From an uncultured Zetaproteobacteria bacterium (GTDB taxonomy: Bacteria; Pseudomonadota; Zetaproteobacteria; Mariprofundales; Mariprofundaceae): a DNA stretch of 64,000 nucleotides. The position numbers and the translations under genes were made by a program. This document shows, piece after piece, positions 1-64,000 of the stretch. Position 1 is the first letter of the stretch. Each line of letters starts with the position of its first letter. The DNA lies in contig CAZYAI010000001.1 of assembly GCA_964645625.1 (NCBI GenBank), forward strand, positions 52,968-116,967, in the 5' to 3' direction. The notes beneath the pieces were generated by a model. That model had not been told where the DNA came from. It was given only the letters and a program-made list of their open reading frames with translations, and searched no databases.

Positions 1-370
1 CACCTGAAATCCAGCCATACCCCGTACAATAATTGATCTCATCAAACACAATGAGGTCATATTCATGCGAGCGTACTTTAGCTTGGCACAGTTCCCAAAT
101 AGCGCGACTGGTTTTGATGTCCTGTTCGGGGTTCTTGGTGTCCCATGTAAAGCCATCGCCTAAGGCGTGCCACTCAATGTTATCAAACTGTGCCGCCGCT
201 TTTTGTTCGCCCGTTTTCCATTGCCCTTTGATGAACTGAATCACGCATACACGCATACCCCACGCAGCGGCACGGAACACCATGCCAAAAGCGGATGAGG
301 ACTTCCCTTTGCCATCGCCTGTATGCACCAAGGTGACACCTTGACGGTGTTCTCTACGTTTTATCGCCAT
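1..370 (-). CDS. cobO: cob(I)yrinic acid a,c-diamide adenosyltransferase (CobO/BtuR/CobA family); C-terminus lies outside the window
   Basis: Minus-strand translation from the ATG at 368-370 reads MAIKRREHRQGVTLVHTGDGKGKSSSAFGMVFRAAAWGMRVCVIQFIKGQWKTGEQKAAAQF... The GDGKGKS P-loop and overall pattern match corrinoid adenosyltransferases. The ORF runs off the window edge, so it is absent from the ORF track. It lies 4 nt downstream of the cbiA stop. Confidence 0.8.
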   Translation of the reverse strand, partial: MAIKRREHRQGVTLVHTGDGKGKSSSAFGMVFRAAAWGMRVCVIQFIKGQWKTGEQKAAAQFDNIEWHALGDGFTWDTKNPEQDIKTSRAIWELCQAKVRSHEYDLIVFDEINYCTGYGWISG

Positions 371-374
371 CTGT

Positions 375-1712
375 TTATTCCTCGCTTAGTTGTAGCCATG
401 CAGTGATGACTTCAGGAGCTGATGGAAAGTACCAATGAATATAGGAAGCACGCACGTTTTTATCATGCACGCCGCTATCGCCTCGGGTGACGTTAAATGC
501 TGCGGTTGTTGCTTCATTGCCATGCCATTCACGTCGTGAGTGGTGAAATTCATGCCCACGTATGCCGCTTGCCTCTTCGCGGTAACCAAGTCCTGCTAAT
601 TTTTTTTGCATGATGCAATCGTATGGCAACACGTTTGCCATTGGCGCGGCAGCACCATCACAGTCATACAAATGCTCGCCCAATACCATCATGCCACCAC
701 ATTCTGCCAGCACAGGCATGCCTGCGCCAATAACGCTCCGTAACGATGCCCATGTGCTTGACCGCGCCAGCGCATCGCTATGCAATTCTGGGTAGCCACC
801 AGGTAGCCACAATGCGTCGGCAGATGCTGGTACAGGGTCACCTGCCAGCGGTGAAAAATAGACGATACTCAGCCCTTGCGCTTGCAACCATTCAATGTTG
901 GCGGTGTAGATGAAGCAAAAGGCAGCATCACGAGCAATAGCAATGGTTTTTGTGCTGTGGCGGGAGGTTCTTAGTGGCGGTTGTTCATTGTTATGCGGGG
1001 GGGATTGGCAAAATAACGCAGGGGATTCGATGTGCAACGATGTGCTAAAATCAGGCAATGCTTGTTCATGTGGCTGGCACAAACCCAAGTGGCGTTCGGT
1101 GATGTTGGGGGCGTTTTTTTCCATCCACGCCAATAATGGTGGCAGTTGCTGTTGCTGAAGAAGATCGCGTAATAGGCTGGCATGGTGAGCACTGCCAACG
1201 TGATTGGCAATAATGCCAGCAATGTTGACACCCATGTTTGCCGCATGGCGCGTAAAACCATCGACCAGTGGCACGATGGAACCACTCATGCCTTTTGCTG
1301 AAACCACCAAATAGACATCTTGTTGCAATACAGCAGCAAGGTGCGCGGTGGAACCTGCACCACCGACACCGCTGGCTCCATCGAATAAGCCCATGACACC
1401 TTCAATAATCGTGATGTCGCTGTCATGCTGCTGTTGCATCAACAGATCACGGCATGCTTGTTCACCCATCATGCGGGTATCAAGGTTGTACGATGGACGG
1501 TGGCACACGGCTTGATGCCAAAAGGGGTCGAGGAAGTCTGGGCCTGCTTTGAACGGCGCGCAACGCAAACCTTGGCGACACGCAGCCTGCATCAAAGCGA
1601 GGGCGATCGTCGTTTTACCGCAACCTGATTGTGTGCCAGCAATAAGCAAAGTGCATCCTATTTGGCAACAGAGGAAGGGCATGACGTAACAAATGCCCAT
1701 GCTAGCTGGCAT
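375..1712 (-). CDS. cbiA: cobyrinate a,c-diamide synthase (CbiA/CobB family)
   Basis: 445 aa ORF with an N-terminal AGTQSGCGKTTIALALM P-loop and a C-terminal glutamine amidotransferase-like region. Operon partner of cobO and preceded by a cobalamin riboswitch. The real start may be the internal MPFL codon. Confidence 0.85.
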   Translation of the reverse strand: MPASMGICYVMPFLCCQIGCTLLIAGTQSGCGKTTIALALMQAACRQGLRCAPFKAGPDFLDPFWHQAVCHRPSYNLDTRMMGEQACRDLLMQQQHDSDITIIEGVMGLFDGASGVGGAGSTAHLAAVLQQDVYLVVSAKGMSGSIVPLVDGFTRHAANMGVNIAGIIANHVGSAHHASLLRDLLQQQQLPPLLAWMEKNAPNITERHLGLCQPHEQALPDFSTSLHIESPALFCQSPPHNNEQPPLRTSRHSTKTIAIARDAAFCFIYTANIEWLQAQGLSIVYFSPLAGDPVPASADALWLPGGYPELHSDALARSSTWASLRSVIGAGMPVLAECGGMMVLGEHLYDCDGAAAPMANVLPYDCIMQKKLAGLGYREEASGIRGHEFHHSRREWHGNEATTAAFNVTRGDSGVHDKNVRASYIHWYFPSAPEVITAWLQLSEE

Positions 1713-1749
1713 GGCATCAAAGACGACATCAAGCCCTCACCCCGGAGCT

Positions 1750-1920
1750 GTGTATTTATTGTATTAGGCCGGTATCCTGGCTGGGTCTTCATACTTTGCT
1801 GCGACCTTCCCGTGTTACCAGTGGTCATGATGCAGCATCGTCGGACGTACAGTAGCGGGGGCTGCGCCAGATTGGTGACTGGACTTCCCGTTTAACGCTT
1901 ACTCTTAAGGGGTGTGGCTT
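1750..1920 (-). promoter_or_regulatory. cobalamin (AdoCbl) riboswitch in the cbiA-cobO leader
   Basis: The minus strand reads ...TTAAACGGGAAGTCCAGTCACCAATCTGGCGCAGCCCCCGCTACTGTA...GACCACTGGTAACACGGGAAGGTCGC...GAAGACCCAGCCAGGATACCGGCC. This contains the conserved GGGAAG, GCCACTG-like and B12-box (AGCCAGGATACCGGCC) elements, in the right order and orientation upstream of cbiA. Confidence 0.8.
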
Positions 1921-1998
1921 CATTGTGTGAATCACACCCCTTAGAGCAAAGCGCACCTAATGCCTCGGCACACTAAGAAGCTGGCTTGGAATAGCAAC

Positions 1999-2163
1999 TA
2001 AGTAGGTACACAAAATTATTTTAACATTTCTAACTTGCCCATTCACGCGATCTTCTGCGTTACAAAAACGTTATATAGCGGAGCTATACGTCCGTTTTTG
2101 TGCCTTGAATATCGCGAAATGTTCGGCGTGATAAATATTAAAATAATCCCGCGCACCTACTTA
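1999..2163. repeat. 165 bp MITE-like element, copy A. Outer TIR TAAGTAGGTAC/GCACCTACTTA, inner TIR ATTATTTTAACATTT. Inverted homolog of 55916-56080.
   Basis: Reverse complement of 1999-2163 aligns along its whole length with 55916-56080: the ends are near-identical and the centre diverges. Nested terminal inverted repeats. The last 3 nt (tta, 2161-2163) are the stop codon of the minus-strand kinase gene. Confidence 0.65.
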
Positions 2164-5100
2164 TCCCATTGCTGTCAGTAATCCAGATATAAGGTGCATT
2201 AAATCGGGGATGTTGACGGGTTTTTGAATGCAAATGCCATGTTCAATGCTATCCATTGCTTGCTGTTGCGTGTCTTCACCGTGCCCAGTTTGCAAAATAA
2301 TAGGCAGAGTTGGATCGACAGCGTGAATTTCTTTGGCAGCGACGATACCGCCCATATTGGGCATAACAATATCGCTAAGCACCAAATGAATGCGCGCTCT
2401 GTTTTGCAAATAACATTTGATGGCTTGCTCACCATCGGATGCCTCCCAAACGGTGAAGCCATTGTGTTGTAATACATCGCGTAGCACTTGGCGTAAGGCT
2501 GCTTCATCGTCGACAATCAACACGCCTTTGCCATCGCCTGCTATGCGAACAATATCTTTACTCACGGTGTCCACCACATCGTTGTTGGCTTGTAACGGTA
2601 GATAAAGACTAAAGTGACTGCCTTTGCCTGGTTCGCTCTGTACATCTACCAGCCCGCGATGCTGCATCATAGCATTTTGCACCATTGCCAGCCCCAGTCC
2701 TGTGCCAACACCTGCTTCCCTTGTGGTGAAAAAAGGATCAAAAATATGCGCCAGATGTTCAGCGTTAATGCCACAACCATTGTCGATACAATGAATGGAG
2801 CACCAACCCGTATCGCTTTTGTATTCAGGTTGCTGCTCCAACAACGCACTGGCTGGCGGTTGCTGATTCAACTCCAAAATAATATGCCCATGTTCATGCT
2901 GCGCTAAGGCATGGCGGGCATTGGTGATTAGGTTGAGTACGATTTGTTGTAATTGTGTGGCATCGCCATTGACCCAATAGCTATCGCCTTGTGGTACACG
3001 CAAATCAAGGGTGATGTTTTCAGGTAGGCTGGCAGCGACGAGCTTATAGGTTTCTTTAATGAACGCATTGAGCAATAACGGCTGCATATCGGCTTGGTCG
3101 TGGCGTGCAAAGCTGAGCATTTGGCGGATCATTTTTGCACCATTGTGGGTAGCATCTTCAATGCTGGTAATGCGCTCTAATAATTTGGCATCGTCGGGGC
3201 GCATCATCCGAATGAGGTAAAAATTGCCAATGATACAGGCCAAAATATTGTTGAAATCATGTGCAATTCCGCCCACAATCATGCCTACGGCTTCCATGCG
3301 CTGGGCTTGCATCATGTTTTTTTGTAGTGATTCGTTCTTGCTAAGGTCTTCGTGAACCGCAACGTAATGGCTGATGTTCCCATCCTGATCGAATATCGGT
3401 GCAACGGACATCATAACAGGGAAGATTGTACCATCCTTTTTGCGATCCAAAATGCGCCCAGACCATGGTTTACCGCTGCTGATGACATCCCAAAAATGGG
3501 CGTAAAATGCCTTGGATTGTTGTTTGCTGTTTAGTAAACGTGGGGTTTTCCCTATCGCTTCGCTGGCATGGTAGCCTGTGTGTTCGCTAAAGGCAGGGTT
3601 TACATACACAATCACCCCTGTTGCATCGGTAATCATTACGCTTTCATGAATCGCTGTTACAGCTTGGTTAAGCAAGCGCATATGCCCTTCTTGCTGTAAT
3701 TGCGCACGCATATCCCGAACGAATCCTGCAATGAGTATGCTGCCATCTTCTTGCGGTAAGGGTACGGCTGATACATCCACATCAAAGACGGAACCATCGT
3801 GGTGATGATGGCGTGTTTGGAAGTGAACAGCACCTTGTTGTTTGATGTTCTCCATCATATGTTGCGCTTGGTTTGGCTCTAGCGCGGCTTCTATATCGTT
3901 GATGCACATCTGCAATAAACGTTCGCGATCAAAACCGCTCATGGTACAGTATGCTGGGTTTACATCGATGATTCGCCCCTGTTCGTTATGGATGATGATG
4001 CCGTCCATCGAGGCGGTTAAAATCCGTTGATTGCGTTCGGCTACTATGCGGTAAGCCTCTTCGCGTGCTTTGCGTTCGCTGATGTCACGTGAAATTGCCC
4101 TTGCGGCAACCACTTCGCCAGCAAGGTTGTATTGAGGCGTCGCTGAAATTTCTACCCACACACGTTTGCCATCGCTGGTCAGCAACACTGTTTCATGCTG
4201 GGTGACTGCTTCGCCTGCTAGCACACGCGGGAGCACGTGACGGCAATGGTCTTGGAAATCAGGGGCAATAAAGTCGAGCACACAACGCCCTACCATCGCT
4301 TCCCGATTGTACGCTAAGGTACTTAACTCAGCTTGGTTGACATCGGTAATGAAGCCTTGTGCATCGGTGATATGAATCATGTCTTGGGCATCATCAAACA
4401 AACTGCGGTAGCGCGCCTCGCTGCTCATTAACGCCGCTTGCTTGTGTCGCCGTGCGCTGATGTCTTGCCATGAACCAACCAACTCCCAAGGCTGTCCAAC
4501 TTCGTTGCGGTACAAACGGGCATGGTCATGCACCCAAATATAATGCCCATCATGGTGTCGTATGCGGTATTCTTGGTCGGATAAATCCGATGCCTGTAAG
4601 CTTTGTGCTATTGCTTCTAATACCGCTTCGCGATCATCGGGGTGGATATGAGCTTGCCACCAGTCAATTTGATAGGCCTCATGGTGGTGATAGCCTAACA
4701 TGGAGCTGGCGGCGGCGTTGACGTAGGTTAATACGAATTGTTCATCTGCTGGCTGCCATTGGCAACGGTAAAGAACAGCGGGCGAGGCATCGACAATGCG
4801 TTCCAGTTCGGATTTTTCTTTTAGCAATAATTGATGTTCCACAAGGGATTCTTCAAGGGCTTCTTGCTCCATGCGGAAGTGGCGGATGGTTTGCCCTTCT
4901 AGGCCGTGAATAACGTCAAATTGGGTAACAATCCCCAGTGGTTGCTCAGCATCATCGACGATTACCAAGCGGCGAATGCCACGTCCGCGCATGATTGTGG
5001 CTGCATCCAATAATGATGATTGATAATGCAGCGTTAGCAGTGGTGCAGTCATGACATCTTGTACACTAAGGTGTTGCATATCAGCACCTTGCGCCAACAA

Positions 5101-5655
5101 ACGAGCAGCATCACGTTCGGTGAAAATGCCGATTGCTTGACCTTCCATCATGACCACAACAGAAGAAATATGCAATGTTGCCATTTGCTCTAATGCTTGG
5201 CGTAAAGCGGTATCGGGTTTTACCGTGACTAAGTTGCGGTTCATGACCGTACTCACCTGCTTGGTGGTGAGGTAATCATCTAGTTCGGTGGCTTTGAGCA
5301 GATCGGTTAGGCTTAATAAACCCTCTAATGTGCCATCGGGGTGGGTAATGACCAAGTGACGTACTTGGTTCTCCAACAAGTACTCAAAGGCAGCATAAAT
5401 ACTTTGCTGTGTTGCGATACTTACCACAGGGGGAGATAAGTAGTCTCGCGCTGTAAGGTGATCCAGTTTGCTGCCTAAACGTGCTGCCAGTACTAAATTG
5501 GATTCGGTTAAAATACCTACGGGTTTATTATCTTCTGTTGCAACCAAGCAACTGATTTTTCGTTCTGTCATTATGCGCACAGCATCGACCAATAAGGTCT
5601 CAGGACTAATCGTCAATACGCAGCGGGTTAATACATCATTAATGGTTAATGCCAT
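2161..5655 (-). CDS. hybrid sensor histidine kinase/response regulator with tandem CBS pairs and multiple PAS domains (CBS-PAS-HisKA-HATPase_c-REC)
   Basis: 1164 aa. N-terminal CBS motifs (VGILTESNLV..., IGIFTERDAARL). Several PAS-like blocks. H-box IAHDFNNILACIIGNFYL. HATPase N/G boxes (DNGCGI, GTGLGLAMV). C-terminal receiver VLIVDDEAALRQVL...LVLSDIVMP. Confidence 0.85.
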   Translation of the reverse strand: MALTINDVLTRCVLTISPETLLVDAVRIMTERKISCLVATEDNKPVGILTESNLVLAARLGSKLDHLTARDYLSPPVVSIATQQSIYAAFEYLLENQVRHLVITHPDGTLEGLLSLTDLLKATELDDYLTTKQVSTVMNRNLVTVKPDTALRQALEQMATLHISSVVVMMEGQAIGIFTERDAARLLAQGADMQHLSVQDVMTAPLLTLHYQSSLLDAATIMRGRGIRRLVIVDDAEQPLGIVTQFDVIHGLEGQTIRHFRMEQEALEESLVEHQLLLKEKSELERIVDASPAVLYRCQWQPADEQFVLTYVNAAASSMLGYHHHEAYQIDWWQAHIHPDDREAVLEAIAQSLQASDLSDQEYRIRHHDGHYIWVHDHARLYRNEVGQPWELVGSWQDISARRHKQAALMSSEARYRSLFDDAQDMIHITDAQGFITDVNQAELSTLAYNREAMVGRCVLDFIAPDFQDHCRHVLPRVLAGEAVTQHETVLLTSDGKRVWVEISATPQYNLAGEVVAARAISRDISERKAREEAYRIVAERNQRILTASMDGIIIHNEQGRIIDVNPAYCTMSGFDRERLLQMCINDIEAALEPNQAQHMMENIKQQGAVHFQTRHHHHDGSVFDVDVSAVPLPQEDGSILIAGFVRDMRAQLQQEGHMRLLNQAVTAIHESVMITDATGVIVYVNPAFSEHTGYHASEAIGKTPRLLNSKQQSKAFYAHFWDVISSGKPWSGRILDRKKDGTIFPVMMSVAPIFDQDGNISHYVAVHEDLSKNESLQKNMMQAQRMEAVGMIVGGIAHDFNNILACIIGNFYLIRMMRPDDAKLLERITSIEDATHNGAKMIRQMLSFARHDQADMQPLLLNAFIKETYKLVAASLPENITLDLRVPQGDSYWVNGDATQLQQIVLNLITNARHALAQHEHGHIILELNQQPPASALLEQQPEYKSDTGWCSIHCIDNGCGINAEHLAHIFDPFFTTREAGVGTGLGLAMVQNAMMQHRGLVDVQSEPGKGSHFSLYLPLQANNDVVDTVSKDIVRIAGDGKGVLIVDDEAALRQVLRDVLQHNGFTVWEASDGEQAIKCYLQNRARIHLVLSDIVMPNMGGIVAAKEIHAVDPTLPIILQTGHGEDTQQQAMDSIEHGICIQKPVNIPDLMHLISGLLTAMG

Positions 5656-5875
5656 TTCTCACCTCTCTCACACAAGGACATCTTATAAGTGTGATGCAAG
5701 TTTGCAATATCATGTGGGGCATAAGTGAATGATGGTTGTTTGATGAGAAGAGTTTGTTTTTGGTGTTGCAGTTGTATAAAAACACGCTATAGTGCGCCGC
5801 CTTTTTGAGCGCGTAGGAAAGTACCGCTGAAATTCGGTTTTAACCACGTTGTTTTTTATTTTGGAGGTTTCACCC

Positions 5876-6067
5876 ATGGCCAAGCGATGCGATATTTGCG
5901 GTAAAGGTCCTATGAGCGGCAATAATGTCAGCCACGCACACAACACGACTCGCCGTCGCTTTCTGCCGAACTTACAGAAAGTTCGCGCCAAAGTCGGGGG
6001 GTCAGTAACCCAAGTAAAAGTGTGCACCAGTTGCTTGCGTTCCAACAAGGTTGAAAAAGTAGCCTAA
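5876..6067 (+). CDS. rpmB: 50S ribosomal protein L28 (Cys-containing zinc-ribbon C+ form)
   Basis: [34 protein letters not shown]... matches the L28 signature C.V.GK.P..GNN.SHA.N.T.RRF.PNL. CxxC...CxxC is present. A GGAGG RBS lies 9 nt upstream of the ATG at 5876. The listed ORF start at 5849 is an in-frame upstream extension. Confidence 0.8.
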
Positions 6068-6156
6068 GATTTTGTTTGAGAATGAAGTTTCCGCAATAGC
6101 TTTTTTCGTTCTCATCTTCTAGTTAACGCACAGTCTATTAAGGACAAAGTATTCAA

Positions 6157-6181
6157 AGACCCCGCATGGGGTCTTTTTTTA
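6157..6181 (+). terminator. rho-independent terminator after rpmB
   Basis: AAAGACCCCGCATGGGGTCTTTTTTT: a GC hairpin followed by a T-run. Confidence 0.7.
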
Positions 6182-6278
6182 TGCCCTGAATTCAGCTTAC
6201 ATGTTCCATTAACAAGTATGGCTTTATGAGGTACACTAGCAACGATATGCTATCGCACTGGGTGGCCAAGTTAGGAGA

Positions 6279-8957
6279 ATGCTGATGTTAAACCGCGATC
6301 AAACCCGTCCCTTCCGTGTGCTTGTTATTGAAGATGAAAGCAGCTATTCAAGGATGATTAGCTCAACGTTAGAGGCATCGCAATATGCTTGGGCGATGAA
6401 GGTCGTGCCAACGGTCAGTGAAGCATACACGGTGTTAGACCACCAAACGGTGGATGTGATCCTGTTTGACCTGGATGCTATCGAAGTGACTAGCACGTCG
6501 AGCGGTGGTGATACGGCGTTGTTTTACCTCAAAAAGCTTCGCTTTCTTTGTGCTCCGACGACGACGATTGTGGTGCTTAGCGCGGGTGATGACCGTATGA
6601 GAAACAATGTGATGCATTATGGTGCGCAGGATTGTTTGATTAAAGGCGAACTTTCGCCCTTAACGTTGATGCATACCATGCAGCATGCGGCAGAGCGTCA
6701 GCAGTTACAGCAAGACCTTGATAGTACACAGCAACAAGTGCTGCGCACTAGCGCATTGATGAATCGTTGTATTGATAATGCTTTGGTTGGTATTTGGGAT
6801 TATGATATTCGTCGTCATACCATGTACTTATCACCGCATTGGAAGCGGATGCTCGGCTATTGCGACACTGAAGTCCCCAATGATGAAGAATGGTGGCTGA
6901 CGCTGGTTCACCCCGATGATTTGGCTGATGTACATCGCGCAATCCGTGAGCATATGGAGCAACGTACCCCTCATTTTCGTACAGAGCATCGTTTACGTCA
7001 TCATGATGGTTATTGGGTGTGGGTTTACTCTTCTGGTGCAGTGACGTGGAGTGAACATGGCACGGCACTGTATCGTAGTGGTACGACGGTGGATATTTCT
7101 GAGCGTAAGCGGCTTGAAGTGGAGCTGCAAGAAGCATTGGTCAAACTTCAGCAAGATGATAAGTTCAAGGAGCGTTTCATCTCCAGCATCAGTCATGATA
7201 TACGTACGCCGATGAATGCGATTTTAGGTTTTTCCGAGTTGCTGTTGCGCGCTGTTGAGGAGGATGATACGGATAAGTATCAGCTTCGTGAACAGTTACA
7301 ATTGATTCACAGTAACGGTGAGTTACTCAATGGGCTACTAAGCGATCTCATGGAGCTGTCGCGGTTGCGTAGCCATGATATGGTGGCAGTTAAAAAGGAT
7401 TTTCAACTCTGGACACTGTTGGAAACGTCGATTGCTGCGTTTGAATCACAAGCGAAGGAAAAAGGTTTGGACTTTCGCTTTGTGCTTGACCCTGCGGTAG
7501 CGATGCGTATCAAGAGCGATAGCGAACGATTGCGTCGTATTATTTATCATTTACTTAGCAATGCTGTGAAATATACCAACCAAGGCGATGTTGCTGTGTA
7601 TGCCACGTTTAGCCAAGGTGTGTTTGTGCTGCGGGTAGAAAACTCGGGTGCAACGCTCAGTGCTGAGCGAAAAGCGAACCTACTTCGATTATTGGCAGAG
7701 AGCGCGCCAGATAAAATCACCACGAGTATCGGTTTGTCGGTCTGTAATGGTTTGGCACGTCTTTTAGGTGGTACATTGCAGTTTGAAGATAGGGAGGGGG
7801 GAGGCTGCGTTTTTAGTTTTGTCTTGCCTGTTGACCAAGGTGCTATTATCGCTCGTATAGACGTAAAAAGTCGAGTGCTTTGCGTCAGTCAGGATCCTTT
7901 GTGTGCAGCGTTGATTCGTCATGCTGTTCATACTTGGGGAGGGCAATGCTTGTTGGCGAGTACAGCACCAGATGTGATTGCGGATGTGAATTTGGCGATT
8001 ATAGATGTGCGCGATCAGCATGGTTCGGCTGCTTTGCCAGTGATAGCGCAGGGTGTTAGTCAGGTAATGCTCTACGATGGGGTGAATCATGAGCAAGCGG
8101 TTGAATATCGCCAATTACCCCAGCAGATGACGGCATTGTCTTGGCCTATTCGTATCAGCGAGTTTTATCATCTATTAAAAGCAAGTGTGAATACGCATGT
8201 GGTTGGCGAAACCATAACGGGTACAGCGCAACTGCCGATGCATGTGTTAGTCGTTGAAGATACCGAGGTTAACCGTAAGGTGGCACGCTTGATGTTACGC
8301 AAACTGGGCGTGCAGCATACCTTTGCGGTCAATGGTCAGGAAGCCTTGGCACTGTACCAAAGCTTTCATTATGATTTTATTTTGTTGGATTTGAATTTGC
8401 CTGATATTTCGGGTAAAGAGGTTGCCGCTGGCATACGTGCTATCGAAGCAGCCAGTTGGGGGCGCAGTTTTATTTGCGCGCTCACTGCCGATGCTCGTCC
8501 AGAGTTGCAAGATGCGATTCCTGAACTGGATGAGTTCTTGACCAAACCGTTATCGACGGCGCGCCTAGGGGCTGTGTTGGATAGTAGAAATAGCATCCAA
8601 TGCGCCATTGATTCGGAGGGCTTGCATCGTACTTTATCGGTGTTGGATGACGAAGCAGAAAGTTTTATTTGTGAGGTGTTCCAACAACTTCGTAGCAGTA
8701 TCGTCAGCATGCAAGCGTTGTCGCCAGATGACGATTATGTCGCGATTTATGAGGTGAGTCATCGCTTGAAAAGTGCGGCGGCTTATATTGGAGCCATGAC
8801 CTTAAGTCATTTGTGTGAAGAGCTGTGTCGCTACACCAAGGGTGAGCCAGTAGCATTGGATGAGGTGCAACGTTGTATTACACAGCTTTGTTCCGAGGCA
8901 GTAGATGTGATGGAAGCTTTGCATCGGGAGGTTGCCCATGTTTTCAAGCAACAGTGA
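6279..8957 (+). CDS. hybrid sensor histidine kinase with N-terminal receiver, PAS, HisKA, HATPase_c, a second receiver and a C-terminal HPt domain
   Basis: 892 aa. REC (VLVIEDESS...ILFDLD). PAS (YDIRRHTMYLSPHWKRMLGY...DEEWW). H-box ISSISHDIRTPMNAILGFSELL. N/G boxes (LLSNAVKYT, GLSVCNGLARLLGG). Second REC (HVLVVEDTEVNRKVARLMLR...ILLDLNLPDISG). HPt-like HRLKSAAAYIGAMTLSHLCEELC. Confidence 0.85.
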   Translation: MLMLNRDQTRPFRVLVIEDESSYSRMISSTLEASQYAWAMKVVPTVSEAYTVLDHQTVDVILFDLDAIEVTSTSSGGDTALFYLKKLRFLCAPTTTIVVLSAGDDRMRNNVMHYGAQDCLIKGELSPLTLMHTMQHAAERQQLQQDLDSTQQQVLRTSALMNRCIDNALVGIWDYDIRRHTMYLSPHWKRMLGYCDTEVPNDEEWWLTLVHPDDLADVHRAIREHMEQRTPHFRTEHRLRHHDGYWVWVYSSGAVTWSEHGTALYRSGTTVDISERKRLEVELQEALVKLQQDDKFKERFISSISHDIRTPMNAILGFSELLLRAVEEDDTDKYQLREQLQLIHSNGELLNGLLSDLMELSRLRSHDMVAVKKDFQLWTLLETSIAAFESQAKEKGLDFRFVLDPAVAMRIKSDSERLRRIIYHLLSNAVKYTNQGDVAVYATFSQGVFVLRVENSGATLSAERKANLLRLLAESAPDKITTSIGLSVCNGLARLLGGTLQFEDREGGGCVFSFVLPVDQGAIIARIDVKSRVLCVSQDPLCAALIRHAVHTWGGQCLLASTAPDVIADVNLAIIDVRDQHGSAALPVIAQGVSQVMLYDGVNHEQAVEYRQLPQQMTALSWPIRISEFYHLLKASVNTHVVGETITGTAQLPMHVLVVEDTEVNRKVARLMLRKLGVQHTFAVNGQEALALYQSFHYDFILLDLNLPDISGKEVAAGIRAIEAASWGRSFICALTADARPELQDAIPELDEFLTKPLSTARLGAVLDSRNSIQCAIDSEGLHRTLSVLDDEAESFICEVFQQLRSSIVSMQALSPDDDYVAIYEVSHRLKSAAAYIGAMTLSHLCEELCRYTKGEPVALDEVQRCITQLCSEAVDVMEALHREVAHVFKQQ

Positions 8958-10098
8958 TTTTTCGGCCTGCCGCACGATGGTGGTGGATGATAGCCTTTTA
9001 GACCGTAAGATATTTTGTGCTAGTTTGAAGCGGCTGGGGATTCATCATATTACCCAGTGCTGTAGTGGTCGCGAGGCATTACTTACCTTGGAGGAGCATG
9101 TTCCCGATCTTATTATATTGGATATTCGTTTGGGAGACATGAGTGGCTTGGATTTATGTCAGCAGATTCGCGCTATGCCAGGGCTGGAAAGTACGCCTAT
9201 TGCCATGCAATCGGGGTTGGGTGATATTGAAACCATTAAAGAGGCTTTTCAACGTGGGGCGCATGATTATTTTATCAAACCACTGAAAGAGGAGGAGGTT
9301 GCCGTACGTTTGCAGTCGAGGTTGCTGCTGCGGAACGAAATGAAAGAGCGTGTTCGTCATGCTCAGGAGCTCTCCCTTTTATTGCGCAAAATTCTGCCCG
9401 AGCAGATTGCGCGAGAACTAGAAGATAAAGGCAGTGTACAATCACGTTGGTGTGATGATGCCGTCTTAATGATACTGGATTTTACCGCTGCCAGTCGTGT
9501 TGCCTTGGAGCTGAATGTAGAAGAGCTGATTCAGCACTTTAATGCGCAATTTGATGCCTTTGATACCATCAGCGACCATTATGGTATCACCCGTATTAAA
9601 ACGGTGGGCGATGAATACCAAACCGTTGCAGGCTTGTTTGACGATGACGCGAACATCGCGATTCGTTCGTTAGCGGCAGCCTTTGATATGCGCTGGTTGG
9701 TGCAGCAGTGGATGCATACGCGGCGTGCGCAACAACGTCCTTGTTGGAATGTTCGCCTTAGTGTGCATCGTGGACCAACAGCATGGGGCGTGATGGGCAA
9801 TACACATTTACAATTCGACCTCATTGGCAGTACCATCAACGAGGCACATCGTATCTGCACAGCCGCTAATGATGGTACTATTTGGTGTTCCGAGGCGATT
9901 GCAACAGCGTTGCAGACTTATGCTTCCTTTGACACGCAAGGTGCGACGCATTTGCGTAATATCGGCGATTTTGCATTGTTTGAAGTTACGCAGTTAAGCC
10001 CTGATATACACACCAGCATCGAAGCAATTATTCCAGGGCATGCAGCATGGCACCAAGCGCATTTGCCACGTTTGCTCGAGCGCGTTGTTAGCGTCTAA
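8938..10098 (+). CDS. response-regulator receiver fused to a class III adenylyl/guanylyl cyclase domain
   Basis: REC block (MVVDDSLLDRKIF...LIILDIRLGDMSGLDLC...DYFIKP). Cyclase-homology block (ITRIKTVGDEYQTVAGLF...HRGPTAWGVMGNTHLQFDLIGSTINEAHRI). ATG at 8938 has a GGGAGG RBS, and the gene overlaps the upstream kinase by 20 nt. The ORF track starts at an in-frame TTG at 8932. Confidence 0.8.
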   Translation: MFSSNSDFSACRTMVVDDSLLDRKIFCASLKRLGIHHITQCCSGREALLTLEEHVPDLIILDIRLGDMSGLDLCQQIRAMPGLESTPIAMQSGLGDIETIKEAFQRGAHDYFIKPLKEEEVAVRLQSRLLLRNEMKERVRHAQELSLLLRKILPEQIARELEDKGSVQSRWCDDAVLMILDFTAASRVALELNVEELIQHFNAQFDAFDTISDHYGITRIKTVGDEYQTVAGLFDDDANIAIRSLAAAFDMRWLVQQWMHTRRAQQRPCWNVRLSVHRGPTAWGVMGNTHLQFDLIGSTINEAHRICTAANDGTIWCSEAIATALQTYASFDTQGATHLRNIGDFALFEVTQLSPDIHTSIEAIIPGHAAWHQAHLPRLLERVVSV

Positions 10099-11123
10099 AA
10101 CCAGCCAGCGAGGTTTTCTTCACACAATGTTTTGAGCATGGATTGATGGGGGGCGGAGCTATTTAAGGCTGGAATGTAACGTAGGGATGTGCCTCCAGCT
10201 TCAATAAAGTAATCTCGGTTTTCGACTGCGATTTCTTCCAACGTTTCTAGGCAGTCAGCAGAAAAACCTGGGCAGATGACATCGACACTGGCAACACCTT
10301 GCGCGCCCCACGTTTTCAGCGTCTCATCGGTGTAGGGTGTAACCCAAGGTTCGCGACCGAAACGTGATTGAAAGCTGACAACATAGGCATCATCATCTAA
10401 GTGCAACGATGCAGCGAGCAAACGTGCTGTTTTACGGCATAGGCAAGGGTAAGGGTCGCCAGCATCAAAATAACGTTGCGGAATACCATGGAATGACATC
10501 ATTAAACGCTCAGCCTTGCCATGTGTTGCCCAATGTTGCTCAACGCTATGTTTTAGCGCAGCAATGTACGCAGGGTGGTCGTGGTAGCTGTTGACCACGC
10601 GCAGTTCAGGCAGCCAGCGCCATGTTTTGAGTTCATCGGCAACAGCATCAAAGGTGGAACCACTGGTGGCAGCAGCATATTGCGGGTACAGCGGCAACAC
10701 CAAGATGCGACCACAAGCTTTTTCGCGTAATGCTTGTAAACCATGCGCCATCGATGGGTTGCCGTAACGCATCGCTAATTCTACATGCACTGGCGTACCG
10801 CTAAAATGCGCCTGCAAGGCAGCGACTTGCGCTAAGCTGTGAACCATCAGTGGTGATCCTTGTTCTGTCCATACGCTGCGGTAAGCGGCGGCTGAACGCG
10901 CAGGGCGGGTGTTCAAAATAATGCCATTCAAAATCAGCCACCAAACCACGCGATTCATTTCCACTACGCGAGTATCGGAGAGGAACTCTTTGAGGTAGCG
11001 ACGTAGCGCAGGTGTGCTTGGTTCATCAGGGGTCCCAAGGTTACAGAGTAAAATACCAATATTCGATTGTGCTTTTTCACGTTGGTGAGCCTGTAGTGAT
11101 TCTGTGGATGGAAATGAAGTCAT
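10095..11123 (-). CDS. hemH: ferrochelatase
   Basis: 342 aa. N-terminus GILLCNLGTPDEPSTPALRRYLKEFLSD and overall family pattern. Its 3' end overlaps the convergent cyclase gene by 4 nt. Confidence 0.9.
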   Translation of the reverse strand: MTSFPSTESLQAHQREKAQSNIGILLCNLGTPDEPSTPALRRYLKEFLSDTRVVEMNRVVWWLILNGIILNTRPARSAAAYRSVWTEQGSPLMVHSLAQVAALQAHFSGTPVHVELAMRYGNPSMAHGLQALREKACGRILVLPLYPQYAAATSGSTFDAVADELKTWRWLPELRVVNSYHDHPAYIAALKHSVEQHWATHGKAERLMMSFHGIPQRYFDAGDPYPCLCRKTARLLAASLHLDDDAYVVSFQSRFGREPWVTPYTDETLKTWGAQGVASVDVICPGFSADCLETLEEIAVENRDYFIEAGGTSLRYIPALNSSAPHQSMLKTLCEENLAGWF

Positions 11124-11132
11124 GGTGTTTCC

Positions 11133-11996
11133 TTATATTGTCTTCTGTTGACGTAGTGCGCGTACATCAGTAATGCTTAAACCTGTTTTTTGTGCAATCG
11201 TTTGATCATCCAAGATATCAAGGAAGCTTGCGGCAATGCGTTGAGATGCCAACAACTCACCTTCTTTAAGTCCTTCTTCTTTACCTAGGCGTTGTGCCAG
11301 TTGCAATGCACCACGTTGATCTTGAATGAAGATTTCTCGCCGCTCTTGGTCGTCAAGCTCTTCGGGCGTTAACCCTGCCTTGTTGGCAATAACAAATGCA
11401 TGATTGATGGCATCATCATTTGCTAAAACTTTAGGGATGGCACTCAAATCACCTGCGCATTTGAGGAAGTAGAACCATTTATCCAACAGGGTATCCAACT
11501 CATCCTCTGAACGTTTAAATTTGGGCAACTCTGCAAAAATAAGTTCTAAATCATCGTGGTAAACCAGCCCATTTTCTTCGCGTAACTTAAAACTGTTTAC
11601 CACCTCAGACAGCTCGTTGAACATCACAAAATCGGTGATGGTAATGGCAATAACATCGGTTAAATGTTGATAGTGTTCGCCCATAGTCAGCTGCCCTACA
11701 TAGCTTTTACAGGCATTGTATAACACACGTTTTTCAAAGCCTTCGACGTTGAGTACCTGCATTTCGATGATGTAGGATTTACCCTGTTCATCAAGGGCGC
11801 GAACATCCAAGTAGGTATCTTTCATACCCTTGATTTTAGGGGCTAAATAGGGGTCTATGATTTCCACTTCAGCTATGCGGTGTGGTGCTTCTAAACGCAA
11901 AATTGCGTTGAGAAAACTTAATAAAATATCCGTGCTTTCAGTCGAGCCAAAAATGCGTTTGAAAGCAAAATCTGTTTTAGGGTTCAGAAACCGCAT
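11133..11996 (-). CDS. Rpn/YhgA-like recombination-promoting nuclease (PD-(D/E)XK, 'putative transposase' family), copy 1
   Basis: MRFLNPKTDFAFKRIFGS...YLDVRA.DEQGK.YIIEMQV... is about 90% identical to the two copies at 33085 and 34050. The GAGG RBS/ATG at 11996 has the same AACGAGGT leader as the other copies. The listed ORF start at 12029 is an upstream extension. Confidence 0.85.
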   Translation of the reverse strand: MRFLNPKTDFAFKRIFGSTESTDILLSFLNAILRLEAPHRIAEVEIIDPYLAPKIKGMKDTYLDVRALDEQGKSYIIEMQVLNVEGFEKRVLYNACKSYVGQLTMGEHYQHLTDVIAITITDFVMFNELSEVVNSFKLREENGLVYHDDLELIFAELPKFKRSEDELDTLLDKWFYFLKCAGDLSAIPKVLANDDAINHAFVIANKAGLTPEELDDQERREIFIQDQRGALQLAQRLGKEEGLKEGELLASQRIAASFLDILDDQTIAQKTGLSITDVRALRQQKTI

Positions 11997-12040
11997 AAAT
12001 AACCTCGTTATTGAGCTGATGTTACGCACGGTATAGGAGC

Positions 12041-12637
12041 TTTTTTTATACAGTATCGCAATCTAAAAATCCGTCAACTGCACTTGATACAGTATCCAGT
12101 CTTGCGTCCGTTCGCTGGATTGCGGATCAAGTCCGCAATGACGTGGTTTCCCTCGGTCATGCCGCACTCGATGCGGTATTGCGGATCAAGTCCGCAATGA
12201 CGTGGGTTTCCTCGGTCATGCCGCGCTTGATGCTGCATCCAGTCTTGCGTCCGTTCGCTCCGTCATGCCGCACTCGATGCGGTATTGCGGATCAAGTCCG
12301 CAATGACGTGGGTTTCCTCGGTCATGCCGCGCTTGATGCTGCATCCAGTCTTGCGTCCGTTCGCTCCGTCATGCCGCACTCGATGCGGTATTGCGGATCA
12401 AGTCCGCAATGACGTGGGTTTCCTCGGTCATGCCGCGCTTGATGCGGTATCCAGTCTTGCGTCCGTTCGCTGGATTGCGGATCAAGTCCGCAATGACGTG
12501 GTTTCCCTCGGTCATGCCGCACTTGATGCGGTATCCAGTCTTGCGTCTGTTCACTCGATTACGGATCAAGTCCGCAATGACACGTTGCTACCCAAAAAGT
12601 CACGTATATAACCATGCGTGCGTAACATCAGCTACTG
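12041..12637. repeat. tandem array of hairpin-containing units (periods 59/84/106 bp), bracketed by a perfect 17 bp inverted repeat at 12011-12027 and 12621-12637
   Basis: Core GCGGATCAAGTCCGCAATGAC recurs at 12122, 12181, 12287, 12393, 12477 and 12561. Each carries the hairpin ATTGCGGA-TCAAG-TCCGCAAT. Modules of two kinds are interleaved. The flanks TTTTTATACAGTAT... and ...AAAAAGTCACG..CATGCGTGCGT.ACA.CAG are shared with the single-unit copy at 50849-51012. AGCTGATGTTACGCACG at 12011 is the exact reverse complement of 12621-12637. Confidence 0.8.
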
Positions 12638-12743
12638 CAAATGGATGGGGCAATCATAATCGACCGTTGTGAAGATGTCTTGTGATGCAAAAAGATGCTC
12701 AAGTGATCGCCCCATAAGCTGAAGCGGTGCATTCTGCCGATGC

Positions 12744-13853
12744 ATGCTTTACTATGCGGCGATGAAATTATCTTGCTTTGCCGCTACGCCCTTGGGTTTA
12801 GAGTCTGTTTCCGCTGCCGAGTTGACCGAGTTGGGGGCGCGTAATGCCGTCATCAGCCATGGCGGTGTCACTTTTGATTGCTCGTGGGATGGACTGTTTC
12901 GCATGCAATTACGCGCCCGCACAATCACCCGCGTTTTGCTGCGCGTCGCCGACTTTTCGGTGCGTTACTTTAACGAACTTGAACGCCGCGTAGCGAATTT
13001 GCCGTGGTCACGTTACCTCACGGATGATGCCACCGTGCGCGTGCAAGCGAGCAGTCATCGCTCGCGTTTGCTGCATACTGGGAAGATTGCCGAAACGGTA
13101 CTTTCCGCTATTAAGCGAACGGAAAGCAAAGATGCAACACAGACCATTTTTGTGCGTATGGATAACGACCGTTGCACCATCAGTATCGACCTTTCAGGTG
13201 ATCGCTTGGATCGTCGGGGTTATCGCCTTGAATCAGGTAAAGCACCACTGAGGGAGACCATCGCCGTAGGGCTGTTGCGCTGGAGTGGTTGGCAGCCGAC
13301 TGCGCCCCTTTGCGTGCCGATGTGCGGTTCAGGCACGTGGGCGATTGAAGCAGCACTCATCGCGCAACGTACAGCTGCTAACAGCGAACGTGTATTTCCG
13401 TTTTTGACCTGGCCTTGTTTACCTCAGGCACGTTGGCAAAAAGCGAAGCAGACAGCGCAAAGTTTGCACCCCAGTGCCGCCATGCCTGCGATTCTTGCCA
13501 GTGATGTACATGCAGGTGCGATTGGTATTACGCAGCGCAATGCCGAACGCGCTGGCGTAGCGGCATGTATTGATGTTCAACAGGCTGACTTCCGCATGTT
13601 ACGACCACAAGAGGCACACCCCACGGGCTGGATTTTATGTAATCCGCCTTATGGTTCGCGCTTGAATCCGCAGCAAGGGGACATCTACCAAGACCTTGGT
13701 GCATGGCAGCGGGAATATGCACCTGCTTGGCATTGCTTGGTGATCTGCCCTGATTGGCAAGCGCAGCGAAGCTTGGCGGGTAAACCGCGTATTCATATTG
13801 CATTTTCTAGCGGTGGTAAACGTTTGAGCGCGCTGTTGTTCAGCCCTGAGTAA
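12744..13853 (+). CDS. THUMP-domain class I SAM-dependent RNA methyltransferase (RlmL/COG0116-like, the N6-adenine/N2-guanine MTase fold)
   Basis: 369 aa. N-terminal THUMP-like region. GSGT SAM-binding motif (CVPMCGSGTWAIEAAL) and ILCNPPYG catalytic motif. The start may be the MKLS codon at 12762. Confidence 0.7.
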   Translation: MLYYAAMKLSCFAATPLGLESVSAAELTELGARNAVISHGGVTFDCSWDGLFRMQLRARTITRVLLRVADFSVRYFNELERRVANLPWSRYLTDDATVRVQASSHRSRLLHTGKIAETVLSAIKRTESKDATQTIFVRMDNDRCTISIDLSGDRLDRRGYRLESGKAPLRETIAVGLLRWSGWQPTAPLCVPMCGSGTWAIEAALIAQRTAANSERVFPFLTWPCLPQARWQKAKQTAQSLHPSAAMPAILASDVHAGAIGITQRNAERAGVAACIDVQQADFRMLRPQEAHPTGWILCNPPYGSRLNPQQGDIYQDLGAWQREYAPAWHCLVICPDWQAQRSLAGKPRIHIAFSSGGKRLSALLFSPE

Positions 13854-13860
13854 AGCTGGC

Positions 13861-15201
13861 ATGGACGATCAGGCTTGCACGTTTCACCCGCAAAAGGATG
13901 GGCGGTGGTGCTGTTTTCAGTGTCAATTGAACTTTTGTATTCAGTGTATTCCAAATGGTCATCGCTTGCGCTTTGAGCATCTTTGCCCTGTGTGCCAAAA
14001 GCCGTTAATTCAACAGCAGAAGCGCGATAAAAACGCTACCGTTTACAGTTATATCATGCGCGCATTGCGCTACCCTTTGACGTTCCGAGACGCGTATTAT
14101 GTCCGCATATGGCTGGTGTTGGTGCTGATTGTTGCGATGCTGGGGCAACTCGTTCAAGCCTTTGGCTTCATTCCACCATTGACGATTCCTTATTATTTAT
14201 TGCTCGCGGTCGTAACTTTGGGGCTTTATTATTTGGGCTATTTAAGTCTGATGCATACTGCCCGTGGTATTATGCACGGGAAAAATGTGTTTGATGTCGA
14301 AGGCGGGCGAAGCACAAGCAGCTTTTTGATGTTCACCCTGTTATGGGGAGTGGTTCATCTGTTGAATGAATGGGGGGCGTATTTGTTGGCGCAGCCTGTG
14401 TGGTGGACTTCTTTGCTATTGTTGCTGCTTATACATCTGTTTTTACCCTCCAGTATGATGCTGACTATATTTTCTGACCGACCTGTTCGTGCTGTGGTCA
14501 ACCCCTTTGCTCATATACGGATTCTGCTTACCCTGCATGGCGAATACCTGTGGGTAGTTGCTGTGGTATTTGCTTTGGGCATGGTGCAAGTGTCGCTCGC
14601 CCATGTTGCTCAAGCGTATGCATTCTGGTTTTCGTCAGGGCTGTTATTGTTGGTGAATGCTTGGCTGGTATTGGTTTGCTCGCATCTCACGGGCTACTTG
14701 GTAGTTAGTCACAGTGGCGAGTTGGGCTTTACGCGTCATATTGATAGCGATCATCAGCAAGCATTAGAAAACCTTGCAACCCTGCCCGATAAAACGATTA
14801 TCCAGCAGGTAAGAGCACTCAATAAGAGGCAACGCCATGATGATGCCTTGGCATTGCTTGAGCATTATTGTCGTTACAACGCACCGGCTTTGTTGCATCT
14901 GGAGCGCGTGTTGCAGTTGATTGATTATGCGACGGAAGAGGAAATGCAGCACCGCATAAATTTCAGCATCAATATTTTGGCGGATGATGCGGTTTATAGA
15001 AATCACCTGTGCCGCATGTTGGAGCGAATCAGCCAAAAAGGTCGTCATTATTACGCTGACCCTGAATTGCTGTTGCGATTATTGACCATTGCCGAAGCAC
15101 ACCAACGGATGCACTTGCGGCAATCGCTGTTGCGTACCTTTATTCAGCATTACCCTGAACATAAGCAAAGCCAAGCTTTAGCCAAGAATCAATGCCGATA
15201 G
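13861..15201 (+). CDS. polytopic membrane protein with an N-terminal Cys-rich zinc-ribbon/B-box-like module and a helical C-terminal domain; unknown function
   Basis: N-terminus CTFHPQKDGRWCCFQCQLNFCIQCIPNGHRLRFEHLCPVCQ (8 Cys/His). At least 7 hydrophobic segments between aa 80 and 280. C-terminal ~160 aa is hydrophilic and helical. Confidence 0.55.
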   Translation: MDDQACTFHPQKDGRWCCFQCQLNFCIQCIPNGHRLRFEHLCPVCQKPLIQQQKRDKNATVYSYIMRALRYPLTFRDAYYVRIWLVLVLIVAMLGQLVQAFGFIPPLTIPYYLLLAVVTLGLYYLGYLSLMHTARGIMHGKNVFDVEGGRSTSSFLMFTLLWGVVHLLNEWGAYLLAQPVWWTSLLLLLLIHLFLPSSMMLTIFSDRPVRAVVNPFAHIRILLTLHGEYLWVVAVVFALGMVQVSLAHVAQAYAFWFSSGLLLLVNAWLVLVCSHLTGYLVVSHSGELGFTRHIDSDHQQALENLATLPDKTIIQQVRALNKRQRHDDALALLEHYCRYNAPALLHLERVLQLIDYATEEEMQHRINFSINILADDAVYRNHLCRMLERISQKGRHYYADPELLLRLLTIAEAHQRMHLRQSLLRTFIQHYPEHKQSQALAKNQCR

Positions 15202-15256
15202 CTTGACTTTCGCTGCTAAAACAAGAACATAAGATTTTAATCGAGGGGAGTGGGAT

Positions 15257-15691
15257 ATGAGCCATCTGGTGCATTGTTTTATCGTACGTGTATATTATGA
15301 AGACACCGACCATGGTGGTCGCGTCTATTATGCCAATTACCTCAAGTTCATGGAGCGTGCGCGTACCGAATGCTTGCGTAAATGTGGTATTGAGCTGGAC
15401 GAAGTAGAGGCAACATACGGTGTGCAGTTTGCCGTAACAGGGGTTAATATCCGCTACCTTCAAGGGGCTGACTTCAACGATCAATTAGAAGTTGAATCCA
15501 CCCTCACCATGGTGCAAGGCGCACGGCTTGCCTTCCGTCAAGACATTTATGTGCTTGATCGTGATACGGGCGAGCGGGTATTGCAACTCACCACGGCTGA
15601 TGTGCAATTAGCTTGTATCAATGGTGATGGTCGCCCCAGTCGTGTACCCGCGCCGCTCATGCCCGTACTAAAAAATCATCAATCAGAATAA
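15257..15691 (+). CDS. ybgC: acyl-CoA thioesterase, YbgC/4HBT hotdog family
   Basis: 144 aa: VRVYYEDTDHGGRVYYANYLKFMERARTECLR... is the typical YbgC N-terminus. No tol-pal genes follow it here. Confidence 0.75.
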   Translation: MSHLVHCFIVRVYYEDTDHGGRVYYANYLKFMERARTECLRKCGIELDEVEATYGVQFAVTGVNIRYLQGADFNDQLEVESTLTMVQGARLAFRQDIYVLDRDTGERVLQLTTADVQLACINGDGRPSRVPAPLMPVLKNHQSE

Positions 15692-15966
15692 TCCGTTGTG
15701 AGTTACTGCTCCTCTCTACATCTGATGATTATAACACCTTTGCCTAGCGATGATTAACTTGGTAGTGTGATTCGCAAATGGACGGGTAATGACTTTATGA
15801 CGCGCTGTACTAATAATGTTTCATCGCACAGGGTGGCGAAAGTTAGGCTCGTGAACTTGTCGTTTTGACTTGATTTTCAAAAGAGCCTATTTTTTGTTGT
15901 GTTAATAGTTAGGTGACCATACTATGTATTTTTCACCTTAGTGGTTTTTAGCATGGAAATATAGGT

Positions 15967-16503
15967 ATGCAGGAATTAATCGATGGGCGTCAGCATTACT
16001 CTCCAGTGAAAAAACACTTCATAACACCTATGTTTTTACTGTTTAGCACCTCTGCCAGTGCAAACGTAATTTTCCCCGCCTTTGCTGCGCCTCATTTTGC
16101 TCCAGCGTTAAATTTCCCCTTATTAGTCATCGCTGTTTTATTTATTGAAGTAGGCATATATAAATTGGCGAGCCATAACACACCCATTTATCATTTGGCT
16201 TTGATGGTTGCCGTTGCTAATGGTGCCTCGTGGATAGCGGGTATTATGATCACAATGTTCTTACCAAGTGGTTTGGTCACGGGAGAGTACGGTATAGAAG
16301 CAGCCTCCAGTTTTACGCTATATGCGACGTTAGGCTACGTGGTTGCCTACGTTCTTAGTGTAATTATCGAAGGTTACATCGTAAAAGGATCTTCAGTCAA
16401 AATGGGCGTTGCTTCGCCATTCAAATGGTCGTTTTATGCAAACAGCGGTAGTTATTTAACGTTGGTGATTTTTTTGTGGTCTAAAGATTCAATGCCATTA
16501 TGA
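15967..16503 (+). CDS. hypothetical membrane protein in an AT-rich islet
   Basis: 178 aa with ~5 hydrophobic helices. The surrounding 15692-16616 is clearly AT-richer than the rest of the window. No recognisable family. Confidence 0.4.
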   Translation: MQELIDGRQHYSPVKKHFITPMFLLFSTSASANVIFPAFAAPHFAPALNFPLLVIAVLFIEVGIYKLASHNTPIYHLALMVAVANGASWIAGIMITMFLPSGLVTGEYGIEAASSFTLYATLGYVVAYVLSVIIEGYIVKGSSVKMGVASPFKWSFYANSGSYLTLVIFLWSKDSMPL

Positions 16504-16616
16504 GATGATTCTTAATGCAATTAAAGAAACTCAAGTTTTTAGCCTTATCTCTTTCACTTTGACCTCCTCATTGTGGCTTTAGCCTCTGTGTGTGCATGTG
16601 TTCGGTCACTATTTCA

Positions 16617-19613
16617 TCACCTGCGGGGCAATACAGTTACCTCACTGGCGATGCGCGTCTCTGTACCGTTTAATTTGATAACTCCCGAGATGGTGGCGCG
16701 CCCAGGCTGATGGGCTTGCCAACGCATGGTTTCGCTAATGATGCTGCGATCAGAACTTGTCCACTTAGTATTGTAATCCACCCGCCGTTCGATGGCGTCA
16801 TCGAAGAGACCGACAGCACCGAGCGTCACATCATCCCCTTGATGAATCACTTTCGGTTGAATGATTGCGCGACCGCTGATCAGGCGGGTATTGCTGACCG
16901 ATACGGGTAACCATTGGCTCAGACCGTCACAACTCACTTCTATTTGGTATTGCCCAGACTGCCTAGCCATGATGCCATACAGCCCAGAATAAGATTGACT
17001 GGAATAGAGCAGCTCCTTGTCTAGCGTTAGTCCAGAGGGGGTGGAATGGGCATCGCAATTGTAAGCGTTCAGCGAAATACGGCTGCCATCATCAAGTACC
17101 CCTTCAACTTGCGGAAATAGAACCATCTGCCCTACAGTCAGATCAAGTTTCGATGGTGTCAGTTGTAGATTAAGCAACGAACCTGAGTGAATGGTGACCT
17201 GTTGTTGGTAACGAAAGTGATCAATCGTTGCCACCAGCGTCGCGCGACCTGCGGCCAGTGCCACAAGGCTGCCACCTTCAATGCGCAGAAGTGTTGGTGT
17301 GGTGCTTTTCCATGTGACCAATCGACCATCATCATGGGCGGTGGAACCATCTGAAAAGTGTAATTGGTAGTTTAGTATTTGCCGCAGCCCTTGCATCATC
17401 GATTTCAGTGATGGTTCAAGCGTAATCGCACTCAGGTCGTTGATTACACGGATTTGGTAGGGTGGCGATATGATGTTGCCACACTGCGCCGTCACCGAAG
17501 CTTGCCCCATACGTAAACCATATATGCGCTGCTTGCTAGGACTAGGACGCCTCGAATGCTTCTGTATACGTACAACAGATGGATCACTCACTCGGAAGCT
17601 GCAACCATCAGTCACATCTATTTCTGCACCGGAGGCGAAATTACCTGTTACCTTCAGACTTTGCGGTTGGAATGCAGCGAAGCTGGCGACACCCTCGATT
17701 CGTAGCGATACTGGCAGGCTATCAGCTGCAGCCACAACCATCTGCCGACTGGCCTGAATGGCTGTTCCATCAAGCTCGCAATGTATCGTTGCCTCACCAG
17801 CACCCAATGGATGAAGGGAATATCTACCGCTAACCTCAACCACGGATGGGTTGCTGCTGTGGCATGATGTCACCCTCGGGTGGATGGTAATCAGGTCTCC
17901 TGTGACCTTATCCTTGGCACGCAGTAATGTGGTCAGGGATTCTTGGTGTGGATGCAATAGATAACGTCCCTGCTCATCCACCACTGCGTGTAGCACTTCA
18001 AGCCAAAATGTGCCTGGATCACGGTTCACCTGAACCGTGGTTGAATCGTGGAGTGAACCGAGGGAGGCTGTGATCGTAGCTGTCCCGCTACCCACCATGA
18101 TTGCTACAGGCAATGGCATTTGCCATTTGTCTGAAACTGCCAATACATCGGGCGATGAGGAATGTAGTTGAACCATCTCCCTCAAATCAACCACCTGCTC
18201 ATAAAATTCGCTAGCGGTCAGACCGTAACGGGCAAACACCGTAGTATTATCAAAATCATCGTTTTTCATCGCCTCCAGCACTTGACGCAGGGGGGAGTCA
18301 GGAGGAACACCAAAAGCGTGAAAATACATAACGATGCCTTTCGGGTTGACCATGTAGGGATAGATGAAAACGCGCTCCAGTTGCGGCATCACCTGAATAG
18401 TTTGGCTGACCGTGATGCCAGCAAATGTGGCGCTGATCTCACTCTTGCCAGCACGCTTCGCTAGTAACTGCGGTTCTCCATGCCCCTCAATCAGCTCGAT
18501 AACCTCATGGTTCGATGAGCTAAAGTGCACCCCGTCAGAGCTGTTGGTAAAGGTGATCTGCTCATAGCTGATCTCCACACTGAGATATTGCTGCATCCCT
18601 AGCAACATGATGTTGTTCAGCTTGAGTGCTAGGCTTTTTACCTTGTCTGCTGGGATGATTACCCGCTGGCTGGCAGAAAGCCCTTGCCAAAAGGCGTTAA
18701 TCACCACCTCACCTGGTGCAATAGCCTTGAATCGCACTTGTCCGTTATCGGTCTGTTCCATCGACATCAGCGAGGGGTTGGAGAGTTGCCATTGGATGCC
18801 CTTCCCTAGCGTTACCGTACTGCCGTCACTTAATGTGACGCTTCCCTGTGGATAGTAGAATTGATACAGGTATACGGTTTCTGGCTCTCCATTGCCAAGG
18901 TGCAGGGCGTGGAAGGAGCCTGCTACAACCGCCACTTTGAATGTTCGCTCTATGCCAGAAAACGAGGCGGAGATGGTTGCTACCCCAGGGCGCATGGCGA
19001 CCAGCTGATCAGCATTTGCGATATTTATCACACCGCTCTGATCCAGCTTCCAACGCACTTCATCCCGATGGAGGTTCCGTTGAAAGCGGTCGAACTCGCC
19101 TGCGCCTTGCCACTGCAACGCAATTTGCTCTCCGACGATTATTTTATCTGGCAGCGAGTGGCGAAACCAGCGTTTGCTGAGCGGACGCTGCACAATCACC
19201 CGCTGCACCGCCTCGCCAGTGAGTCCGTCAGAATCGGTTGCTCGCCAGTGAACTGTATGATTGCCAATGGCAAATGGTCCGCTTTGATCGGGAATCGCCT
19301 GCAACGCAGCATCTTTGTCGTCACTGACTGATGCCTTGCCCAGTTCAATAACCGTCAACTCGCCACTTGCTTCCACTACAATATCGGGCGGTGCGGTGAC
19401 GATGGGGATGCCAGAAGATTGGGCGATTGTGCTGTTTATCGTCGCCTGCACCCGACCTAGATCATGGCGTGGCAGTGCTATTTGTGATTTCTGTGGTGCG
19501 AGGGGTAAGGATGAGTCAACCATGACACTTGATTGCTTATGCTCACTCTCAGGCCAAAAGAACCATGCTGCTATCATCAATGTAAGTAGTAATAGAGTAA
19601 GGCTAGGTTTCAT
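16617..19613 (-). CDS. large secreted/surface protein with repeated bacterial Ig-like (Big) folds
   Basis: 998 aa. N-terminal signal/anchor MKPSLTLLLLTLMIAAWFFW. Repeated ~90 aa beta-rich modules with recurring TVTA..G / ATI.A..G patterns typical of Big_2-like domains. Confidence 0.65.
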   Translation of the reverse strand: MKPSLTLLLLTLMIAAWFFWPESEHKQSSVMVDSSLPLAPQKSQIALPRHDLGRVQATINSTIAQSSGIPIVTAPPDIVVEASGELTVIELGKASVSDDKDAALQAIPDQSGPFAIGNHTVHWRATDSDGLTGEAVQRVIVQRPLSKRWFRHSLPDKIIVGEQIALQWQGAGEFDRFQRNLHRDEVRWKLDQSGVINIANADQLVAMRPGVATISASFSGIERTFKVAVVAGSFHALHLGNGEPETVYLYQFYYPQGSVTLSDGSTVTLGKGIQWQLSNPSLMSMEQTDNGQVRFKAIAPGEVVINAFWQGLSASQRVIIPADKVKSLALKLNNIMLLGMQQYLSVEISYEQITFTNSSDGVHFSSSNHEVIELIEGHGEPQLLAKRAGKSEISATFAGITVSQTIQVMPQLERVFIYPYMVNPKGIVMYFHAFGVPPDSPLRQVLEAMKNDDFDNTTVFARYGLTASEFYEQVVDLREMVQLHSSSPDVLAVSDKWQMPLPVAIMVGSGTATITASLGSLHDSTTVQVNRDPGTFWLEVLHAVVDEQGRYLLHPHQESLTTLLRAKDKVTGDLITIHPRVTSCHSSNPSVVEVSGRYSLHPLGAGEATIHCELDGTAIQASRQMVVAAADSLPVSLRIEGVASFAAFQPQSLKVTGNFASGAEIDVTDGCSFRVSDPSVVRIQKHSRRPSPSKQRIYGLRMGQASVTAQCGNIISPPYQIRVINDLSAITLEPSLKSMMQGLRQILNYQLHFSDGSTAHDDGRLVTWKSTTPTLLRIEGGSLVALAAGRATLVATIDHFRYQQQVTIHSGSLLNLQLTPSKLDLTVGQMVLFPQVEGVLDDGSRISLNAYNCDAHSTPSGLTLDKELLYSSQSYSGLYGIMARQSGQYQIEVSCDGLSQWLPVSVSNTRLISGRAIIQPKVIHQGDDVTLGAVGLFDDAIERRVDYNTKWTSSDRSIISETMRWQAHQPGRATISGVIKLNGTETRIASEVTVLPRR

Positions 19614-19925
19614 GTCTCGCTTTCATCCGCCAGAAAGTCTGAGTGCCGCTGTCGCGTACAATAGCATTGGTCAGAACATGCTTCAAAAGCACACAGCTTG
19701 AAGCAATAAAAACGGAAAATAGGGTCAGGTCTCGGTATTGATAGTTTTTATCGCTATACCTGAACATTCCCCTGCCCTTCCTTGTTTATTCTGTAAGCCG
19801 TTGATATGCAATCATAAGCAAGAAATGCACAGGTGTAAATTATATTCCCTGTATTCGCGCTACAACCAACACAACTCCATTTAACAGATGCTGTTTGGTT
19901 TTAGAAACGGGATTAGACTTCGGGA

Positions 19926-20126
19926 GTAGGGGCTTTCCGTTTAAGACGGGACAAAAGCAATATGGATATGCGAAACATACAAGGTTGTGGTTGAGGTACG
20001 AAACCCAACTTTAAAACAACAATACGTTATTTAGGCTATGCTCCTTTGTTGGGTTTCGTGCCTCAACCCAACCTACATGGTGGTCTTGTAGTGTACGTGC
20101 GTCCCGTCTTAAAAGGGAAGCCAGAG
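19926..20126. repeat. ~200 nt long imperfect palindrome (two stems separated by a ~30 nt internal bubble, ~36 nt apical loop); candidate structured ncRNA or MITE
   Basis: GGCTTTCCGTTTAAGACGGGAC (19932) pairs with GTCCCGTCTTAAAAGGGAAGCC (20102). GGTTGTGGTTGAGGTACGAAACCCAAC (19982) pairs with GTTGGGTTTCGTGCCTCAACCCAACC (20048). The arms diverge only in the central segment. Confidence 0.6.
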
Positions 20127-20275
20127 TAGGCATTGTTTACTTTTTTCGGTGTTAACAATCAACCAGATATTTGATAAACATTCGCTTTAATAGAAAATAC
20201 CACCAATTTCGAAGCCTGAGCCTCCGTCCCATTTTTATTATGATTTAGTCAATACTTGCTTGAATTTAGGTCTGT

Positions 20276-20482
20276 TTAACGTGCATGCTTTGCTTTTAAC
20301 GCCTCAAGAGGTATGAATTTGGCTTGCCCGTTTTTGATTTTGTTCTTTATCGCTGAAAGAATCTCTTCATGCCATCCGGGTGGTTGGAGATCATTTGTTT
20401 CGTGCGTTAGCGAGTCCCAGAGCATTTCCATCATCTGAAGGCGTTCAATCACGCTCATTTTTGAGATTTCACCGATATTCAT
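20276..20482 (-). CDS. putative addiction-module antitoxin component (PF09720/TIGR02574-like)
   Basis: 68 aa. MSVIERLQMMEMLWDSL...PPGWHEEILSAIKNKIKNGQAKFIPLEALKAKHAR fits the conserved E(R)L.LME.LWDSL...W...I pattern of this family. AAAGGAGAG RBS 7 nt upstream. Confidence 0.7.
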   Translation of the reverse strand: MNIGEISKMSVIERLQMMEMLWDSLTHETNDLQPPGWHEEILSAIKNKIKNGQAKFIPLEALKAKHAR

Positions 20483-20489
20483 ATTTATG

Positions 20490-20666
20490 CTACTCTCCTT
20501 TAGATCGCTTCCAAATAATGGGGCAGGCTTCGGTATTCATGGTTCGTACATGAAAGTGATTATTGCAATCACTTTCATGCCAATAGCTATCAGCTTCCAT
20601 GCGTTGCCAATGATCATCGGGCTGAAACGTTGGAACAGTCGGAACGGATCCATAGTGAAACTTCAT
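20490..20666 (-). CDS. small hypothetical ORF (58 aa) immediately upstream of the antitoxin-like gene
   Basis: MKFHYGSVPTVPTFQPDDHWQRMEADSYWHESDCNNHFHVRTMNTEACPIIWKRSKGE. Its stop is 7 nt before the antitoxin ATG. No family recognised. Below the 60 aa cutoff of the ORF track. Confidence 0.3.
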   Translation of the reverse strand: MKFHYGSVPTVPTFQPDDHWQRMEADSYWHESDCNNHFHVRTMNTEACPIIWKRSKGE

Positions 20667-20734
20667 CGTAGTTACGCACTCTATCTTGAATACAGTACGG
20701 GCAGCAGCGATGTAGAATGAAATGCCAACAGAGC

Positions 20735-21190
20735 CTAATCTTCGGTCAGGTTCACTACACCATGTTTGGCTTTGATTGATACCTCACGTTCTAATAAATC
20801 TAAACCTTGCAATAGTACTTTGGAATCAGCGCGTAGTCGCGGCAATAAAGCGGCGGCTTCTTCAAGGCGTTCATCATGGTATGCCTTGCTTGAACCAAAC
20901 CATTTACTGAGCAGTGAACGGTCATCCTCACCATATAATAATTTAAAAATCTGCTGGTAGGTGTGGTGCAAGTTTGCATGTGGCACTTCTAAGCCACTGT
21001 AAGAAGATAGCGCGCGTAAACCACGACCATCACCGTTATACCATTGACCAAACCCGCAATCGGTTGGCAATACAGGTACTTGGTCTTTATCCAACGGCAG
21101 ACCATTGACCAAACCTTCTGCTCGCGCCACCCAGCGCAAGTGCGCAAGACGAGCATTCTCAATATGTTCTATAATGGTGTCGAGCTTCAT
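20735..21190 (-). CDS. stand-alone CZB (chemoreceptor zinc-binding) domain protein
   Basis: 151 aa: ...[15 protein letters not shown]...[13 protein letters not shown]...HANLHHTY... matches the H..W / C.FG.W / H..H zinc-binding core of CZB domains. Confidence 0.6.
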
Positions 21191-21366
21191 TACATTTCTC
21201 CTTGCATGTTACATAGCAGCCACGAACTATGCCAAAATTTTATGGGTTTAGCGATAGTGCAAAGCGTGGCTTTCTATCATCTTGTTGGCACACTGTGCGC
21301 CGCCTTAATGAAGATGGCTTCATTGTGCGGATTACACTACCACCTAATAAACAATGCAGGATTACA

Positions 21367-21589
21367 TATGAGCCAAGAACAACCCAATAACCCTTTACAC
21401 GGGCTGACGCTTAAAACGATTTTAGAACGGTTGGTGGAGCAATACGGCTGGGAAGAATTAGGCTTTAAAATCAATATTCGTTGTTTTTACCATGAGCCCA
21501 GCATCAACTCCAGTTTGAAGTTTTTGCGTAAAACACCGTGGGCAAGGAAGAAAGTGGAAAACCTCTATTTGGAATCGCAACAGCAGTGA
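21367..21589 (+). CDS. small conserved protein, DUF2132 (VF530-like)
   Basis: [67 protein letters not shown]: family hallmark L.G.TL..IL..LV..YGWE.L.....CF...[20 protein letters not shown]. The listed ORF from 21044 is an upstream extension. Confidence 0.65.
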
Positions 21590-22794
21590 TGATGAAGCAA
21601 CGCGATGTATTGATTATCGGAGCTGGTGCAGCGGGATTGATGTGTGCCAAAACATTGGCGGCTGGCGGCGTATCGGTAACGTTGATTGATCATGCTGATA
21701 AAGTCGGCAAGAAAATCCTTATTTCTGGTGGTGGACGTTGTAACTTTACCAACCGTCATGTGACGGCTGCCAATTATATTTCTGACAACCCGCATTTTTG
21801 CAAGTCGGCACTGGCGCGCTATGGCGCGGCAGATTTTATTGCCGATGTCGAAAGGCATGGCATTGCCTACCATGAACGTGAACATGGCCAGCTATTTTGC
21901 AATGATTCGGCTAAAGCCATTGTGGCAATGTTGGTTGATGATTGTCGTTCGGGTGATGTTGTTTTTGCTTTGCAACGTGAGGTGAAAGGGCTCACGCGTG
22001 ATGACAGCACTGGTATATTTACCCTACAAACGCAGCGTGAAGTTTACCAAGCTCCAACCGTTGTGGTTGCTACAGGTGGACTTTCTATCCCCAAAATGGG
22101 CGCGACCGCGTTAGGTCTCAAGCTGGCTGAGCAATTTGCTTGCCCTGTGGTAACACCGCGTGCCAGTCTTGTTCCCTTCACTTTTTCGGGGGCTTTGGGT
22201 GTTTCGTTTAAGGATTTGGCGGGCATTGCCGTGCCTGTTACCGTCTCGTGTCGCCGTCATCGTTTTAGTGAGGCGATGTTATTTACCCATCGCGGCGTTT
22301 CTGGTCCTGCTATGCTGCAAATATCATCATATTGGCAACCAGGTGATTGTTTAGAAGTTGATCTACTGCCTACGTTGGACGTTACGGCGTGGCTTCATGA
22401 ACAACGCAAACAACGCCCCGATGCGCAATTACCTACGGTACTGGCAACGCAATTACCCAAGCGTTTGGTCAAGTTGTTATGCCAGCAAATCGGCATTCAC
22501 AGTACAGTAAAAGCGATGAGTCCGACACAGTTACAGACTGTTGCAGCGCATTTACAACATTGGCAGATCAAGCCGTCTGCGACCGAAGGCTACCGTACTG
22601 CCGAAGCGACCGCCGGCGGTGTTAGTACCAAAGTGTTATCCTCCACTACCATGATGGTCAAGCATGTGCCGAGGCTTTATTTTATTGGTGAGGTCGTTGA
22701 TGTAACAGGGCAGTTAGGCGGCTTCAACTTCCAATGGGCGTGGTCATCCGCCTATTGTGCGGCACAAGCGATTATAAAAGGTCAGCACCAGTAA
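21589..22794 (+). CDS. NAD(P)/FAD-dependent oxidoreductase of the HI0933/BaiN (aminoacetone oxidase-like) family
   Basis: DVLIIGAGAAGLMCA dinucleotide-binding motif, ISGGGRCNFTN, and a C-terminal GEVVDVTGQLGGFNFQWAWSSAY typical of this family. The start overlaps the DUF2132 stop (TGATGATG). Confidence 0.8.
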   Translation: MMKQRDVLIIGAGAAGLMCAKTLAAGGVSVTLIDHADKVGKKILISGGGRCNFTNRHVTAANYISDNPHFCKSALARYGAADFIADVERHGIAYHEREHGQLFCNDSAKAIVAMLVDDCRSGDVVFALQREVKGLTRDDSTGIFTLQTQREVYQAPTVVVATGGLSIPKMGATALGLKLAEQFACPVVTPRASLVPFTFSGALGVSFKDLAGIAVPVTVSCRRHRFSEAMLFTHRGVSGPAMLQISSYWQPGDCLEVDLLPTLDVTAWLHEQRKQRPDAQLPTVLATQLPKRLVKLLCQQIGIHSTVKAMSPTQLQTVAAHLQHWQIKPSATEGYRTAEATAGGVSTKVLSSTTMMVKHVPRLYFIGEVVDVTGQLGGFNFQWAWSSAYCAAQAIIKGQHQ

Positions 22795-22812
22795 GCCTTG
22801 CCCGATGTTTTG

Positions 22813-23661
22813 CTATTTTGGCGAAGTATCATGCGCTGATGGTTTATCGCGAATTAACGTTACAGGCATGGGTTCGGTGACGCTACCCGAATAAATGCTG
22901 AGGTGGGGAAAGGGGATTTCAATGTTTTCGGCATCAAATGCCAGTTTGATTTCTTCATGGATCGTGGTTTTTAGGGTGATAAAGTTCTCCCTAGCTGTCC
23001 AGAGAGAAAACTGGATGTTTAAAGCAGAGTCACCAAACCCCTGAAAAATAAACAGTGGTTCGGGGTAATCCATGGCTAGAACGTTATATTTAGCTACATT
23101 TTCTAGCGTCTTTTTGACGTGTTCGATATTCTCTTTGTAGGCAACTCCAAGCTGCACATCCAGACGACGAATAGGAAAATGCGTTAACGTAACCACCGAA
23201 GCCTTCATGACATTTTCGTTAGGAATACGGACATAGAGGTTATCAAAAGTGCGTAGTTTGATTGAGATTAAATCAATAGAAATTACCTCACCTGTCACAT
23301 CATCAATACGGATGACATCACCGATTTCAAACGTGTGGTCAAACAGTAGAAAGATGCCGCTGATAATGTTTGAGACCGCTGTTTGCGCTGCAAAACCAAT
23401 GGCTACGGTAAAAATACCAGCAGCACCTAGCAGCACACTAAGGCTAAAGCCAAGCTCCCGTAAGGCCATAATAATAAATATAACCACAATCAGATAAAAA
23501 ACGACTCGACCAATAATTTTGCCGTAATGTTTAGATGTTTTTTTGCATACGACTCGAGTTGTTAGGCTAGATAGTGTTGATGCGGCAATGAAGCCGGTAA
23601 GCAATAACAATAATGCACGCAGTAACTCGGCTGGTGGGTGACTAGAAAACAACTCGCTCAT
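22813..23661 (-). CDS. small-conductance mechanosensitive channel, MscS family
   Basis: TM3/pore region AIGFAAQTAVSNIISGIFLLFDHTFEIGDVIRIDDVTGEVISIDLISIKLRTFDNLYVRIPN is the MscS signature. ATG at 23661 has an AAGGA RBS and overlaps the upstream gene's stop by 4 nt. Confidence 0.8.
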   Translation of the reverse strand: MSELFSSHPPAELLRALLLLLTGFIAASTLSSLTTRVVCKKTSKHYGKIIGRVVFYLIVVIFIIMALRELGFSLSVLLGAAGIFTVAIGFAAQTAVSNIISGIFLLFDHTFEIGDVIRIDDVTGEVISIDLISIKLRTFDNLYVRIPNENVMKASVVTLTHFPIRRLDVQLGVAYKENIEHVKKTLENVAKYNVLAMDYPEPLFIFQGFGDSALNIQFSLWTARENFITLKTTIHEEIKLAFDAENIEIPFPHLSIYSGSVTEPMPVTLIRDKPSAHDTSPK

Positions 23662-24521
23662 GTCATCCTTCCAACCCATTTGTCGAAGGTCGAAATCCAG
23701 TCTTCCATCACACTGGATATCCGTGGTGTAGTAAGTAACTGGCAATCATGGCCAGCTTCATGAGGTGCTGCATCACCTAGCTTTACGGTAATGTTATCTT
23801 GCTCGTGTTTTAGCGTCATACTTACTTCATTTGTCCATAGCATGCCATCGCTGGCCGCAAACAGGGATAGGCGAGGTGCAGGAATAGCCAAGCGGGAAAA
23901 GGGTATGCTATTTTCTCCATGGTAAGCAAGATGCAATGGTGTTACGGCGCGGTATTGCCGTAATGGTAATTCAGCTATGTGAACCCGAGCATTAGTCTGG
24001 CTGGCATAGGCAAGGCGACCAGTTTGGGTGTTGCTACCAAACCAAGTATCGGAAGGTCTAAATATTGGCGTTTCGAATAAAACAAGGGGCGTATCATTGC
24101 ACGGCTGTTCGATACTCAACCACAACGGCAGACTGATGTACAAAGTCACCTTTGCACCAGATGTTAGAGTAATGGGTGTGATTGGACTGGCAATAACATC
24201 TCTGTCTGGCAGAGCTGGGCGTAGGCGGATACGCGAATTATCCAATGAAAAGGAGCGTTGGCGGCAACAGTCAATATCGAATTGTGATTCATCAGTCTGT
24301 TTCAGTAACATCATAGCTGGTTGCTCTGGCTCGAATGGTGGATCTTTGGGGATGCTGTGAAAACGCCAATGCTCCTCGCGACGGCAGATGCCGATCGCAC
24401 GTTCGCCAAAATGCAACCAGATACCTTCGCCTACAGATAGCTGAAAGTCCTTCCAGCAATTATCTACCATCGGTTCGGGTATCTGGTTGCCTTGATGGGT
24501 GTTATTCAATAATTTTCCCAA
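23658..24521 (-). CDS. hypothetical protein (287 aa), translationally coupled to mscS
   Basis: Long ORF with coding-like composition. ATGA overlap with mscS. No family recognised. The start may be the internal MVDNCW codon at 24470. Confidence 0.5.
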   Translation of the reverse strand: MGKLLNNTHQGNQIPEPMVDNCWKDFQLSVGEGIWLHFGERAIGICRREEHWRFHSIPKDPPFEPEQPAMMLLKQTDESQFDIDCCRQRSFSLDNSRIRLRPALPDRDVIASPITPITLTSGAKVTLYISLPLWLSIEQPCNDTPLVLFETPIFRPSDTWFGSNTQTGRLAYASQTNARVHIAELPLRQYRAVTPLHLAYHGENSIPFSRLAIPAPRLSLFAASDGMLWTNEVSMTLKHEQDNITVKLGDAAPHEAGHDCQLLTTPRISSVMEDWISTFDKWVGRMT

Positions 24522-24682
24522 TCGTCTTGGTCATCGTTCTGTTGCTCGTTGTCCTTGGTGCGGCGTTTTTTTTGCTGCTTATGCTTTCTCTTGTCGCGTT
24601 CTTCGATGAACTCGTCATCGTTCCAGTCATCATCCTGATACTGATCAATATCTTTGTACCATTCATTATCGCTGTGGCGCAT
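24506..24682 (-). CDS. small, extremely charged protein (58 aa, D/E/K/R/Q/N-rich, 3 Trp)
   Basis: MRHSDNEWYKDIDQYQDDDWNDDEFIEERDKRKHKQQKKRRTKDNEQQNDDQDDWENY. GGAGAAAGG RBS 4 nt upstream of the ATG at 24682. First gene of the apparent operon small-ORF / 287 aa / mscS. Confidence 0.35.
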   Translation of the reverse strand: MRHSDNEWYKDIDQYQDDDWNDDEFIEERDKRKHKQQKKRRTKDNEQQNDDQDDWENY

Positions 24683-24867
24683 ACCTTTCTCCAAAGGAAT
24701 GATTGTTTAGAGAGTTTATATCTCTCGCGGCGAATCATAGCAGCGGTGTGATTTCACAAGCAATAGGGTAAAGTTTACACGTAAGCAACCAAGGTGAGCA
24801 GTAGCAACTTTTTTGGCATACTACTCATGCTACTGGTCAATAGGAACTAAACTTCTATGCTACGGGG

Positions 24868-27459
24868 ATGGCTAGCAAAAACACTTCCTCCGAACACACA
24901 CCAATGATGCAACAATATTTGCGCATCAAACAGGAATATGCTGATTGTTTGTTGTTTTACCGTATGGGCGATTTTTATGAGATGTTTTTTGATGATGCGG
25001 TGGAAGCTTCGCGGATTCTTGATATTGCATTGACCAAACGCGGTAAGAGTAATGGCGATGATATTCCGATGGCTGGCGTGCCGTGGCATCAGGCCGAAAA
25101 TTATTTGGCACGCTTGGTTGCCAGCGGTCGGCGGGTGGCGATTTGCGAGCAAATGGAAGCACCTGATGGCAGCAAAGGCCCTGTGCGACGTGAAGTGGTG
25201 CGGGTAGTCACGCCCGGGACGATTACTGAGGCTGATTTGCTGGCGCAAGATCATGCCGCGCCGTTGCTGGCTCTGTGCCGTGAGCAAGAGGCTTGGGGTA
25301 TTGCTGCGCTCGATCTTGCTTCGGGGCAGTGGCGATTGGAGGAAGGGCGTGGCGATTATGCCTTACAAGAACGGCTGGCGGTGTTACGCCCTGCTGAGGT
25401 GTTGCTGCGCCAAGATGAAACCTTGGCAGGGGATTACCGCTGTTGGCACCCAGGGGATTGGTCGTTTGCCAGTGATGTGGCGCGTGAACAGTTGCGTCAG
25501 CACTTTGGCATTAGCGACTGGGAGTCATTGAATCTTGCAGGGCATGGCTGCGTGACGCGCTGTGTTGGTGCGGTGCTTGCTTATCTGGAGCAGACGCAAA
25601 AATGTAACCTTGCTCATATTCAGCTTCCTGTATTCCTTACGCATGCCGCAGAAATGAAAATTGATGCCCGCTCACGGCGAAATTTGGAGCTTCACACAGC
25701 CATGAATGGCGACCCTGCGGGTGGTTTGATTCGGGTACTGGATGCAAGCTGTTCGCCGATGGGCGCGCGTTTGTTGCGCGAATGGTTGGATCATCCGTTG
25801 ACTGACATCAGCGCGATTTACATGCGGCAGGATGCGGTAGCGTACCTACTAGAACAAAACGAAACCTGCAATGCTTTGCGCCAATGCTTGCTGAATATGC
25901 GTGACCAAGAACGTATGTTGACACGTATTGTGCTGCGTCGTGCTTCGCCGCGTGATTTACTCGGTTTGAGTGAAAGTCTTGTGTTATTGCCTGAGCTGCG
26001 TCAGTGGTTGGGTGGTAGCGATGGTTTGTTGGCTGATGCAGCGTTAGCCATGCAAGGGTTGGATGAACTTGCCGCCTTATTACAGCAGGCAGTATGTGAT
26101 GAGCCGCCTGCCACCTTGCGCGATGCGGGGGTGATTCGTTCAGGTTTTGATGGTGAATTGGATCGCCTACGAGGCTTGAGCCATGATGCTGATGCGTGGC
26201 TTAAAGCCTATGAGGCACGCGAGCGCGAGCGTACAGGTTTGGCGAACTTGCGGGTGAAATACAATAAGGTGTTTGGTTATTTTATCGAAATATCCAAGGC
26301 GCAGGCTGCCAGCGCGCCTGTGGAGTATGTGCGCAAGCAGACGCTAGTGAATGCTGAACGTTTTATCACTGACGAATTACACCGTTATGAGTCAGAGATT
26401 CTTGGTGCACGTGATGCCGCGCTGGCGCGTGAGTCCTCACTGATTGAGGAGTTGTGTCTTCGTATAAGCGAACGAGCGGGGGATATTCAGGCAGCATCGC
26501 GTGCTGTTGCATCGGTGGATGTGCTATGTTGTTTTGCCCATTTGGCGGCGCGCTACCGCTATGTTCGTCCACAGGTTCAGGAGGGTGAGCAGCTCCACAT
26601 CGTCGCCAGCCGTCACCCTTTGGTGGAGCGTTGCATGGATGAACCCTTTGTCGCCAATGATTGCCATATGGATATGACCAAGCGTTGCACCATGTTGTTA
26701 ACAGGGCCGAATATGGGGGGTAAATCCACCTATATGCGGCAAGTCGCGTGGGCTGTGTGGCTGGCGCATACGGGGTGTTTTGTCGCCGCTGATGAAGCGA
26801 TCATTCCTTTGACACAACGTATTTTTACCCGCGTGGGAGCAGGTGATGAACTCGCCAGCGGTCGTTCCACTTTTATGGTGGAAATGATGGAAACGGCAAC
26901 GATTTTGAATCAAATGGAGGCTCGTTCATTGGTGATTATCGATGAAATTGGGCGTGGTACGAGCACTTGGGATGGTTTGGCCATTGCCCGTGCCGTGGCG
27001 GAGGCTTTGATTCAGGCTCCACGTGTGTTGACGCTGTTTGCGACGCATTACCACGAGTTAACCGAACTTCCGTTGCATTTTGATCGCGCTTTTAATGCCT
27101 CGGTGACGGTGCGTGAATGGCAAGATCAGGTGATCTTCCTTCACAAAATCGCTTTGCAGGCAGCAGACCGTTCTTATGGTGTCGCTGTGGCGCAATTAGC
27201 AGGCTTGCCCCCCAAAGTGATACGCGCTGCAAAAAAACATCTCAAAGCCTTGGAAGACAGTGCGGCACACAGCAAGGCGCAGCGCAAACAGCCTGCGCTG
27301 TTTGGTGAACCAACGCCCGTCGTGGCAGCACCACCGAATCCGTGGCAAAGCTTAGCTGATGAATTAAACGGGTTGAATATTGACCAATTACGCCCCTTGG
27401 ATGCACTGAATGTATTAGCCTCGCTAAAGCAACGTAGTAGTGAGATTAATGCTGATTAA
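24868..27459 (+). CDS. mutS: DNA mismatch repair protein MutS
   Basis: 863 aa. N-terminal mismatch-recognition region ([14 protein letters not shown]...FYEMFFDDA). Walker [18 protein letters not shown]-terminal HTH/dimerisation region. Confidence 0.95.
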
Positions 27460-27560
27460 GGCATGTCCGTTTATTGTGAGGACACACTACCATGTTAACG
27501 GACATGATTTTCCGCCACCCTGTGCGTTGAAATATATTCGCCACAGCGCGTCCAAAAACC

Positions 27561-30134
27561 ATGTCCGTTTATTGTGAGGATCACATGTTTCATGTTAAAG
27601 AACGTCTAAAGGGACTACATCAAACTATAGCCAAGGATTTGGCAGCAGGCGCGACGGGGCGGCAATTGGTGGCGACCATGACGGCAGGTGTGGATGCACT
27701 GATTGTTGATGTTTGGCAGCAACAGGCTCCGCATGCAGCAGCTATTGCGGATCTTATTGCCGTGGGTGGTTATGGCCGTGGTGATTTGGCTCCGCGTTCT
27801 GATTGGGATTTGTGCATCTTGCTGCCGCGAGGTAACCACGAAGCGTTGGAGGAAGAGATAGCCGCTTTTCTGCGTACCTTATGGGATGCTGGTGCCAAAG
27901 TAGGGGCTTCTACGCGCACGGTAAAGCAAACCTTGGAAGCGATGCAGGAGGATGTTAATACAGCAACCGCAGCATTGGAGCATCGTTTGTTGGCAGGTTC
28001 AGGTACGGTTTATAAAACGTATTGTAGCAAAGTACGCGGTTACTTTCGCCGTAGGCGTAAAAACTTTGTTGAAAGCAAGCTTGAAGAGATGCAATTCCGT
28101 CACCAGCGTAATGGTAATACGGCATTCTTGATGGAACCAGATATTAAGGAAAATCGCGGTGGACTGCGTGATATTCATTCGGTGTTTTGGATGGCACAAG
28201 CATGGTATGGTGAAACCGAGGTCGCAGCTTTGCAAAAACGCGGTGCGATGTCGGCGCGTGAATGTGAGCATTTGTTGTCGGCACAGGAGTTTTTGTGGCA
28301 ATGCCGTTGTTTTATGCATTTGCAAAGCAGGCGTGGCAGTGATCGTCTCAGCTTTGAGTTGCAAGCGATGTTGGCGGAACATCTGGGCTATGTAGAAACA
28401 GCAGATCGTCCTGCGGTGGAAGTGTTTATGAAAGATTTTTTCCGTCATTCGGGGCGTGTGGCGCGGGTGTCTGGTTTGTTGACGATGCACTTTCAGGAAC
28501 AGTTACAACCGAATGTTTTTTCAATCACATGGCCGTTGGATAAGGTGTTTTCTTTGCAAGCGCAGCGGGTCAGTATTCAACGTGCGACGGTGTTCCAAGA
28601 AAAGCCTTTGCGGCTGTTGGAGATCTTTCATATAGCGCAGGATGATCGTCGGCATCTTTCCAGTACAGCGCTGCGTCAGGTGCGTGCTGATGTGATGTTG
28701 ATTGATGATGACTTTCGTAATAGCGAGGAAGCCAAGGCAATGTTCTTGGCGATTTTACGGCATCCGCGCAATGTGGCTACAGCACTAAGAGAGATGAACG
28801 ACACGGGTGTTTTGGGGCGATTTATTCCTGACTTTCGTCATACCGTTGGCTTGGGGCAGTTTAACCGTTACCACGCTTACACGGTGGATGAACATACGCT
28901 GCAAGCGGTGGCGGAGGCGCGCAACTTCTTTCATTGCGAGCATGTGATTAAATTGCCTGAGGCGCACGATGTGGCGTTGCAACTGCGTCGCCCCGAGTTG
29001 TTATTTTTAGCTTTGTTGTTCCATGATATTGCCAAAGGTAAGCCTGGTGACCACTCACAATTGGGGCAAGTCTTGGCATATGATTATTGTATCACGTTGG
29101 GTTTAGATGAAGCACAGGCGGAGCTGGTTGCTTGGCTGGTGGAGATGCATTTGATCATGGCGTTGACCTCGCAGCGTTTTGATTTATCTGACCCTGATGT
29201 GATTCGTGAGTTTGCCGAGAAGGTATCCGACAAAGAACGCCTGAATTATCTGTTTTTACTGACGATTGCTGATATTGTGGCTGTTGGACCTACTGTTTGG
29301 AATGACTGGAAGGGCGGCTTATTACGCACCTTATACGATGAAACAGCAGAATATTTACTGCGTGGTAATCATGTGGCTTATGGTATTGGTGAGCGTGCAG
29401 GTAAGCGCATTACGCAGTTGCTTCAGGCTGCACCAGAAGATGAACGCGAACACCTGCAAGCAAGTTTGGCTCACTTACCGAATCGTGCCTTGATGTATTA
29501 TTCGATGGATGAATTGTTGTTGATTGCACGCACGATTGAGCATGCGGGCGAGGGGCAGCATGTGCATGTTTCGTTTGACGATCATGTCGCGATGTTCGCC
29601 GTGGTCGCCCTTGAGCGTAAAGGTTTGTTTGCTTATTTGGCGAGTGCCTTGTCATCGGGATCTTTGGATGTGTTACGCGCTCAAGCATTGATGCTGGGCA
29701 AGCGTCAAGTGTTGGACGTGTTTTATATTCGTGGCGATCATGGTGTGACACTGACGGCTCATGATATTGAACGCTTGCGTTTGCGCATTATTTCGATGTT
29801 GGAAGAACCGTATTTTTCTGGCACATTAACACCACGCCGTTACAAAGAAAGCCTGTTGATGCAACGCGTGTTAGCACAGGTTCGTTTGTTGCCTCAGGCA
29901 TCATCGCAACAAACGGTGTTTGAGGTGACGGCTGCAGATCGCCCTGGTTTGTTGGCGCAATTAGCAGGGAAATTGACAGATTGTGGTGTAGAAATTCATG
30001 GTGCATCGGTATCCACCTTTGGTGAAAAAGCGGTGGATGTATTTTTTGTCGCTGATGAACAGGGTGAGCGTTTAGACTATCATCAACAACAACATGTCCG
30101 CCAAGCCCTATTGGATGTGGCAACGATGGATTGA
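27561..30134 (+). CDS. glnD: bifunctional [protein-PII] uridylyltransferase/uridylyl-removing enzyme GlnD
   Basis: 857 aa. Nucleotidyltransferase motif VGGYGRGDLAPRSDWDL, HD domain (LLFHDIAKG), and two C-terminal ACT-like domains. Confidence 0.9.
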   Translation: MSVYCEDHMFHVKERLKGLHQTIAKDLAAGATGRQLVATMTAGVDALIVDVWQQQAPHAAAIADLIAVGGYGRGDLAPRSDWDLCILLPRGNHEALEEEIAAFLRTLWDAGAKVGASTRTVKQTLEAMQEDVNTATAALEHRLLAGSGTVYKTYCSKVRGYFRRRRKNFVESKLEEMQFRHQRNGNTAFLMEPDIKENRGGLRDIHSVFWMAQAWYGETEVAALQKRGAMSARECEHLLSAQEFLWQCRCFMHLQSRRGSDRLSFELQAMLAEHLGYVETADRPAVEVFMKDFFRHSGRVARVSGLLTMHFQEQLQPNVFSITWPLDKVFSLQAQRVSIQRATVFQEKPLRLLEIFHIAQDDRRHLSSTALRQVRADVMLIDDDFRNSEEAKAMFLAILRHPRNVATALREMNDTGVLGRFIPDFRHTVGLGQFNRYHAYTVDEHTLQAVAEARNFFHCEHVIKLPEAHDVALQLRRPELLFLALLFHDIAKGKPGDHSQLGQVLAYDYCITLGLDEAQAELVAWLVEMHLIMALTSQRFDLSDPDVIREFAEKVSDKERLNYLFLLTIADIVAVGPTVWNDWKGGLLRTLYDETAEYLLRGNHVAYGIGERAGKRITQLLQAAPEDEREHLQASLAHLPNRALMYYSMDELLLIARTIEHAGEGQHVHVSFDDHVAMFAVVALERKGLFAYLASALSSGSLDVLRAQALMLGKRQVLDVFYIRGDHGVTLTAHDIERLRLRIISMLEEPYFSGTLTPRRYKESLLMQRVLAQVRLLPQASSQQTVFEVTAADRPGLLAQLAGKLTDCGVEIHGASVSTFGEKAVDVFFVADEQGERLDYHQQQHVRQALLDVATMD

Positions 30135-30263
30135 TGCCGAGAGCTTATGTCAACGAAAATCTTGCAGGACGATGTAAGGATGTGCATGATTTGGTTTATG
30201 GTTATTTTACAGCAATTCGTATGATTTTTCTATTGGTATAGTAAAACAACAAGGAAATCGGCA

Positions 30264-30920
30264 ATGGATAGTTTTTTAGTTAATATCAGCAGTTTCCCAA
30301 CGGCAATCTATACGACTTCTTTAGTCGTTGTGGTCGGTTACTGGTTATTCGCCTTGTTCGGTGCTTTAGATTTCGATGCCTTTGACGCTGATATTGATAT
30401 CGATGTGGACAGTGGCGTGAGTGACTTAAGTGGTGTTGCAGGATTCATGGCAACATTGGGTTTAACGGGTGTTCCGATCACCATTGTAATAAGCCTATTG
30501 TTACTCAATGCGTGGCTGGTTTGTTATTTCCTTGCGCTGTTTACCCCTGCATTGCCGCAGTTCGCTTCATGGATACTGTTCATCGTACACATGGGCGTGG
30601 TCATTGTCAGTTTTCTGGTGTCTATTTTACTTACTGCAATCATGATTAGACCACTACGGGGATTATTCCGCAAAGTGCACCAAGTACCAAAATCAATCTC
30701 TCTTTTAGGGGCAAGCTGTCGTATTCGAAGTAGTCGGGTGGATGGTGAATTTGGTGAGGCTGAGTGTCAAAATGAAGGCGCGAGCTTGATTATTAAGGTG
30801 CGGACAAGTAATGGTGAGGTGTTTGCTACGGGTGATCGGGCGGTAGTGATTGAACATAACCAACAAGATGACTTTTTTTATGTGGTGAGTGAAGAGGCTT
30901 TTCGACAGCGGATGGGTTGA
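30264..30920 (+). CDS. NfeD-like membrane protein (YqiJ-like), partner of the flotillin gene
   Basis: 218 aa. N-terminal TM helices, acidic DFDAFDADIDIDVDSG segment, and a C-terminal OB-fold-like soluble tail. Immediately precedes an SPFH/flotillin gene, as in yqiJ-yqiK. Confidence 0.6.
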   Translation: MDSFLVNISSFPTAIYTTSLVVVVGYWLFALFGALDFDAFDADIDIDVDSGVSDLSGVAGFMATLGLTGVPITIVISLLLLNAWLVCYFLALFTPALPQFASWILFIVHMGVVIVSFLVSILLTAIMIRPLRGLFRKVHQVPKSISLLGASCRIRSSRVDGEFGEAECQNEGASLIIKVRTSNGEVFATGDRAVVIEHNQQDDFFYVVSEEAFRQRMG

Positions 30921-30983
30921 TCCGAACAATAAATGGGCATGGCGTTTTGACGCGTTGTGCGTGTGAATAAGGGAGTATAAATA

Positions 30984-33017
30984 ATGGAATTACTTTTACC
31001 GATATTGGTGTTTGGCGGCGTCGTATTAATCATATTGTTGGGGTTAGCATTTCTATTTAGCACTTTTTATAAAAAAGTACCTCAAGGCTATGCCTTGATT
31101 GTGAATGATATGTCTTCTAAACCCAAGGTGCATTTTACTGGTGGTTTGGTGTTACCGATTATTTATAAAATGGAAGTGATGCAAATTTCACTTATCACGT
31201 TAGAGATAGACCGTCGCGCAAATGATGGTTTGATCTGTCAAGACAACCTTCGGGCGGATATTACGGTTGCATTTTACCTACGGGTGAATGAAACTAGAGA
31301 TGATGTGCTTCGGGTTGCTAAGTCTATTGGTGTTGATCGCGCATCGGACAAAGAGGCAGTTAATGAGCTCTTTGGTGCTAAATTTTCCGAGGCGTTAAAG
31401 ACCGTGGGTAAGAAAATGGCTTTTCTTGACCTGTTTGAAAATAGAATTCAATTCAGGGAAAAAATCATCGAAGTGATTGGCGATGACTTAAATGGTTACG
31501 TGCTAGAAGATGTGGCGATTGATTACCTAGAGCAGACACCGAAGGCTAAACTTGATCCGAATAATATTCTTGATTCTGAGGGTATTAAAAAGATCACCGA
31601 AATTACAGCAGCTCAGAATGTTCAGACCAATCGCCTAGAAAAAGATGAGCAGTTAGCGATTACTAAAAAGAATGTTGAGACTCGTGAAGCGATGCTGGCT
31701 TTAGAGCGGCAACAGGTCGATGCTGAATCCAAACAAAAGCGCGAAATCCAGACTGTACAGGCGCGTGAAGCTGCCGAGACGAAAAAGGTTCAAGAGGAAG
31801 AACGCCTTAAAGCTGAACAAGCGAGGATTGAGACGGATGAGCAATTGGAGATACGTAATCAGGTTAAAATTCGTCAGGTTGAGATAGCAGAGCAAAACCG
31901 AGCACGCGCCATTGCGATTGAAAAAGAGAAGGTGATTCGTGCGCAAGAAATGGAAGAAGTGAATCGCCACCGTGAAGTGGAGTTGGCGGAAATTGATAAA
32001 AACAAGGCGTTGGAAGAAGAGAAGAAGATTATATCACATATTATTAGCGAACGGATTGCGGTGGATAAAAAGGTAACCGAAGAGGAAGAGCGGATTAAAG
32101 AGGTGAAGGAGGTTTCTGAAGCCGATCGCTTAAGGCAGGTTCGAGTGTTAGCGGCTGAAGCTTCAGCCAAAGAGGAATTGGTACATACGGTGATGCGTGC
32201 CGAGGCTGATGAGCAGAAAGCTATCCATAAGGCACGTGAAATTAACGTGATGGCACAAGCAGAGTTGGAAGCTGCATCGAAGAAAGCAGAAGCCGATAAA
32301 AAGTTAGCTGAAGGGGCACAGGCAACCGCTGCTGCCGCTGGGCTTGCTGAAGCTCGGGTGATGGAAGCAAAAGCCGACGCTAAGGAAAAAGAAGGTATCG
32401 TCGAAGCTCACGTGCAGGAAGTTAAGGCTGATGCCAAACAGAAAGAGGGGGTTGCTGAGGCGAATATTCAGCAGGCTAAAGCAATTTCAGCAGAAAAAGA
32501 GGGACTAGCAGAAGCTCGGGTATTGGAAGAAAAGTTGACTGCTGAAGCGCGTGGTCAGGAAGAGCTGGGTAAGGCTCAAGCAGTGACTGAGAAAGAAGTC
32601 GGTATGAGTAAGGCAGAAGTATTGCGAGCAAAAGGTAAAGCTGAAGCTGATGCCTTGATCGAAAAGTTTGCTGCTATGAACAATATGAATAAGGAATCAC
32701 GTGAGTTTGAAGAGTTCCGCTTGAACTTGGAAGCTCATTTGCAAGAAGTGATGGCATCTATTGCTGCGAATAAAGATATTGCAGGGGATCAAGCCAATGT
32801 ACTGGCTGCCGCACTTGAAAAAGCCAATATCGACATTGTTGGTGGTCAGGGCGATTACTTTGATAAACTCGCCAAAGGCATGGGCGCAGGCAATGCAGTG
32901 AATGGTTTCATCGAGAAAAGCCCTATTGTGCAAGCTTTGATGGAAAAACTGCTGGGCGGTGCCAATGCTGTACCTAAGCATGTTCCTGATTCGGGTCACC
33001 ATGACGCAGCGAGTTGA
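30984..33017 (+). CDS. flotillin-like SPFH/Band-7 protein (YqiK/FloT-like) with a long repetitive coiled-coil
   Basis: 677 aa. N-terminal TM, then an SPFH core (...GLICQDNLRADITVAFYLRVNE...). Extended E/A/K-rich heptad region including ~17-aa tandem repeats (AKADAKEKEGIVEAHVQEV / KADAKQKEGVAEANIQQ / AKAISAEKEGLAEARVLEE). Confidence 0.8.
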   Translation: MELLLPILVFGGVVLIILLGLAFLFSTFYKKVPQGYALIVNDMSSKPKVHFTGGLVLPIIYKMEVMQISLITLEIDRRANDGLICQDNLRADITVAFYLRVNETRDDVLRVAKSIGVDRASDKEAVNELFGAKFSEALKTVGKKMAFLDLFENRIQFREKIIEVIGDDLNGYVLEDVAIDYLEQTPKAKLDPNNILDSEGIKKITEITAAQNVQTNRLEKDEQLAITKKNVETREAMLALERQQVDAESKQKREIQTVQAREAAETKKVQEEERLKAEQARIETDEQLEIRNQVKIRQVEIAEQNRARAIAIEKEKVIRAQEMEEVNRHREVELAEIDKNKALEEEKKIISHIISERIAVDKKVTEEEERIKEVKEVSEADRLRQVRVLAAEASAKEELVHTVMRAEADEQKAIHKAREINVMAQAELEAASKKAEADKKLAEGAQATAAAAGLAEARVMEAKADAKEKEGIVEAHVQEVKADAKQKEGVAEANIQQAKAISAEKEGLAEARVLEEKLTAEARGQEELGKAQAVTEKEVGMSKAEVLRAKGKAEADALIEKFAAMNNMNKESREFEEFRLNLEAHLQEVMASIAANKDIAGDQANVLAAALEKANIDIVGGQGDYFDKLAKGMGAGNAVNGFIEKSPIVQALMEKLLGGANAVPKHVPDSGHHDAAS

Positions 33018-33084
33018 TGTGGGTCGCTTTTTGGTCTGTGCGATTGCACCGTTTCGTTTAGACTCCTAAACAACGAGGTCATGT

Positions 33085-34005
33085 ATGCAGTTTTTGAACC
33101 CTAAAACAGATTTTGCTTTTAAACGTATTTTTGGCTCGACGGAAAGTGCGGATATTTTGCTCAGCTTCCTCAATGCTATTTTGGACTTGGAGTCGCCGTA
33201 TCGCATTGCTGATGTGGAGATTATTGATCCTTATTTAGCACCTAAAATCAAGGGTATGAAAGACACCTATTTGGATGTTCGCGCCCGCGATGAACAGGGC
33301 AAGGCGTACATCATCGAAATGCAGGTGCTGAACGTTGAAGGCTTTGAGAAACGTGTATTATACAATGCGTGTAAAAGTTATGCGGGGCAACTTCATCAAG
33401 GCGAACATTATCAACACCTGAGCGATGTGATTGCGATTACCATCACCGATTTTGTGATGTTCCCTGAGCAAAAGAGCATCGTTAATAGCTTTAAATTGCG
33501 TGCCGAAAACGGTTTGGTGTACCACGATGATTTAGAACTGATTTTTGCTGAGTTGCCCAAGTTTAAGCGTTCAGAGGACGAGTTGGAAACGTTGTTAGAT
33601 AAATGGTTTTACTTCCTCAAATGTGCGGGTGATTTGCGCGCTATTCCTAAAGTGTTGGCAGGTGAAGGTGCGATCAATCACGCATTTGTGATTGCCAATA
33701 AAGCAGGCTTAAGTCGTGAGGAGTTGGACGACCAAGAACGGCGAGAGATTTTCATCCAAGATCAACGCGGCGCATTGCAACTGGCAAAAAGAGTAGGCAA
33801 AGAAGAAGGCTTGAAGGAAGGTAAAGAAGAGGGTCTGAAGGAAGGGGTGGAACAGGGAATAGAACAAGGTGAACGCTTAGCCGCCCAACGTATTGCAAGT
33901 AGTTTTCTTGATATACTCGACGACCAAACGATTGCCCAGAAAACAGGGCTAAACCTTGATGATGTACAGGCGTTGCGTCAGCAAAACAACGATCGTGTTC
34001 AATGA
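33085..34005 (+). CDS. Rpn/YhgA-like recombination-promoting nuclease (PD-(D/E)XK 'putative transposase' family), copy 2
   Basis: 306 aa, near-identical to copy 3 and ~90% identical to copy 1. C-terminal region carries 2 KEEGLKEG-type repeats. Confidence 0.85.
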   Translation: MQFLNPKTDFAFKRIFGSTESADILLSFLNAILDLESPYRIADVEIIDPYLAPKIKGMKDTYLDVRARDEQGKAYIIEMQVLNVEGFEKRVLYNACKSYAGQLHQGEHYQHLSDVIAITITDFVMFPEQKSIVNSFKLRAENGLVYHDDLELIFAELPKFKRSEDELETLLDKWFYFLKCAGDLRAIPKVLAGEGAINHAFVIANKAGLSREELDDQERREIFIQDQRGALQLAKRVGKEEGLKEGKEEGLKEGVEQGIEQGERLAAQRIASSFLDILDDQTIAQKTGLNLDDVQALRQQNNDRVQ

Positions 34006-34049
34006 TGATTGTGCCGTTTCGGATAGATTCCTAAACAACGAGGTGATGT

Positions 34050-34985
34050 ATGCAGTTTTTGAACCCTAAAACAGATTTTGCTTTTAAACGTATTTTTGGC
34101 TCGACGGAAAGTGCGGATATTTTGCTCAGCTTCCTCAATGCTATTTTGGACTTGGAGTCGCCGTATCGCATTGCTGATGTGGAGATTATTGATCCTTATT
34201 TAGCACCTAAAATCAAGGGTATGAAAGACACCTATTTGGATGTTCGCGCCCGCGATGAACAGGGCAAGGCGTACATCATCGAAATGCAGGTGCTGAACGT
34301 TGAAGGCTTTGAGAAACGTGTATTATACAATGCGTGTAAAAGTTATGCGGGGCAACTTCATCAAGGCGAACATTATCAACACCTGAGCGATGTGATTGCG
34401 ATTACCATCACCGATTTTGTGATGTTCCCTGAGCAAAAGAGCATCGTTAATAGCTTTAAATTGCGTGCCGAAAACGGTTTGGTGTACCACGATGATTTAG
34501 AACTGATTTTTGCTGAGTTGCCCAAGTTTAAGCGTTCAGAGGACGAGTTGGAAACGTTGTTAGATAAATGGTTTTACTTCCTCAAATGTGCGGGTGATTT
34601 GCGCGCTATTCCTAAAGTGTTGGCAGGTGAAGGTGCGATCAATCACGCATTTGTGATTGCCAATAAAGCAGGCTTAAGTCGTGAGGAGTTGGACGACCAA
34701 GAACGGCGAGAGATTTTCATCCAAGATCAACGCGGCGCATTGCAACTGGCAAAAAGAGTAGGCAAAGAAGAGGGTTTGAAGGAAGGTAAAAAAGAGGGCC
34801 TGAAGGAAGGCAAAGAAGAGGGCCTGAAGGAAGGAGTGGAACAGGGAATAGAACAAGGTGAACGTTTAGCCGCCCAACGTATTGCAAGTAGTTTTCTTGA
34901 TATACTCGATGATCAAACGATTGCCCAGAAAACTGGTCTAAGCCTTGAAGATGTACACATGCTGCGTCAGCAAAACAGCATGTAA
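34050..34985 (+). CDS. Rpn/YhgA-like recombination-promoting nuclease, copy 3 (tandem duplicate of copy 2)
   Basis: 311 aa, identical to copy 2 over the first ~240 aa. 3 KEEGLKEG-type repeats instead of 2. Divergent last ~20 aa. Same 5' leader CCGTTTCG..TAGA.TCCTAAACAACGAGGT.ATGT. Confidence 0.85.
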   Translation: MQFLNPKTDFAFKRIFGSTESADILLSFLNAILDLESPYRIADVEIIDPYLAPKIKGMKDTYLDVRARDEQGKAYIIEMQVLNVEGFEKRVLYNACKSYAGQLHQGEHYQHLSDVIAITITDFVMFPEQKSIVNSFKLRAENGLVYHDDLELIFAELPKFKRSEDELETLLDKWFYFLKCAGDLRAIPKVLAGEGAINHAFVIANKAGLSREELDDQERREIFIQDQRGALQLAKRVGKEEGLKEGKKEGLKEGKEEGLKEGVEQGIEQGERLAAQRIASSFLDILDDQTIAQKTGLSLEDVHMLRQQNSM

Positions 34986-35049
34986 TGTACATTCCTTTAC
35001 CTCATCGGATGCTACGTTTAAAAGCTAACTTCATGGCAGGGGCTTACAC

Positions 35050-38000
35050 GTGACTGATCAAACTGAACATACAACGATATCTGAACAGGCCGTTGCAGAA
35101 GGCGGCGCGTATGAGGTGATACGTCAGCGTTTAAATACACAGCAGCAATCACTTGAAACGTTCATTAACGAGCTTAACCACAAGCGACAGCAGGAATTTG
35201 GAAGCACCGAAATGAAGGTGCTCGGACGCATGCGGTTGAGAACAGAGAACAACTGTCAGGCGCAAGATTTGGTGTTGGTTGGTGAATACGTCCTGTTTGC
35301 TTATAATGTTCATATCGGCTTGAGGAAGGAAACGCGCATCGAAGATGTGCTTGCTCTTTACACTTTGGTAGAGCAAAACGGTGAATACGATTTGCGCTCG
35401 GTTGCTATCAAAGATTCTTTTCTGGCGGATCACCGTTTTCAAAGCGATTTTCAAGAACTGTATGCTTATTACAAAGATACTTCGCTGTCCCAATTGGTGT
35501 TTAAACACAATAAGCTTATTGCATCGTTTCAGATTGGTGAAAAATTATCAGACGTGCGCGTTTTCCGCTGGGAAGTATCCGATGATGGTCAGCGCGTTGA
35601 TTATATCGATAATCGTGGTGAGCGTGATCTTCGCCTACCAGCCAGCCATGATTTTGAATGGGTGCAGTGTCATCGTGACGATGTGGTCGATGGGCGAAAT
35701 CCGCATATTAACATACTCGATACCTTGTTTGTGGATGCCTCACGTGGCGATATTACGATTAAGGTGGAAGATAACACCAATGTCGGTCTTGGTATTTATT
35801 CCGAACCCGTACAAGAAAAGAATCAGGCTTTGGATGATGCCGAGTTTTATTACGCCGACCTGCAACAACTCATCCTGTTAAAAATCAAGCCTTACCGTGA
35901 AGAGCATTATCGTTATTTGATATATAATCGTAACAATCAGCAAGTGCAACGCATGGATGCTATTGGCGATGCCTGTGTTCAATTACCTGAGGATCACGGT
36001 ATTATTTTCCCTGGTGGTTATTACTTAACCACGGGCGAAATGAAAACCTTTGAAGGTAATCTTGAGCATCTGGTCTATAAACGTGCCATGCGTTCCCCCA
36101 ATGGTGAAGATGTGCTTTATATCTTTTACCAGCCTGAATCCAATGTGATTGTCATGTATGGTTACAATCTGATCGAAAAGTCCTTGCAAAACCCTTTGAT
36201 TGGTCACGGTTATGGCTTTTATGATGATGGTCGGATGATTATTTTTTATGCCGATGATGAGCCTAAACGGGTACACCCTTTGCAAATTTGGCAAACCCCT
36301 TATTGCAGCGAAGTGCATGCCAGCAGGCAAACTGTGGCGCATAGTTTTTATGGTAACATTGGCAATGCTGAACTGGTACGCGGTATTTCTGAGTTGTACA
36401 GCATCAGCAGGAGCATGCGTTCAACCGATGTTTCTTCTGAACACTACCATCGCCTCAGTCAGGCCTGTAGTAAGATTTTTGATAGTTATTATTGGTTAGA
36501 TTCCCCCGAGTTGAAGGGCATCGCCACATTGCTGCGGGAAGTTGCCAGTACTGCTGAGCTGGTGCTTGATGAGTATGAAAAGGTCGAAAGCATTCGTGCC
36601 CAGTCGCGCAAAGCATTGCAGGAGGCTGAAGCGAAGCAACGTGAAATGATTCGTCAAATTACTCCTGATAGCTGGCATGCGCCACAGGCGTTTGTCGATG
36701 GCTTGTTTAGCATACGGCAGCATCGTGGGCATTTGATGACGATCAAATCCTATCGTTATATGGATGTCGCGAAAATCAACCAGCTGGATGCCGATATTGC
36801 AGCGGTAGAGCTTGATTTAAATCAAAAAACCGTAGCTTTCTTGGCTTCTGAAGGCGCGCTTTCCAGCTATGATAAGGTGTTGGATCGCGTTGCGAGCGAA
36901 CGCCTTACCTGCAAAACCCATGCCGAACTTAAACCGCATGTTGAAGCACTTCAGCAATTGGCAGCAGCACTGGATTTGATTGCCGAAATGATGGCATCGC
37001 TCAAGGTGGATGATGCAACGGTGCAAACGCGCATTGTCGATGCGATTTCTGAACTGTATAGCCGCTTGAATCAACAAAAGGCAGAGCTGGAACATCAACG
37101 TAAAAGCGTTGGCAGTGCTGAGGCTGCGGCGCAATTTTCGGCACGGCTTAAGTTACTGAATCAAAGTATGAATAACGCGCTTGGTATGGCAAAGACGCCA
37201 GCGAGCAGTGACGAGCAGTTTTCTCGGCTGCTGGTGCAGTTAGAAGAGCTTGAAGCGGAATTTAGTGACTACGATGATTTTATCGCCGACGTTATTAAAA
37301 AACGTGAAACGATATTCGATGCCTTTGAGGCTCATAAACAGCGGTTGATTGATGCGCAGCAACGTAAGGCACAATCCCTCGCCGATGCTGGCACACGCAT
37401 CTTGCAGAGCGTGCAACGGCGCGTTAAACGCTTCACCACCCAAGAAGAATTAAACACCTTTTTCAGTGGCGATAGTCTGATCAGGAAGGTCAGCGACACC
37501 ATTGAAACATTAAGATCCTTGGATGATAGCGTCAAAGCCGAAGACCTTGATGCGCAATTCAAAGCAATCAGGGAGCAATCCATCCGTTCCCTGCGTGATA
37601 AAAGTGATCTTTATGAATCGGGTGGTCAGCTGATTAAACTTGGCCCACGTCATAAGTTTTCGGTCAACACGCAGGATCTGGATCTCACCATTTTACCCAA
37701 GGGCGATGCCTTATTTATCCGCCTAACAGGTACCGATTATTGTGAGGTACTGGATGATGATGCGCTGAATGCTAAGCGTGCGTATTGGTCGATGGAGCTT
37801 CCTTCTGAAAGTGCGCAGCTTTGTCGTGCTGAATACTTGGCTTATAGCATCTTGCAGGCGGCCAAAAGGCAACAACAGGGTCTTGATTGGCAAGGTTTGG
37901 CGCAAGCTGCCACAGATGCAAAAAGCATGCTGGCGTTGGTCGCAGCATTTGCCGCACCTCGTTATAAAGAGGGGTATGAAAAAGGTATTCACGATCATGA

Positions 38001-40317
38001 TGCCAGCCTGATGTTGCAAAAAATCGTACCTGTTTATGAAACAGCAGGAAGCTTTAAATACGCGCCTGCTGCGCGTGGGCTGGCGGCAATCTATTGGGCG
38101 AATAAATATAATGGGGCGCAGCAACAGCGATGGCCGCAACGGGCTAGGAATGCAGCGCAGATGATGCAGGTTTTTGCTGATTCTAAGGCGCAAACTATCC
38201 TGAGCCTAGAGATTGCGGATGATTTGAGGGCTTTTGTCGCTGAGCATCAATTACCCGCAGATGAACGCGTGTTGACTCGTGCCAGTGAATACTTGAGCGA
38301 TGAATTGGCACAAGAACGGGTGGCTTTTGCGACCACCAAATATGCGCGCTACCTCTGCGATGCTTTTGTCACCCACTTAAAAACGCACAATATCTGGCGC
38401 GATTATGAAACAGCATTGGATGCTATGAAGGGGCAGGTCGGTAAACGTTGGGCGTTGGCAGAAAGTTGGTTGACTGCCTTTGTGCAGTCACAGCATAAGC
38501 CGCAATACAGCAGTTTTATCGCCGAAGCGATTGGCATACTGAACGCAGAACAACGTATTGATCGTGTTGATCGTGAATGTGATGTGCAGCTCACCATCGA
38601 AGGTTTGTTGGCAAGGCATCATAAGATCGAAAATCGCCAACTGACCATTCAACTGGATCAGTTTTTGGATGATAATCGTCATCATATCGAACAGGTGATA
38701 CCTGCCTACGAAGATTATTTGCAAGCGCGCCAGCGCATGATGATTGAAAGGCGTGAAGCTTTGGGGCTGGAGTCATTCAAGGCTAAACCCTTGGCATCGT
38801 TTGTCCGCAATCGGCTCATCAATGAGGTTTATTTGCCTTTGATTGGCGATAATCTGGCCAAACAGATTGGCACAGTAGGCGATAAAAAACGTTCGGACTT
38901 GATGGGTTTATTGCTTATGATCTCGCCGCCAGGTTATGGTAAAACAACGTTGATGGAATACGTGGCTGATCGCTTGGGGCTTATTTTTATGAAGATTAAC
39001 TGCCCTGTGATTGGTCACACCATCACCGCTGTGGATCCACAACAGGCGGATAATAGTGCTGCCCGCCAAGAGCTAGAGAAATTGAACCTAGCATTGGAAA
39101 TGGGCAATAATGTGATGTTGTACCTCGATGATATTCAACATACCAACAGCGAGTTTTTGCAAAAGTTTATTTCGTTATCCGATGGTACGCGCCGCATCGA
39201 AGGGGTGTGGAAAAAACGACCTAAAACGTATGATATGCGCGGCAAGAAGTTCTGCGTGGTGATGGCAGGTAATCCTTACACCGAATCAGGCGAAGCCTTC
39301 CAGATCCCTGACATGCTTGCCAACCGTGCTGATATTTACAATTTGGGTGACGTATTGAGTGGCAAAGAGGCGGTGTTTGAACTCAGTTATATCGAAAATG
39401 CTTTGACCTCCAATCCTGTGTTGGCGCCGCTGGCGACGCGAGACATGGCGGATGTTTACAGATTCCTTGAGATGGTCGATGGCGCAAACATAGCCAGCAC
39501 GGATTTATCTCACCCTTACAGCAGTGCCGAGATCAAAGAAATTGTTGATGTGTTACGCAAAATGAAAGTCATTCAAGGCATTGTATGGAAGGTCAACCAA
39601 GCTTACATCGCCGCCAGTGCGCAGGATGATAAGTACCGCACCGAACCAACATTTAAGTTGCAAGGTTCGTACCGAAACATGAATAAAATGGCAGAAAAAA
39701 TATCGGCAATTATGAGCGATGATGAACTGATGCACCTCGTGGACGATCACTACCAAGGTGAGGCGCAATTGTTGACCACAGGCACGGAAGCCAACCTACT
39801 CAAGCTGGCGGAGATTCGCGCTCGCATGAATGCGCAACAGCAGCAACGTTGGACGCAAATCAAAGCTGATTTTATGCGCAATAAAGCGATGGGCGGTGAT
39901 GATGCCGATGTAGGCAGTAAAATTGTGGTGCAGCTCAATGACTTGGTGGCAGGCATCCATGCTTGGCGAGAAAGCCTTGAACAATCGCATGCCGCAGCAC
40001 ATGAGTCGCAAAATCGCGAACTGCTGGTGAGTAGAGAACAAAATAGTAAAGCGTTGAACAATATCGCCAGGGCTATTGCTCGTGTGGCAGCGCATATAAA
40101 AGCAGAAACGCAGGGCGAAGCGGCTACATCCGCCGATCATATACCATTGGAAAGCCTTACGCATCTACTGGAACATACCTTACACCCGTTGATCAAAATC
40201 ATGTATGGCAAACTTGATTTGGATTTAGGAACGCACAAGAACATGGCGGATATTAACCGAAAATTGGCAGTTATTGATTCATTGGTCAGAAACAAGAAGC
40301 CAAGAACAAAGTCTTGA
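35050..40317 (+). CDS. giant (1755 aa) protein with a single MoxR/AAA_5-type AAA+ ATPase module at ~aa 1290-1480 and ~1250 aa of unassigned N-terminal sequence, including a long coiled-coil
   Basis: Walker A LLMISPPGYGKTTLM (nt ~38925). Walker B VMLYLDDIQH. Sensor region FCVVMAGNPYTESGEAFQIPDMLANRADIY, the same ..NP..(G)...P pattern as CbbQ (VISYNPGYQ) and MoxR (ATQNP). Residues ~560-900 are heptad-rich. One uninterrupted ORF with coding composition throughout. Confidence 0.7.
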   Translation: MTDQTEHTTISEQAVAEGGAYEVIRQRLNTQQQSLETFINELNHKRQQEFGSTEMKVLGRMRLRTENNCQAQDLVLVGEYVLFAYNVHIGLRKETRIEDVLALYTLVEQNGEYDLRSVAIKDSFLADHRFQSDFQELYAYYKDTSLSQLVFKHNKLIASFQIGEKLSDVRVFRWEVSDDGQRVDYIDNRGERDLRLPASHDFEWVQCHRDDVVDGRNPHINILDTLFVDASRGDITIKVEDNTNVGLGIYSEPVQEKNQALDDAEFYYADLQQLILLKIKPYREEHYRYLIYNRNNQQVQRMDAIGDACVQLPEDHGIIFPGGYYLTTGEMKTFEGNLEHLVYKRAMRSPNGEDVLYIFYQPESNVIVMYGYNLIEKSLQNPLIGHGYGFYDDGRMIIFYADDEPKRVHPLQIWQTPYCSEVHASRQTVAHSFYGNIGNAELVRGISELYSISRSMRSTDVSSEHYHRLSQACSKIFDSYYWLDSPELKGIATLLREVASTAELVLDEYEKVESIRAQSRKALQEAEAKQREMIRQITPDSWHAPQAFVDGLFSIRQHRGHLMTIKSYRYMDVAKINQLDADIAAVELDLNQKTVAFLASEGALSSYDKVLDRVASERLTCKTHAELKPHVEALQQLAAALDLIAEMMASLKVDDATVQTRIVDAISELYSRLNQQKAELEHQRKSVGSAEAAAQFSARLKLLNQSMNNALGMAKTPASSDEQFSRLLVQLEELEAEFSDYDDFIADVIKKRETIFDAFEAHKQRLIDAQQRKAQSLADAGTRILQSVQRRVKRFTTQEELNTFFSGDSLIRKVSDTIETLRSLDDSVKAEDLDAQFKAIREQSIRSLRDKSDLYESGGQLIKLGPRHKFSVNTQDLDLTILPKGDALFIRLTGTDYCEVLDDDALNAKRAYWSMELPSESAQLCRAEYLAYSILQAAKRQQQGLDWQGLAQAATDAKSMLALVAAFAAPRYKEGYEKGIHDHDASLMLQKIVPVYETAGSFKYAPAARGLAAIYWANKYNGAQQQRWPQRARNAAQMMQVFADSKAQTILSLEIADDLRAFVAEHQLPADERVLTRASEYLSDELAQERVAFATTKYARYLCDAFVTHLKTHNIWRDYETALDAMKGQVGKRWALAESWLTAFVQSQHKPQYSSFIAEAIGILNAEQRIDRVDRECDVQLTIEGLLARHHKIENRQLTIQLDQFLDDNRHHIEQVIPAYEDYLQARQRMMIERREALGLESFKAKPLASFVRNRLINEVYLPLIGDNLAKQIGTVGDKKRSDLMGLLLMISPPGYGKTTLMEYVADRLGLIFMKINCPVIGHTITAVDPQQADNSAARQELEKLNLALEMGNNVMLYLDDIQHTNSEFLQKFISLSDGTRRIEGVWKKRPKTYDMRGKKFCVVMAGNPYTESGEAFQIPDMLANRADIYNLGDVLSGKEAVFELSYIENALTSNPVLAPLATRDMADVYRFLEMVDGANIASTDLSHPYSSAEIKEIVDVLRKMKVIQGIVWKVNQAYIAASAQDDKYRTEPTFKLQGSYRNMNKMAEKISAIMSDDELMHLVDDHYQGEAQLLTTGTEANLLKLAEIRARMNAQQQQRWTQIKADFMRNKAMGGDDADVGSKIVVQLNDLVAGIHAWRESLEQSHAAAHESQNRELLVSREQNSKALNNIARAIARVAAHIKAETQGEAATSADHIPLESLTHLLEHTLHPLIKIMYGKLDLDLGTHKNMADINRKLAVIDSLVRNKKPRTKS

Positions 40318-40389
40318 ACGCGTTTGTGATACAGCCAATCAAGCATCGGATGCACGAATAGTGGAACCAAATACTTGATTGGCTGCTTA

Positions 40390-42654
40390 CTACTTGGTGA
40401 GTGAGATAAACAACTCAGGCAGTTTTTGTGGCAACTTATCTACATGGTCAATGACGGCATAGCGTTTGTCGAAAATATCCGTGACATATTCATCTGCTTT
40501 GGGATCAAGTGAGATGCAGTAGGTGAAAATACCATCGCGATCCAGCTCATTCACGGCTTGTTTACTGTCTTCGATCAACATGCGTTCATCATCAACATCA
40601 ATGTCGGATGGTTGCCCATCTGTGAGTACCAATAACAGCTTTTTGTCCGCACGCTGGTTCTTTAAGTAATGTCCTGCATGGCGAACAGCAGCACCCATGC
40701 GCGTGGAGTAGCCTGCTTGCATGGCCGCTAGTCGGGCTTTTACTGTGTCTCCCCATGGTTCACTGAAACCTTTGATATGGTAATAACGCACATCGTGGCG
40801 GGTGTTGGAATGGAAACCACCGATGGAGAAGGGGTCGCCCAATTGTCCAATAGACCAACCTAATAGGGATACAGCTTCTTGCGAGAGTTGCAAAATGGTT
40901 TGCTCTGTTCCAGCAGCCTTATCATCAAGTGATTGAGATAGATCCAACAATAGCGATACAGCGATATTTCTACCATCCGTCTTGTGTGACATATTCACAC
41001 GAGGGTCAGGGGTAGAGCCGCTTTTGAGGTCAATCAAAGAGCGAAGCGCAACATCTAAATCTAATTCGCTGCCCTCTTCTTGAAAGCGTATGCGCGTTTT
41101 ATCTTGTGGCTTCAAACTGTCGAGTACTCGCTTTAGGCGTTTTGCCAAAGCACTGTGTTTGTCCAAAAGCGAGTCAATGTATGAGGCTGAACCTTGGCTG
41201 TGTAGGGATTCGTATACACTGACCCAATCAGGGCGATAATGTTGTGAGGCATAATCCCATTCATGGTAATGGCGTGGCGGTAGTGCATGAATCTCTTCAC
41301 TGTCTTCTTTTTGCTGGTTGAGGTGATCAAACTCCTCTTCTTCATCTCCTGCTTCGATATAAATCCATAAATGTCGGTTATCGTCTCGGTAGCTGACCTC
41401 GGTGTTGCGGAAGTAAATATGCGGCAACAAGTCATTTTGTGTACGTGTTTTGGCGATGAATAATAGTGCCAGCTCCGCCATTTTTGGACTACTGGATTCA
41501 TTGTCTTTTAAGGCGTGGACAATGCGTTCCGCAAAATCTCGAATGATTGGGTGTTTTACCTCAAAATTGGGGTCAAGCACCTTACGAGATAATAAAGCTA
41601 GGCGAAGGCGTATGGTTGACCATGAGTCAAGGTTTAGGTCATCTTCATTAGGGATGGGATGCAGGCGCAAGTAAGTGTCATACAGCCCTGGGTATTGACG
41701 TAGGGTGAGTAGATCAATGCGGCAATCTTCAAAGGTTTCTACAGCAATCCGCTGAAACGGACTCCAGTTATCCACCACCATACGCTCACTCCAGCGACGG
41801 TGTGCACACATGTGTGCTAACACTGCGCGGTAACGGTCAATACCTTTAATGCCATTGAGGTCATCAAAAACATCGGGAATGCGTATGCCAAGCTCATCAA
41901 AGTAAGGCATGGGTTTACGTAGTTCATCAAACGCGAGAGAGTAGGGAACTAAATAATCATGTTCACCCCATAAGGCGCGTAGATATAGATCCAGCTTGCG
42001 TTCATTCTCCATAAACAGTGTGCCATGACGTTCACGTTGTAACATGGCACGCGAGTCGGCCGACTGCAGGGAGAAAAAGTCCTTTTGTCGACCAGGGTGA
42101 CTGATGTAGTAAGTAACGCCGTAATTGATCCAGTTGCGCAAGCCTTGCAATGTTACCAAAGAGAGTAGGTGTGGTGCTTGCTTGAGTAGTTCAGGCATGC
42201 CTGGGCTAGGGAATGTTGTGTGGTGACCATGCACAGAGCCAGTGGTGCGCTCAGCAAACTCTTTAAGCAAATCAATATATGATTCCATTAAGGCTTGTGT
42301 TTTTAAATATCGACTGACTTCTGCAAGCGTTTGTAAAAATGGAACGATAGACGGTGCATTGGTATTTCGTGCCAAGTGCCAGACAAAGTCCTTAACGATG
42401 GAGAGCATTGCTTCCCCCGTGTTGGAAACAACAGTAGGCATTTCTTCAAGGTAAATGAGAATAGGATCAGCACCGCGTCCCATTTTGCCTAAAAAAGAGG
42501 CATTGTCGATGTAGTCATCTAAGCCACTGGGTGACAATACGAGTTTCGCTTCTGTGAGGCACTCAGAAAACACACTCTTCACCTGTGGGAAGTTTGAGTT
42601 TAAACGTTCCCAATAGGCTAAATCATGCTCGGGTATTTGTACTGTATCAGCCAT
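40390..42654 (-). CDS. cbbO: RuBisCO activase subunit CbbO (C-terminal von Willebrand A domain)
   Basis: 754 aa. C-terminal VWA with MIDAS (LLLDLSQSLDDK ... VLTDGQPSDIDVDD). Immediately downstream of cbbQ. Confidence 0.85.
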   Translation of the reverse strand: MADTVQIPEHDLAYWERLNSNFPQVKSVFSECLTEAKLVLSPSGLDDYIDNASFLGKMGRGADPILIYLEEMPTVVSNTGEAMLSIVKDFVWHLARNTNAPSIVPFLQTLAEVSRYLKTQALMESYIDLLKEFAERTTGSVHGHHTTFPSPGMPELLKQAPHLLSLVTLQGLRNWINYGVTYYISHPGRQKDFFSLQSADSRAMLQRERHGTLFMENERKLDLYLRALWGEHDYLVPYSLAFDELRKPMPYFDELGIRIPDVFDDLNGIKGIDRYRAVLAHMCAHRRWSERMVVDNWSPFQRIAVETFEDCRIDLLTLRQYPGLYDTYLRLHPIPNEDDLNLDSWSTIRLRLALLSRKVLDPNFEVKHPIIRDFAERIVHALKDNESSSPKMAELALLFIAKTRTQNDLLPHIYFRNTEVSYRDDNRHLWIYIEAGDEEEEFDHLNQQKEDSEEIHALPPRHYHEWDYASQHYRPDWVSVYESLHSQGSASYIDSLLDKHSALAKRLKRVLDSLKPQDKTRIRFQEEGSELDLDVALRSLIDLKSGSTPDPRVNMSHKTDGRNIAVSLLLDLSQSLDDKAAGTEQTILQLSQEAVSLLGWSIGQLGDPFSIGGFHSNTRHDVRYYHIKGFSEPWGDTVKARLAAMQAGYSTRMGAAVRHAGHYLKNQRADKKLLLVLTDGQPSDIDVDDERMLIEDSKQAVNELDRDGIFTYCISLDPKADEYVTDIFDKRYAVIDHVDKLPQKLPELFISLTK

Positions 42655-42667
42655 AGTAGATGACTCC

Positions 42668-43471
42668 TTAGCCGAAGGTTACAGTAATAGTATTATCCAA
42701 GGTTTCACGAATGTCGGCATCATCAGTGATCGGACGAACCATAGCCATACGACATGCAGCTTTGGCTTCGACCCCTTGATTAATCAACGTTGCAGCATAA
42801 ACCAATAGGCGAGTGGAGATACCTTCATCCAGACCGTGACCTTTCAAGTTCCTTGCTGCTGTACCAATGCTTACCAATTTCTCTGCTATATCTGCTGCTA
42901 AGCCTGTTTCGTTGCAGATAATTTCTTGTTCGACGGCTGCCGATGCATAGTCAAAGTCAAAGCCAGTAAATCGTTGTTTGGTGGATTGCTTCAGGTCTTT
43001 CATCAAGCTTTGATAGCCAGGGTTGTAGGAGATGACTAACTGGAAGTCTGGGTGGGCTTCGACCAATTCACCTTTTTTGTCCAGTGGTAGGGTGCGACGG
43101 TGATCGGTTAATGGGTGAATAATCACAGTGGTATCTTGTCTGGCTTCTACGACCTCATCCAAGTAGCAAATGGCACCAATACGTGCTGCTGTAGTCAGCG
43201 GACCATCGAGCCAACGTGTGCCGTTGCTATCAAGCAGGTAACGACCAACCAAGTCTGAGGCTGTCATATCTTCATTGCAAGCAACGGTAATCAGCGGTTT
43301 GCCGAGTTTCCAAGCCATGTATTCAACAAAACGAGATTTGCCGCATCCTGTTGGTCCCTTAACCATCACAGGCAAGCGCGCTGCGTAAGCCGCCGAATAC
43401 AACTCAATTTCATCAGCCTGTGCTTGATAAAAAGGTTCCTTTTGGATTTCATATTGTTTTTTATCGTTCAT
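42668..43471 (-). CDS. cbbQ: RuBisCO activase ATPase CbbQ (MoxR-class AAA+)
   Basis: Walker A VKGPTGCGKSRFVEYMA. Walker B ICYLDEV. Sensor LVISYNPGYQS. ATG at 43471 has an AGGAG RBS. The listed ORF start at 43510 is an upstream extension. Confidence 0.9.
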   Translation of the reverse strand: MNDKKQYEIQKEPFYQAQADEIELYSAAYAARLPVMVKGPTGCGKSRFVEYMAWKLGKPLITVACNEDMTASDLVGRYLLDSNGTRWLDGPLTTAARIGAICYLDEVVEARQDTTVIIHPLTDHRRTLPLDKKGELVEAHPDFQLVISYNPGYQSLMKDLKQSTKQRFTGFDFDYASAAVEQEIICNETGLAADIAEKLVSIGTAARNLKGHGLDEGISTRLLVYAATLINQGVEAKAACRMAMVRPITDDADIRETLDNTITVTFG

Positions 43472-43630
43472 TTTCAATACTCCTAGATGATTGCTTGAAG
43501 GGGCGAGCACTCAGCCCGTATGATTCTTCCATCGTTGTTGTGTGGCACTGTGTTGTTGCTGATATAAAAAAAGGGGCCTCACATAGGAGACCCCTTTATT
43601 ATGTGAAGAGCCTAAGCCCTACAGAGGGTT

Positions 43631-45037
43631 TTACTTATGAACACCCAATTTTTCACGCCAATCAGCGTAAAGCTTATCAGAGTCACCAGGGAAGGACTCA
43701 AAGGCACGTGCAAACTCGTTGTGAGTCTTAGCGTACTCAATAGGATCAGTACCTTCTTTCCAGCATTCGTATGCTTGGCTCAAAGATTTCGCACCAGCTG
43801 CAGGGGAATCAATATGACCGTAAGCACCACCACCACAGGTGTTAATGACGTTGCCATGACCCAAGTTTTCAAAGAAACCAGGCAGACGCAGTGCATTCAT
43901 GCCGCCAGAGATGATCGCTACAGTTGGCTTCATGCCATACCATTTCTGGTTGAAGTAGTTACCCATGCATTCGTCACGTTCCAGCATGTAAGCCAAAACA
44001 GTTTCACCAGAATGACCTTCCATTTTACCGTAGCCCATGGTTCCTGTGTGGATACCAGAAGCACCAATCAGACGTGCGAACTTCATGAATACCAAGGGAT
44101 CCATACCCATAGGCGTTTTGTACGAGGTGATAGAGCCATGACCCGCACGATGATAATGCAGGAATGTATCTGGGAAGTGACGACGGCAAGTGGTTACACC
44201 GTGTGGACCAGTCACAAAGCCATCAACCAAGAATGCTAAGTGATCTTCGTTGCCATATTTGCCGAATGTTTCTTTTACAAACTCGCCACGAGCAACCATT
44301 TCTTGGTGGCAGTCAGAGGTGATGTTCGCAGAAAAGATTTTGGCTTCGCCAGTCTCTTGTTGTGCACGATCCATGGCTTCAGCAACCAATGGAAGTACTT
44401 CTTTCATTGGGCAGAAGCTCTGGTTACCTTGAGGCTCATCATTTTTGATGAAGTCGCCACCCAACCAGAATTGGTAAGCAGCAGCAGCAAATGGTTTTGG
44501 ACGCAAACCAAGCTTAGGTTTAATAATGGTACCAGAGATGTAACCGCCATCAACTTCAGGGCGACCCAAAACTTTCCACAGATCTTTGATGCCAACGCTA
44601 GGACCATCAAACTTCTTAACCATGATTTCAGGGATCATGAAGTCAAGCAGGCGCAAGCCAACATGGTCGCCCATGCCTTGGTTGTTACCCAAGATCAATG
44701 ACCACATCTGAGACAGCATGTAGTTGCCATCGGTGATGTTAATATCAAACAATTCAACAGGGTAAGCGATCTTCATCAGACCGAACCCATCTTCAAAGGC
44801 ACTTTCATCAATAGAGTACACCAGAGCATCAACGCCCTTAGTGAAATCATCGGTCGTGCAAACTTCAACGTTTGTTCCTGTAGAAGATTCTGCTGCAATA
44901 TGTGCAGCAACTTCCAAGAAACCATAGCCTGGAGCAGTTTTCAATTTGTAAGCGGTCAGGAAGTGCTTACCGCCTGCAATGAGATCTTCTTCTTTCAGGC
45001 TTAAATCGGAATAACGATTGGATTGGTCTAATGCCAT
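43631..45037 (-). CDS. cbbM: ribulose-1,5-bisphosphate carboxylase/oxygenase, form II
   Basis: 468 aa: [74 protein letters not shown]... collinear with form II RuBisCO (Rhodospirillum rubrum-type), including [14 protein letters not shown] and HYHRAGHG motifs. Confidence 0.95.
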
Positions 45038-45182
45038 TTTGGTCCCTCTTTATTGCAAACCACAGTGTAAACAGTGTGGCGTGATGTTCACCTCGTGCTG
45101 CATTAGCAGCGGCGATGGGCGAAGTATGGGAAATTTTACCATTAAGTAAAATAACACATTTTTATTTATCTATAAATAAAGT

Positions 45183-47825
45183 TTATAAATCATGTAAGGC
45201 ATGATGAACCACCTGACTTAGTTCTTCAGGGCTATAGGGTTTGCTGAGTATGGGGTGGCTTACATCCAGCTCGTGTTGTGTTTGTTCAGGGTCGTAGCCT
45301 GTGGCAAAAACAATGCGTACATCAGGGTGTTGCTCGCGTAATAAACGCGCCGCCCTTACTCCGCCCATAATGGGCATGACCACATCCAAGAGCAGTAGAT
45401 CGACTTCTAGCTGATGTTTGTGGTAAAGGGTGATGGCTTGCTCACCATTGCGCGCTTGAATGACACGGTAACCGAGCTGTTCCAACATGCCACTGACGGC
45501 GATTAAAGCGTGGTTGTCGTCATCGGCAACCAAAATACATTCACCATGACCATGCAGTATAGGTGTGCTAGCTGGTGTGGCTTCAGGTTCGGTGTCAACC
45601 AAAGGAAGGTCGATATGGAAGCTTGTCCCTGTGCCCGGTGTGCTTTCAATGGTGATTGTACCATGATGGGCTGCAACCACCGATTTCACCATCGTAAGCC
45701 CTAAGCCTGTGCCTTTGTCTTCATTCTTGGTGCTATAAAAGGGTTCAAAAACAGATCGTAGCTCATCGTCAGTCATGCCGCGCCCATTGTCCGATACGCT
45801 TAGACGCGCAACTTTTTGACCATCGTCAAACGGGCTGTCGCTGTCGTCATGCTTGTGGATATAATGTTCGTTTAACTCGACTAAAATATGCGCACTGGAA
45901 CAGCCAATGGTGGCATCGTGGGCATTATTGACCAAATTCATCAGTACTTGCTGTAATTGCGTGGCATTGCCAATGATTTGCATCGGTTCTTGAGCAAAGG
46001 TGATGGTTAATCCCACCCGTTCTGGCAGGGCTGCGCGATGCAGTTTGAGTGCTTCACGCATGATGGTGTTGATGGTTAATACCGTCATAGCAACGGAATC
46101 TTGGCGTGAAAAGTGCAGCATTTGCTGTATCATCTCGGAGGCTTGAAAGCATAAGGCTTCGCTGTGATGGATGTGTGTGGCAACATCATCTTGTTCGACT
46201 AACTTTACGCCCGCCAAGTACAAATGCCCGACTAAGCCAGTGATGACATTGTTAAAGTCGTGGGCGATTCCTCCCACCATCGCGCCTAAAGCAGCCATCT
46301 TTTGGTGCTGGTAGATAGCAAAGTCATGTTCGCGTTGCGCTGTAATATCCAGCAACAAGGTGTTGCAATGTGATGTTTGACCACGGGTGTTATAAATGGC
46401 CGCGCTGTACGCACGCACCCAGCGGGTTTCTCCATTGGCACTGATGACTCTAAATGGTGTGTGTTCCACATGTGGACAATGATGATTTAATTGCGCCAGC
46501 TTGCTTAACACGGCGGCTTGGTCTTCTGCGTGTAGCCATGATGTCCAAGCACTGTTGACTAATATTTTGGCTGGCTGTTGCAGCAGTTTTTCTATGTTGG
46601 CGGTGGCAAAGTCAATGGCATAATCCTGTTCGGCTAAGCAGCTATGACGCACCAGCATGGCAGGCCCTGCTTCAAACAGATCACCTTGTAAAATCGGGGA
46701 GGTCGTTACTGCTTCGCCAGTAGCTGTGTTTTTGCGGCGACGAATTTTACGGCTGATACCAACGGTAGCACATTGCGAATCTTGTTGTTGTAAGGGCGTT
46801 TCGTGTGTTTCTAAGGGGTGGCTGTAGCCGTGACAGTCAATACCTTCGTCGGTCAAACTGTGCGGTTTGCCTGATTGTACGACCTGTCGGTGTAGGTTTT
46901 GTAGTCGCGTGCTGCGCTCGGCACTGAATACATGGCGATCCGTTTTGCCTAATACTGTTTTTTTGCGTAGCCCAACAAAGCTGGCAAAGGCTTGGTTGCA
47001 GCCTAAGTAGTAGCCTTTTTTATCTTTGTAATAAATAAGGTCAGGAATGGAATCGAGCAGGTCGGTGAGGAATTGTTTGGCATGGATCAAACGCATCTCA
47101 TATTGCTGTCGCTCGTTGGCATCAATGGCTACACCGATCAAGCCTGCGACTTGACCACCATTGTCGTAATACGGGGCAAGGAATACATCCAACTGTACAC
47201 CGTGAATGGGCAACACATCGCGCACCACACTGCCTTCGCTGGCGCGGTAGAGGGCATGGCTCATCTCGGGGCAACTTTGGAATACATCAAAGATATTACG
47301 CCCTGTTGCTAAACCGTGAGAGAATTCAGGCAGTGCCAAGCAATCACCTTCGGATACTTCAATAAACCCCGATGCTTGGGTTTGGAAAATCACCCCCTGT
47401 TCACGCAAACTAAATTGCTGAAACTTACGCGTATGGCGATCACTTAGGGCGATGATGGGTTCAGGGATGCCTGCTTCTGCTTTGGGTAAGGAAGGTTCCA
47501 TGGTGAGTAGCAAACCGCAACGTTGTTGCTCATGGTTACGTAGGGTTGCCAAACGCCAATAACTGTGTTGAACGCTGACTTTGTCGGGGTAATCGTCCTG
47601 TTGCCAGCGGGCGATTGCCTCGCGAAACATGGCTTCGCGTTGTTCTTGAGGGTCAACAGAGAAGTATAAACGGTCACTGAAAAAGGGGACGGGCTTATGG
47701 TGGAAGTCAGCAAACGCTTGGTTCACGCGAATCATGCGGAACTCATAATCCATATAGGCAATCGGTGTCGAAATATGATCGAGGATTTCTCCCGACCAGT
47801 TGGCGATTGATAGCTTGTCAGACAC
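45183..47825 (-). CDS. PAS-domain hybrid sensor histidine kinase with C-terminal receiver, immediately upstream of cbbM
   Basis: 880 aa. PAS blocks. H-box GIAHDFNNVITGLVGHLYL. N/G boxes (LMNLVNNAHDAT, GTGLGLTMV). Receiver ILVADDDNHALIAVSGML...LLLLDVVMP. Confidence 0.85.
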   Translation of the reverse strand: MSDKLSIANWSGEILDHISTPIAYMDYEFRMIRVNQAFADFHHKPVPFFSDRLYFSVDPQEQREAMFREAIARWQQDDYPDKVSVQHSYWRLATLRNHEQQRCGLLLTMEPSLPKAEAGIPEPIIALSDRHTRKFQQFSLREQGVIFQTQASGFIEVSEGDCLALPEFSHGLATGRNIFDVFQSCPEMSHALYRASEGSVVRDVLPIHGVQLDVFLAPYYDNGGQVAGLIGVAIDANERQQYEMRLIHAKQFLTDLLDSIPDLIYYKDKKGYYLGCNQAFASFVGLRKKTVLGKTDRHVFSAERSTRLQNLHRQVVQSGKPHSLTDEGIDCHGYSHPLETHETPLQQQDSQCATVGISRKIRRRKNTATGEAVTTSPILQGDLFEAGPAMLVRHSCLAEQDYAIDFATANIEKLLQQPAKILVNSAWTSWLHAEDQAAVLSKLAQLNHHCPHVEHTPFRVISANGETRWVRAYSAAIYNTRGQTSHCNTLLLDITAQREHDFAIYQHQKMAALGAMVGGIAHDFNNVITGLVGHLYLAGVKLVEQDDVATHIHHSEALCFQASEMIQQMLHFSRQDSVAMTVLTINTIMREALKLHRAALPERVGLTITFAQEPMQIIGNATQLQQVLMNLVNNAHDATIGCSSAHILVELNEHYIHKHDDSDSPFDDGQKVARLSVSDNGRGMTDDELRSVFEPFYSTKNEDKGTGLGLTMVKSVVAAHHGTITIESTPGTGTSFHIDLPLVDTEPEATPASTPILHGHGECILVADDDNHALIAVSGMLEQLGYRVIQARNGEQAITLYHKHQLEVDLLLLDVVMPIMGGVRAARLLREQHPDVRIVFATGYDPEQTQHELDVSHPILSKPYSPEELSQVVHHALHDL

Positions 47826-47923
47826 AGAAACGCGCCTCCTTAGCGATGGTTATGCGATAACATAACGAGCCGTGCGATGGCATGCAACTGGTGTCGCCTA
47901 GCATTCCAGCATAGCATGCGCCG

Positions 47924-48316
47924 ATGCCTTGGTATGAACTTTGTATTCAAACACACTTTTCCGCTGCACATCAGTTGCGCGGTTATTCGGGTGATTGCGC
48001 CCGCCTGCATGGCCATAATTGGCATGTGAAGCTTTTTGTTGCCTGCGAGCAATTGGATGATCTGGGTATGGGTGTGGATTATAAAATCCTCAAACATGAA
48101 CTCAAAGAAGCCATTAGCATCTGGGATCATTACAACTTGAACGATATTCCCCCTTTTGACACCATCAATCCGACCAGTGAAAATGTTGCTCGTCTGCTGT
48201 TTGAGCGGATGACGGAACGCCTCAATAATGAGCGCGTGCAGGTCGCTCGCGTTGAAATTGCCGAAACATGTGCGGCGCGGGTTACTTACCATGTAGGTCG
48301 TTGGCATGGTGGATAA
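47924..48316 (+). CDS. queD: 6-carboxy-5,6,7,8-tetrahydropterin synthase (QueD/PTPS family)
   Basis: 130 aa: ...HFSAAHQLRGYSGDCARLHGHNWHVKLFV... carries the Zn-binding CxxxHGH motif of the PTPS family. Confidence 0.8.
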   Translation: MPWYELCIQTHFSAAHQLRGYSGDCARLHGHNWHVKLFVACEQLDDLGMGVDYKILKHELKEAISIWDHYNLNDIPPFDTINPTSENVARLLFERMTERLNNERVQVARVEIAETCAARVTYHVGRWHGG

Positions 48317-49574
48317 TCCCAGTGGCGCGCTAAGTCCTACGCACGCCAACAGTCGCTTGCAGGCAATCCGTGTGTTGGTGGCGGTGTTGGAGCATGGTGA
48401 GCGTGCCGACGCTGCCATGCTCGCCGTGCCTGAGCAGATGGAGCATGGCGCGGATCGTCGTTTTGTTCACAGTTTGGTATATACCACGTTGCGTTATTAT
48501 TTCTCGCTTGAAGCGGATGTTTCACGCTTTATACGAACTAAACCTGAACCTGCCGTCATGGCAGCGTTATTATTGGGTGCATGCCAGTTGCGCGTGTTGG
48601 ATACACCAGCTCATGCCGCTGTGTCAGCCACGGTGGATGCGATTCGCCTACTGCAACCGCGTGCTGCGGCGTTGGTGAATGCTGTGTTGCGTCAATTAAC
48701 CCGTCATGCCGCCCCTAAAAAACTTAAGCCAAATCAACGCTTGGAGCTTCCACGCTGGATCTATCAACAGTGGCGCGATCACTGGGGTATGGAAGCTTTG
48801 GAAGGGATTGCTGCAACACTGCGCACGCCACCACCGCTGAGTTGTTGTGTGTTAGGTTCACGCGATGCATGGTTGCAAGCGGCAACAGAACGTGGTCTGG
48901 ATGCGCGTGCTGGCACAGTAGCCAAGCATGCCGTGCTATTGCCTGGTGGCAGCAGTGTTCGCGATTTGCCTGGTTATGAACAAGGTGGGATATTGGTGAT
49001 GGATCAAGCGGCACAAGCGAGTGTGCAGTTATTGCTTGATGGTATTGCCGATGTAAACGCACCGCTGTCCGTGCTGGATCTGTGCGCTGCGCCAGGTGGT
49101 AAAACGGCATTGCTGGCGCATTGTTTGCCGCAAGCAACGGTTGTCGCAGTGGAATACAGTGCGCGTCGTTTGCCAACCTTGCAGCAAAATATGCAGCGTT
49201 TACGTTTGTCTTCGGTGCAACTGATGCAGGCAGACAGCAACTGTTTGCCGCTTGCGGATCAATCGATGGATGCTGTGTTCTTAGATGCGCCATGCAGTGC
49301 TTCTGGCGTTATGCGTAAACACCCTGATGTACGATTTTTACACGATCAATCGCAGCTTGAACGGCTGGCGGATCAGCAACGAGCGATGCTGCATGAGGCT
49401 ATTCGTGTGTTAAAACCTGAAGGCGTATTGCTTTATGCCGTCTGCTCAATTCATCCATTGGAGCATCAAGCAGCGCAAGATGAGGCACTGATATTAGAAG
49501 ACAGTATAACCCTGTTGCCCAGTGCCGAGCATGATGGTTTTTACGCGGCGCGTTTGCGTCACAACGAGCCATAA
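48306..49574 (+). CDS. rsmB: 16S rRNA (cytosine967-C5)-methyltransferase RsmB (NusB-like N-domain + NOL1/NOP2/Sun MTase)
   Basis: SAM motif VLDLCAAPGGKTALLAH. Catalytic DAPCSASGVMRKHPD and Cys-containing TC motif (YAVCSIHPLE). Overlaps queD by 11 nt. Confidence 0.85.
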   Translation: MVDNPSGALSPTHANSRLQAIRVLVAVLEHGERADAAMLAVPEQMEHGADRRFVHSLVYTTLRYYFSLEADVSRFIRTKPEPAVMAALLLGACQLRVLDTPAHAAVSATVDAIRLLQPRAAALVNAVLRQLTRHAAPKKLKPNQRLELPRWIYQQWRDHWGMEALEGIAATLRTPPPLSCCVLGSRDAWLQAATERGLDARAGTVAKHAVLLPGGSSVRDLPGYEQGGILVMDQAAQASVQLLLDGIADVNAPLSVLDLCAAPGGKTALLAHCLPQATVVAVEYSARRLPTLQQNMQRLRLSSVQLMQADSNCLPLADQSMDAVFLDAPCSASGVMRKHPDVRFLHDQSQLERLADQQRAMLHEAIRVLKPEGVLLYAVCSIHPLEHQAAQDEALILEDSITLLPSAEHDGFYAARLRHNEP

Positions 49575-49710
49575 AGCCATGCTTGTTTGTGATCGTGTGG
49601 GTGATGAGTATTAAACCCTCGGTTGTATAAGGGGTATATTCTCCGCCTTGGCAGTTGCGCCAAAGTTGTCTTTCTTTCGACTTGGTTATTTGTCTCATAA
49701 GGGGTTATGT

Positions 49711-50073
49711 ATGCAGCAAAGTAGCATTGTTATTGTTGGTCTTGGGCGTATTGGTTCGGAGTTTTTAGAACATTTTTTGGGTCTGTCGAATGTTGGCATC
49801 AGTATCATTGGTGTTGTTGAACCGTTGGATACTTTGGGTCGCCGCAAGGCGGAAAGTGCAGGTATTGCCTGCTTAAGCCTTGAGCAGGTTGTTGCCTTTG
49901 GTGAGGACGTGGACTTTATTTTTGACTTCACTGACTCGCCTAATCTGCGCAAAAGCATCATGCAACAGCTTGCTGATGCTGATAACCATCATACCGAAGT
50001 TACATCGGAGAAAACATTGGGCATGATGTGGCAATTGATGAGTGACGAGCCTATTCCTTTGCGTTTGTCTTAG
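49711..50073 (+). CDS. short Rossmann-type NAD(P)-binding protein (120 aa), unknown function
   Basis: MQQSSIVIVGLGRIGSEFLEHF has a GxGxxG dinucleotide fold. AAGGGG RBS. The listed ORF start at 49648 is an upstream extension. Confidence 0.5.
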   Translation: MQQSSIVIVGLGRIGSEFLEHFLGLSNVGISIIGVVEPLDTLGRRKAESAGIACLSLEQVVAFGEDVDFIFDFTDSPNLRKSIMQQLADADNHHTEVTSEKTLGMMWQLMSDEPIPLRLS

Positions 50074-50162
50074 CCTGAATTATTCACAAGAATCAAGCAC
50101 TACCACAAGTGCATGCTTTTGGTTAGTTTGCCCCGCATATTATATGCAACGAGAGGAATGTT

Positions 50163-50732
50163 ATGCTCAACAAAGTTATGTTAATCGGGAACCTTGGTGC
50201 TGATCCTGAAACACGTTTTATGCAGGATCAAACCTGTGTTTGCAACATTCGTCTGGCAACGACAGAGTCGTGGAAAGATCGCGCTACAGGTCAACGGCAA
50301 GAACGTACCGAATGGCATCGCGTTGAATTATGGGGACGTTTGGGCGAGATTGCGAATCAGTACTTACGTAAAGGCAGTCGTGTCTATATCGAGGGTGCTA
50401 TTCGTACCGATAAATGGACAGATCAAAGCGGTCAAGACCGTTATACTACCAAGATCCGTGCCAATGAAATGAAAATGTTAGATCGTCGTAGTGATGGTGA
50501 TTTTTCTCAGCAGCAAGCTCCGCAGCAGCAACGTCAGGGTGGTGCTAACAACTTCCCAGCTTATGGTGGTGCGCCTGCTACTGGTTCATCAAGTGGTCAA
50601 TATCAATCGCAAGCACCACAGCAGCAGTCTGCGCCGTCGATGTCACAACAGCAACCTGCTCGCAATAACGATCCTTTTGCTGATGCACCAGATTTTGGTA
50701 ACGCGCCAAGCGAAGACGATTTGCCGTTTTAA
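50163..50732 (+). CDS. ssb: single-stranded DNA-binding protein
   Basis: [19 protein letters not shown]... OB fold. Gly/Gln/Pro-rich linker. Acidic C-terminal tip DDLPF. Confidence 0.9.
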
Positions 50733-50848
50733 TAACATAGCGGGCATGGTGTTTTTACACCCCCGTGATACAAGTTTTATATCATGGGGTGGCAAAGCCA
50801 TGCCCGTTAATTAAGCGGCTGATATTACGTAAGGCATGAGATCTTTTT

Positions 50849-51012
50849 TATACAGTATGGATAAAACAGCATAGCAATCTAAAAAAATGTCATGCTTCGC
50901 TTGATTTAATATCCAGTCTTGCGTCTGTTCGCCGAGTGGCGGATTAAGTCTGCAATGACGCATTGCTACTCAAAAAGTCACGAGTAAAATCATGCGTGCG
51001 TGACACCAGTTA
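50849..51012. repeat. single-unit member of the hairpin-repeat family seen as an array at 12041-12637
   Basis: Shares left flank TTTTTTATACAGTAT...GCAATCTAAAAA, core ATCCAGTCTTGCGTC.GTTCGC, and right flank TTGCTAC.CAAAAAGTCACG...CATGCGTGCGT.ACA.CAG with the array. Contains hairpins GCGGATTAAGTCTGC and GCAATGACGCATTGC. Confidence 0.6.
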
Positions 51013-51026
51013 AGCAGACAAGGATC

Positions 51027-51356
51027 TTATGCCTGCTTTTTGAAGCAGTGTACCCAGACTAAATCGTCTTCATTCCACGTCATGTTTTTGTGCATGCGTA
51101 AAATTAAATCTTTGTACATGGTAAGTGAGGGGTAGCCTTCTGCTTGTGCATCTTGATCGGTCATGTCGCCCAAACGTTGACGTTTTAAGTCGGTGACGAT
51201 GAAACTTGTGCCTTCGAGTTCAAAGGTTTCGTTAGGGTAGGCATACACACCGTCGCGACGTTGCTCTGTTTTGCGTCCTGCCAATGTTGCTTCAACCAAC
51301 TTGGGGTGGCTGACTAGGCGTGAAATATCACACGTTTTTTCGGGGAATGAGGGCAT
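51027..51356 (-). CDS. ASCH-domain protein (YqfB-like)
   Basis: 109 aa: ...HPKLVEATLAGRKTEQRR... matches the ASCH/PUA-like ILaGRKT.t.R core. Confidence 0.65.
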   Translation of the reverse strand: MPSFPEKTCDISRLVSHPKLVEATLAGRKTEQRRDGVYAYPNETFELEGTSFIVTDLKRQRLGDMTDQDAQAEGYPSLTMYKDLILRMHKNMTWNEDDLVWVHCFKKQA

Positions 51357-51393
51357 AATACGACCTTTTTAGTATGAACAGTGTTGTTGGGGT

Positions 51394-51804
51394 TTACAAT
51401 ATCCCAAGTAAGATTTCTTTGCTCGTCACCAACGCGGCAATATAGCTTAGCGTGAGCAGTGCGATACAGATGGCACTGCGCTGGTAGATTAATGGCAGCG
51501 ATGACGAAAAACAAAAAAATCCCGCCGCAATATATACGATGACAGCCAATAATTTAACTGCGAACCACGCATCTAACCATGGTGCGATGTTGAATAACAG
51601 GGCTAAAGCCCCGCCGCTGAGTAAAACAGCGGTGTCGATGACATCGGGTAAACCACGTTTTAACCATCGGAATGGAATGTTTTTGCCCTGCCAAGCATAC
51701 CACACGCGCCACAGGAATACCGCCGTTAGTAGGCAAACCAAACTGATGTGTAGATGTAAAAGCCACGAAGCCATCGGTTTAAGGGCAGATGATGAGGTGT
51801 TGGG
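51394..51804 (-). CDS. SirB2-family small membrane protein
   Basis: C-terminal ~135 aa (MASWLLHLHISLVCLLTAVFLWRVWYAWQGK...) are four-helix, SirB2-like. The listed ORF (to 51945) extends upstream into the rluC 3' end, so the start is uncertain. Confidence 0.55.
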   Translation of the reverse strand, partial: PNTSSSALKPMASWLLHLHISLVCLLTAVFLWRVWYAWQGKNIPFRWLKRGLPDVIDTAVLLSGGALALLFNIAPWLDAWFAVKLLAVIVYIAAGFFCFSSSLPLIYQRSAICIALLTLSYIAALVTSKEILLGIL

Positions 51805-52732
51805 TGATGGGTGACCATGAATCAGGCCATGGTGCATGCACCTCCACAGCGTGTTTGCGGTAGGGGTGAGTGAAGCGTAAACGCCAGGCATGCAAAGCCA
51901 AGCCGCGACCACCGTTGTGGCGGTAACGTTTGAGTGCGTCGGCATCGGCGTATTTGGGATCGCCTAAAATAGCATGCCCTTCTTGCTGCATGTGTACACG
52001 TAATTGGTGTGTGCGTCCGCTGTGCGGTTGCAGAGCAACGAGGGTGATGGGGTTGCCATGCCATAGGGCGCGTACCACGGTTTGAAAATCGGTGGTGGCA
52101 TGTTTGCCATCGTCATCGTCAATGACCATGCGTTCACCACCTTGCAAGTGTCCTTTGCTTAAACCAGAGGCAATATGCCCTGCGGCAGGGAAGGGGTGAC
52201 CTTCTACCCACGCGAAGTACGTTTTTTTTGCTAGGTGCAGGCGGAATTGCTCGGTCATGTCACGCAAGGCAGGTAGTTGCCGCGCTAATAACAGGCAGCC
52301 GCTGGTATCGCGATCCAGTCGATGGGCAAGGCGTAGGTCGTCGGATTGGTAATGCGCTTTGAGCTGTTCAATGAGGCCATCTTGGTGACCGCTGCCGCCA
52401 TGTACTACCATGCCAGCGGGTTTGTTGAGGATGAGTAGTCCTTCATCCTCCAGCAGAATATCAGGCATGTGGCGCAATGGTCGTGCTGTGATGAGAGCTG
52501 TTTCCTCATTGTTGCGCAATGATGCAGGGATGAAAATACGGTCTTCACAGGCTACGCGAGATTGTGCTTGGCAGCGTTTGCCATTGACGCGTATATTGCC
52601 TTTGCGAATGAGGCGCATAATCAGCGGGCGTTGCTGTTGCCCGCAGTGCCTGAGCAGCACCCTGTCTAGGCGGCTTCCGTCTTCGTTTTTATCAATGAAA
52701 ATATAAGCTTGGCTGTCATGATTGATTGCCAA
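51779..52732 (-). CDS. rluC: 23S rRNA pseudouridine synthase, RluA family (RluC-like), divergent from rne
   Basis: 317 aa. S4-like N-terminus (RLDRVLL...). Catalytic HRLDRDTSG motif. The divergent arrangement with rne mirrors enterobacterial rluC-rne. Confidence 0.8.
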   Translation of the reverse strand: MAINHDSQAYIFIDKNEDGSRLDRVLLRHCGQQQRPLIMRLIRKGNIRVNGKRCQAQSRVACEDRIFIPASLRNNEETALITARPLRHMPDILLEDEGLLILNKPAGMVVHGGSGHQDGLIEQLKAHYQSDDLRLAHRLDRDTSGCLLLARQLPALRDMTEQFRLHLAKKTYFAWVEGHPFPAAGHIASGLSKGHLQGGERMVIDDDDGKHATTDFQTVVRALWHGNPITLVALQPHSGRTHQLRVHMQQEGHAILGDPKYADADALKRYRHNGGRGLALHAWRLRFTHPYRKHAVEVHAPWPDSWSPITQHLIICP

Positions 52733-53149
52733 TGCGCCTCCCCTGCAGTAGTCTGCCGACGTTTTTTAGAAAGTGGTATGTGGCGTGAACTCTGCGGCAG
52801 GAATGCGCATTTTGCCAGTGTACTTGCGTTTGATGTCGCCACTGGGGGCGTTCGTTAGCTGTGAAAGCCGCTTGTTTGCCCGCGATACCTTTTTAAAAAT
52901 TGAAGCAAGGTTTTTTTGCCCACAGTGCCGAATGTACTGGTGACCTTGTGTTTGTATGTAAGAATGAAATAAGGATGGTGTGAGCCTCCAAAATACAGCT
53001 CCATCGCTTCTTTGCCCAGAAGATTGGTGTTGAGCTGATTTAATAGCCGTTTGCGGTAGCGGACGGTGTACGACTGTGGTCTGAAATGAAATGTATATCT
53101 GCACGATGCGCGCTTGTGAAAGAAAGCAAGGTGCTCGTGCATGGTTTGC

Positions 53150-53592
53150 TTCCTAAACTGAAATTTTCATGTCGATGGGCATGGTGTTTTGTCACCGCGT
53201 GCCATGGAATATCGTCGCACAGCGCATCAAAACACTATGCGTGTTTATTGTGTGGACAATAGTTCCGTATTTAAGTCAATGATGTGATAGTTCATCAAGG
53301 AAGCTAGGGATTTGCTTTATTGGGTTTGTTTGTGTTCAAGGCTGTTTGCTTGCTACATACTCCTTACGTAAATTCCTAAAAAAGGTGCTGATGTTGTGGT
53401 TTGTTGTCTTGCTGGATGTATATCGCAGGGTAACAGCGTAGAGCACCGTTTTGGACGTTAATGAATAAGGTAAACAGTCGCTATGCGGCTTGTAAGCGTT
53501 CGTCTTGCAGTAGTGTGTATCACGCTGTGTGACTGCGCCTTGCCGCGTATGGTTTAAGTCATATACCGCAAATGGCACTTTAGGACTGTGCT
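53150..53592 (+). promoter_or_regulatory. putative long rne 5' leader (autoregulatory UTR region)
   Basis: An ~860 bp gap separates the rluC start and the rne start. rne 5' leaders are long and structured in other Proteobacteria. No specific motif verified. Confidence 0.35.
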
Positions 53593-55896
53593 ATGAAAAA
53601 AATGATGCTGATCAACGCATCGCATGAGGAAGAAAGTCGGGTCGCGCTGGTGGTAGATAACTACTTGCAAGAGCTGGACATCGAATCTGCACAAAAGTCC
53701 CTGACCAAAGGGAATATTTATAAGGCGACCATCACCAAGGTGGAGCCTAGTTTGCAAGCTGCCTTTGTTGAATATGGCGCAGCACGGCAAGCTTTTTTAC
53801 CGCTGAATGAGATCCACCCTGATTATTGGAAGGAAGGGGTCGATAAAACATCTGACCCGCGTAAAATCAGTATTCAAGATGTGGTGGAAAATCGCCAAAC
53901 GCTGTTGATTCAGGTGGTGAAAGAGGAGCGCGGTAACAAGGGGGCGGCAGTGACGACGTTTTTGTCGTTGGCGGGTCGTTACTTGGTGCTGATGCCCAAT
54001 ACCGAACGCGGTGGTATTTCACGCAAACTTTCGGACAGTGAACGCAAAACGATTAAAGATATTATTGCCCAGTTGAACGTGCCTGAAAAAACAGGGGTCA
54101 TCGTTCGTACGGCAGGGCGAGACCAGCCATTGGAAGCCCTGCAATGGGATTTCCAATACCTGCAACGCATTTGGGAAGAAATCCGCATTAAAGGTGAGTC
54201 GGCACCATCCCCAGCACTGATCTACCTTGAAGGTGATATTGCTACCCGTGCCATTCGCGATCACTTCACTGATGATATTGATGAAATTTGGGTCGATGAT
54301 CTTGAGCTGTTTAACCGCACTAAAAACTTTGTTCATGCGGTGTTGCCAGGTAAAGAAAGTCGGGTTAAGCATTACCGTAAGCAGAAGTCGATGTTCCGTC
54401 ACTTTAATGTTGAATCACAGTGCGAAGATATTCACGAGCGGGAAATTCGCCTGCCCTCAGGTGGGTCGATTGTGTTTGACCCTACCGAGGCGTTGACGGC
54501 GATTGATATTAACTCATCACGTGCCACAGGTGGCAAAAATATTGATGAAACAGCATTGGCGACTAACCTAGAAGCAGCAGCAGAGATTGCACGTCAATTG
54601 CGTATTCGTGATATTGGTGGGTTGGTGGTGATCGACTTTATTGATATGGCGAACCGCAAACATGCACAAGAGGTAGAAACCGTGTTGCGTGAGGCGACCA
54701 AGCCTGATAAAGCGCGTATTCAAATCACACGCATTTCTCGTTTTGGTTTGCTGGAGATGTCACGCCAACGGCTGCATCCTTCGGTGCGTGAATCAACGAC
54801 GGAAGTATGCCCGCGTTGCCGTGGCAAAGGTATGGTGCGGACGACGGAATCCATGGCGTTGCAAATGTTGACGCGCATGGAAGACTGGGCAGAAGCTGGT
54901 AAAAAGCCCACGCTGATTGTGCAAGTGCCATCGGATACGGGCGAATACTTGATGAATCGCAAGCGAGATAATATCGCTCAGATTGAAGCGTCGTATGATG
55001 TTCAAATCACCCTTCAGATTCGTCCAGAGTTTGATATTCCGCATTATCGTGTGGAACGTCAGTGGCATGACCAGCAGCAATTACGGACAGAGATTTTAGA
55101 AGATACCCTGCGCAGTAGGCGACCTACACGACCTACGCGGAAGTTGAAGCCGATGAAGCCTGTGGTGGGGATTCCTAAAATTCAGCATCCCCCCGTCAAA
55201 GCGGTGGAAACCGTGGTCGAGAAGGAAGAGAAGAAGGGTTTTGTTGCGCGTATTTTGGGTGCGCTTTTTGGTGCGCGCAGTGAAAAGGTCACGCAAACTA
55301 CGGAGGCTAAAGAGCCTGAAGCAGTGGTGGCGAAGGAATCAGAAAGACCGGCTAATCGTAATCGCAACCGCAACCGTAATCGCAATCGTAATCGCAACCG
55401 TAACCGCAAGACGGATGAGGCTGTTGCAGAAAAGACAACAGGAGCGGATGCTGAAGTTAAGCTTCAGCCAGCGGCTGCAAGCATAGATAAAAAAGACGAA
55501 GTCGAGAAACGACCAGAGGGCGAAAAACGGCGGCGTCCTAAACGTCGTAAGCCTAAAGCTGCTGCGGTTGCCGATGCTGGAGAAACAGCGGCAAGTACTG
55601 AAGCTCCTGTAGCTCCGCCTAAGGTTGTCGATGCGGTGGAAGGCGATCTTGCGACTGCGCAAACAGGTGATGATGAACAGCCAAAACGCCGTCGCCGTCG
55701 TCGCCGCCGTCGTCCTGCTAACGCTAATCAACAGGGGGATCAGGCTGTATCTGACAAGGTAACTGATGACTCACCTGCCGCCGCTCCACGTGATGTGGTG
55801 GATAAGCAGACGAAGGAACAGCCTGCTACTGCTGTAAAGGTAGAGCAGCAGTCCGCTCCGCAAGAAGTGAAAAAAGCTGTTTCTGTAGAAGAATAG
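53593..55896 (+). CDS. rne: ribonuclease E, short form (catalytic domain plus a reduced Arg-rich C-terminal region)
   Basis: MKKMMLINASHEEESRVALVVDNYLQELDIESAQKSLTKGNIYKATITKVEPSLQAAFVEYGAARQAFLPLNEI is collinear with RNase E/G S1 and catalytic domains. C-terminus has RNRNRNRNRNRNRNRNR and PKRRRRRRRRRP segments. Confidence 0.9.
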   Translation: MKKMMLINASHEEESRVALVVDNYLQELDIESAQKSLTKGNIYKATITKVEPSLQAAFVEYGAARQAFLPLNEIHPDYWKEGVDKTSDPRKISIQDVVENRQTLLIQVVKEERGNKGAAVTTFLSLAGRYLVLMPNTERGGISRKLSDSERKTIKDIIAQLNVPEKTGVIVRTAGRDQPLEALQWDFQYLQRIWEEIRIKGESAPSPALIYLEGDIATRAIRDHFTDDIDEIWVDDLELFNRTKNFVHAVLPGKESRVKHYRKQKSMFRHFNVESQCEDIHEREIRLPSGGSIVFDPTEALTAIDINSSRATGGKNIDETALATNLEAAAEIARQLRIRDIGGLVVIDFIDMANRKHAQEVETVLREATKPDKARIQITRISRFGLLEMSRQRLHPSVRESTTEVCPRCRGKGMVRTTESMALQMLTRMEDWAEAGKKPTLIVQVPSDTGEYLMNRKRDNIAQIEASYDVQITLQIRPEFDIPHYRVERQWHDQQQLRTEILEDTLRSRRPTRPTRKLKPMKPVVGIPKIQHPPVKAVETVVEKEEKKGFVARILGALFGARSEKVTQTTEAKEPEAVVAKESERPANRNRNRNRNRNRNRNRNRKTDEAVAEKTTGADAEVKLQPAAASIDKKDEVEKRPEGEKRRRPKRRKPKAAAVADAGETAASTEAPVAPPKVVDAVEGDLATAQTGDDEQPKRRRRRRRRRPANANQQGDQAVSDKVTDDSPAAAPRDVVDKQTKEQPATAVKVEQQSAPQEVKKAVSVEE

Positions 55897-55915
55897 TATC
55901 AGCCTCGATTGAGGT

Positions 55916-56080
55916 AAGTAGGTGCGCGGAATTATTTTAACATTTATCGCGCCGAATATTTCGCGATATTCAAGGCACAAAAAGGGGCGCATATTGTCAA
56001 TATGTAACCTTTTTTGTAACGCAGAAGATCGCGTGAATAGGCAAGCTAGAAATGTTAAAATAGTTTTGTGTGCCTACTTA
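55916..56080. repeat. 165 bp MITE-like element, copy B (inverted relative to copy A at 1999-2163)
   Basis: TAAGTAGGTGCGCGGAATTATTTTAACATTTATCGCG ... CTAGAAATGTTAAAATAGTTTTGTGTGCCTACTTA. Same nested TIRs as copy A. Begins 20 nt after the rne stop. Confidence 0.65.
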
Positions 56081-56259
56081 TGTACCTCTGTCCTGTGAAT
56101 CTGTGTGATAACAGGGCAGAGTTGGGTTTAATACATGGACGTGGCGTTTTGATGCGTTGTGCGCCCATGATTGCAAATGGTGCTTGGTGTGGGAATGATG
56201 GGCAACTGTGGCTCGTGCTCTCGTGCTGGGCTAGTTTTCACCAAAAAGAGGAGGAGTGT

Positions 56260-57207
56260 ATGCCAATAACACTTAATCATATTGCCCAGCAGGGTGAACG
56301 CGGCGCAGCGATGATGCCGATTATTCAAGGTGTCGGACGTGCAGCGATTGAAATTGCCGCGCTGTTACGCGGTGCTGTATTTCGTGGTGCTTTGGGTGCT
56401 GCAGGCGCAGAAAATGTGCAGGGTGAACAACAGCAAAAATTAGATATTTTGTCCGATGAAATTTTCTTGGATGAAATGCGTGCTACGGGTCATGTGTGCG
56501 CTGTAGGTTCGGAAGAACAAGAAGAGTTGTTGGTAATTTCGGAATACAGCCATGCTGACTATTTGGTCTTGGTTGACCCGCTGGATGGTTCATCCAATTT
56601 GGATGTTGATGGTCCTGTGGGAACGATTTTCTCAATTGTGAAACGTACATCAGCTAAAGATACCACACCTGTGGCAGCAGATACTTTGCAATCTGGTCGT
56701 GATGTGATTGCAGCGGGTTATGTGTTGTATGGTCCATCGACGATGTTGGTGTGTTCTGTCGGTAGTGGTGTGAATGGTTATTCTTACAACCCCAGTTCGG
56801 CGCGTTTTGAACTAAGCCATGCTGATATGCAGATTCCAGCAACGGGTGGTTATTATTCAGTGAATGAAGCCAATGCTGACAAATGGCTGGATAATATGGG
56901 TGACCGTTTACAGGCGTTGAAGCAGGAAAGTGGCTTGGGCATGCGTTATGTGGGCGCGATGGTTGCCGATATGCACCGTACCTTGCTCAAAGGCGGTATC
57001 TTTCTTTACCCTGCTGACGAAAAAAACACCAATGGTAAGCTGCGTTTGTTGTACGAAGCGATTCCTATGGGCTTTTTGATGGAGCAGGCTGGCGGTAAAG
57101 CGATGTCCAAAGATATTGCCGTGCTTGATGTGCAGCCTGAAGCATTGCATCAGCGTGTGCCTGTTTATTTGGGTGCAAATGCTGCCGTTGATAAGCTGTT
57201 GGGCTGA
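56260..57207 (+). CDS. fbp: fructose-1,6-bisphosphatase class 1 (likely also sedoheptulose-bisphosphatase in a CBB-cycle organism)
   Basis: MPITLNHIAQ... Metal-binding DPLDGSSN motif and GEQQQKLDILSDEIF. GAGGAGG RBS before the ATG at 56260. The listed ORF from 56068 is an upstream extension running through the MITE. Confidence 0.85.
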   Translation: MPITLNHIAQQGERGAAMMPIIQGVGRAAIEIAALLRGAVFRGALGAAGAENVQGEQQQKLDILSDEIFLDEMRATGHVCAVGSEEQEELLVISEYSHADYLVLVDPLDGSSNLDVDGPVGTIFSIVKRTSAKDTTPVAADTLQSGRDVIAAGYVLYGPSTMLVCSVGSGVNGYSYNPSSARFELSHADMQIPATGGYYSVNEANADKWLDNMGDRLQALKQESGLGMRYVGAMVADMHRTLLKGGIFLYPADEKNTNGKLRLLYEAIPMGFLMEQAGGKAMSKDIAVLDVQPEALHQRVPVYLGANAAVDKLLG

Positions 57208-57227
57208 TTGTTTTTTTTGGTACTGTA

Positions 57228-57258
57228 GGGATACCCCTTGTGGGTATCCCTTTTTTTG
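57228..57258 (+). terminator. rho-independent terminator after fbp
   Basis: GGGATACCCCTTGTGGGTATCCCTTTTTTTG. Confidence 0.7.
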
Positions 57259-57297
57259 TAATGTTTTATTTCCAATAAACCGACACTGGAATTTCTT

Positions 57298-58680
57298 ATG
57301 AACAATAAACAAACACGTATTGAACGCGATTCTATGGGTGAAATGGCTGTGCCTGTTGATGCCATGTATGGTCCACAAACGGCACGTGCTTTGGCGAATT
57401 TTCCCGTTTCTGGGTTGCGCTTTCCTCGTGTGTTTATCCGCGCCTTGGGTCAGATTAAAAAAGCAGCAGCGCAGGTCAATCACGAGCTACAACGCCTCGA
57501 TGCTGAGCGCAGTGCTTTGATTGTGCAGGTGGCCGATGAGGTGATTGATGGTCAATGGGACGATCAATTTGTGCTCGATATTTTCCAAACAGGCTCAGGC
57601 ACTTCCACCAATATGAATGCCAACGAGGTGATGGCGCATCGCTGTGCGCAATTAAATGCGGCAGTCGCGGTTCACCCCAATGATGATATTAACAAAGGGC
57701 AATCATCCAACGATGTGATTCCTACAGCGATTCATCTGGCGGCGGCGGATGTGTTGCAACATCAATTGATGCCAGCATTGCAGCATTTGCACGAAGCTTT
57801 AAGCGGTAAAGCGGAAGCGACGATGGGCGTGCTTAAAATTGGGCGCACCCATTTGATGGATGCTACGCCGATTAGCTTGGGTCAGGAGGTTTCTGCTTGG
57901 GCGCGGCAAGTTGAATTGGGTATGGCGCGCTTGCAGTCGGTGTTGCCGCGATTGTGCGAATTAGCGCAGGGTGGTACGGCAGTAGGGACGGGGTTGAACA
58001 CCCATCCGCAGTTTGGTTCGGCGATAGCAGCGCGTTTGGCAGCAGCCTATGATATACCTTTCACCGAGGCTGTGAATCATTTTGAGGCGCAAGCAGCACA
58101 GGATGCGATTGTGGAACTGTCGGGGCAGTTGCGTGGTGTTGCGGTATCCTTGCTTAAAATTGCCAACGATGTGCGTTTGCTCAATGCCGGGCCGCGTTGT
58201 GGCTTGGGTGAAATCAGTGTGCCAGCGGTGCAGCCAGGCTCTTCTATTATGCCTGGTAAGGTGAACCCTGTGATTGCGGAGTCTTTGGCGCAGGTGTGTG
58301 CGCAGGTGATTGGCAATGATGCTGCGATTGCTTGTGGTGGTGCTTCAGGCTTGCTGGATTTGAATGTGATGTTGCCGATGATGGTGCATAATGTATTGGA
58401 ATCCGAGCAGTTGCTGGCTAATGCTTGCCGTATGTTTGCAGATCGCTGCATTGCAGGGCTAGAAGCCAACGAAGAACGTTGCCGCGAGCAGATTGAGTGG
58501 AGCATGAGTATGGTGACAGCCTTAGCCCCCGTGATTGGTTATGATCGCGCTGCAGAATTGGCAAAACAGGCAGTGGCAGAGCGCAAAACTGTGCGTCAGT
58601 TATGCCAAGAGCAGCAGGTTCTTGCTGTTGATGAATTAGATCGTTTGCTTGCCCCTGAATCAATGTTGCACCCCGCCTGA
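57298..58680 (+). CDS. fumC: class II fumarate hydratase (fumarase C; aspartase/fumarase superfamily)
   Basis: GSSIMPGKVNPV signature. QTGSGTSTNMNANEV (FumC-like QTGSGT rather than AspA QGGAGT). 460 aa. Confidence 0.75.
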   Translation: MNNKQTRIERDSMGEMAVPVDAMYGPQTARALANFPVSGLRFPRVFIRALGQIKKAAAQVNHELQRLDAERSALIVQVADEVIDGQWDDQFVLDIFQTGSGTSTNMNANEVMAHRCAQLNAAVAVHPNDDINKGQSSNDVIPTAIHLAAADVLQHQLMPALQHLHEALSGKAEATMGVLKIGRTHLMDATPISLGQEVSAWARQVELGMARLQSVLPRLCELAQGGTAVGTGLNTHPQFGSAIAARLAAAYDIPFTEAVNHFEAQAAQDAIVELSGQLRGVAVSLLKIANDVRLLNAGPRCGLGEISVPAVQPGSSIMPGKVNPVIAESLAQVCAQVIGNDAAIACGGASGLLDLNVMLPMMVHNVLESEQLLANACRMFADRCIAGLEANEERCREQIEWSMSMVTALAPVIGYDRAAELAKQAVAERKTVRQLCQEQQVLAVDELDRLLAPESMLHPA

Positions 58681-59252
58681 TGATTGGTTGGTTGCATGGC
58701 ACAGTGCGGGAGCTTGATGCCGCTGGTTCGGTGCTGCTAGAAACCCACGGTGTTGGTTACGATGTTACCATCAGTTTGCAAACCTTGTGCGCGCTTAAAT
58801 GCGGCGATCTTGCATCGTTGTACATTCATACCTATGTGCGGGAAGATCAATTGCAATTATTCGGTTTCTTAGATGCCGATGAACGTGCTCTTTTTCGGCG
58901 CTTGAATGGTGTTTCTGGTATTGGTGCGCGCATGGCATTGAACTTGATGTCTGGCATGCCAATGCTGGATTTGGTTGCAGCGATTGAACAGGCGGATGAT
59001 GCAGCTATTGCACGCACCCCAGGCATCGGGAAAAAAACAGCGCAACGCCTGATTTTGGAACTGCAAGGCAAGTTGGTGGTACACGGCACACATGAAGCAG
59101 GCGGGGCTCCTGTGGTATCGCGGCAAGATGTCCATTCGGCTTTGGTGAACTTGGGTTACCGTGCGGCTGTCGTGGACAAAGCCTTGCGTAGCATCGACCC
59201 GAAACTTGATTTTGAGCAAGCCTTTAAACAGGCGTTGAAGGCGTTGGCATGA
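58680..59252 (+). CDS. ruvA: Holliday junction DNA helicase RuvA
   Basis: MIGWLHGTV...GVGYDV... OB fold, two HhH motifs ([31 protein letters not shown]), and a C-terminal RuvB-interaction domain. Confidence 0.9.
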
Positions 59253-60250
59253 CCGAGGAAGAGCGTCTGATTGATGGTCAGATGATGGCTGGCGATCAAG
59301 ACACAGCATTACGCCCACGGCAACTATCCGAATATATTGGGCAAAACAAAATTAAAGATAATTTATCGGTGTTTATTCGTGCGGCACGGGCGCGGAAAGA
59401 AAACCTCGATCATGTTTTGCTCTATGGTCCACCTGGTTTAGGTAAGACGACGCTGGCAAATATTATTGCCGCTGAAATGGGCGTGAATATTCGCAGTACA
59501 TCTGGTCCTGTGATTGAGCGTGCTGGTGATTTGGCAGCGATTTTGACCAATTTGGAAGCTGGTGATGTACTGTTTATTGATGAAATTCATCGCCTTAATC
59601 CGCAAGTGGAAGAAATTTTGTACCCTGCGATGGAAGACTTCCAGCTGGATATTGTGATTGGTCAAGGCCCTGCCGCCCGTTCCATCAAAATGGACTTGCC
59701 GCCATTTACCCTGCTTGGTGCCACAACACGCGCAGGAATGTTGACCAACCCCTTGCGTGATCGTTTTGGTGTATTGCTGCGCTTGGAGTTTTACTCCCAC
59801 GAAGAGCTTACGCGTATTGTTAGCCGTTCTGCTCAGTTGCTTAACATTGCTAACGATGCAGCAGGCTGCCAAGAAATCGCCTGCCGTTCACGCGGCACAC
59901 CGCGTATTGCCAACCGTTTGTTGCGGCGAGTACGCGATTTTGCTGAGGTGGACTTTCAAGGTCATATTACCCAGTCCGTGGCAGATACTGCTTTAGAGCG
60001 ATTAGAAGTTGATCACCGTGGGCTTGATCATATGGATCGTAAGTTGTTGCTGGCATTGATTGATCTGCATGGCGGTGGACCTGTAGGGCTGGATACCTTG
60101 GCAGCAACCATAGCCGAAGAGCGTGATACCATTGAGGATGTGATCGAGCCTTTTTTAATGCAGGAAGGGTTGATTAGTCGCACGCCCCGTGGACGTGTTG
60201 CTACTTCCCTTGCCTACAAACACCTTAATCGTGGCGGCGCACTGTTTTGA
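59249..60250 (+). CDS. ruvB: Holliday junction branch-migration ATPase RuvB
   Basis: Walker [19 protein letters not shown]. Walker [11 protein letters not shown]. Sensor GATTRAG. Confidence 0.95.
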
Positions 60251-60379
60251 CACCTAAATCCTGCGGTGCTTTGTGTCGTTCGTGGCTGCTATATCTTGCG
60301 AGTTGCAGGCGGCATGGTTAGCGTCGCCAGCCATTTTGTATGGCTGATAAGGTCATGATGCTGTTTTACTGGGGATTAT

Positions 60380-62296
60380 ATGCTTGAGACTATGCGCAAT
60401 CAGGCGCAATCATGGATTGCAAAGCTTATTTTGGGCGGGATTGCCTTATCGTTTGGCTTATGGGGCGTGGGTGATTACTTTCTTGGTAGTCGCGTTGAAT
60501 ATGTCGCAGAGGTGGATGATGCACCGATCACTGATTTAGAGTTTAAACAGGCGTTTGAACGTCAGGTTAATGCTTATCGCTCAATGATGGGACGTAATCT
60601 TTCCAAAGATATGATTAAGCAATTGGGGCTGAAGTCAGAAACGTTGCAGACTTTGGTCAACCGTCGTTTGTTGGCAGAAGAAGCCTCGAAAATGGGCTTG
60701 GTAACTTCCGAAGCGGTGTTGGTTTCCAGTGTGCGCAATAATCCTTCGTTCCAATCGGCAGGTAATTTTGATCCCCAAAGATACCGTATTTTAACCCGTA
60801 ATATGGGTTTCCGTACTACTTTAGACTTTGAAAACGAAATGCGCCTCAACTTGATGGTCGAATCGTTGCAAAAAGCGATTGCGGATTCTGCACGTGTAAG
60901 TGACCGTGAATTGCGCGATGCTTTTGACCGTGAGTATGAACAGCGCGTGATTGCAGCGGTGATGATTGATCCTGAATCATTGCGTGACGGGATTACCATC
61001 AGCGATGCCCAAGCGCGTGCGTGGTATGACGCACACCAAGAGCGGTATCAGTCACAAGAGAAGGTGGTTGCACACGTCGTAGTGATTGATCCTAAAGGCT
61101 TAGGTAAAGATCTAGAGCTTAGCGAAGATGATATTAATGCAGCCTATGAGGCAGCAAAAGATTCCTTTGTTGTGCCAGAAACTCGTCATGCACGTGAAAT
61201 TATGATTCGTGTTGGTACCGTGGCAGAAGAAGCGGACTGGAAAAAAGCTGAAGCGCGCATGAAAGCCGTACAAGATCGTTTGGCTAAAGGTGAAAACTTT
61301 GCCGATGTTGCCAAGGCGACCTCGGATGATGTGACTGCCGAAGACGGTGGAGACTTGGGCTTGGTGGCAGCGGGTTCTTTGCCTCCACAGCTAGATGAAG
61401 CCTTGTTTGCGATGAGCGAAGGTACAACCAGTAGCGTGATTAAGGCTGATAATGGCTTGTTTTTGCTGCAGCTTGAGTCAATCACGCCCAAAGGAACGAA
61501 AGCTTTAGCAGATGTTCATGATGAGTTGGCTGCACGATTGCGCGCTGAGCGGGCAAAAGAAGAAGCGTATCAATTGTCGCGAGACTTGGATGATGCTTTG
61601 GGTATGGAAGACTCTTTGGTGGCAGCAGCCAAAACAACCAATCTGACCTTGCATGACACGGGTGCGATCAGCCGTGAAGAAGCTTTGGCAGATGCGTTGT
61701 TGAGCAGCAGTCCTGAGCTGTTGGCACAGGTGTTTCGCACGCAGCCAGGTGAAGTGATTCATATTACCGAATTAAAAGATGGTCGCTTTGCAGCAGTGGA
61801 AGTGAGCGAGCGTATTGCACCTGAAGTACTGCCATTTAAAGATGTGGCTGCCAGTGTGTATGATGATGCCAAGAGCGACCAAGCGACGACGAAGGCGCGT
61901 GATTTGGCAAAGTCATTGCTTGACGCTAAAGATGGTGTGCCTTCACCTGATGACGTAGCACAACAGGCAGGACAAGCGAAGTTTTTGTCTAAAGCAGTGC
62001 GCCGCAACGGTTTGGGTGATGATTCAGCGTGGCTGACCAAGGCTGTGATTGACGCTGGCTTTCATGCTACTAAAGGGCAATGGAACCCTAATGTAGTGGA
62101 AACATCGCGTGGTATGGCTTTGGTGTACGTGCAAGACGTGATCGCCGCCAGTGATGATGAGTTTGCGCAACAGAAAGAAACAATTCGCGATGAAAACAAG
62201 CGTGCGAAAGGGGCTGTTCGTTTCGCCCGTTGGATGGCTACTGTACGTGACCAGCATGATATTGTAACCCATCAAGCGGTATTGGATCGCATTTAA
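60380..62296 (+). CDS. ppiD: periplasmic chaperone / peptidyl-prolyl isomerase PpiD
   Basis: N-terminal TM anchor (AKLILGGIALSFGLWGV), SurA-like N-domain, central parvulin-like domain. 638 aa. Confidence 0.8.
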   Translation: MLETMRNQAQSWIAKLILGGIALSFGLWGVGDYFLGSRVEYVAEVDDAPITDLEFKQAFERQVNAYRSMMGRNLSKDMIKQLGLKSETLQTLVNRRLLAEEASKMGLVTSEAVLVSSVRNNPSFQSAGNFDPQRYRILTRNMGFRTTLDFENEMRLNLMVESLQKAIADSARVSDRELRDAFDREYEQRVIAAVMIDPESLRDGITISDAQARAWYDAHQERYQSQEKVVAHVVVIDPKGLGKDLELSEDDINAAYEAAKDSFVVPETRHAREIMIRVGTVAEEADWKKAEARMKAVQDRLAKGENFADVAKATSDDVTAEDGGDLGLVAAGSLPPQLDEALFAMSEGTTSSVIKADNGLFLLQLESITPKGTKALADVHDELAARLRAERAKEEAYQLSRDLDDALGMEDSLVAAAKTTNLTLHDTGAISREEALADALLSSSPELLAQVFRTQPGEVIHITELKDGRFAAVEVSERIAPEVLPFKDVAASVYDDAKSDQATTKARDLAKSLLDAKDGVPSPDDVAQQAGQAKFLSKAVRRNGLGDDSAWLTKAVIDAGFHATKGQWNPNVVETSRGMALVYVQDVIAASDDEFAQQKETIRDENKRAKGAVRFARWMATVRDQHDIVTHQAVLDRI

Positions 62297-62385
62297 TTGG
62301 TAGTAAGCGTTCGCTTGGCGATTGAGCTTGTGGCTTGCTGTTGTTGCGATGCCTTGTTGTTTTGTCGCTGAGTGAACGATTATCT

Positions 62386-62877
62386 ATGACCCATTCTATT
62401 ACTGATGCGACGTTCAAGGGTTACGGTCAGGATGTCTATCTCTGGCTTGGCATTGGCTTGTTGGCACCGATTGTGTTATTGCCATTGCGTTTGGCCTTTG
62501 GTGATGGTTCGCCCGCCTTTGGCGTGATCATTGAATCACGCTGGCTATTATTGGGCGGATGTTTGTTATTGGTCGCTTGTGCGGCAGATACCACATTGAG
62601 CTTGGTGGAACGCTACCAGCGAGACGGCGAAATAGGTGCGCTTGTCGCTTATTGTGCTGCCAGTTGGGTGTTTGTTTTTGTGTTGTTGGTTCCCTTTATT
62701 ACCTCTTCACCCGCGCATGGTTGGTGGTTGTCTGCGTTGTTTGCTGTTCATGCGTGGCGTGCTGGTTTGGCATTGTGGCGTGGGCAAACGCAATGGTGGT
62801 TGTGGTATGCATGGTGGCGTGACTGCACGGCTGCTGTCAGCTTATTCTTTTGGCTCGCATACTGGCCTGTTTACTGA
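62386..62877 (+). CDS. hypothetical integral membrane protein (Trp-rich, ~4 TM)
   Basis: MTHSITDATFKGYG... followed by hydrophobic helices. No family recognised. Stop overlaps the next start (TGATG). Confidence 0.4.
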   Translation: MTHSITDATFKGYGQDVYLWLGIGLLAPIVLLPLRLAFGDGSPAFGVIIESRWLLLGGCLLLVACAADTTLSLVERYQRDGEIGALVAYCAASWVFVFVLLVPFITSSPAHGWWLSALFAVHAWRAGLALWRGQTQWWLWYAWWRDCTAAVSLFFWLAYWPVY

Positions 62878-63941
62878 TGTCTATTCTTTTTCGGTGGTTG
62901 TTCCAACAGGGGCTATGGCGGGTGCTGGGAACCTTGATCGTGGTGCTGGGCATTTTCATTATCGTGGAATTGTTTGATAAATCACGCCTGCTCGGTCACG
63001 GTATGGATGCGGCAATTCTAAGTGAGTATTTACTACTCAAAATCCCTTATATGTCAGCAGAGTTGATGCCGGTGGTGGTGCTGTTGGGTTTAAGTATTTT
63101 TTTGGTGGAGTTGTCTCACCATCAAGAAATTGCAGCTTTGCGGGCTGCGGGTGTCGGCTTAGGTGGCGTGCTGCGCCCTTTGTTGATGGTGGCATTGTGT
63201 GCAACGCTGTTGAGCTTTGTGATTAACGAGTGGGTCACGCCCTTAACCAATCAACGATTAGATACGATTGAGCGCGTTAATGTTCATCATCAAGCAGTCG
63301 CTGATGCGCATGGTATTCAATGGTTGCGCGATGGCTTGCGGATGCTACGTATTCGACCATTGGGCGATGATGTTTTTGCGATAATGGTGTTGGAAACGGA
63401 TGAAGCAGGACGTTGGTTGCAACGTATGGATGCTGCTAAGGCAATGTACCGTGATGGCAGTTGGCAGTTGCAACAGGTGGATGTGAGTCACCCCGATGCT
63501 AAAGAGGGAATGCTTATGCAGCACTTGGCGCAGACTAGTTTTTCCTCTTCGGCAGGGCCTGATGCCGCAGCACCGCCGCAAGCCAGTCATATGCGTTTTT
63601 TGGCGTTGTTGGAGTACAGTAATGTATTGCAGCAGGCAGGTATGAGTAATGGTGCTTATGTTTTTGCTTTGCATCGCAAACTGACTGCGCCGTTGGCCTG
63701 TTTAGTGATGGCTTTATTGGCGATTGCTTTGTGTATGAATATGGGGTCGCGTTTGGCAGCACGTTCTTTTGGTTTGGCTGCCGCTATTGCCTTGGGGTTG
63801 ATGTTTTATGTGCTCAGTAATGCCAGCGGTATGCTTGCGGGCGGTGAACGTCTGCCGCCATCTTATGCTGCTTGGTTACCGATTTTGTTTTTTGGTGGTG
63901 TAGCAGGTTTTTTGTTGATGCACCGCGAGTCCTTGCATTGA
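62877..63941 (+). CDS. LptF/LptG-family (YjgP/YjgQ) LPS export permease
   Basis: 355 aa. N-terminal TM bundle, periplasmic beta-jellyroll region, C-terminal TM helices. ...ELMPVVVLLGLSIFL... typical of this family. Cannot decide between lptF and lptG. Confidence 0.7.
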   Translation: MSILFRWLFQQGLWRVLGTLIVVLGIFIIVELFDKSRLLGHGMDAAILSEYLLLKIPYMSAELMPVVVLLGLSIFLVELSHHQEIAALRAAGVGLGGVLRPLLMVALCATLLSFVINEWVTPLTNQRLDTIERVNVHHQAVADAHGIQWLRDGLRMLRIRPLGDDVFAIMVLETDEAGRWLQRMDAAKAMYRDGSWQLQQVDVSHPDAKEGMLMQHLAQTSFSSSAGPDAAAPPQASHMRFLALLEYSNVLQQAGMSNGAYVFALHRKLTAPLACLVMALLAIALCMNMGSRLAARSFGLAAAIALGLMFYVLSNASGMLAGGERLPPSYAAWLPILFFGGVAGFLLMHRESLH

Positions 63942-64000
63942 TGTGCGATGGCTTTAACCTGAATTATTCACAAATACTGTCGCGCCCTTGCTTGCCCCTT

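What the first reader, a model, noticed from the sequence alone, without database searches (positions are those of the whole stretch)
11133..12637. Rpn copy 1 is wedged between hemH and a 600 bp hairpin-repeat array bracketed by a perfect 17 bp inverted repeat
The rpn stop lies 9 nt upstream of the hemH start on the same strand, so hemH is now probably transcribed through rpn. Immediately 5' of rpn is a tandem array of hairpin units (12041-12637). The sequence AGCTGATGTTACGCACG at 12011-12027 is the exact reverse complement of 12621-12637, so the whole array sits inside the loop of what was a 17 bp perfect stem. This looks like a MITE-like element that inserted into a palindromic site (a terminator-like hairpin) and then expanded internally. 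An Rpn (transposase_31-family) nuclease next to a structured repeat array recalls the RAYT/REP pairing; the array might be a cognate substrate of the Rpn nuclease. The 5' UTR of this rpn copy includes the left arm of the inverted repeat.
Basis: partly seen in the sequence, partly recalled or inferred. Interest (0 to 1): 0.6.

Follow-up and report, generated by a model that had tools for sequence, protein, structure and literature searches.

The report
Small transposon with expandable hairpin array
The hairpin-repeat block upstream of this rpn gene is a small non-coding transposon whose internal hairpin units vary in number between strains; other copies lie far from any rpn gene, so its position next to this nuclease gene looks coincidental.

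Summary
The features are real, but the inverted repeat sits 3-4 nt from the stated coordinates: 12014-12030 and 12617-12633. It is not an old hairpin split by an insertion. Fifteen of its 17 bp are the terminal inverted repeats of a MITE-like element at 12016-12631.

- **Second copy:** a 191-bp single-unit copy with the same ends lies at 50819-51009 beside ssb, flanked by TTAAGCGG/TTAAGCAG.
- **Empty site:** a related lineage (L010, Rpn 91% identical, same rlmL-rpn-hemH order) has neither arm and a single TTACTGAG.
- **Interior:** REP-like hairpins (CGTC tag, 8-bp stem, 5-nt loop) alternate in orientation at fixed spacings, as in a BIME. Stem pairing is kept by compensatory changes.
- **Polymorphism:** strains with identical flanks carry arrays of 510, 616 or 762 nt.
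- **No Rpn link:** six further copies or fragments of the family were found in the same organism, none within 10 kb of an rpn gene. The other two rpn genes in the window carry no element, and 80 Rpn loci from other species have none.

The Rpn is TIGR01784/PF12784, not Transposase_31. Verdict: an undescribed MITE family in a Mariprofundaceae bacterium that landed in the predicted rpn-hemH leader. The Rpn/REP pairing idea is not supported. Interest is modest.

The parts
12016..12631 (+). MITE-like non-autonomous element, expanded copy (616 nt): left inverted repeat, leader, array of REP-like hairpins, tail, right inverted repeat
   Evidence: Boundaries come from the empty site in L010 and from alignment of ends with other copies. 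The element has no coding potential: periods of 59 and 106 nt are not multiples of 3, and the gene calls made over it in metagenomes have no Pfam family.
12016..12030 (+). Left terminal inverted repeat, CTGATGTTACGCACG
12617..12631 (-). Right terminal inverted repeat, a perfect complement of the left one
12008..12015 (.). Left copy of the putative 8-bp target duplication, TTATTGAG
   Evidence: The empty site in L010 has a single TTACTGAG. This copy matches it at 7 of 8 positions.
12632..12639 (.). Right copy of the putative 8-bp target duplication, CTACTGCA (degenerate)
   Evidence: The spacing against the empty site is exactly 8 nt. This copy matches the empty site at 5 of 8 positions.
12080..12582 (+). 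BIME-like array: 6 'A' hairpins (ATTGCGGATCAAGTCCGCAATGACG) and 7 'B' hairpins (GTCATGCCGCACTCGATGCGGTAT) in opposite orientations, with fixed spacings of 12, 23 and -2 nt
11133..11996 (-). rpn copy 1 (287 aa, TIGR01784/PF12784). Its ATG lies 19 nt from the element's left end.
10095..11123 (-). hemH (ferrochelatase), 9 nt downstream of the rpn stop codon
12653..12681 (-). Promoter-like site AAGACA-17-TATGAT facing rpn, just outside the element's right end
   Evidence: The same hexamers and spacing occur in L010, 33 nt upstream of the rpn ATG. This is a consensus match only.
12744..13853 (+). Divergent neighbour: RlmL-like THUMP methyltransferase
50819..51009 (+). Second copy of the same element, basal single-unit form (191 nt), between ssb and a hypothetical gene. 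It is flanked by TTAAGCGG (50811-50818) and TTAAGCAG (51010-51017).
   Evidence: It is present at the same length in other strains.
33085..34985 (+). rpn copies 2 and 3 in tandem (33085-34005 and 34050-34985), with no element beside them

Best explanation
Window 12016-12631 is a non-autonomous transposon of the MITE type.

**Shown**
- It has 15-bp perfect terminal inverted repeats starting CTGATG. The imperfect similarity between the two ends extends to about 45 nt.
- It inserted as one discrete unit 19 nt upstream of the rpn ATG, creating a target duplication of about 8 bp.
- The basal form is about 190 bp: two inverted ends around one tail-to-tail pair of REP-like hairpins.
- In this copy the interior has grown to 13 hairpins. 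The modules are A, a 12-nt spacer, B, then a 23-nt linker.
- The module number differs between otherwise identical strains.
- Adjacency to rpn is not a family trait. Other copies sit beside ssb, NUDIX/argJ, hemD, mgtE and others.

**Inferred**
- It is moved in trans by a DDE-type transposase, not found here, that recognises the shared ends.
- The array expands and contracts by unequal recombination or replication slippage between the near-identical modules.
- The insertion lies between a conserved promoter-like site and the ribosome-binding site. The rpn-hemH transcript would then carry the whole structured element as its leader, which could change expression.
For: - **Empty versus filled site.** L010 has the same rlmL-rpn-hemH order, with Rpn and HemH each 91% identical. 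It has neither arm and a single TTACTGAG. The window reads TTATTGAG[element]CTACTGCA.
- **Same ends elsewhere.** The four ends of the two window copies fit CTGRTRTYACGYAMG, and nothing else in 64 kb does. L104 15078-15702 and L105 18233 carry the same ends.
- **Flanking direct repeats.** TTAAGCGG/TTAAGCAG at 50819-51009. TTAACTT/TTAACTT at L104 15078-15702.
- **Multi-copy family.** Eight loci lie in about 124 kb of this organism. Short-read contigs break inside the 191-bp copy.
- **Array polymorphism.** Alleles of 510, 616 and 762 nt have identical flanks and differ by whole modules.
- **Structural constraint on the hairpins.** Across 29 distinct unit variants, 93.5% of stem positions pair. 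Four of 8 stem pairs show compensatory double changes. None of 500 shuffles reached the observed pairing.
- **No link to Rpn.**. Published work on the E. coli Rpn proteins (PF04754) reports no sequence specificity, no terminal repeats or target duplications, and no known autonomous PD-(D/E)XK transposase (PMC5350276, PMC10400941).
- **Leader position.** The promoter-like site lies outside the element and is conserved in L010.
Against: - No transposase with matching ends was found. The window has none and the organism's full genome could not be scanned.
- The target duplication at this locus is degenerate, 4 of 8 between the two copies, although the inverted repeats are perfect. At L104 the flanking repeat is 7 bp, not 8.
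- Some loci (L104 10012-10151, L105 9915-10144) carry hairpin modules with badly decayed or absent ends. The interior is better conserved than the ends, which hints at a second process acting on the hairpins.
- Copy counts come from loci chosen because they carry arrays, so density and lack of enrichment near rpn are not unbiased estimates.
- The promoter is only a consensus match; about 1 is expected by chance in the region scanned.
Confidence: 0.8

Rival explanations
1. The hairpins are genuine REPs, and the array is a BIME built and propagated by a REP-associated tyrosine transposase or another single-strand-specific enzyme. On this view the inverted ends are only a conserved leader and tail. 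A weaker version has the MITE shell moved by a DDE enzyme while array growth is enzyme-driven rather than by slippage.
For: - The units fit the published description of CGTC-tagged REPs: tag, 8-bp stem starting AT, 5-nt loop, head-to-head dimers.
- Orientations alternate at fixed spacings, as in BIMEs.
- Compensatory changes preserve the stems.
- G.T wobbles are commoner on the tag-first strand of each unit, 21 against 6.
- Modules are better conserved than the ends.
- The genome also holds classical GTAG REPs, so a tyrosine transposase is likely present.
- BIMEs are known to vary in length between strains (PMC2817692).
Against: - Every hairpin unit found in about 124 kb lies inside one of the eight element-derived loci. 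None is solitary or dispersed.
- The empty site shows the whole unit, end to end, arriving at once with an 8-nt duplication. Three copies have flanking direct repeats, which tyrosine-transposase insertions do not make (established knowledge of IS200/IS605-type elements).
- No tyrosine transposase gene was seen in any locus fetched.
- The wobble counts are not independent events.
Confidence: 0.15
2. One reading: the array is the cognate substrate of the adjacent Rpn nuclease, analogous to RAYT/REP, and the adjacency is functional.
For: - One expanded array abuts rpn copy 1.
- CGTC-type REPs have no known dedicated enzyme (PMC3733652).
- The E. coli Rpn authors left open a specific in vivo target (PMC5350276).
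Against: - Seven of 8 element loci have no rpn within 10 kb.
- rpn copies 2 and 3 have no element.
- The orthologous rpn in L010 has no element, and no unit occurs in that 20-kb locus.
- Eighty Rpn loci totalling 1.13 Mb from other species have no element and no non-coding array abutting rpn.
- Repeats lie on only one side of the gene.
- Tested E. coli Rpn is non-specific, and rpn genes lack terminal repeats and target duplications.
Confidence: 0.04
3. The element has been co-opted as a cis-regulatory leader. Its hairpins would attenuate, stabilise or terminate the rpn-hemH transcript, and array length would tune expression of a toxic nuclease and of ferrochelatase.
For: - It sits between a conserved promoter-like site and the ribosome-binding site.
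- It folds strongly, z about -7.7 as RNA on the rpn strand.
- Length alleles exist.
- REPs and MITEs are known to affect neighbouring mRNAs (PMC3733652). The BrickBuilt MITE carries promoters (PMC4596501).
Against: - There are no expression data.
- The promoter is a consensus match only.
- Other copies sit in unrelated contexts and orientations.
- No terminator-like site was predicted in the region.
- An effect on expression would not explain the element's origin.
Confidence: 0.1
4. The 17-bp inverted repeat was a pre-existing terminator-like hairpin that was split by the insertion.
For: The 17/17 complementarity is perfect.
Against: - The empty site lacks both arms.
- The arms recur as the ends of other copies.
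- No T-run terminator was predicted.
Confidence: 0.01

Closest known systems
Bacterial MITEs that carry an internal minisatellite, such as 'BrickBuilt' of Porphyromonas gingivalis (PMC4596501)
   Same: Both are small and non-coding. Both have leader and tail subunits with inverted-repeat ends around a tandem array whose length varies. Both are intergenic, multi-copy and limited in host range.
   Different: - BrickBuilt repeats a plain 23-nt unit head to tail. Here the units are palindromic hairpins in alternating orientation with two kinds of spacer.
- There is no sequence similarity, and the host is a Zetaproteobacterium.
- Promoter activity has not been tested here.
REP clusters (BIMEs) and CGTC-tagged REPs (PMC2817692, PMC3733652)
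   Same: - The units are imperfect palindromes of about 24 nt with a (C/G)GTC tag, an 8-bp stem starting AT and a 5-nt loop.
- They form head-to-head dimers and alternate in orientation at regular spacings.
- Array length varies between strains, and compensatory changes keep the stem.
   Different: - The units were seen only inside an element bounded by inverted repeats and target duplications, never dispersed.
- Copy number appears modest.
- No associated tyrosine transposase was seen.
RAYT/REP pairing (REPtrons)
   Same: A nuclease-type gene lies next to an array of palindromic repeats.
   Different: - Rpn is a PD-(D/E)XK protein, not an HUH tyrosine transposase.
- Repeats lie on one side of the gene only.
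- Paralogues and the orthologue lack them, and most arrays lack rpn.
Rpn (YhgA-like) recombination-promoting nucleases with intragenic antitoxins, E. coli (PMC5350276, PMC10400941)
   Same: - The proteins have a PD-(D/E)XK core and are named 'Rpn family' by TIGR01784.
- There are several paralogues.
- The C-terminal tail differs by the number of 4-residue repeats.
- The gene has lower GC than its surroundings.
   Different: - The Pfam family is PF12784, not PF04754.
- No internal start or antitoxin has been shown here.
- No link to the element was found.

Membership tests
MITE (non-autonomous element with terminal inverted repeats) | Small, with no coding capacity | tested here: met
   The basal copy is 191 nt and the expanded copy 616 nt. 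Only repeat-derived ORFs occur, and the corresponding gene calls in metagenome contigs have no Pfam family. Array periods of 59 and 106 nt are not multiples of 3.
MITE (non-autonomous element with terminal inverted repeats) | Terminal inverted repeats shared by copies | tested here: met
   The repeats are perfect over 15 of 15 positions here. The four ends in the window fit CTGRTRTYACGYAMG and nothing else in the window does. The same ends occur in L104 and L105.
MITE (non-autonomous element with terminal inverted repeats) | Target-site duplication and a discrete insertion | tested here: met
   The empty site in L010 differs by exactly the element plus 8 nt. Flanking repeats match 7 of 8 at 50819-51009 and 7 of 7 at L104 15078-15702. 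They are degenerate at this locus, 4 of 8.
MITE (non-autonomous element with terminal inverted repeats) | Multiple copies in the genome | tested here: met
   Eight loci lie in about 124 kb of the organism. The sample is biased towards loci with arrays.
MITE (non-autonomous element with terminal inverted repeats) | An autonomous insertion sequence with the same ends | not testable with these tools
   No transposase is encoded in the window. The organism is absent from both scannable DNA collections. No plasmid matched.
CGTC-tagged REP / BIME | Short palindrome: tag, 8-9-bp stem starting AT, 4-5-nt loop | tested here: met
   The reverse complement of A reads CGTC-ATTGCGGA-CTTGA-TCCGCAAT. B reads (C/G)GTC-ATGCCGCA-CTCGA-TGCGGTAT. 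The definition comes from PMC3733652. Across variants, 93.5% of stem positions pair and 4 of 8 pairs covary.
CGTC-tagged REP / BIME | Alternating orientation at regular spacing; head-to-head dimers | tested here: met
   The same arrangement holds in all copies: A, 12 nt, B, 23 nt, A.
CGTC-tagged REP / BIME | High-copy dispersal through the genome as singletons and dimers | tested here: not met
   All units found, with up to 4 mismatches allowed, lie inside the eight element-derived loci. None is solitary in about 124 kb. The whole genome was not available.
CGTC-tagged REP / BIME | An associated tyrosine transposase flanked by the repeats (required for GTAG REPs; none is known for CGTC REPs) | not testable with these tools
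   None appears among the gene calls of the fetched loci.
RAYT/REP-like cognate pairing of Rpn with the array | The nuclease gene is flanked by its repeats in inverted orientation | tested here: not met
   The array is on the 5' side only. The 3' side is 9 nt from hemH.
RAYT/REP-like cognate pairing of Rpn with the array | The gene and the repeats co-occur across paralogues, orthologues and genomes | tested here: not met
   One of 3 rpn genes and one of 8 element loci are adjacent. L010 has rpn without the element. Eighty Rpn loci lack it.
Rpn family / Transposase_31 | Match to TIGR01784 or PF12784, as opposed to PF04754 | tested here: met
TIGR01784 scores 157.6 bits against a cut-off of 52.1. 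PF12784 has E=1.3e-49. PF04754 is not detected at E<=10.
CRISPR array | Identical repeats separated by unique spacers | tested here: not met
   The spacers are themselves repeated: a 12-13-nt spacer and a 23-nt linker.

The most novel reading that the evidence does not exclude
This could be a two-tier mobile element. A shell bounded by inverted repeats and target duplications carries CGTC-type REP dimers, a repeat class with no known dedicated transposase. The REP modules would themselves be substrates of a strand-specific single-strand DNA enzyme, which would multiply and homogenise them inside the shell.

That reading would account for three observations: the modules are better conserved than the ends, stem pairing is kept by compensatory changes, and wobble pairs favour the tag-first strand. 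It would also suggest one route by which orphan CGTC REPs spread.
Probability: 0.15. Interest if true: 0.5.

Novelty: new member of a known kind. Interest (0 to 1): 0.3.

Why it matters
- It removes an attractive but unsupported idea, that Rpn nucleases have a REP-like cognate repeat.
- It documents an undescribed MITE family in iron-oxidising Zetaproteobacteria, with a clean empty-site and filled-site pair.
- The interior behaves like a BIME and varies in length between co-occurring strains, so it could serve as a strain marker.
- It is a natural case of a structured repeat array lying in the predicted leader of an operon that pairs a potentially toxic nuclease with ferrochelatase.
- If the hairpin modules are actively multiplied, the element bears on how CGTC-type REPs, which lack a known transposase, are made and spread.

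Tried and rejected
- **Genome-contig scan** for the linker motif ATCCAGTCTTGCGTCYGTTC gave 0 hits, so the species is not among the GTDB representatives.
- **Metagenome-contig scan** with the same motif gave 3 hits, all chance matches inside unrelated coding DNA.
- **Plasmid blastn** with the 191-bp copy found nothing.
- **Rfam**, at gathering thresholds and at E<=1, found nothing relevant.
- **Transposase in the window:** none among 20 large ORFs.
- **Outward promoter in the element's left end:** none by the consensus scan.
- **Coding potential of the array:** rejected. The ORFs follow the repeats and shift frame with them.
- **CRISPR:** rejected.
- **rpn 'wedged' into an older rlmL-hemH junction:** could not be shown. 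More distant Zetaproteobacteria have different genes upstream of hemH and no conserved gene order. Rpn loci in other Mariprofundaceae genomes lack hemH and rlmL.
- **IS4-family parent:** the ends start CTGATG, like IS10 from memory. I did not pursue this because the duplication length (7-8 bp here, 9 bp for IS10) does not fit and no parent element is available.
- **What worked:** translating a spurious ORF from the array and searching the protein database recovered the other copies in this organism.
Full report
**1. The observation**

The rpn ORF ends at 11133 and hemH starts at 11123 on the minus strand, leaving a 9-nt gap. Pfam identifies the genes as PDDEXK_2 (PF12784) and ferrochelatase.

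The 17-mer AGCTGATGTTACGCACG and its exact reverse complement are both present, at 12014-12030 and 12617-12633. About 0.03 matches are expected by chance in the window.

Between the two arms lie six copies of GCGGATCAAGTCCGCAATGAC and seven of a second hairpin, GTCATGCCGCACTCGATGCGGTAT. Tandem periods are 59, 84 and 106 nt. The region folds far better than shuffled sequence, with z about -7 as RNA or DNA.

**2. The inverted repeat belongs to a mobile element**

- A seventh, diverged hairpin at 50939 led to a 191-bp copy of the same element at 50819-51009, between ssb and a hypothetical gene.
- That copy shares the leader (CTTTTTTATACAGTAT, GCAATCTAAAAA), the linker, one hairpin, the tail (TTGCTACNCAAAAAGTCACG) and both ends.
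- The four ends in the window fit CTGRTRTYACGYAMG, and nothing else in 64 kb does.
- The short copy is flanked by TTAAGCGG and TTAAGCAG.

**3. Empty site**

Exact-protein look-ups placed the window in metagenome contigs of one organism. Names attached to the closest Rpn and HemH homologues point to Mariprofundaceae, Zetaproteobacteria.

A related lineage, L010, has Rpn and HemH each 91% identical, the same rlmL-rpn-hemH order and the same 9-nt gap. Its intergenic region is only 174 bp.

- L010 reads ...CCTCGTTACTGAG|AATGGATGGGGCAATC...
- The window reads ...CCTCGTTATTGAG[CTGATG...CATCAG]CTACTGCAAATGGATGGGGCAATC....

So the element is 12016-12631. Neither arm pre-exists and the target is not palindromic. 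The extra 8 nt fit an 8-bp target duplication, although it is degenerate at this locus.

**4. More copies, none next to rpn**

The organism is absent from both scannable DNA collections. I therefore translated a spurious ORF from the array and searched the protein database. Look-ups of the hits gave three further regions from the same samples, holding six more copies or fragments:

- L101 about 9990-10342, between NUDIX and argJ.
- L104 1690-1831.
- L104 10012-10151.
- L104 15078-15702: complete, with 6 A and 6 B units, inverted ends, and TTAACTT on both flanks.
- L105 9915-10144, beside hemD.
- L105 18233-18369.

No PDDEXK_2 gene lies within 10 kb of any of them.

In the window, rpn copies 2 and 3 (33085-34985) have no element. 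Eighty Rpn loci from other species, totalling 1.13 Mb, contain no copy and no non-coding array abutting rpn. Short-read contigs break inside the 191-bp copy, as expected for a repeated sequence.

**5. Anatomy of the interior**

Read with the tag first, the units are:

| Unit | Tag | 5' stem | Loop | 3' stem |
|---|---|---|---|---|
| A (reverse complement) | CGTC | ATTGCGGA | CTTGA | TCCGCAAT |
| B | (C/G)GTC | ATGCCGCA | CTCGA | TGCGGTAT |

This matches the published description of CGTC-tagged REPs: an 8-9-bp stem starting AT, a 4-5-nt loop and mostly head-to-head dimers (PMC3733652).

The arrangement is fixed in every copy. A and B lie head to head 12 nt apart. B is followed 23 nt later by A or by another B, or B and A are fused with a 2-nt overlap. 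This resembles a BIME (PMC2817692).

Across 29 distinct unit variants, 93.5% of stem positions pair and 4 of 8 pairs show compensatory double changes. None of 500 shuffles reached this, and slid registers give 20-46% pairing. G.T wobbles are commoner on the tag-first strand of each unit, 21 against 6. These are not independent events, so I treat the bias only as a hint.

Unlike classical REPs, every unit found lies inside one of the eight element-derived loci.

**6. Dynamics**

At the rpn locus, strains with identical flanks and identical ends carry arrays of three lengths that differ by whole modules:

| Loci | Array length | Units |
|---|---|---|
| L001, L011 | 510 nt | 5 A, 5 B |
| Window | 616 nt | 6 A, 7 B |
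| L002, L004, L012, L013 | 762 nt | 8 A, 8 B |

The copy beside ssb is constant in length in the strains sampled.

**7. Consequence for rpn-hemH (inferred)**

A promoter-like site, AAGACA-17-TATGAT, faces rpn at 12681-12653, just outside the element. The same site lies 33 nt upstream of the rpn ATG in L010. The insertion point would then be a few nucleotides downstream of the start site, putting the whole element in the leader.

No promoter-like or terminator-like site lies between the rpn start and hemH, so co-transcription is plausible. None of this has been tested experimentally.

In more distant Zetaproteobacteria hemH follows other genes and rpn is absent. The rpn-hemH pairing is therefore specific to this lineage, but a 'wedging' event could not be reconstructed.

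**8. The Rpn genes**

All three are TIGR01784/PF12784, not PF04754. They differ mainly in the number of 4-residue (K/E)EG(L/K/V/I) repeats in the C-terminal tail. The same kind of variation is reported for the E. coli Rpn toxins, whose antitoxins are encoded within the same gene (PMC10400941).

That study finds no terminal repeats or target duplications around rpn genes and notes that no autonomous PD-(D/E)XK transposase is known. RpnA shows no sequence specificity in vitro (PMC5350276). These results are for the sister family PF04754.

**9. Comparison and verdict**

The closest described architecture is a MITE with an internal minisatellite, BrickBuilt of P. gingivalis (PMC4596501). The interior resembles CGTC-REP and BIME clusters.

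I file the feature as a new member of the bacterial MITE kind, with a BIME-like, strain-variable cargo. The mobilising transposase is unknown. A second, hairpin-directed process cannot be excluded, because the modules are better conserved than the ends and some fragments lack recognisable ends.

Noticed in passing
window 33085-34985, compared with 11133-11996: The three Rpn paralogues are 87% identical. They differ mainly by the number of 4-residue (K/E)EG(L/K/V/I) repeats in the C-terminal tail, giving 287, 306 and 311 aa. The same kind of variation is reported for the E. coli Rpn toxins, whose antitoxins are encoded within the same gene.
   Followed up: partly
window about 19930-20125: A different small repeat: two inverted classical GTAG REPs (GTAGGTTGGGTTGAGGCACGAAACCCAAC) nested inside an inverted pair of GTCCCGTCTTAAA.GGGAGGC motifs. 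The same families recur in L101, L104 and L105, sometimes abutting or disrupting copies of the MITE. A second GTAG REP type (GTAGGGTGGATAAGCG...) occurs in L104.
   Followed up: partly
window 11200-12000: GC content is 0.41-0.43 across rpn copy 1, against 0.48-0.55 in hemH and rlmL. This is consistent with horizontal acquisition of rpn.
   Followed up: no
window 35050-40317: A 1755-aa DUF3686 ('ATPase involved in DNA repair') plus DUF7902 protein lies directly downstream of the rpn2-rpn3 tandem. It is followed on the other strand by VWA/CbbQ-like genes and RuBisCO. Whether it forms a unit with the rpn genes is unknown.
   Followed up: no
window 1750-1956 (-): A cobalamin riboswitch (RF00174, 79 bits) lies upstream of a cobyrinic-acid a,c-diamide synthase-like gene.
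   Followed up: no
L104 8165-9544 and 3828-8168: A TIR-domain protein and a 1446-aa WD40/beta-propeller protein lie next to one of the element fragments. They may form a defence-like island in the same organism.
   Followed up: no
L003/L014 start, L109 start, L019/L020 ends: Metagenome and short-read contigs repeatedly break inside the arrays or inside the 191-bp copy. These elements are therefore probably under-represented or collapsed in genomes assembled from metagenomes for this group.
   Followed up: partly

What the first reader, a model, noticed from the sequence alone, without database searches (positions are those of the whole stretch)
33018..34990. Recent tandem duplication of an Rpn nuclease gene, with copy-number variation of a 24-nt KEEGLKEG repeat in the C-terminal (RpnS-equivalent) region
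Two ~965 bp units, each carrying a conserved leader (CCGTTTCG..TAGA.TCCTAAACAACGAGGT.ATGT) and an ORF, are nearly identical over the first ~720 nt of the ORF. They differ in the number of GAAGAAGG(C/T)(T/C)TGAAGGAAGG(T/C)AAA units (2 vs 3) and in the last ~20 codons. In E. coli Rpn proteins, the C-terminal segment is separately translated as a small RpnS antitoxin that restrains the toxic nuclease, and Rpn proteins can limit phage (published work on the rpn genes). Variation concentrated exactly in that segment suggests ongoing diversification of a toxin/antitoxin-like specificity region. A third, more diverged copy (11133-11996) has only one repeat.
Basis: partly seen in the sequence, partly recalled or inferred. 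Interest (0 to 1): 0.6.

Follow-up and report, generated by a model that had tools for sequence, protein, structure and literature searches.

The report
Tandem Rpn-family nuclease gene pair
Two side-by-side copies of a known nuclease gene family (Rpn), differing by one 8-amino-acid unit in a repeat-bearing helix, are an ordinary example of a published pattern, and the duplication is old: the perfect identity seen here is secondary.

Summary
The sequence observation is correct. Two tandem ORFs (33085-34005 and 34050-34985) carry 2 and 3 copies of a 24-nt KEEGLKEG unit, and a third paralog (11133-11996, minus strand) carries one.

- **Family.** They match PF12784/TIGR01784 ("Rpn family"). Their C-terminal ~45 residues are homologous to E. 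coli RpnA-S (PDB 7TH0, E=5e-6).
- **Already published.** Tandem rpn arrays and variable four-residue repeats in the RpnS helix were described by Zhong et al. 2023.
- **"Recent duplication" is refuted.** Four independent assemblies of essentially the same strain (2 differences in about 20 kb of flank) have the same pair. There the copies differ at 25 sites across the 5' 726 nt (dS 0.15).
- **Cause of the identity.** In this window both copies carry one identical mosaic of copy-1-type and copy-2-type alleles. This is either assembly collapse or very recent gene conversion.
- **"Variation concentrated in the C-terminus"** is therefore largely an artefact. Both gene parts are under purifying selection (dN/dS 0.07-0.13).
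- **Repeat number** is invariant (2 and 3) in all five assemblies.
- **Internal start.** No convincing site exists: there is no ATG, and the TTG/GTG candidates are weak.
- **Origin.** The pair is a lineage-specific insertion between a flotillin-like gene and a DUF3686 ATPase gene.

Verdict: a new member of a known kind, of low to moderate interest.

The parts
33042..33084 (+). Leader of copy 1, containing the Shine-Dalgarno sequence ACGAGGT 6 nt before the ATG. This is where the duplicated unit begins.
   Evidence: Alignment of the two units; SD duplex energy -6.6 kcal/mol.
33085..34005 (+). rpn-family copy 1 (306 aa): PD-(D/E)XK nuclease domain, repeat-bearing helix and an RpnS-like C-terminal domain.
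   Evidence: PF12784 E=3.5e-50 and TIGR01784 E=5.4e-49. Identical to protein P0123 of an NCBI assembly.
33799..33846 (+). Two 24-nt units encoding KEEGLKEG in copy 1, followed by a related VEQGIEQG unit at 33847-33870. Glycine recurs every fourth residue.
   Evidence: TRF period 24, 2.1 copies; codon listing.
33847..34002 (+). C-terminal RpnA-S-homologous segment of copy 1 (residues 255-306).
   Evidence: Profile A2 against PDB 7TH0, E=5.1e-6; hhalign probability 94.8%.
34007..34049 (+). Leader of copy 2. It has 6 differences from leader 1 and starts one nucleotide after the stop codon of copy 1.
34050..34985 (+). rpn-family copy 2 (311 aa).
   Evidence: PF12784 E=3.7e-50 and TIGR01784 E=8.9e-51. 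Identical to P0125. AlphaFold2 model with alignment: pLDDT 82.5.
34764..34835 (+). Three 24-nt units in copy 2. The unit 34788-34811 is the extra one, and it differs at 2 of 24 positions from the unit that follows it.
   Evidence: TRF 3.1 copies; indel position; codon listing.
34836..34982 (+). C-terminal RpnA-S-homologous segment of copy 2 (residues 263-311). GTG263 is one weak candidate for an internal start.
33081..33806 (+). Homogenised tract in copy 1. It carries copy-1-type alleles at 33168-33444 and copy-2-type alleles at 33504-33709.
   Evidence: Variable-site table against L005, L006, L007 and L010; mismatch positions.
34046..34771 (+). Homogenised tract in copy 2, with the same mosaic: copy-1-type alleles at 34133-34409 and copy-2-type alleles at 34469-34674.
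11133..11996 (-). Third, diverged paralog (287 aa, identical to P0004) with one KEEGLKEG unit, lying 9 nt upstream of the ferrochelatase gene.

Best explanation
This is a pair of tandemly duplicated genes of the PF12784/TIGR01784 branch of the Rpn nuclease family.

**Origin.** One gene was inserted into the intergenic region of a conserved cluster (218-aa protein, flotillin-like protein, DUF3686 ATPase). It was then duplicated as a unit of about 965 bp, with the right breakpoint lying a few codons before the stop. The duplication is old relative to the sampled strains, with dS of 0.15-0.28 between the copies.

**Architecture.** Each protein has an N-terminal PD-(D/E)XK nuclease domain. A long helix follows, carrying a run of four-residue repeats with glycine at every fourth position. 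The protein ends in a small helical domain homologous to E. coli RpnA-S. The copies differ by one 8-residue unit (two tetrads) in that helix.

**The perfect identity.** The 726-nt identity of the 5' parts in this window is secondary. Most likely the two paralogs collapsed into a single consensus during assembly. Less likely, there was very recent gene conversion in both directions.

**Mechanism (inferred by analogy to E. coli Rpn, not shown here).** The nuclease is a toxic or defensive effector. Its C-terminal helix mediates dimerisation and inhibition. Helix length sets partner specificity, so the two paralogs would not cross-pair.
For: - **Family and domains.** Shown. The BLASTP alignment with RpnA lines up the conserved D64/E78/Q80 with D63/E82/Q84, and these positions are invariant in the 93-sequence family alignment.
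- **C-terminal homology to RpnA-S.** HMM E=5.1e-6 to 7TH0 and hhalign probability 94.8%.
- **Helix.** The AlphaFold2 model predicts helices 211-253 and 256-282 spanning the repeats.
- **Repeat variation across the family.** Homologs carry from 0 to more than 12 tetrads. Closely related orthologs P0003 (291 aa) and P0129 (299 aa) differ by exactly one 8-aa unit.
- **Old duplication.** There are 25 fixed paralog differences in four other assemblies, with dS 0.149 and 0.28.
- **Secondary homogenisation.** 25 of the 27 differences from L006 are paralog swaps, while the flanks show 2 differences in about 20 kb.
- **Insertion.** Relatives L099-L105 have the flotillin-like and DUF3686 genes directly adjacent, with no rpn gene between them.
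- **Published model.** Zhong et al. 2023 (PMC10400941) and Koonin's commentary (PMC10400984).
Against: - No internal ATG exists. No conserved start codon with a Shine-Dalgarno sequence lies upstream of the repeats, either in the three paralogs or in 74 homologs.
- The N-terminal domain does not hit PF04754, the family of the E. coli Rpn proteins. The pairwise E-value is 0.054.
- There is no defence-island context and no meaningful PADLOC hit.
- Paralogs sit in operon-like positions next to housekeeping genes.
- The tools used here cannot separate assembly collapse from real gene conversion.
- Repeat number did not vary among the five assemblies of this locus.
Confidence: 0.6

Rival explanations
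1. One reading: a very recent tandem duplication, followed by diversification focused on the C-terminal toxin/antitoxin specificity segment.
For: In the window the first 726 nt are identical, and all differences lie in the leader and the last ~180 nt. The tails and the repeat number differ.
Against: - Four other assemblies that are about 99.99% identical in the flanks show 25 differences spread over the same 726 nt.
- dS is 0.149 in the 5' part and 0.28 in the 3' part, with dN/dS 0.07 and 0.13.
- About two thirds of the 3' differences are synonymous (about 9 of 14).
- The different tail of copy 1 is a product of the duplication junction.
- Repeat numbers are fixed at 2 and 3 in all five assemblies.
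Confidence: 0.07
2. The perfect identity is real. In this strain two abutting gene-conversion tracts homogenised the nuclease-coding parts (copy 1 to copy 2 over about 34046-34468, and copy 2 to copy 1 over about 33445-33806), stopping at the diverged leader and at the repeat indel. This would be concerted evolution of the toxin domain while the two specificity helices stay distinct.
For: The mosaic forms two clean blocks, 14 copy-1-type sites followed by 11 copy-2-type sites, rather than a site-by-site mixture. The tract ends coincide with the natural limits of homology. The published paper speculates that Rpn proteins promote recombination at their own loci.
Against: It needs two separate events within a divergence time that left only 2 substitutions in about 20 kb of flank. 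The source is a draft assembly (a 182-kb contig). Several short-read assemblies break exactly at this repeat (L008, L009, L011-L013), which shows that the locus is hard to assemble. Bubble-collapsing assemblers produce the same block pattern.
Confidence: 0.3
3. No separate small protein is made. The C-terminal helical domain acts only within the full-length protein as a dimerisation or DNA-binding module. Repeat length changes by replication slippage are tolerated, nearly neutral variation, and the paralogs are not a toxin-antitoxin or defence system.
For: - There is no internal ATG, and no conserved start with a Shine-Dalgarno sequence upstream of the repeats.
- No sigma-70-like internal promoter was found.
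- Synonymous differences between copy 1 and copy 3 occur freely in the ~54 nt upstream of the repeats, so there is no sign of an embedded signal.
- The genomic context is housekeeping and there is no PADLOC hit.
Against: - The domain is homologous to RpnA-S.
- Expression of an RpnS was also demonstrated for a Clostridioides difficile rpn gene (PMC10400941).
- TTG231 is kept in all three window paralogs, and its product would start 8 residues before the repeats, within the published 8-20 residue range.
- Non-canonical initiation cannot be excluded from sequence.
Confidence: 0.35

Closest known systems
E. coli RpnA-E / RpnL-RpnS gene-within-gene toxin-antitoxin systems (Zhong et al. 2023, PNAS; PDB 7TH0 for RpnA-S)
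   Same: - PD-(D/E)XK nuclease with the D...E-x-Q motif aligned.
- C-terminal small helical domain homologous to RpnA-S.
- Variable four-residue repeats in the long helix.
- Tandem arrays generated by direct duplication rather than transposition.
- No terminal inverted repeats.
   Different: - The N-terminal domain matches PF12784, not PF04754.
- The unit that varies here is 24 nt (two tetrads) rather than 12 nt.
- The repeats lie before the 'GE..A..IA' motif, whereas in RpnA insertions occur at H261.
- There is no internal ATG and no evident ribosome-binding site for a small protein.
- The genomic context is not a defence island.
PF12784 (PDDEXK_2) / TIGR01784 'Rpn family recombination-promoting nuclease/putative transposase', COG5464
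   Same: Full-length matches well above the curated cut-offs. There are 5,811 homologs at E<=1e-20 with the same architecture and the same variable glycine-tetrad array.
   Different: Nothing essential: this is a typical member. The only local peculiarity is the insertion between the flotillin-like and DUF3686 genes.
FliH / Yae1 GxxxG glycine-repeat helices
   Same: Glycine at every fourth residue in a long helix. Weak hits to Yae1_N (27.3 bits against a cut-off of 27.5) and to FliH models (37 bits against cut-offs of 180-293).
   Different: All hits fall below the curated thresholds and cover only the repeat. They reflect repeat composition, not homology of the protein.

Membership tests
PF12784 PDDEXK_2 / TIGR01784 Rpn-family | Full-length match to the family profile above the curated cut-off | tested here: met
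   PF12784: 171 bits against a cut-off of 27.4. TIGR01784: 167-173 bits against a cut-off of 52.1, for both copies.
PF12784 PDDEXK_2 / TIGR01784 Rpn-family | Conserved PD-(D/E)XK-type acidic residues (D64, E78, Q80) | tested here: met
   These positions are invariant columns in the 93-sequence alignment A1 and are present in all three window copies.
E. coli-type Rpn (YhgA-like, PF04754) | N-terminal domain matches the Transposase_31 profile | tested here: not met
   RpnA hits PF04754 at E=1.6e-91. The window protein gives no PF04754 hit even at E<=10. Pairwise BLASTP E=0.054, and hhalign of A1 against RpnA recovers only the C-terminal segment.
RpnL/RpnS gene-within-gene toxin-antitoxin | C-terminal domain homologous to RpnS | tested here: met
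   Profile A2 against 7TH0_A: E=5.1e-6, covering 38 of 49 residues. hhalign E=5.2e-8, probability 94.8%.
RpnL/RpnS gene-within-gene toxin-antitoxin | Four-residue repeats of variable number in the first helix of the C-terminal module | tested here: met
   The three window paralogs carry 2, 6 and 8 tetrads. P0003 and P0129 differ by one 8-aa unit. The variation is family-wide. The region is predicted to be helical.
RpnL/RpnS gene-within-gene toxin-antitoxin | Internal translation start (with a ribosome-binding site) producing a separate small protein that includes the repeats | tested here: inconclusive
   No ATG after codon 125 until the last eight codons of copy 2. TTG231 has no Shine-Dalgarno sequence (-1.7 kcal/mol). 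GTG255/263 has an SD-like AAGGAAGG 2-4 nt upstream but lies after the variable units and is absent from copy 3. No conserved start column was found in 74 homologs. No sigma-70-like internal promoter was found.
RpnL/RpnS gene-within-gene toxin-antitoxin | Toxicity or nuclease activity of the long form, and its inhibition by the cognate short form | not testable with these tools
   Requires expression and biochemical assays.
RpnL/RpnS gene-within-gene toxin-antitoxin | Association with defence islands or phage protection | tested here: not met
   The neighbours are mutS, glnD, the flotillin-like gene, the DUF3686 ATPase gene, and VWA and MoxR-like genes. PADLOC gave no significant hit. Other paralogs sit next to hemH and between the Hsp33 and globin genes. 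Phage protection itself cannot be tested here.

The most novel reading that the evidence does not exclude
The 726-nt identity is real. In this strain the nuclease-coding parts of the two paralogs were homogenised by reciprocal gene conversion within a very short time, while the leader, the repeat helices (6 against 8 tetrads) and the RpnS-like domains stayed distinct. That would be a natural pair of Rpn systems with identical toxin domains, differing essentially only in helix length and 4 C-terminal residues. It would directly show concerted evolution of the effector alongside insulated specificity modules, possibly promoted by the recombination activity of Rpn itself.
Probability: 0.25. Interest if true: 0.45.

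Novelty: new member of a known kind. Interest (0 to 1): 0.25.

Why it matters
The main value is as a correction. The apparent signal "identical genes except in the specificity region" does not come from diversifying selection. It comes from homogenisation, probably in the assembler, of two paralogs that differ throughout in every other assembly of the same organism. Scans of single assemblies for "recent duplications with localised divergence" will repeatedly pick up this artefact.

On the biology, the locus extends the published Rpn pattern (tandem arrays, tetrad-repeat helices, an RpnS-like domain) to a Zetaproteobacteria-related lineage and to the PF12784 branch of the family. In that branch no canonical internal start is visible. 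Whether the gene-within-gene antitoxin is really universal in the family could be tested on such members.

Tried and rejected
- **Exact look-ups.** Searches for the two window proteins with the look-up of encoding contigs found nothing. They were later found as P0123 and P0125 through the cluster listing.
- **Single-sequence AlphaFold2.** It gave an unusable model (pLDDT 46). The run was repeated with a 93-sequence alignment (pLDDT 82.5).
- **Foldseek against the PDB with the full-length model.** It gave only non-significant PD-(D/E)XK-like hits (EcoT38I, EndoMS, XisH; E>=0.02) and did not recover RpnA-S. The sequence profile of the tail did recover it.
- **phmmer of the full protein against PDB sequences.** Nothing relevant.
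- **FliH and Yae1_N hits.** Rejected as driven by the repeat composition and below the cut-offs.
- **PADLOC.** Only a marginal 'putative invertase' hit (E=0.0016) on the repeat/HTH segment.
- **Promoter and terminator scan.** No sigma-70-like promoter and no + strand terminator in 32800-35200.
- **Exact-pattern scan of metagenome contigs.** A 27-mer next to the repeats, used to look for repeat-number variants, found nothing because that collection lacks these samples.
- **Flotillin-like and DUF3686 genes next to rpn homologs.** None was found in the 80 genome loci.
- **Conserved internal start codon.** A column-by-column search in 74 homologs was negative.
Full report
**1. What is in the sequence**

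Two ORFs lie head to tail on the + strand: 33085-34005 (306 aa) and 34050-34985 (311 aa). Each follows a short leader with an ACGAGGT Shine-Dalgarno sequence.

A local nucleotide alignment pairs 33042-33988 with 34007-34977. It shows 6 differences in the 39-nt leader, none at all from 33081 to 33806 (726 nt), and then 15 substitutions and one 24-nt indel.

Tandem Repeats Finder reports a 24-nt period, with 2.1 copies in copy 1 and 3.1 in copy 2. The extra unit is 34788-34811.

A third paralog at 11133-11996 (minus strand; 80% aa identity) has one unit.

One refinement is needed. Homology between the units stops at 33988/34977. The last five codons of copy 1 (..DRVQ*) run into the duplication junction and are not a diverged version of the tail of copy 2.

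**2. What the genes are**

Both proteins match PF12784 (PDDEXK_2; 171 bits against a cut-off of 27.4). They also match NCBIfam TIGR01784, [quoted passage not shown] (167-173 bits against a cut-off of 52.1).

They do not match PF04754, the family of the E. coli RpnA-E proteins, even at E<=10. Pairwise BLASTP with RpnA gives only E=0.054. That alignment does place D64/E78/Q80 opposite RpnA D63/E82/Q84. These residues are invariant in a 93-sequence family alignment. That D63/E82/Q84 are the catalytic residues of RpnA is my own recollection of Kingston et al. 2017; I did not check it here.

The C-terminal part gives a clear result. A profile of 34 family tails hits the solved structure of RpnA-S (PDB 7TH0) at E=5.1e-6 over 38 of its 49 residues. 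hhalign gives 94.8% probability.

An AlphaFold2 model built with the alignment (pLDDT 82.5) predicts helices 211-253 and 256-282 spanning the repeats, followed by two short helices.

The KEEGLKEG unit is two tetrads with glycine at every fourth residue. This explains the sub-threshold Yae1_N and FliH hits.

**3. The duplication is not recent**

An exact look-up of the neighbouring flotillin-like protein retrieved independent assemblies of essentially the same organism. L006, L007 and L010 carry the whole pair, and L005 carries the copy 1-copy 2 junction.

In all four, copy 1 and copy 2 differ at 25 sites spread over the 726 nt that are identical in the window. Six of these are non-synonymous: E36K, D43E, H104N, H110Y, R162C and V189A.

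Nei-Gojobori estimates for L006 are as follows:

| Gene part | dS | dN | dN/dS |
|---|---|---|---|
| 5' 723 nt | 0.149 | 0.011 | 0.07 |
| 3' part | 0.28 | 0.037 | 0.13 |

The copies are old paralogs under purifying selection throughout. The 3' part is about twice as diverged, but about two thirds of that divergence is synonymous (about 9 of 14 differences). The repeat numbers (2 and 3) are the same in all five assemblies.

**4. Why the window shows perfect identity**

In the window both copies carry one and the same mosaic. Copy-1-type alleles occupy the first 14 sites (33168-33444 and 34133-34409). Copy-2-type alleles occupy the next 11 sites (33504-33709 and 34469-34674).

The window differs from L006 and L007 at 27 of 22,034 nt. 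Of these, 25 are the paralog swaps and only 2 lie outside the pair. L010 and L005 show no differences outside the pair at all.

There are two possible explanations:
- **Assembly collapse.** The assembler or polisher collapsed the two 3.4%-diverged paralogs into one consensus and used it twice.
- **Gene conversion.** Two abutting conversion tracts arose very recently in this strain.

I favour assembly collapse, at roughly two to one, for three reasons. The source is a draft assembly (a 182-kb contig). Five short-read assemblies break exactly at this repeat. The flanks show almost no divergence time.

The tools available here cannot settle the question. Either way, the pattern "variation concentrated exactly in the C-terminal segment" is not evidence of diversifying selection.

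**5. Is a separate small protein likely?**

Zhong et al. 2023 (PMC10400941) showed internal starts for the five E. coli rpn genes and for one C. difficile gene. In those cases the repeats begin 8-20 residues after the initiating Met.

Here there is no ATG between codon 125 and the last eight codons of copy 2. The candidates are:
- **TTG231.** It is conserved as TTG in all three window paralogs, and its product would begin 8 residues before the repeats. However, it has no Shine-Dalgarno sequence (-1.7 to -2.8 kcal/mol), and TTG is the commonest Leu codon in the gene (16 of 35 Leu codons).
- **GTG255 (copy 1) / GTG263 (copy 2).** It lies just after the variable units, with an SD-like AAGGAAGG only 2-4 nt upstream. 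The product would be 49-52 aa, the size of RpnA-S. It would not contain the variable units, and the codon is absent from copy 3 and from the paralogs P0002 and P0005.

Across 74 homologs, no alignment column upstream of the repeats holds a conserved start codon with a Shine-Dalgarno sequence. No sigma-70-like promoter was found. Synonymous differences between copy 1 and copy 3 are frequent in the ~54 nt before the repeats.

Sequence alone therefore gives no support for an RpnS here, but it cannot exclude non-canonical initiation.

**6. Family-wide and genomic context**

The protein search found 5,811 homologs at E<=1e-20. Their tails show arrays of 0 to more than 12 tetrads, often in 8-residue super-units such as KVLGIEEG. 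The arrays are followed either by the RpnS-like tail or by a DUF4351-type tail.

Repeat number does change between close relatives elsewhere in this clade:
- P0003 (291 aa) and P0129 (299 aa) differ by one KEKGLKEG unit and the last three residues.
- The orthologs P0002, P0126 and P0128 carry 7, 7 and 4 tetrads.

The organism has at least four paralogs. The fourth (P0005) lies between the Hsp33 and globin genes.

The nearest named relatives are Mariprofundaceae/Zetaproteobacteria MAGs at 70-77% identity. The species itself is not in the representative genome set.

In relatives whose flotillin-like protein is about 77-85% identical (L099-L103, L105), the 218-aa, flotillin-like and DUF3686 ATPase genes are directly adjacent. 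The intergenic regions are about 90-490 nt and contain no rpn gene. The rpn pair is therefore a lineage-specific insertion into that intergenic region, followed by duplication.

There is no defence-island context and no meaningful PADLOC hit.

**7. Comparison with what is known, and verdict**

Everything that makes the locus look interesting is already described for the Rpn family (PMC10400941; commentary PMC10400984):
- tandem arrays made by direct duplication;
- hypervariable tetrad repeats in the long helix shared by the long and short forms;
- repeat number setting the specificity of the long-short interaction;
- the idea that paralogs with different repeat numbers are insulated from each other.

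This locus is a new member from the PF12784 branch. It has three small differences: a 24-nt rather than a 12-nt unit, no canonical internal start, and a housekeeping context.

The most likely mechanism is, by analogy, a PD-(D/E)XK nuclease whose C-terminal helix and domain mediate dimerisation and inhibition, with length-coded specificity. The domain architecture and homology are shown here. The activity, the small protein and any defence role are inferred.

Interest is low to moderate. The main result is that the "recent duplication with localised diversification" reading does not hold.

Noticed in passing
window 1750-1956 (-): Cobalamin riboswitch (RF00174; 79 bits against a gathering score of 31.5; E=8e-18). 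It was the only Rfam hit in the window.
   Followed up: no
window 12119-12582: Array of a palindromic REP/MITE-like element (core ATTGCGGATCAAGTCCGCAATGACG, 6 copies). It is organised in 59-, 84- and 106-nt periods, and the 106-nt period is 98% identical between copies. It lies between the third rpn paralog and an RlmL-like gene. Alignments to L001-L003 show indels here, so copy number varies between strains.
   Followed up: partly
window 30264-40317 (+), with 40390-43510 (-): A conserved cluster of unknown function: a 218-aa protein, a 677-aa flotillin-like coiled-coil protein with no Pfam hit, and a 1755-aa protein with DUF3686, DUF7902 and AAA domains. VWA (754 aa) and MoxR/CbbQ-like genes lie next to it on the other strand. 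The three-gene core is syntenic in relatives down to about 77% flotillin-protein identity, and the flotillin-like-DUF3686 pair down to 43%. There is only a marginal LmuB-like PADLOC hit (E=2.7e-4).
   Followed up: partly
window 10095-11996 (-); L095/L096 8001-9811: rpn paralogs sit in operon-like positions directly upstream of housekeeping genes. Copy 3 ends 9 nt before the ferrochelatase start. The stop of paralog P0005 abuts or overlaps the start of a globin-domain gene. This is unusual for a presumed defence or toxin gene.
   Followed up: no
L008, L009, L011, L012, L013 (contig ends at about window 33110-33423): Five independent short-read assemblies end within or just before copy 1. This shows that the tandem pair routinely breaks or confuses assemblers.
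   Followed up: yes
L005 1402-1404 (equivalent to window 34809-34811): One metagenome variant (P0001) has a Gly-to-Asp change in a repeat glycine of copy 2 (KEGKEEG to KEDKEEG). It is the only polymorphism seen inside the repeat array among the five assemblies.
   Followed up: no
window 55353-55409: Short tandem repeat with nested periods of 6, 12 and 24 nt (TAATCG / CAACCG-like units; 2.4 copies of the 24-mer). Its coding context was not examined.
   Followed up: no

Follow-up and report, generated by a model that had tools for sequence, protein, structure and literature searches.

The window, i.e., the whole 64-kb stretch of DNA that was analysed, carries a group of same-strand genes in which the following features can be differentiated:

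30264..30920, + strand: YqiJ/NfeD-like small inner-membrane protein of 218 aa (cluster c2), the module's first gene in this genome
30984..33017, + strand: YqiK-like flotillin of 677 aa (cluster c1)
33042..34985, + strand: lineage-specific insertion of two tandem Rpn-family PD-(D/E)XK genes, with a 965-nt duplicated unit
33085-34005 and 34050-34985, + strand: the two Rpn genes (PDDEXK_2, PF12784; TIGR01784)
35050..40317, + strand: open reading frame (ORF) of 1755 aa with a GTG start, a DUF3686-family ATPase combining beta-propeller, coiled coil and AAA+ module

Housekeeping genes surround this group (mutS, glnD, RlmL and RNase E): glnD lies directly upstream of the YqiJ-like gene in the window, and mutS is found two genes upstream of the module both here and in the closest relative (L083; 81% identity), which retains the glnD-yqiJ-flotillin-ATPase synteny. 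From the downstream side, cbbO, cbbQ and form II RuBisCO converge on the ATPase. The earlier note on this DNA had rightly described this convergence, as well as the tandem Rpn genes directly upstream and the lack of a VWA gene in cis on the same strand, cbbO being on the opposite strand and paired with cbbQ.

The ORF is one unbroken, intact reading frame, and its start region, GTG included, is kept in the closest relative. Its product can be divided as follows:

35152..36492, + strand: N-terminal beta-propeller domain (residues 35-481, Pfam DUF3686)
36310..37593, + strand: long helical bundle or coiled-coil region (residues 421-848, long helices in the AF2 model)
36856-37107, + strand: DUF7902 (PF25472; residues 603-686, E 2e-22)
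37825..38547, + strand: all-helical domain (residues 926-1166; confident AF2 prediction, pLDDT ~90 or more)
38887..39369, + strand: AAA+ ATPase core (residues 1280-1440)
38923-38949, + strand: Walker A, SPPGYGKTT (residues 1292-1300)
39115-39141, + strand: Walker B, MLYLDDIQH (residues 1356-1364)
39256-39342, + strand: sensor-1/Arg block, VVMAGNPYTESGEAFQIPDMLANRADIY (residues 1403-1430)
39370..40314, + strand: AAA+ lid and conserved helical region, then a variable C-terminal helical tail (AF2 model)

The DUF3686 profile (PF12458) matches residues 35-481 with an E-value of 2.3e-188, over model positions 2-448 of 448. In the AF2 model, ~25 strands of the N-terminal domain fall within residues 56-415, where residues 210-262 form a disordered loop; ~430 aa of long helices follow the strands. 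Foldseek searches with the N-terminal model retrieved generic propellers (prolyl oligopeptidase and WD40/IFT-A proteins, E 1e-5 to 1e-3); as a whole, the fold searches with this model returned generic beta-propellers and helical bundles that give no clue to function. The all-helical domain at residues 926-1166 has no Pfam match and no recognisable relative, and of all the folded regions it is the one that distant family members share least (median identity of 25%). Within the AAA+ core, both AAA_5 and AAA (PF00004) match residues 1288-1411 narrowly over their cut-offs (25.7 bits in each case, against cut-offs of 22 and 21.2, respectively), AAA_5 being covered over a larger share of its model. 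The lid and helical region extends to about residue 1620, and the C-terminal tail past it is modelled with low confidence; residues 1440-1620 share a median of 45% identity with distant members, as against 16% for residues 1620-1755. Domain searches of the protein detected neither a DNA-binding nor a nuclease domain, and PDB profile searches with the ATPase, the flotillin and the YqiJ-like protein yielded nothing useful, the sole match being the RuvB P-loop (E 0.056).

Several elements of the earlier description are borne out by these data: the + strand ORF of 1755 aa with its SPPGYGKTT, MLYLDDIQH and sensor-block motifs; the beta-rich N-terminus followed by a coiled coil; and the presence of a single AAA+ module in a giant protein. 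Its statement that the flanking regions match no known family does not hold, given the DUF3686 and DUF7902 matches. As for the motif pattern said to be the same as that of CbbQ, the likeness is weak: BLASTP and hhalign comparisons with the CbbQ of the window align only ~32 residues at the P-loop.

Nor is the ORF an orphan, as had been claimed: it belongs to a widespread family of giant DUF3686/DUF7902 ATPases. Of the more than 4,700 homologs scored, the top 120 are full-length, colinear proteins with an identity of 53-81% and a query coverage of 81-100% (mostly 99-100%), so that the possibility of a fusion artefact can be set aside. With the N-terminal domain alone as query, 714 distant cluster representatives (50% identity clusters) were recovered, mostly of 1600-1900 aa. 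Homologs measure ~1,750 aa, occur in several bacterial phyla and are usually recorded under the name "DNA repair ATPase". The closest of them are of marine metagenomic origin or belong to MAGs that carry the labels Mariprofundaceae, Gammaproteobacteria or Kangiellaceae. A 14-sequence alignment of the ATPase gave a mean column identity of 68%, and the motifs SPPGYGKTT, DDIQH, AGNPYTE and PDMLANRAD are all present in the window protein. None of 67 distant full-length members departs from the Walker A, Walker B, sensor-1 and Arg-block motifs, and conservation is highest in the AAA+ core. The family is noteworthy for this very combination of giant size (~1,750 aa) and an almost invariant catalytic core. 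A literature search found no experiment and no biochemical or structural study on any of its members.

The ATPase has conserved partners. Among the 69 related genome loci having enough upstream sequence, the flotillin (c1) is directly upstream of the ATPase in 65, and in 64 the YqiJ-like gene (c2) precedes it by two genes in the same orientation; a Methyloprofundus locus (L033) is an exception, its ATPase having no adjoining flotillin. Both partners were identified by setting family profiles against E. coli YqiK and YqiJ, because the window's own flotillin and YqiJ-like proteins have no Pfam match even at E 10. By hhalign, the flotillin family profile matches E. coli YqiK with a probability of 99.9% (E 8e-33, 386 columns), and the YqiJ-like profile matches E. 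coli YqiJ with a probability of 93.4% (E 2.5e-7). Besides, the Cellvibrio ortholog of the YqiJ-like protein matches Pfam YqiJ_N, and Pfam Flot and Band_7 match few members of the flotillin family, weakly. The flotillin has the layout of an N-terminal membrane anchor, an SPFH/band-7 region and a long Ala/Glu/Lys-rich coiled coil; a sequence search retrieved no solved structure for it. These two true partner genes, upstream of the Rpn pair, had been overlooked in the earlier note.

The same gene order is found in Hymenobacter (Bacteroidota) and Streptomyces, and the family is linked to flotillin/NfeD pairs, often with PspA, in Proteobacteria, Bacteroidota, Actinomycetota and Deinococcus. Of 66 loci, 40 have a PspA gene and 40 a DUF2170 gene, and a YjfI-PspA pair, in which YjfI is the CesT/Tir-like DUF2170 protein and PspA belongs to PspA/IM30, is often located upstream of the YqiJ-like and flotillin genes in relatives. 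Rhomboid, PLD and zinc-ribbon genes each occur in about a third of the loci, mostly downstream. None of these five accessory genes lies within the 64-kb window, and its six-frame translation gave no match anywhere to profiles built from 44 DUF2170 and 41 PspA neighbours. Since there is no DUF2170 or PspA match in the window, and glnD occupies the directly upstream position instead, the module represents an abbreviated form of the operon that lacks the YjfI-PspA pair. Because the 64-kb window holds no PspA, any link to this protein would depend on a gene in another part of the genome.

Both Rpn proteins match PDDEXK_2 (PF12784) with an E-value of about 4e-50 and TIGR01784 with E-values of 5e-49 and 9e-51, all above cut-offs. 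They are 96% identical to each other, and a direct repeat at 33042-33341 and 34007-34306 is 98% identical; from the identity of the copies it follows that the duplication is recent. The pair is an insertion, later duplicated in tandem, in the intergenic spacer between flotillin and ATPase, which measures 2032 nt in the window versus a median of 117 nt. In the closest relative, there are no Rpn genes and the gap is 96 nt. Among the 83 sequences compared, Rpn neighbours were found in one, the window alone. This ~2 kb insertion might uncouple the ATPase from flotillin transcription; promoter and terminator scans revealed no clear site, with counts at or below shuffle expectation, and a search for a sigma-54 site upstream of 30264 was negative. 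A third Rpn copy is located in the window, ~22 kb away, beside ferrochelatase.

The ORF, then, encodes the ATPase subunit in a conserved membrane module of three genes: (i) a YqiJ/NfeD-like protein; (ii) a YqiK-like flotillin; and (iii) the giant ATPase. Since it is conserved together with a flotillin and a YqiJ/NfeD-like protein, it is part of a multi-gene membrane module and not a single-protein conflict system. This identity and genomic context can be held with high confidence. By inference from the gene neighbourhood and from analogy, its most likely role would be that of an ATP-driven remodeller of flotillin/PspA membrane assemblies, close to the "unusual scaffolding ATPase" that the earlier note had proposed only as a fallback. 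The AAA+ module would mediate oligomerisation of the ATPase, while the propeller and coiled-coil arm would dock onto flotillin (SPFH) assemblies on the cytoplasmic side of the inner membrane and, where present, onto PspA/ESCRT-III-like polymers. ATP hydrolysis could then serve to assemble, disassemble or remodel flotillin/PspA structures in envelope stress. For this remodelling mechanism, taken separately, the odds are about even; for the explanation as a whole, which blends identity and context with mechanism, a probability of roughly 0.65 is estimated. The ATPase is an obvious candidate for the energy-consuming part in the turnover of flotillin/PspA assemblies.

An alternative is that the whole flotillin-ATPase module works as a conflict or abortive-infection system that senses phage-induced membrane damage, and not in housekeeping membrane maintenance. 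In support of this idea, PA3728-PA3732, the corresponding Pseudomonas aeruginosa genes, were induced in all phage-infected samples (PMC12041424). Nevertheless, any Psp-type envelope-stress response would be expected to rise upon phage infection. The periphery of the operon is variable, and effector-like genes (PLD/HKD hydrolase, rhomboid protease) are attached to fuller operons, these and the zinc-ribbon gene having joined it in about a third of the loci; the putative effector genes are, however, missing from the window's copy. Searches against PADLOC-DB 2.0 gave no credible match: for the ATPase, the best was LmuB (E 2.7e-4, in the coiled coil), followed by IetA and mad8 (E > 0.01, in the P-loop), and the neighbour genes produced nothing or low-complexity matches only. 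Furthermore, no member of the ATPase family occurs in 50,697 phage records, and just 13 of 72,556 plasmid records carry one; both the housekeeping surroundings and the conserved synteny speak against a conflict system, which is thus judged unlikely.

The database name suggests another reading, that of a DNA repair ATPase acting on DNA. This is the sense of the Pfam title ("ATPase involved in DNA repair") and of many record names, and it could find some encouragement in the position of mutS two genes upstream of the module and in a weak P-loop similarity to RuvB. Nevertheless, the RuvB similarity spans ~45 residues round the P-loop (E 0.002-0.06), the mutS adjacency is restricted to this lineage, the full-text literature search for "DUF3686" returned no paper, and in all the phyla examined the genes conserved next to the ATPase code for membrane proteins. 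In view of these membrane partners and of the lack of a detected DNA-binding domain, a functional link to DNA repair was rejected, the reading being very improbable. The name "DNA repair ATPase" is misleading and worth flagging.

Even less probable is the proposal of the earlier note that the ATPase is a single-protein, NTP-dependent anti-phage system, here taken as coupled functionally to the adjacent Rpn nucleases. Rpn-family genes are often located in variable regions, and the pair shares the strand of the ATPase, from which it is separated by a 64-nt spacer. By contrast, the adjacency is peculiar to the window, the closest relative keeps its short flotillin-ATPase gap with no Rpn gene in it, the near-identity of the copies indicates a recent duplication, a third copy is located beside ferrochelatase, and the ATPase comes from an ancient family that retains other partners. 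Comparative genomics has largely refuted this coupling. Because the Rpn genes are a recent local insertion, the locus is not a new anti-phage system; its surroundings are housekeeping genes and not a defence island, and a defence reading of the ATPase is poorly supported. The locus is one more copy of a catalogued family, whose sole special feature is the recent Rpn insertion within the operon.

Finally, a MoxR-type maturation chaperone working with the neighbouring CbbO VWA protein or the RuBisCO activase system can hardly be entertained: (i) among the sequences compared, convergence with cbbQO is limited to this organism's own contigs; (ii) in the closest relative, the place downstream of the ATPase is taken by a transposase and other genes, not by cbbQO; (iii) cbbO and cbbQ, on the opposite strand, are already a pair; (iv) there is no VWA protein among the conserved neighbour clusters c1-c8; and (v) the alignment with CbbQ comprises the P-loop alone. 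A functional link to cbbQO was rejected on these grounds, cbbQO being an unrelated neighbour. Recurrence of homologs beside Rpn or cbbQO, which the earlier note had put forward as a check, was seen for neither among the sequences compared, both neighbours being confined there to the window or to this organism.

The module finds its closest counterpart in the CesT/Tir(YjfI)-PspA / YqiJ-YuaF / band-7-flotillin operon type described by Ravi et al. (mSystems 2024; PMC11237479), whose "beta-propeller + coiled-coil + AAA+ ATPase" has the same domain order, length and immediate partners (YqiJ-like protein and flotillin), and for which ATP-dependent membrane or complex remodelling was proposed; the window corresponds to what that paper calls the "abbreviated operon", with no YjfI-PspA dyad, and differs in that two Rpn genes split the flotillin from the ATPase. 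The same operon type is matched by the P. aeruginosa bacABCDEF operon (PA3732-PA3727/8; PA14_16140-16200), a Psp-like "biofilm-associated cluster". P. paraeruginosa (L049) has, in succession, DUF2170, PspA, YqiJ-like gene, flotillin and a 1746-aa ATPase homolog (53% identity); judging by gene order, the P. aeruginosa ATPase is more likely bacE (PA3728) than bacF, and PA3728 is annotated as an ATPase. Unlike this operon, the window has no equivalents of bacA and bacB. The bacA-F genes are co-transcribed and co-regulated, and they are jointly raised in a bacA mutant (PMC10948618). A short NfeD protein accompanies PA14_16180 (PaFlo3), and the P. aeruginosa flotillin mutant shows a marginal phenotype only (PMC13086221).

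In E. coli, yqiJ-yqiK are homologs, in the same order, of the window genes upstream of the Rpn pair, and the annotated K-12 locus has no giant ATPase adjoining it. From MoxR-class AAA+ ATPases (CbbQ, NorQ, RavA), the window protein is distinguished by the absence of a dedicated VWA partner gene. With HflK/C-FtsH and ESCRT-III-Vps4, the likeness is one of functional analogy only, namely an AAA+ motor tied genetically to an SPFH scaffold and, in many genomes, also to a polymer of PspA (ESCRT-III superfamily). Unlike those systems, the window ATPase has no protease domain, transmembrane anchor or MIT domain, and homology is limited to the generic AAA+ fold. The analogy draws on how FtsH works inside HflK/C cages and how Vps4 acts on ESCRT-III. 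Along these lines, the family could be the long-sought ATP-driven motor that acts in bacteria on flotillin assemblies, on PspA (ESCRT-III-like) assemblies or on both, with the propeller and coiled-coil arm as the part that recognises the scaffold and the AAA+ ring as the part that disassembles or reshapes it; the idea is not new, having already been proposed from gene neighbourhoods (PMC11237479), and it is offered tentatively, at somewhat less than even odds. In a more speculative variant, the module may be an abortive-infection device that phage triggers at the level of the membrane. If the motor idea is true, the family would be the bacterial functional counterpart of Vps4 or of FtsH in HflK/C.

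The giant AAA+ protein (hereafter, the ATPase; 1755 aa) is encoded by a single open frame that starts with a GTG at 35050 and ends in a stop codon at 40317 (+). The three motifs quoted in the earlier note are located where it had placed them, i.e., SPPGYGKTT at residues 1292-1300, MLYLDDIQH at residues 1356-1364 and VVMAGNPYTESGEAFQIPDMLANRADIY at residues 1403-1430, and residues 1288-1411 match Pfam AAA_5 and AAA (25.7 bits each, slightly over the cut-offs). The same note regarded the protein as an orphan, most of it in no known family. This proved wrong: residues 35-481 cover the whole model of PF12458 (DUF3686, "ATPase involved in DNA repair"; E 2.3e-188), PF25472 (DUF7902) is matched by residues 603-686 (E 2e-22), and over 4,700 homologs were scored in a large protein collection. 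The top 120 of these, which go by the names "DNA repair ATPase", "MoxR-like ATPase" or "AAA family ATPase" in their sources, are mostly 1,720-1,810 aa long, share 53-81% identity with the ATPase and align colinearly with 81-100% of its length (99-100% in most cases), so the ORF is not the fusion artefact considered earlier. When the N-terminal 500 residues were the sole query, 714 representatives of 50% identity clusters were recovered at E <= 1e-3, 236 of them at E <= 1e-30 (the full-length ones mostly of 1,600-1,900 aa). Full-length relatives were also found by tblastn in Proteus, Pseudomonas, Halomonas, Vibrio, Photobacterium, Deinococcus, Streptomyces, Nonomuraea and Hymenobacter. The ATPase is a typical representative of an already catalogued family, so far described computationally; no biochemical or structural work on it was found in the literature, and no paper came up in a full-text search for "DUF3686".

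The protein was modelled with AlphaFold2 as two overlapping halves from 42-sequence alignments (mean pLDDT 79 and 76.5), and the beta-rich N-terminus followed by a coiled coil, as previously described, is borne out by the model.

Parts of the ATPase in the AlphaFold2 model (residues)
~20-50: N-terminal helix
~56-415: beta-propeller-like domain of ~25 strands, with a disordered loop at 210-262
421-848: long helical bundles and coiled coils, DUF7902 included
~867-900: small beta unit
926-1166: all-helical domain, very confidently predicted
~1280-1440: AAA+ core, with a beta-hairpin (1382-1395) ahead of sensor 1
~1440-1620: lid and conserved helical region
1620-1755: helical tail, variable and of low confidence

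For the N-terminal half, Foldseek returned generic propellers alone (prolyl oligopeptidase, WD40/IFT-A, trilobed protease; E 1e-5 to 1e-3). The AAA+ fold is certain, and the pre-sensor-1 hairpin places the ATPase in the broad group that holds ClpB/Lon-type and MoxR/dynein-type ATPases alike. Assignment to the MoxR class is plausible; the window's own CbbQ aligns with the ATPase over only ~32 residues around the P-loop. The residues of Walker A, Walker B, sensor 1 and the arginine block show essentially no variation among 67 distant full-length representatives, and median identity is 69% in the AAA+ core (the best conserved part), 38% in the propeller and 25% in the helical domain, a pattern that points to an active enzyme with diversifying recognition domains.

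Two genes upstream of the ATPase are its usual partners:
30264-30920, forward strand: YqiJ/NfeD-like protein, 218 aa
30984-33017, forward strand: YqiK-like flotillin, 677 aa
Neither protein of the window matched Pfam, even at E 10, and sequence searches found no solved structure for either of them. Both were identified by means of family profiles, built from 33 orthologs each and compared with the E. coli K-12 proteins of the annotated genome: the 677-aa family matched flotillin YqiK over 386 columns (probability 99.9%, E 8e-33) and the 218-aa family matched YqiJ (probability 93.4%, E 2.5e-7). Pfam Flot and Band_7 gave weak matches in a few members of the flotillin family, and YqiJ_N was matched by one YqiJ-family member. 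On these profile matches, the module comprises the giant ATPase and a pair of the yqiJ-yqiK type.

For the context survey, 80 loci encoding relatives were fetched, their ORFs were called, and the neighbours were clustered and searched with the window proteins. A ~660-aa protein of the flotillin family lies immediately 5' of the ATPase, on the same strand, in 65 of the 69 loci for which 3.5 kb or more of upstream sequence is available, and a ~220-aa protein of the YqiJ-like family just precedes it in 64 of the 69. Three of the four loci without the adjacent ~660-aa gene are high-GC Pseudomonas, where a crude ORF filter picked the antisense frame. In one locus alone, from a Methyloprofundus MAG (L033, 10001-15232), the ATPase has neither a flotillin nor a YqiJ-like gene in the ~10 kb available upstream; therefore, the family can exist apart from its usual partners. 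Ahead of the partner pair, DUF2170/YjfI and PspA/IM30 genes are present in 40 of the 66 loci whose upstream sequence reaches 6 kb or more. Rhomboid, PLD/HKD, zinc-ribbon and ~79-aa small genes each occur in about one quarter to one third of the loci, mostly 3' of the ATPase. The order recurs in annotated records of other phyla: it is Tir-like chaperone, PspA, DUF1449, hypothetical protein and "DNA repair ATPase" in Hymenobacter, and hypothetical protein, "flotillin family protein" and "DNA repair ATPase" in Streptomyces. Two lineage-specific additions to the operon are (i) a 92-aa PHA_gran_rgn-family gene directly 3' of the ATPase in Kangiellaceae and Psychromonas (L005 15293-15571; L003, L004, L006-L008, L039); and (ii) a 106-aa protein without Pfam match (cluster c20), between PspA and the YqiJ-like gene in several loci.

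Comparative genomics of the Psp system has described operons that join a CesT/Tir(YjfI)-PspA dyad with three more genes, as well as abbreviated operons (flotillin plus a YqiJ/YuaF protein and, at times, the ATPase) which are more widely distributed; the role proposed there is one within membrane-associated assemblies, either chaperone-like or dependent on ATP (PMC11237479). The window carries the abbreviated flotillin-YqiJ/YuaF-ATPase form. The Pseudomonas aeruginosa counterpart of the cluster is the bac operon, where bacA to bacF are transcribed together and a bacA mutant makes 6- to 13-fold more of the bacB to bacF products; virulence, biofilm formation and the production of rhamnolipids have been linked to the cluster (PMC10948618). 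In P. paraeruginosa, the order is DUF2170, PspA, YqiJ-like, flotillin and a 1746-aa ATPase homolog, whose position fits PA3728, a gene which carries the annotation "ATPase" and in which mutations recur among isolates from cystic fibrosis (PMC8190622, PMC4199492). Deletion of the flotillin PA14_16180 (PaFlo3), the partner of a short NfeD protein, lowers biofilm by ~20% (PMC13086221).

The identity and genomic context of the ATPase are held with high confidence. As for its function, among the loci compared the flotillin-YqiJ-ATPase module is frequently linked to PspA, and the reading that we favor, at a probability of roughly one half, is that of an ATP-driven remodeller of flotillin/PspA scaffolds. 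The ATPase would assemble into an AAA+ oligomer; the propeller and the long coiled-coil arm would hold it against flotillin (SPFH) assemblies on the membrane's inner face and, in genomes that have them, against PspA polymers; and ATP hydrolysis would power the assembly, disassembly or remodelling of these scaffolds under envelope stress.

An unlikely alternative, yet the best of the others, is that the whole flotillin-ATPase module is a conflict or abortive-infection system: phage induction of the operon and the PLD and rhomboid add-on genes speak for it, but PADLOC matches are absent, the synteny with housekeeping genes is stable, and the ATPase family is absent from phage records and rare on plasmids. 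A true role in DNA repair is quite improbable. Its main support is the database name ("ATPase involved in DNA repair" in PF12458, "DNA repair ATPase" at NCBI), backed by neither the domain content nor the conserved neighbourhood, and which looks like a propagated misnomer.

More doubtful still is a single-protein defence system coupled to the Rpn nucleases. Two tandem PD-(D/E)XK nuclease genes (Rpn1, 33085-34005; Rpn2, 34050-34985) do sit 5' of the ATPase, as the earlier note had emphasized, but the adjacency does not recur: Rpn homologs lie beside the ATPase in one of the 83 sequences compared, the window itself. The closest relative (metagenome contig L083; ATPase 81% identical) has the same order as the window (mutS, glnD, 218-aa gene, flotillin, ATPase), with no Rpn gene and a flotillin-ATPase gap of 96 nt; in the window this gap is 2,032 nt, the largest among the loci (median 117 nt). 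The Rpn1 and Rpn2 proteins are 96% identical, and their genes form a 965-nt tandem unit (first 300 nt 98% identical between copies) whose main difference is one 24-nt repeat unit. This in-frame tandem repeat (EGLKEGK-like units) has two copies in Rpn1 and three in Rpn2 (33795-33845 and 34760-34834), and its region also yields spurious FliH and Yae1_N matches. A third Rpn copy (11133-12029, -), adjoining ferrochelatase (10095-11123, -), aligns across the coding sequence and is clearly more diverged from Rpn1/2 than those are from each other; therefore, Rpn is a multi-copy and apparently mobile paralog family in the source genome. Two Logan contigs from independent assemblies of the same organism (L001, L002) both start inside Rpn2, where the assembly apparently broke at a repeat, as expected of a repeated element. 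The ATPase start region, GTG included, is kept in L083, and ~35 nt just 5' of it (CATCATGGCAGGGGCT(T)ACACGTGACTGATC) are common to the window (35020-35060) and L083 (9975-10010), the Rpn insertion notwithstanding; this stretch is probably the ribosome-binding region, and it marks where the insertion ends on the right. Judged from these comparisons, the Rpn pair is an incidental neighbour.

Least credible of all is a MoxR chaperone for CbbO or RuBisCO: cbbO, cbbQ and form II RuBisCO do converge on the ATPase from its downstream side, but cbbQ/cbbO adjoin it only in contigs of this organism itself, L083 having a transposase and unrelated genes there, and the proximity is incidental too. The form II RuBisCO (cbbM)-cbbQ-cbbO cluster (40390-47825, -), with a PAS/hybrid histidine kinase (45183-47825) directly upstream on the same strand, suggests a chemolithoautotroph.

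The rest of the window holds housekeeping and signalling genes (mutS, glnD, RlmL, ferrochelatase, RNase E, sensor kinases), and the window is no defence island. A 446-aa ORF (13861-15201, +) has no Pfam match at E 1e-5, and a 998-aa protein (16617-19613, -) shows nothing beyond weak Big_2 and DUF3869 matches. A dense run of signalling genes occupies 2161-10098, namely:
CBS and multi-PAS hybrid histidine kinase, 1164 aa
hybrid kinase with Hpt domain, 892 aa
response regulator fused to an adenylate/guanylate cyclase domain

The apparent oddities of the locus (orphan status, Rpn neighbours, cbbQO convergence) vanish on comparison with other genomes, and the interest lies in the role of a large, conserved, flotillin-linked motor rather than in the window locus. 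For the ATPase as a scaffold remodeller, analogues are FtsH within HflK/C cages and Vps4 on ESCRT-III; the likeness would be one of function, and homology consists of the AAA+ fold and nothing further.
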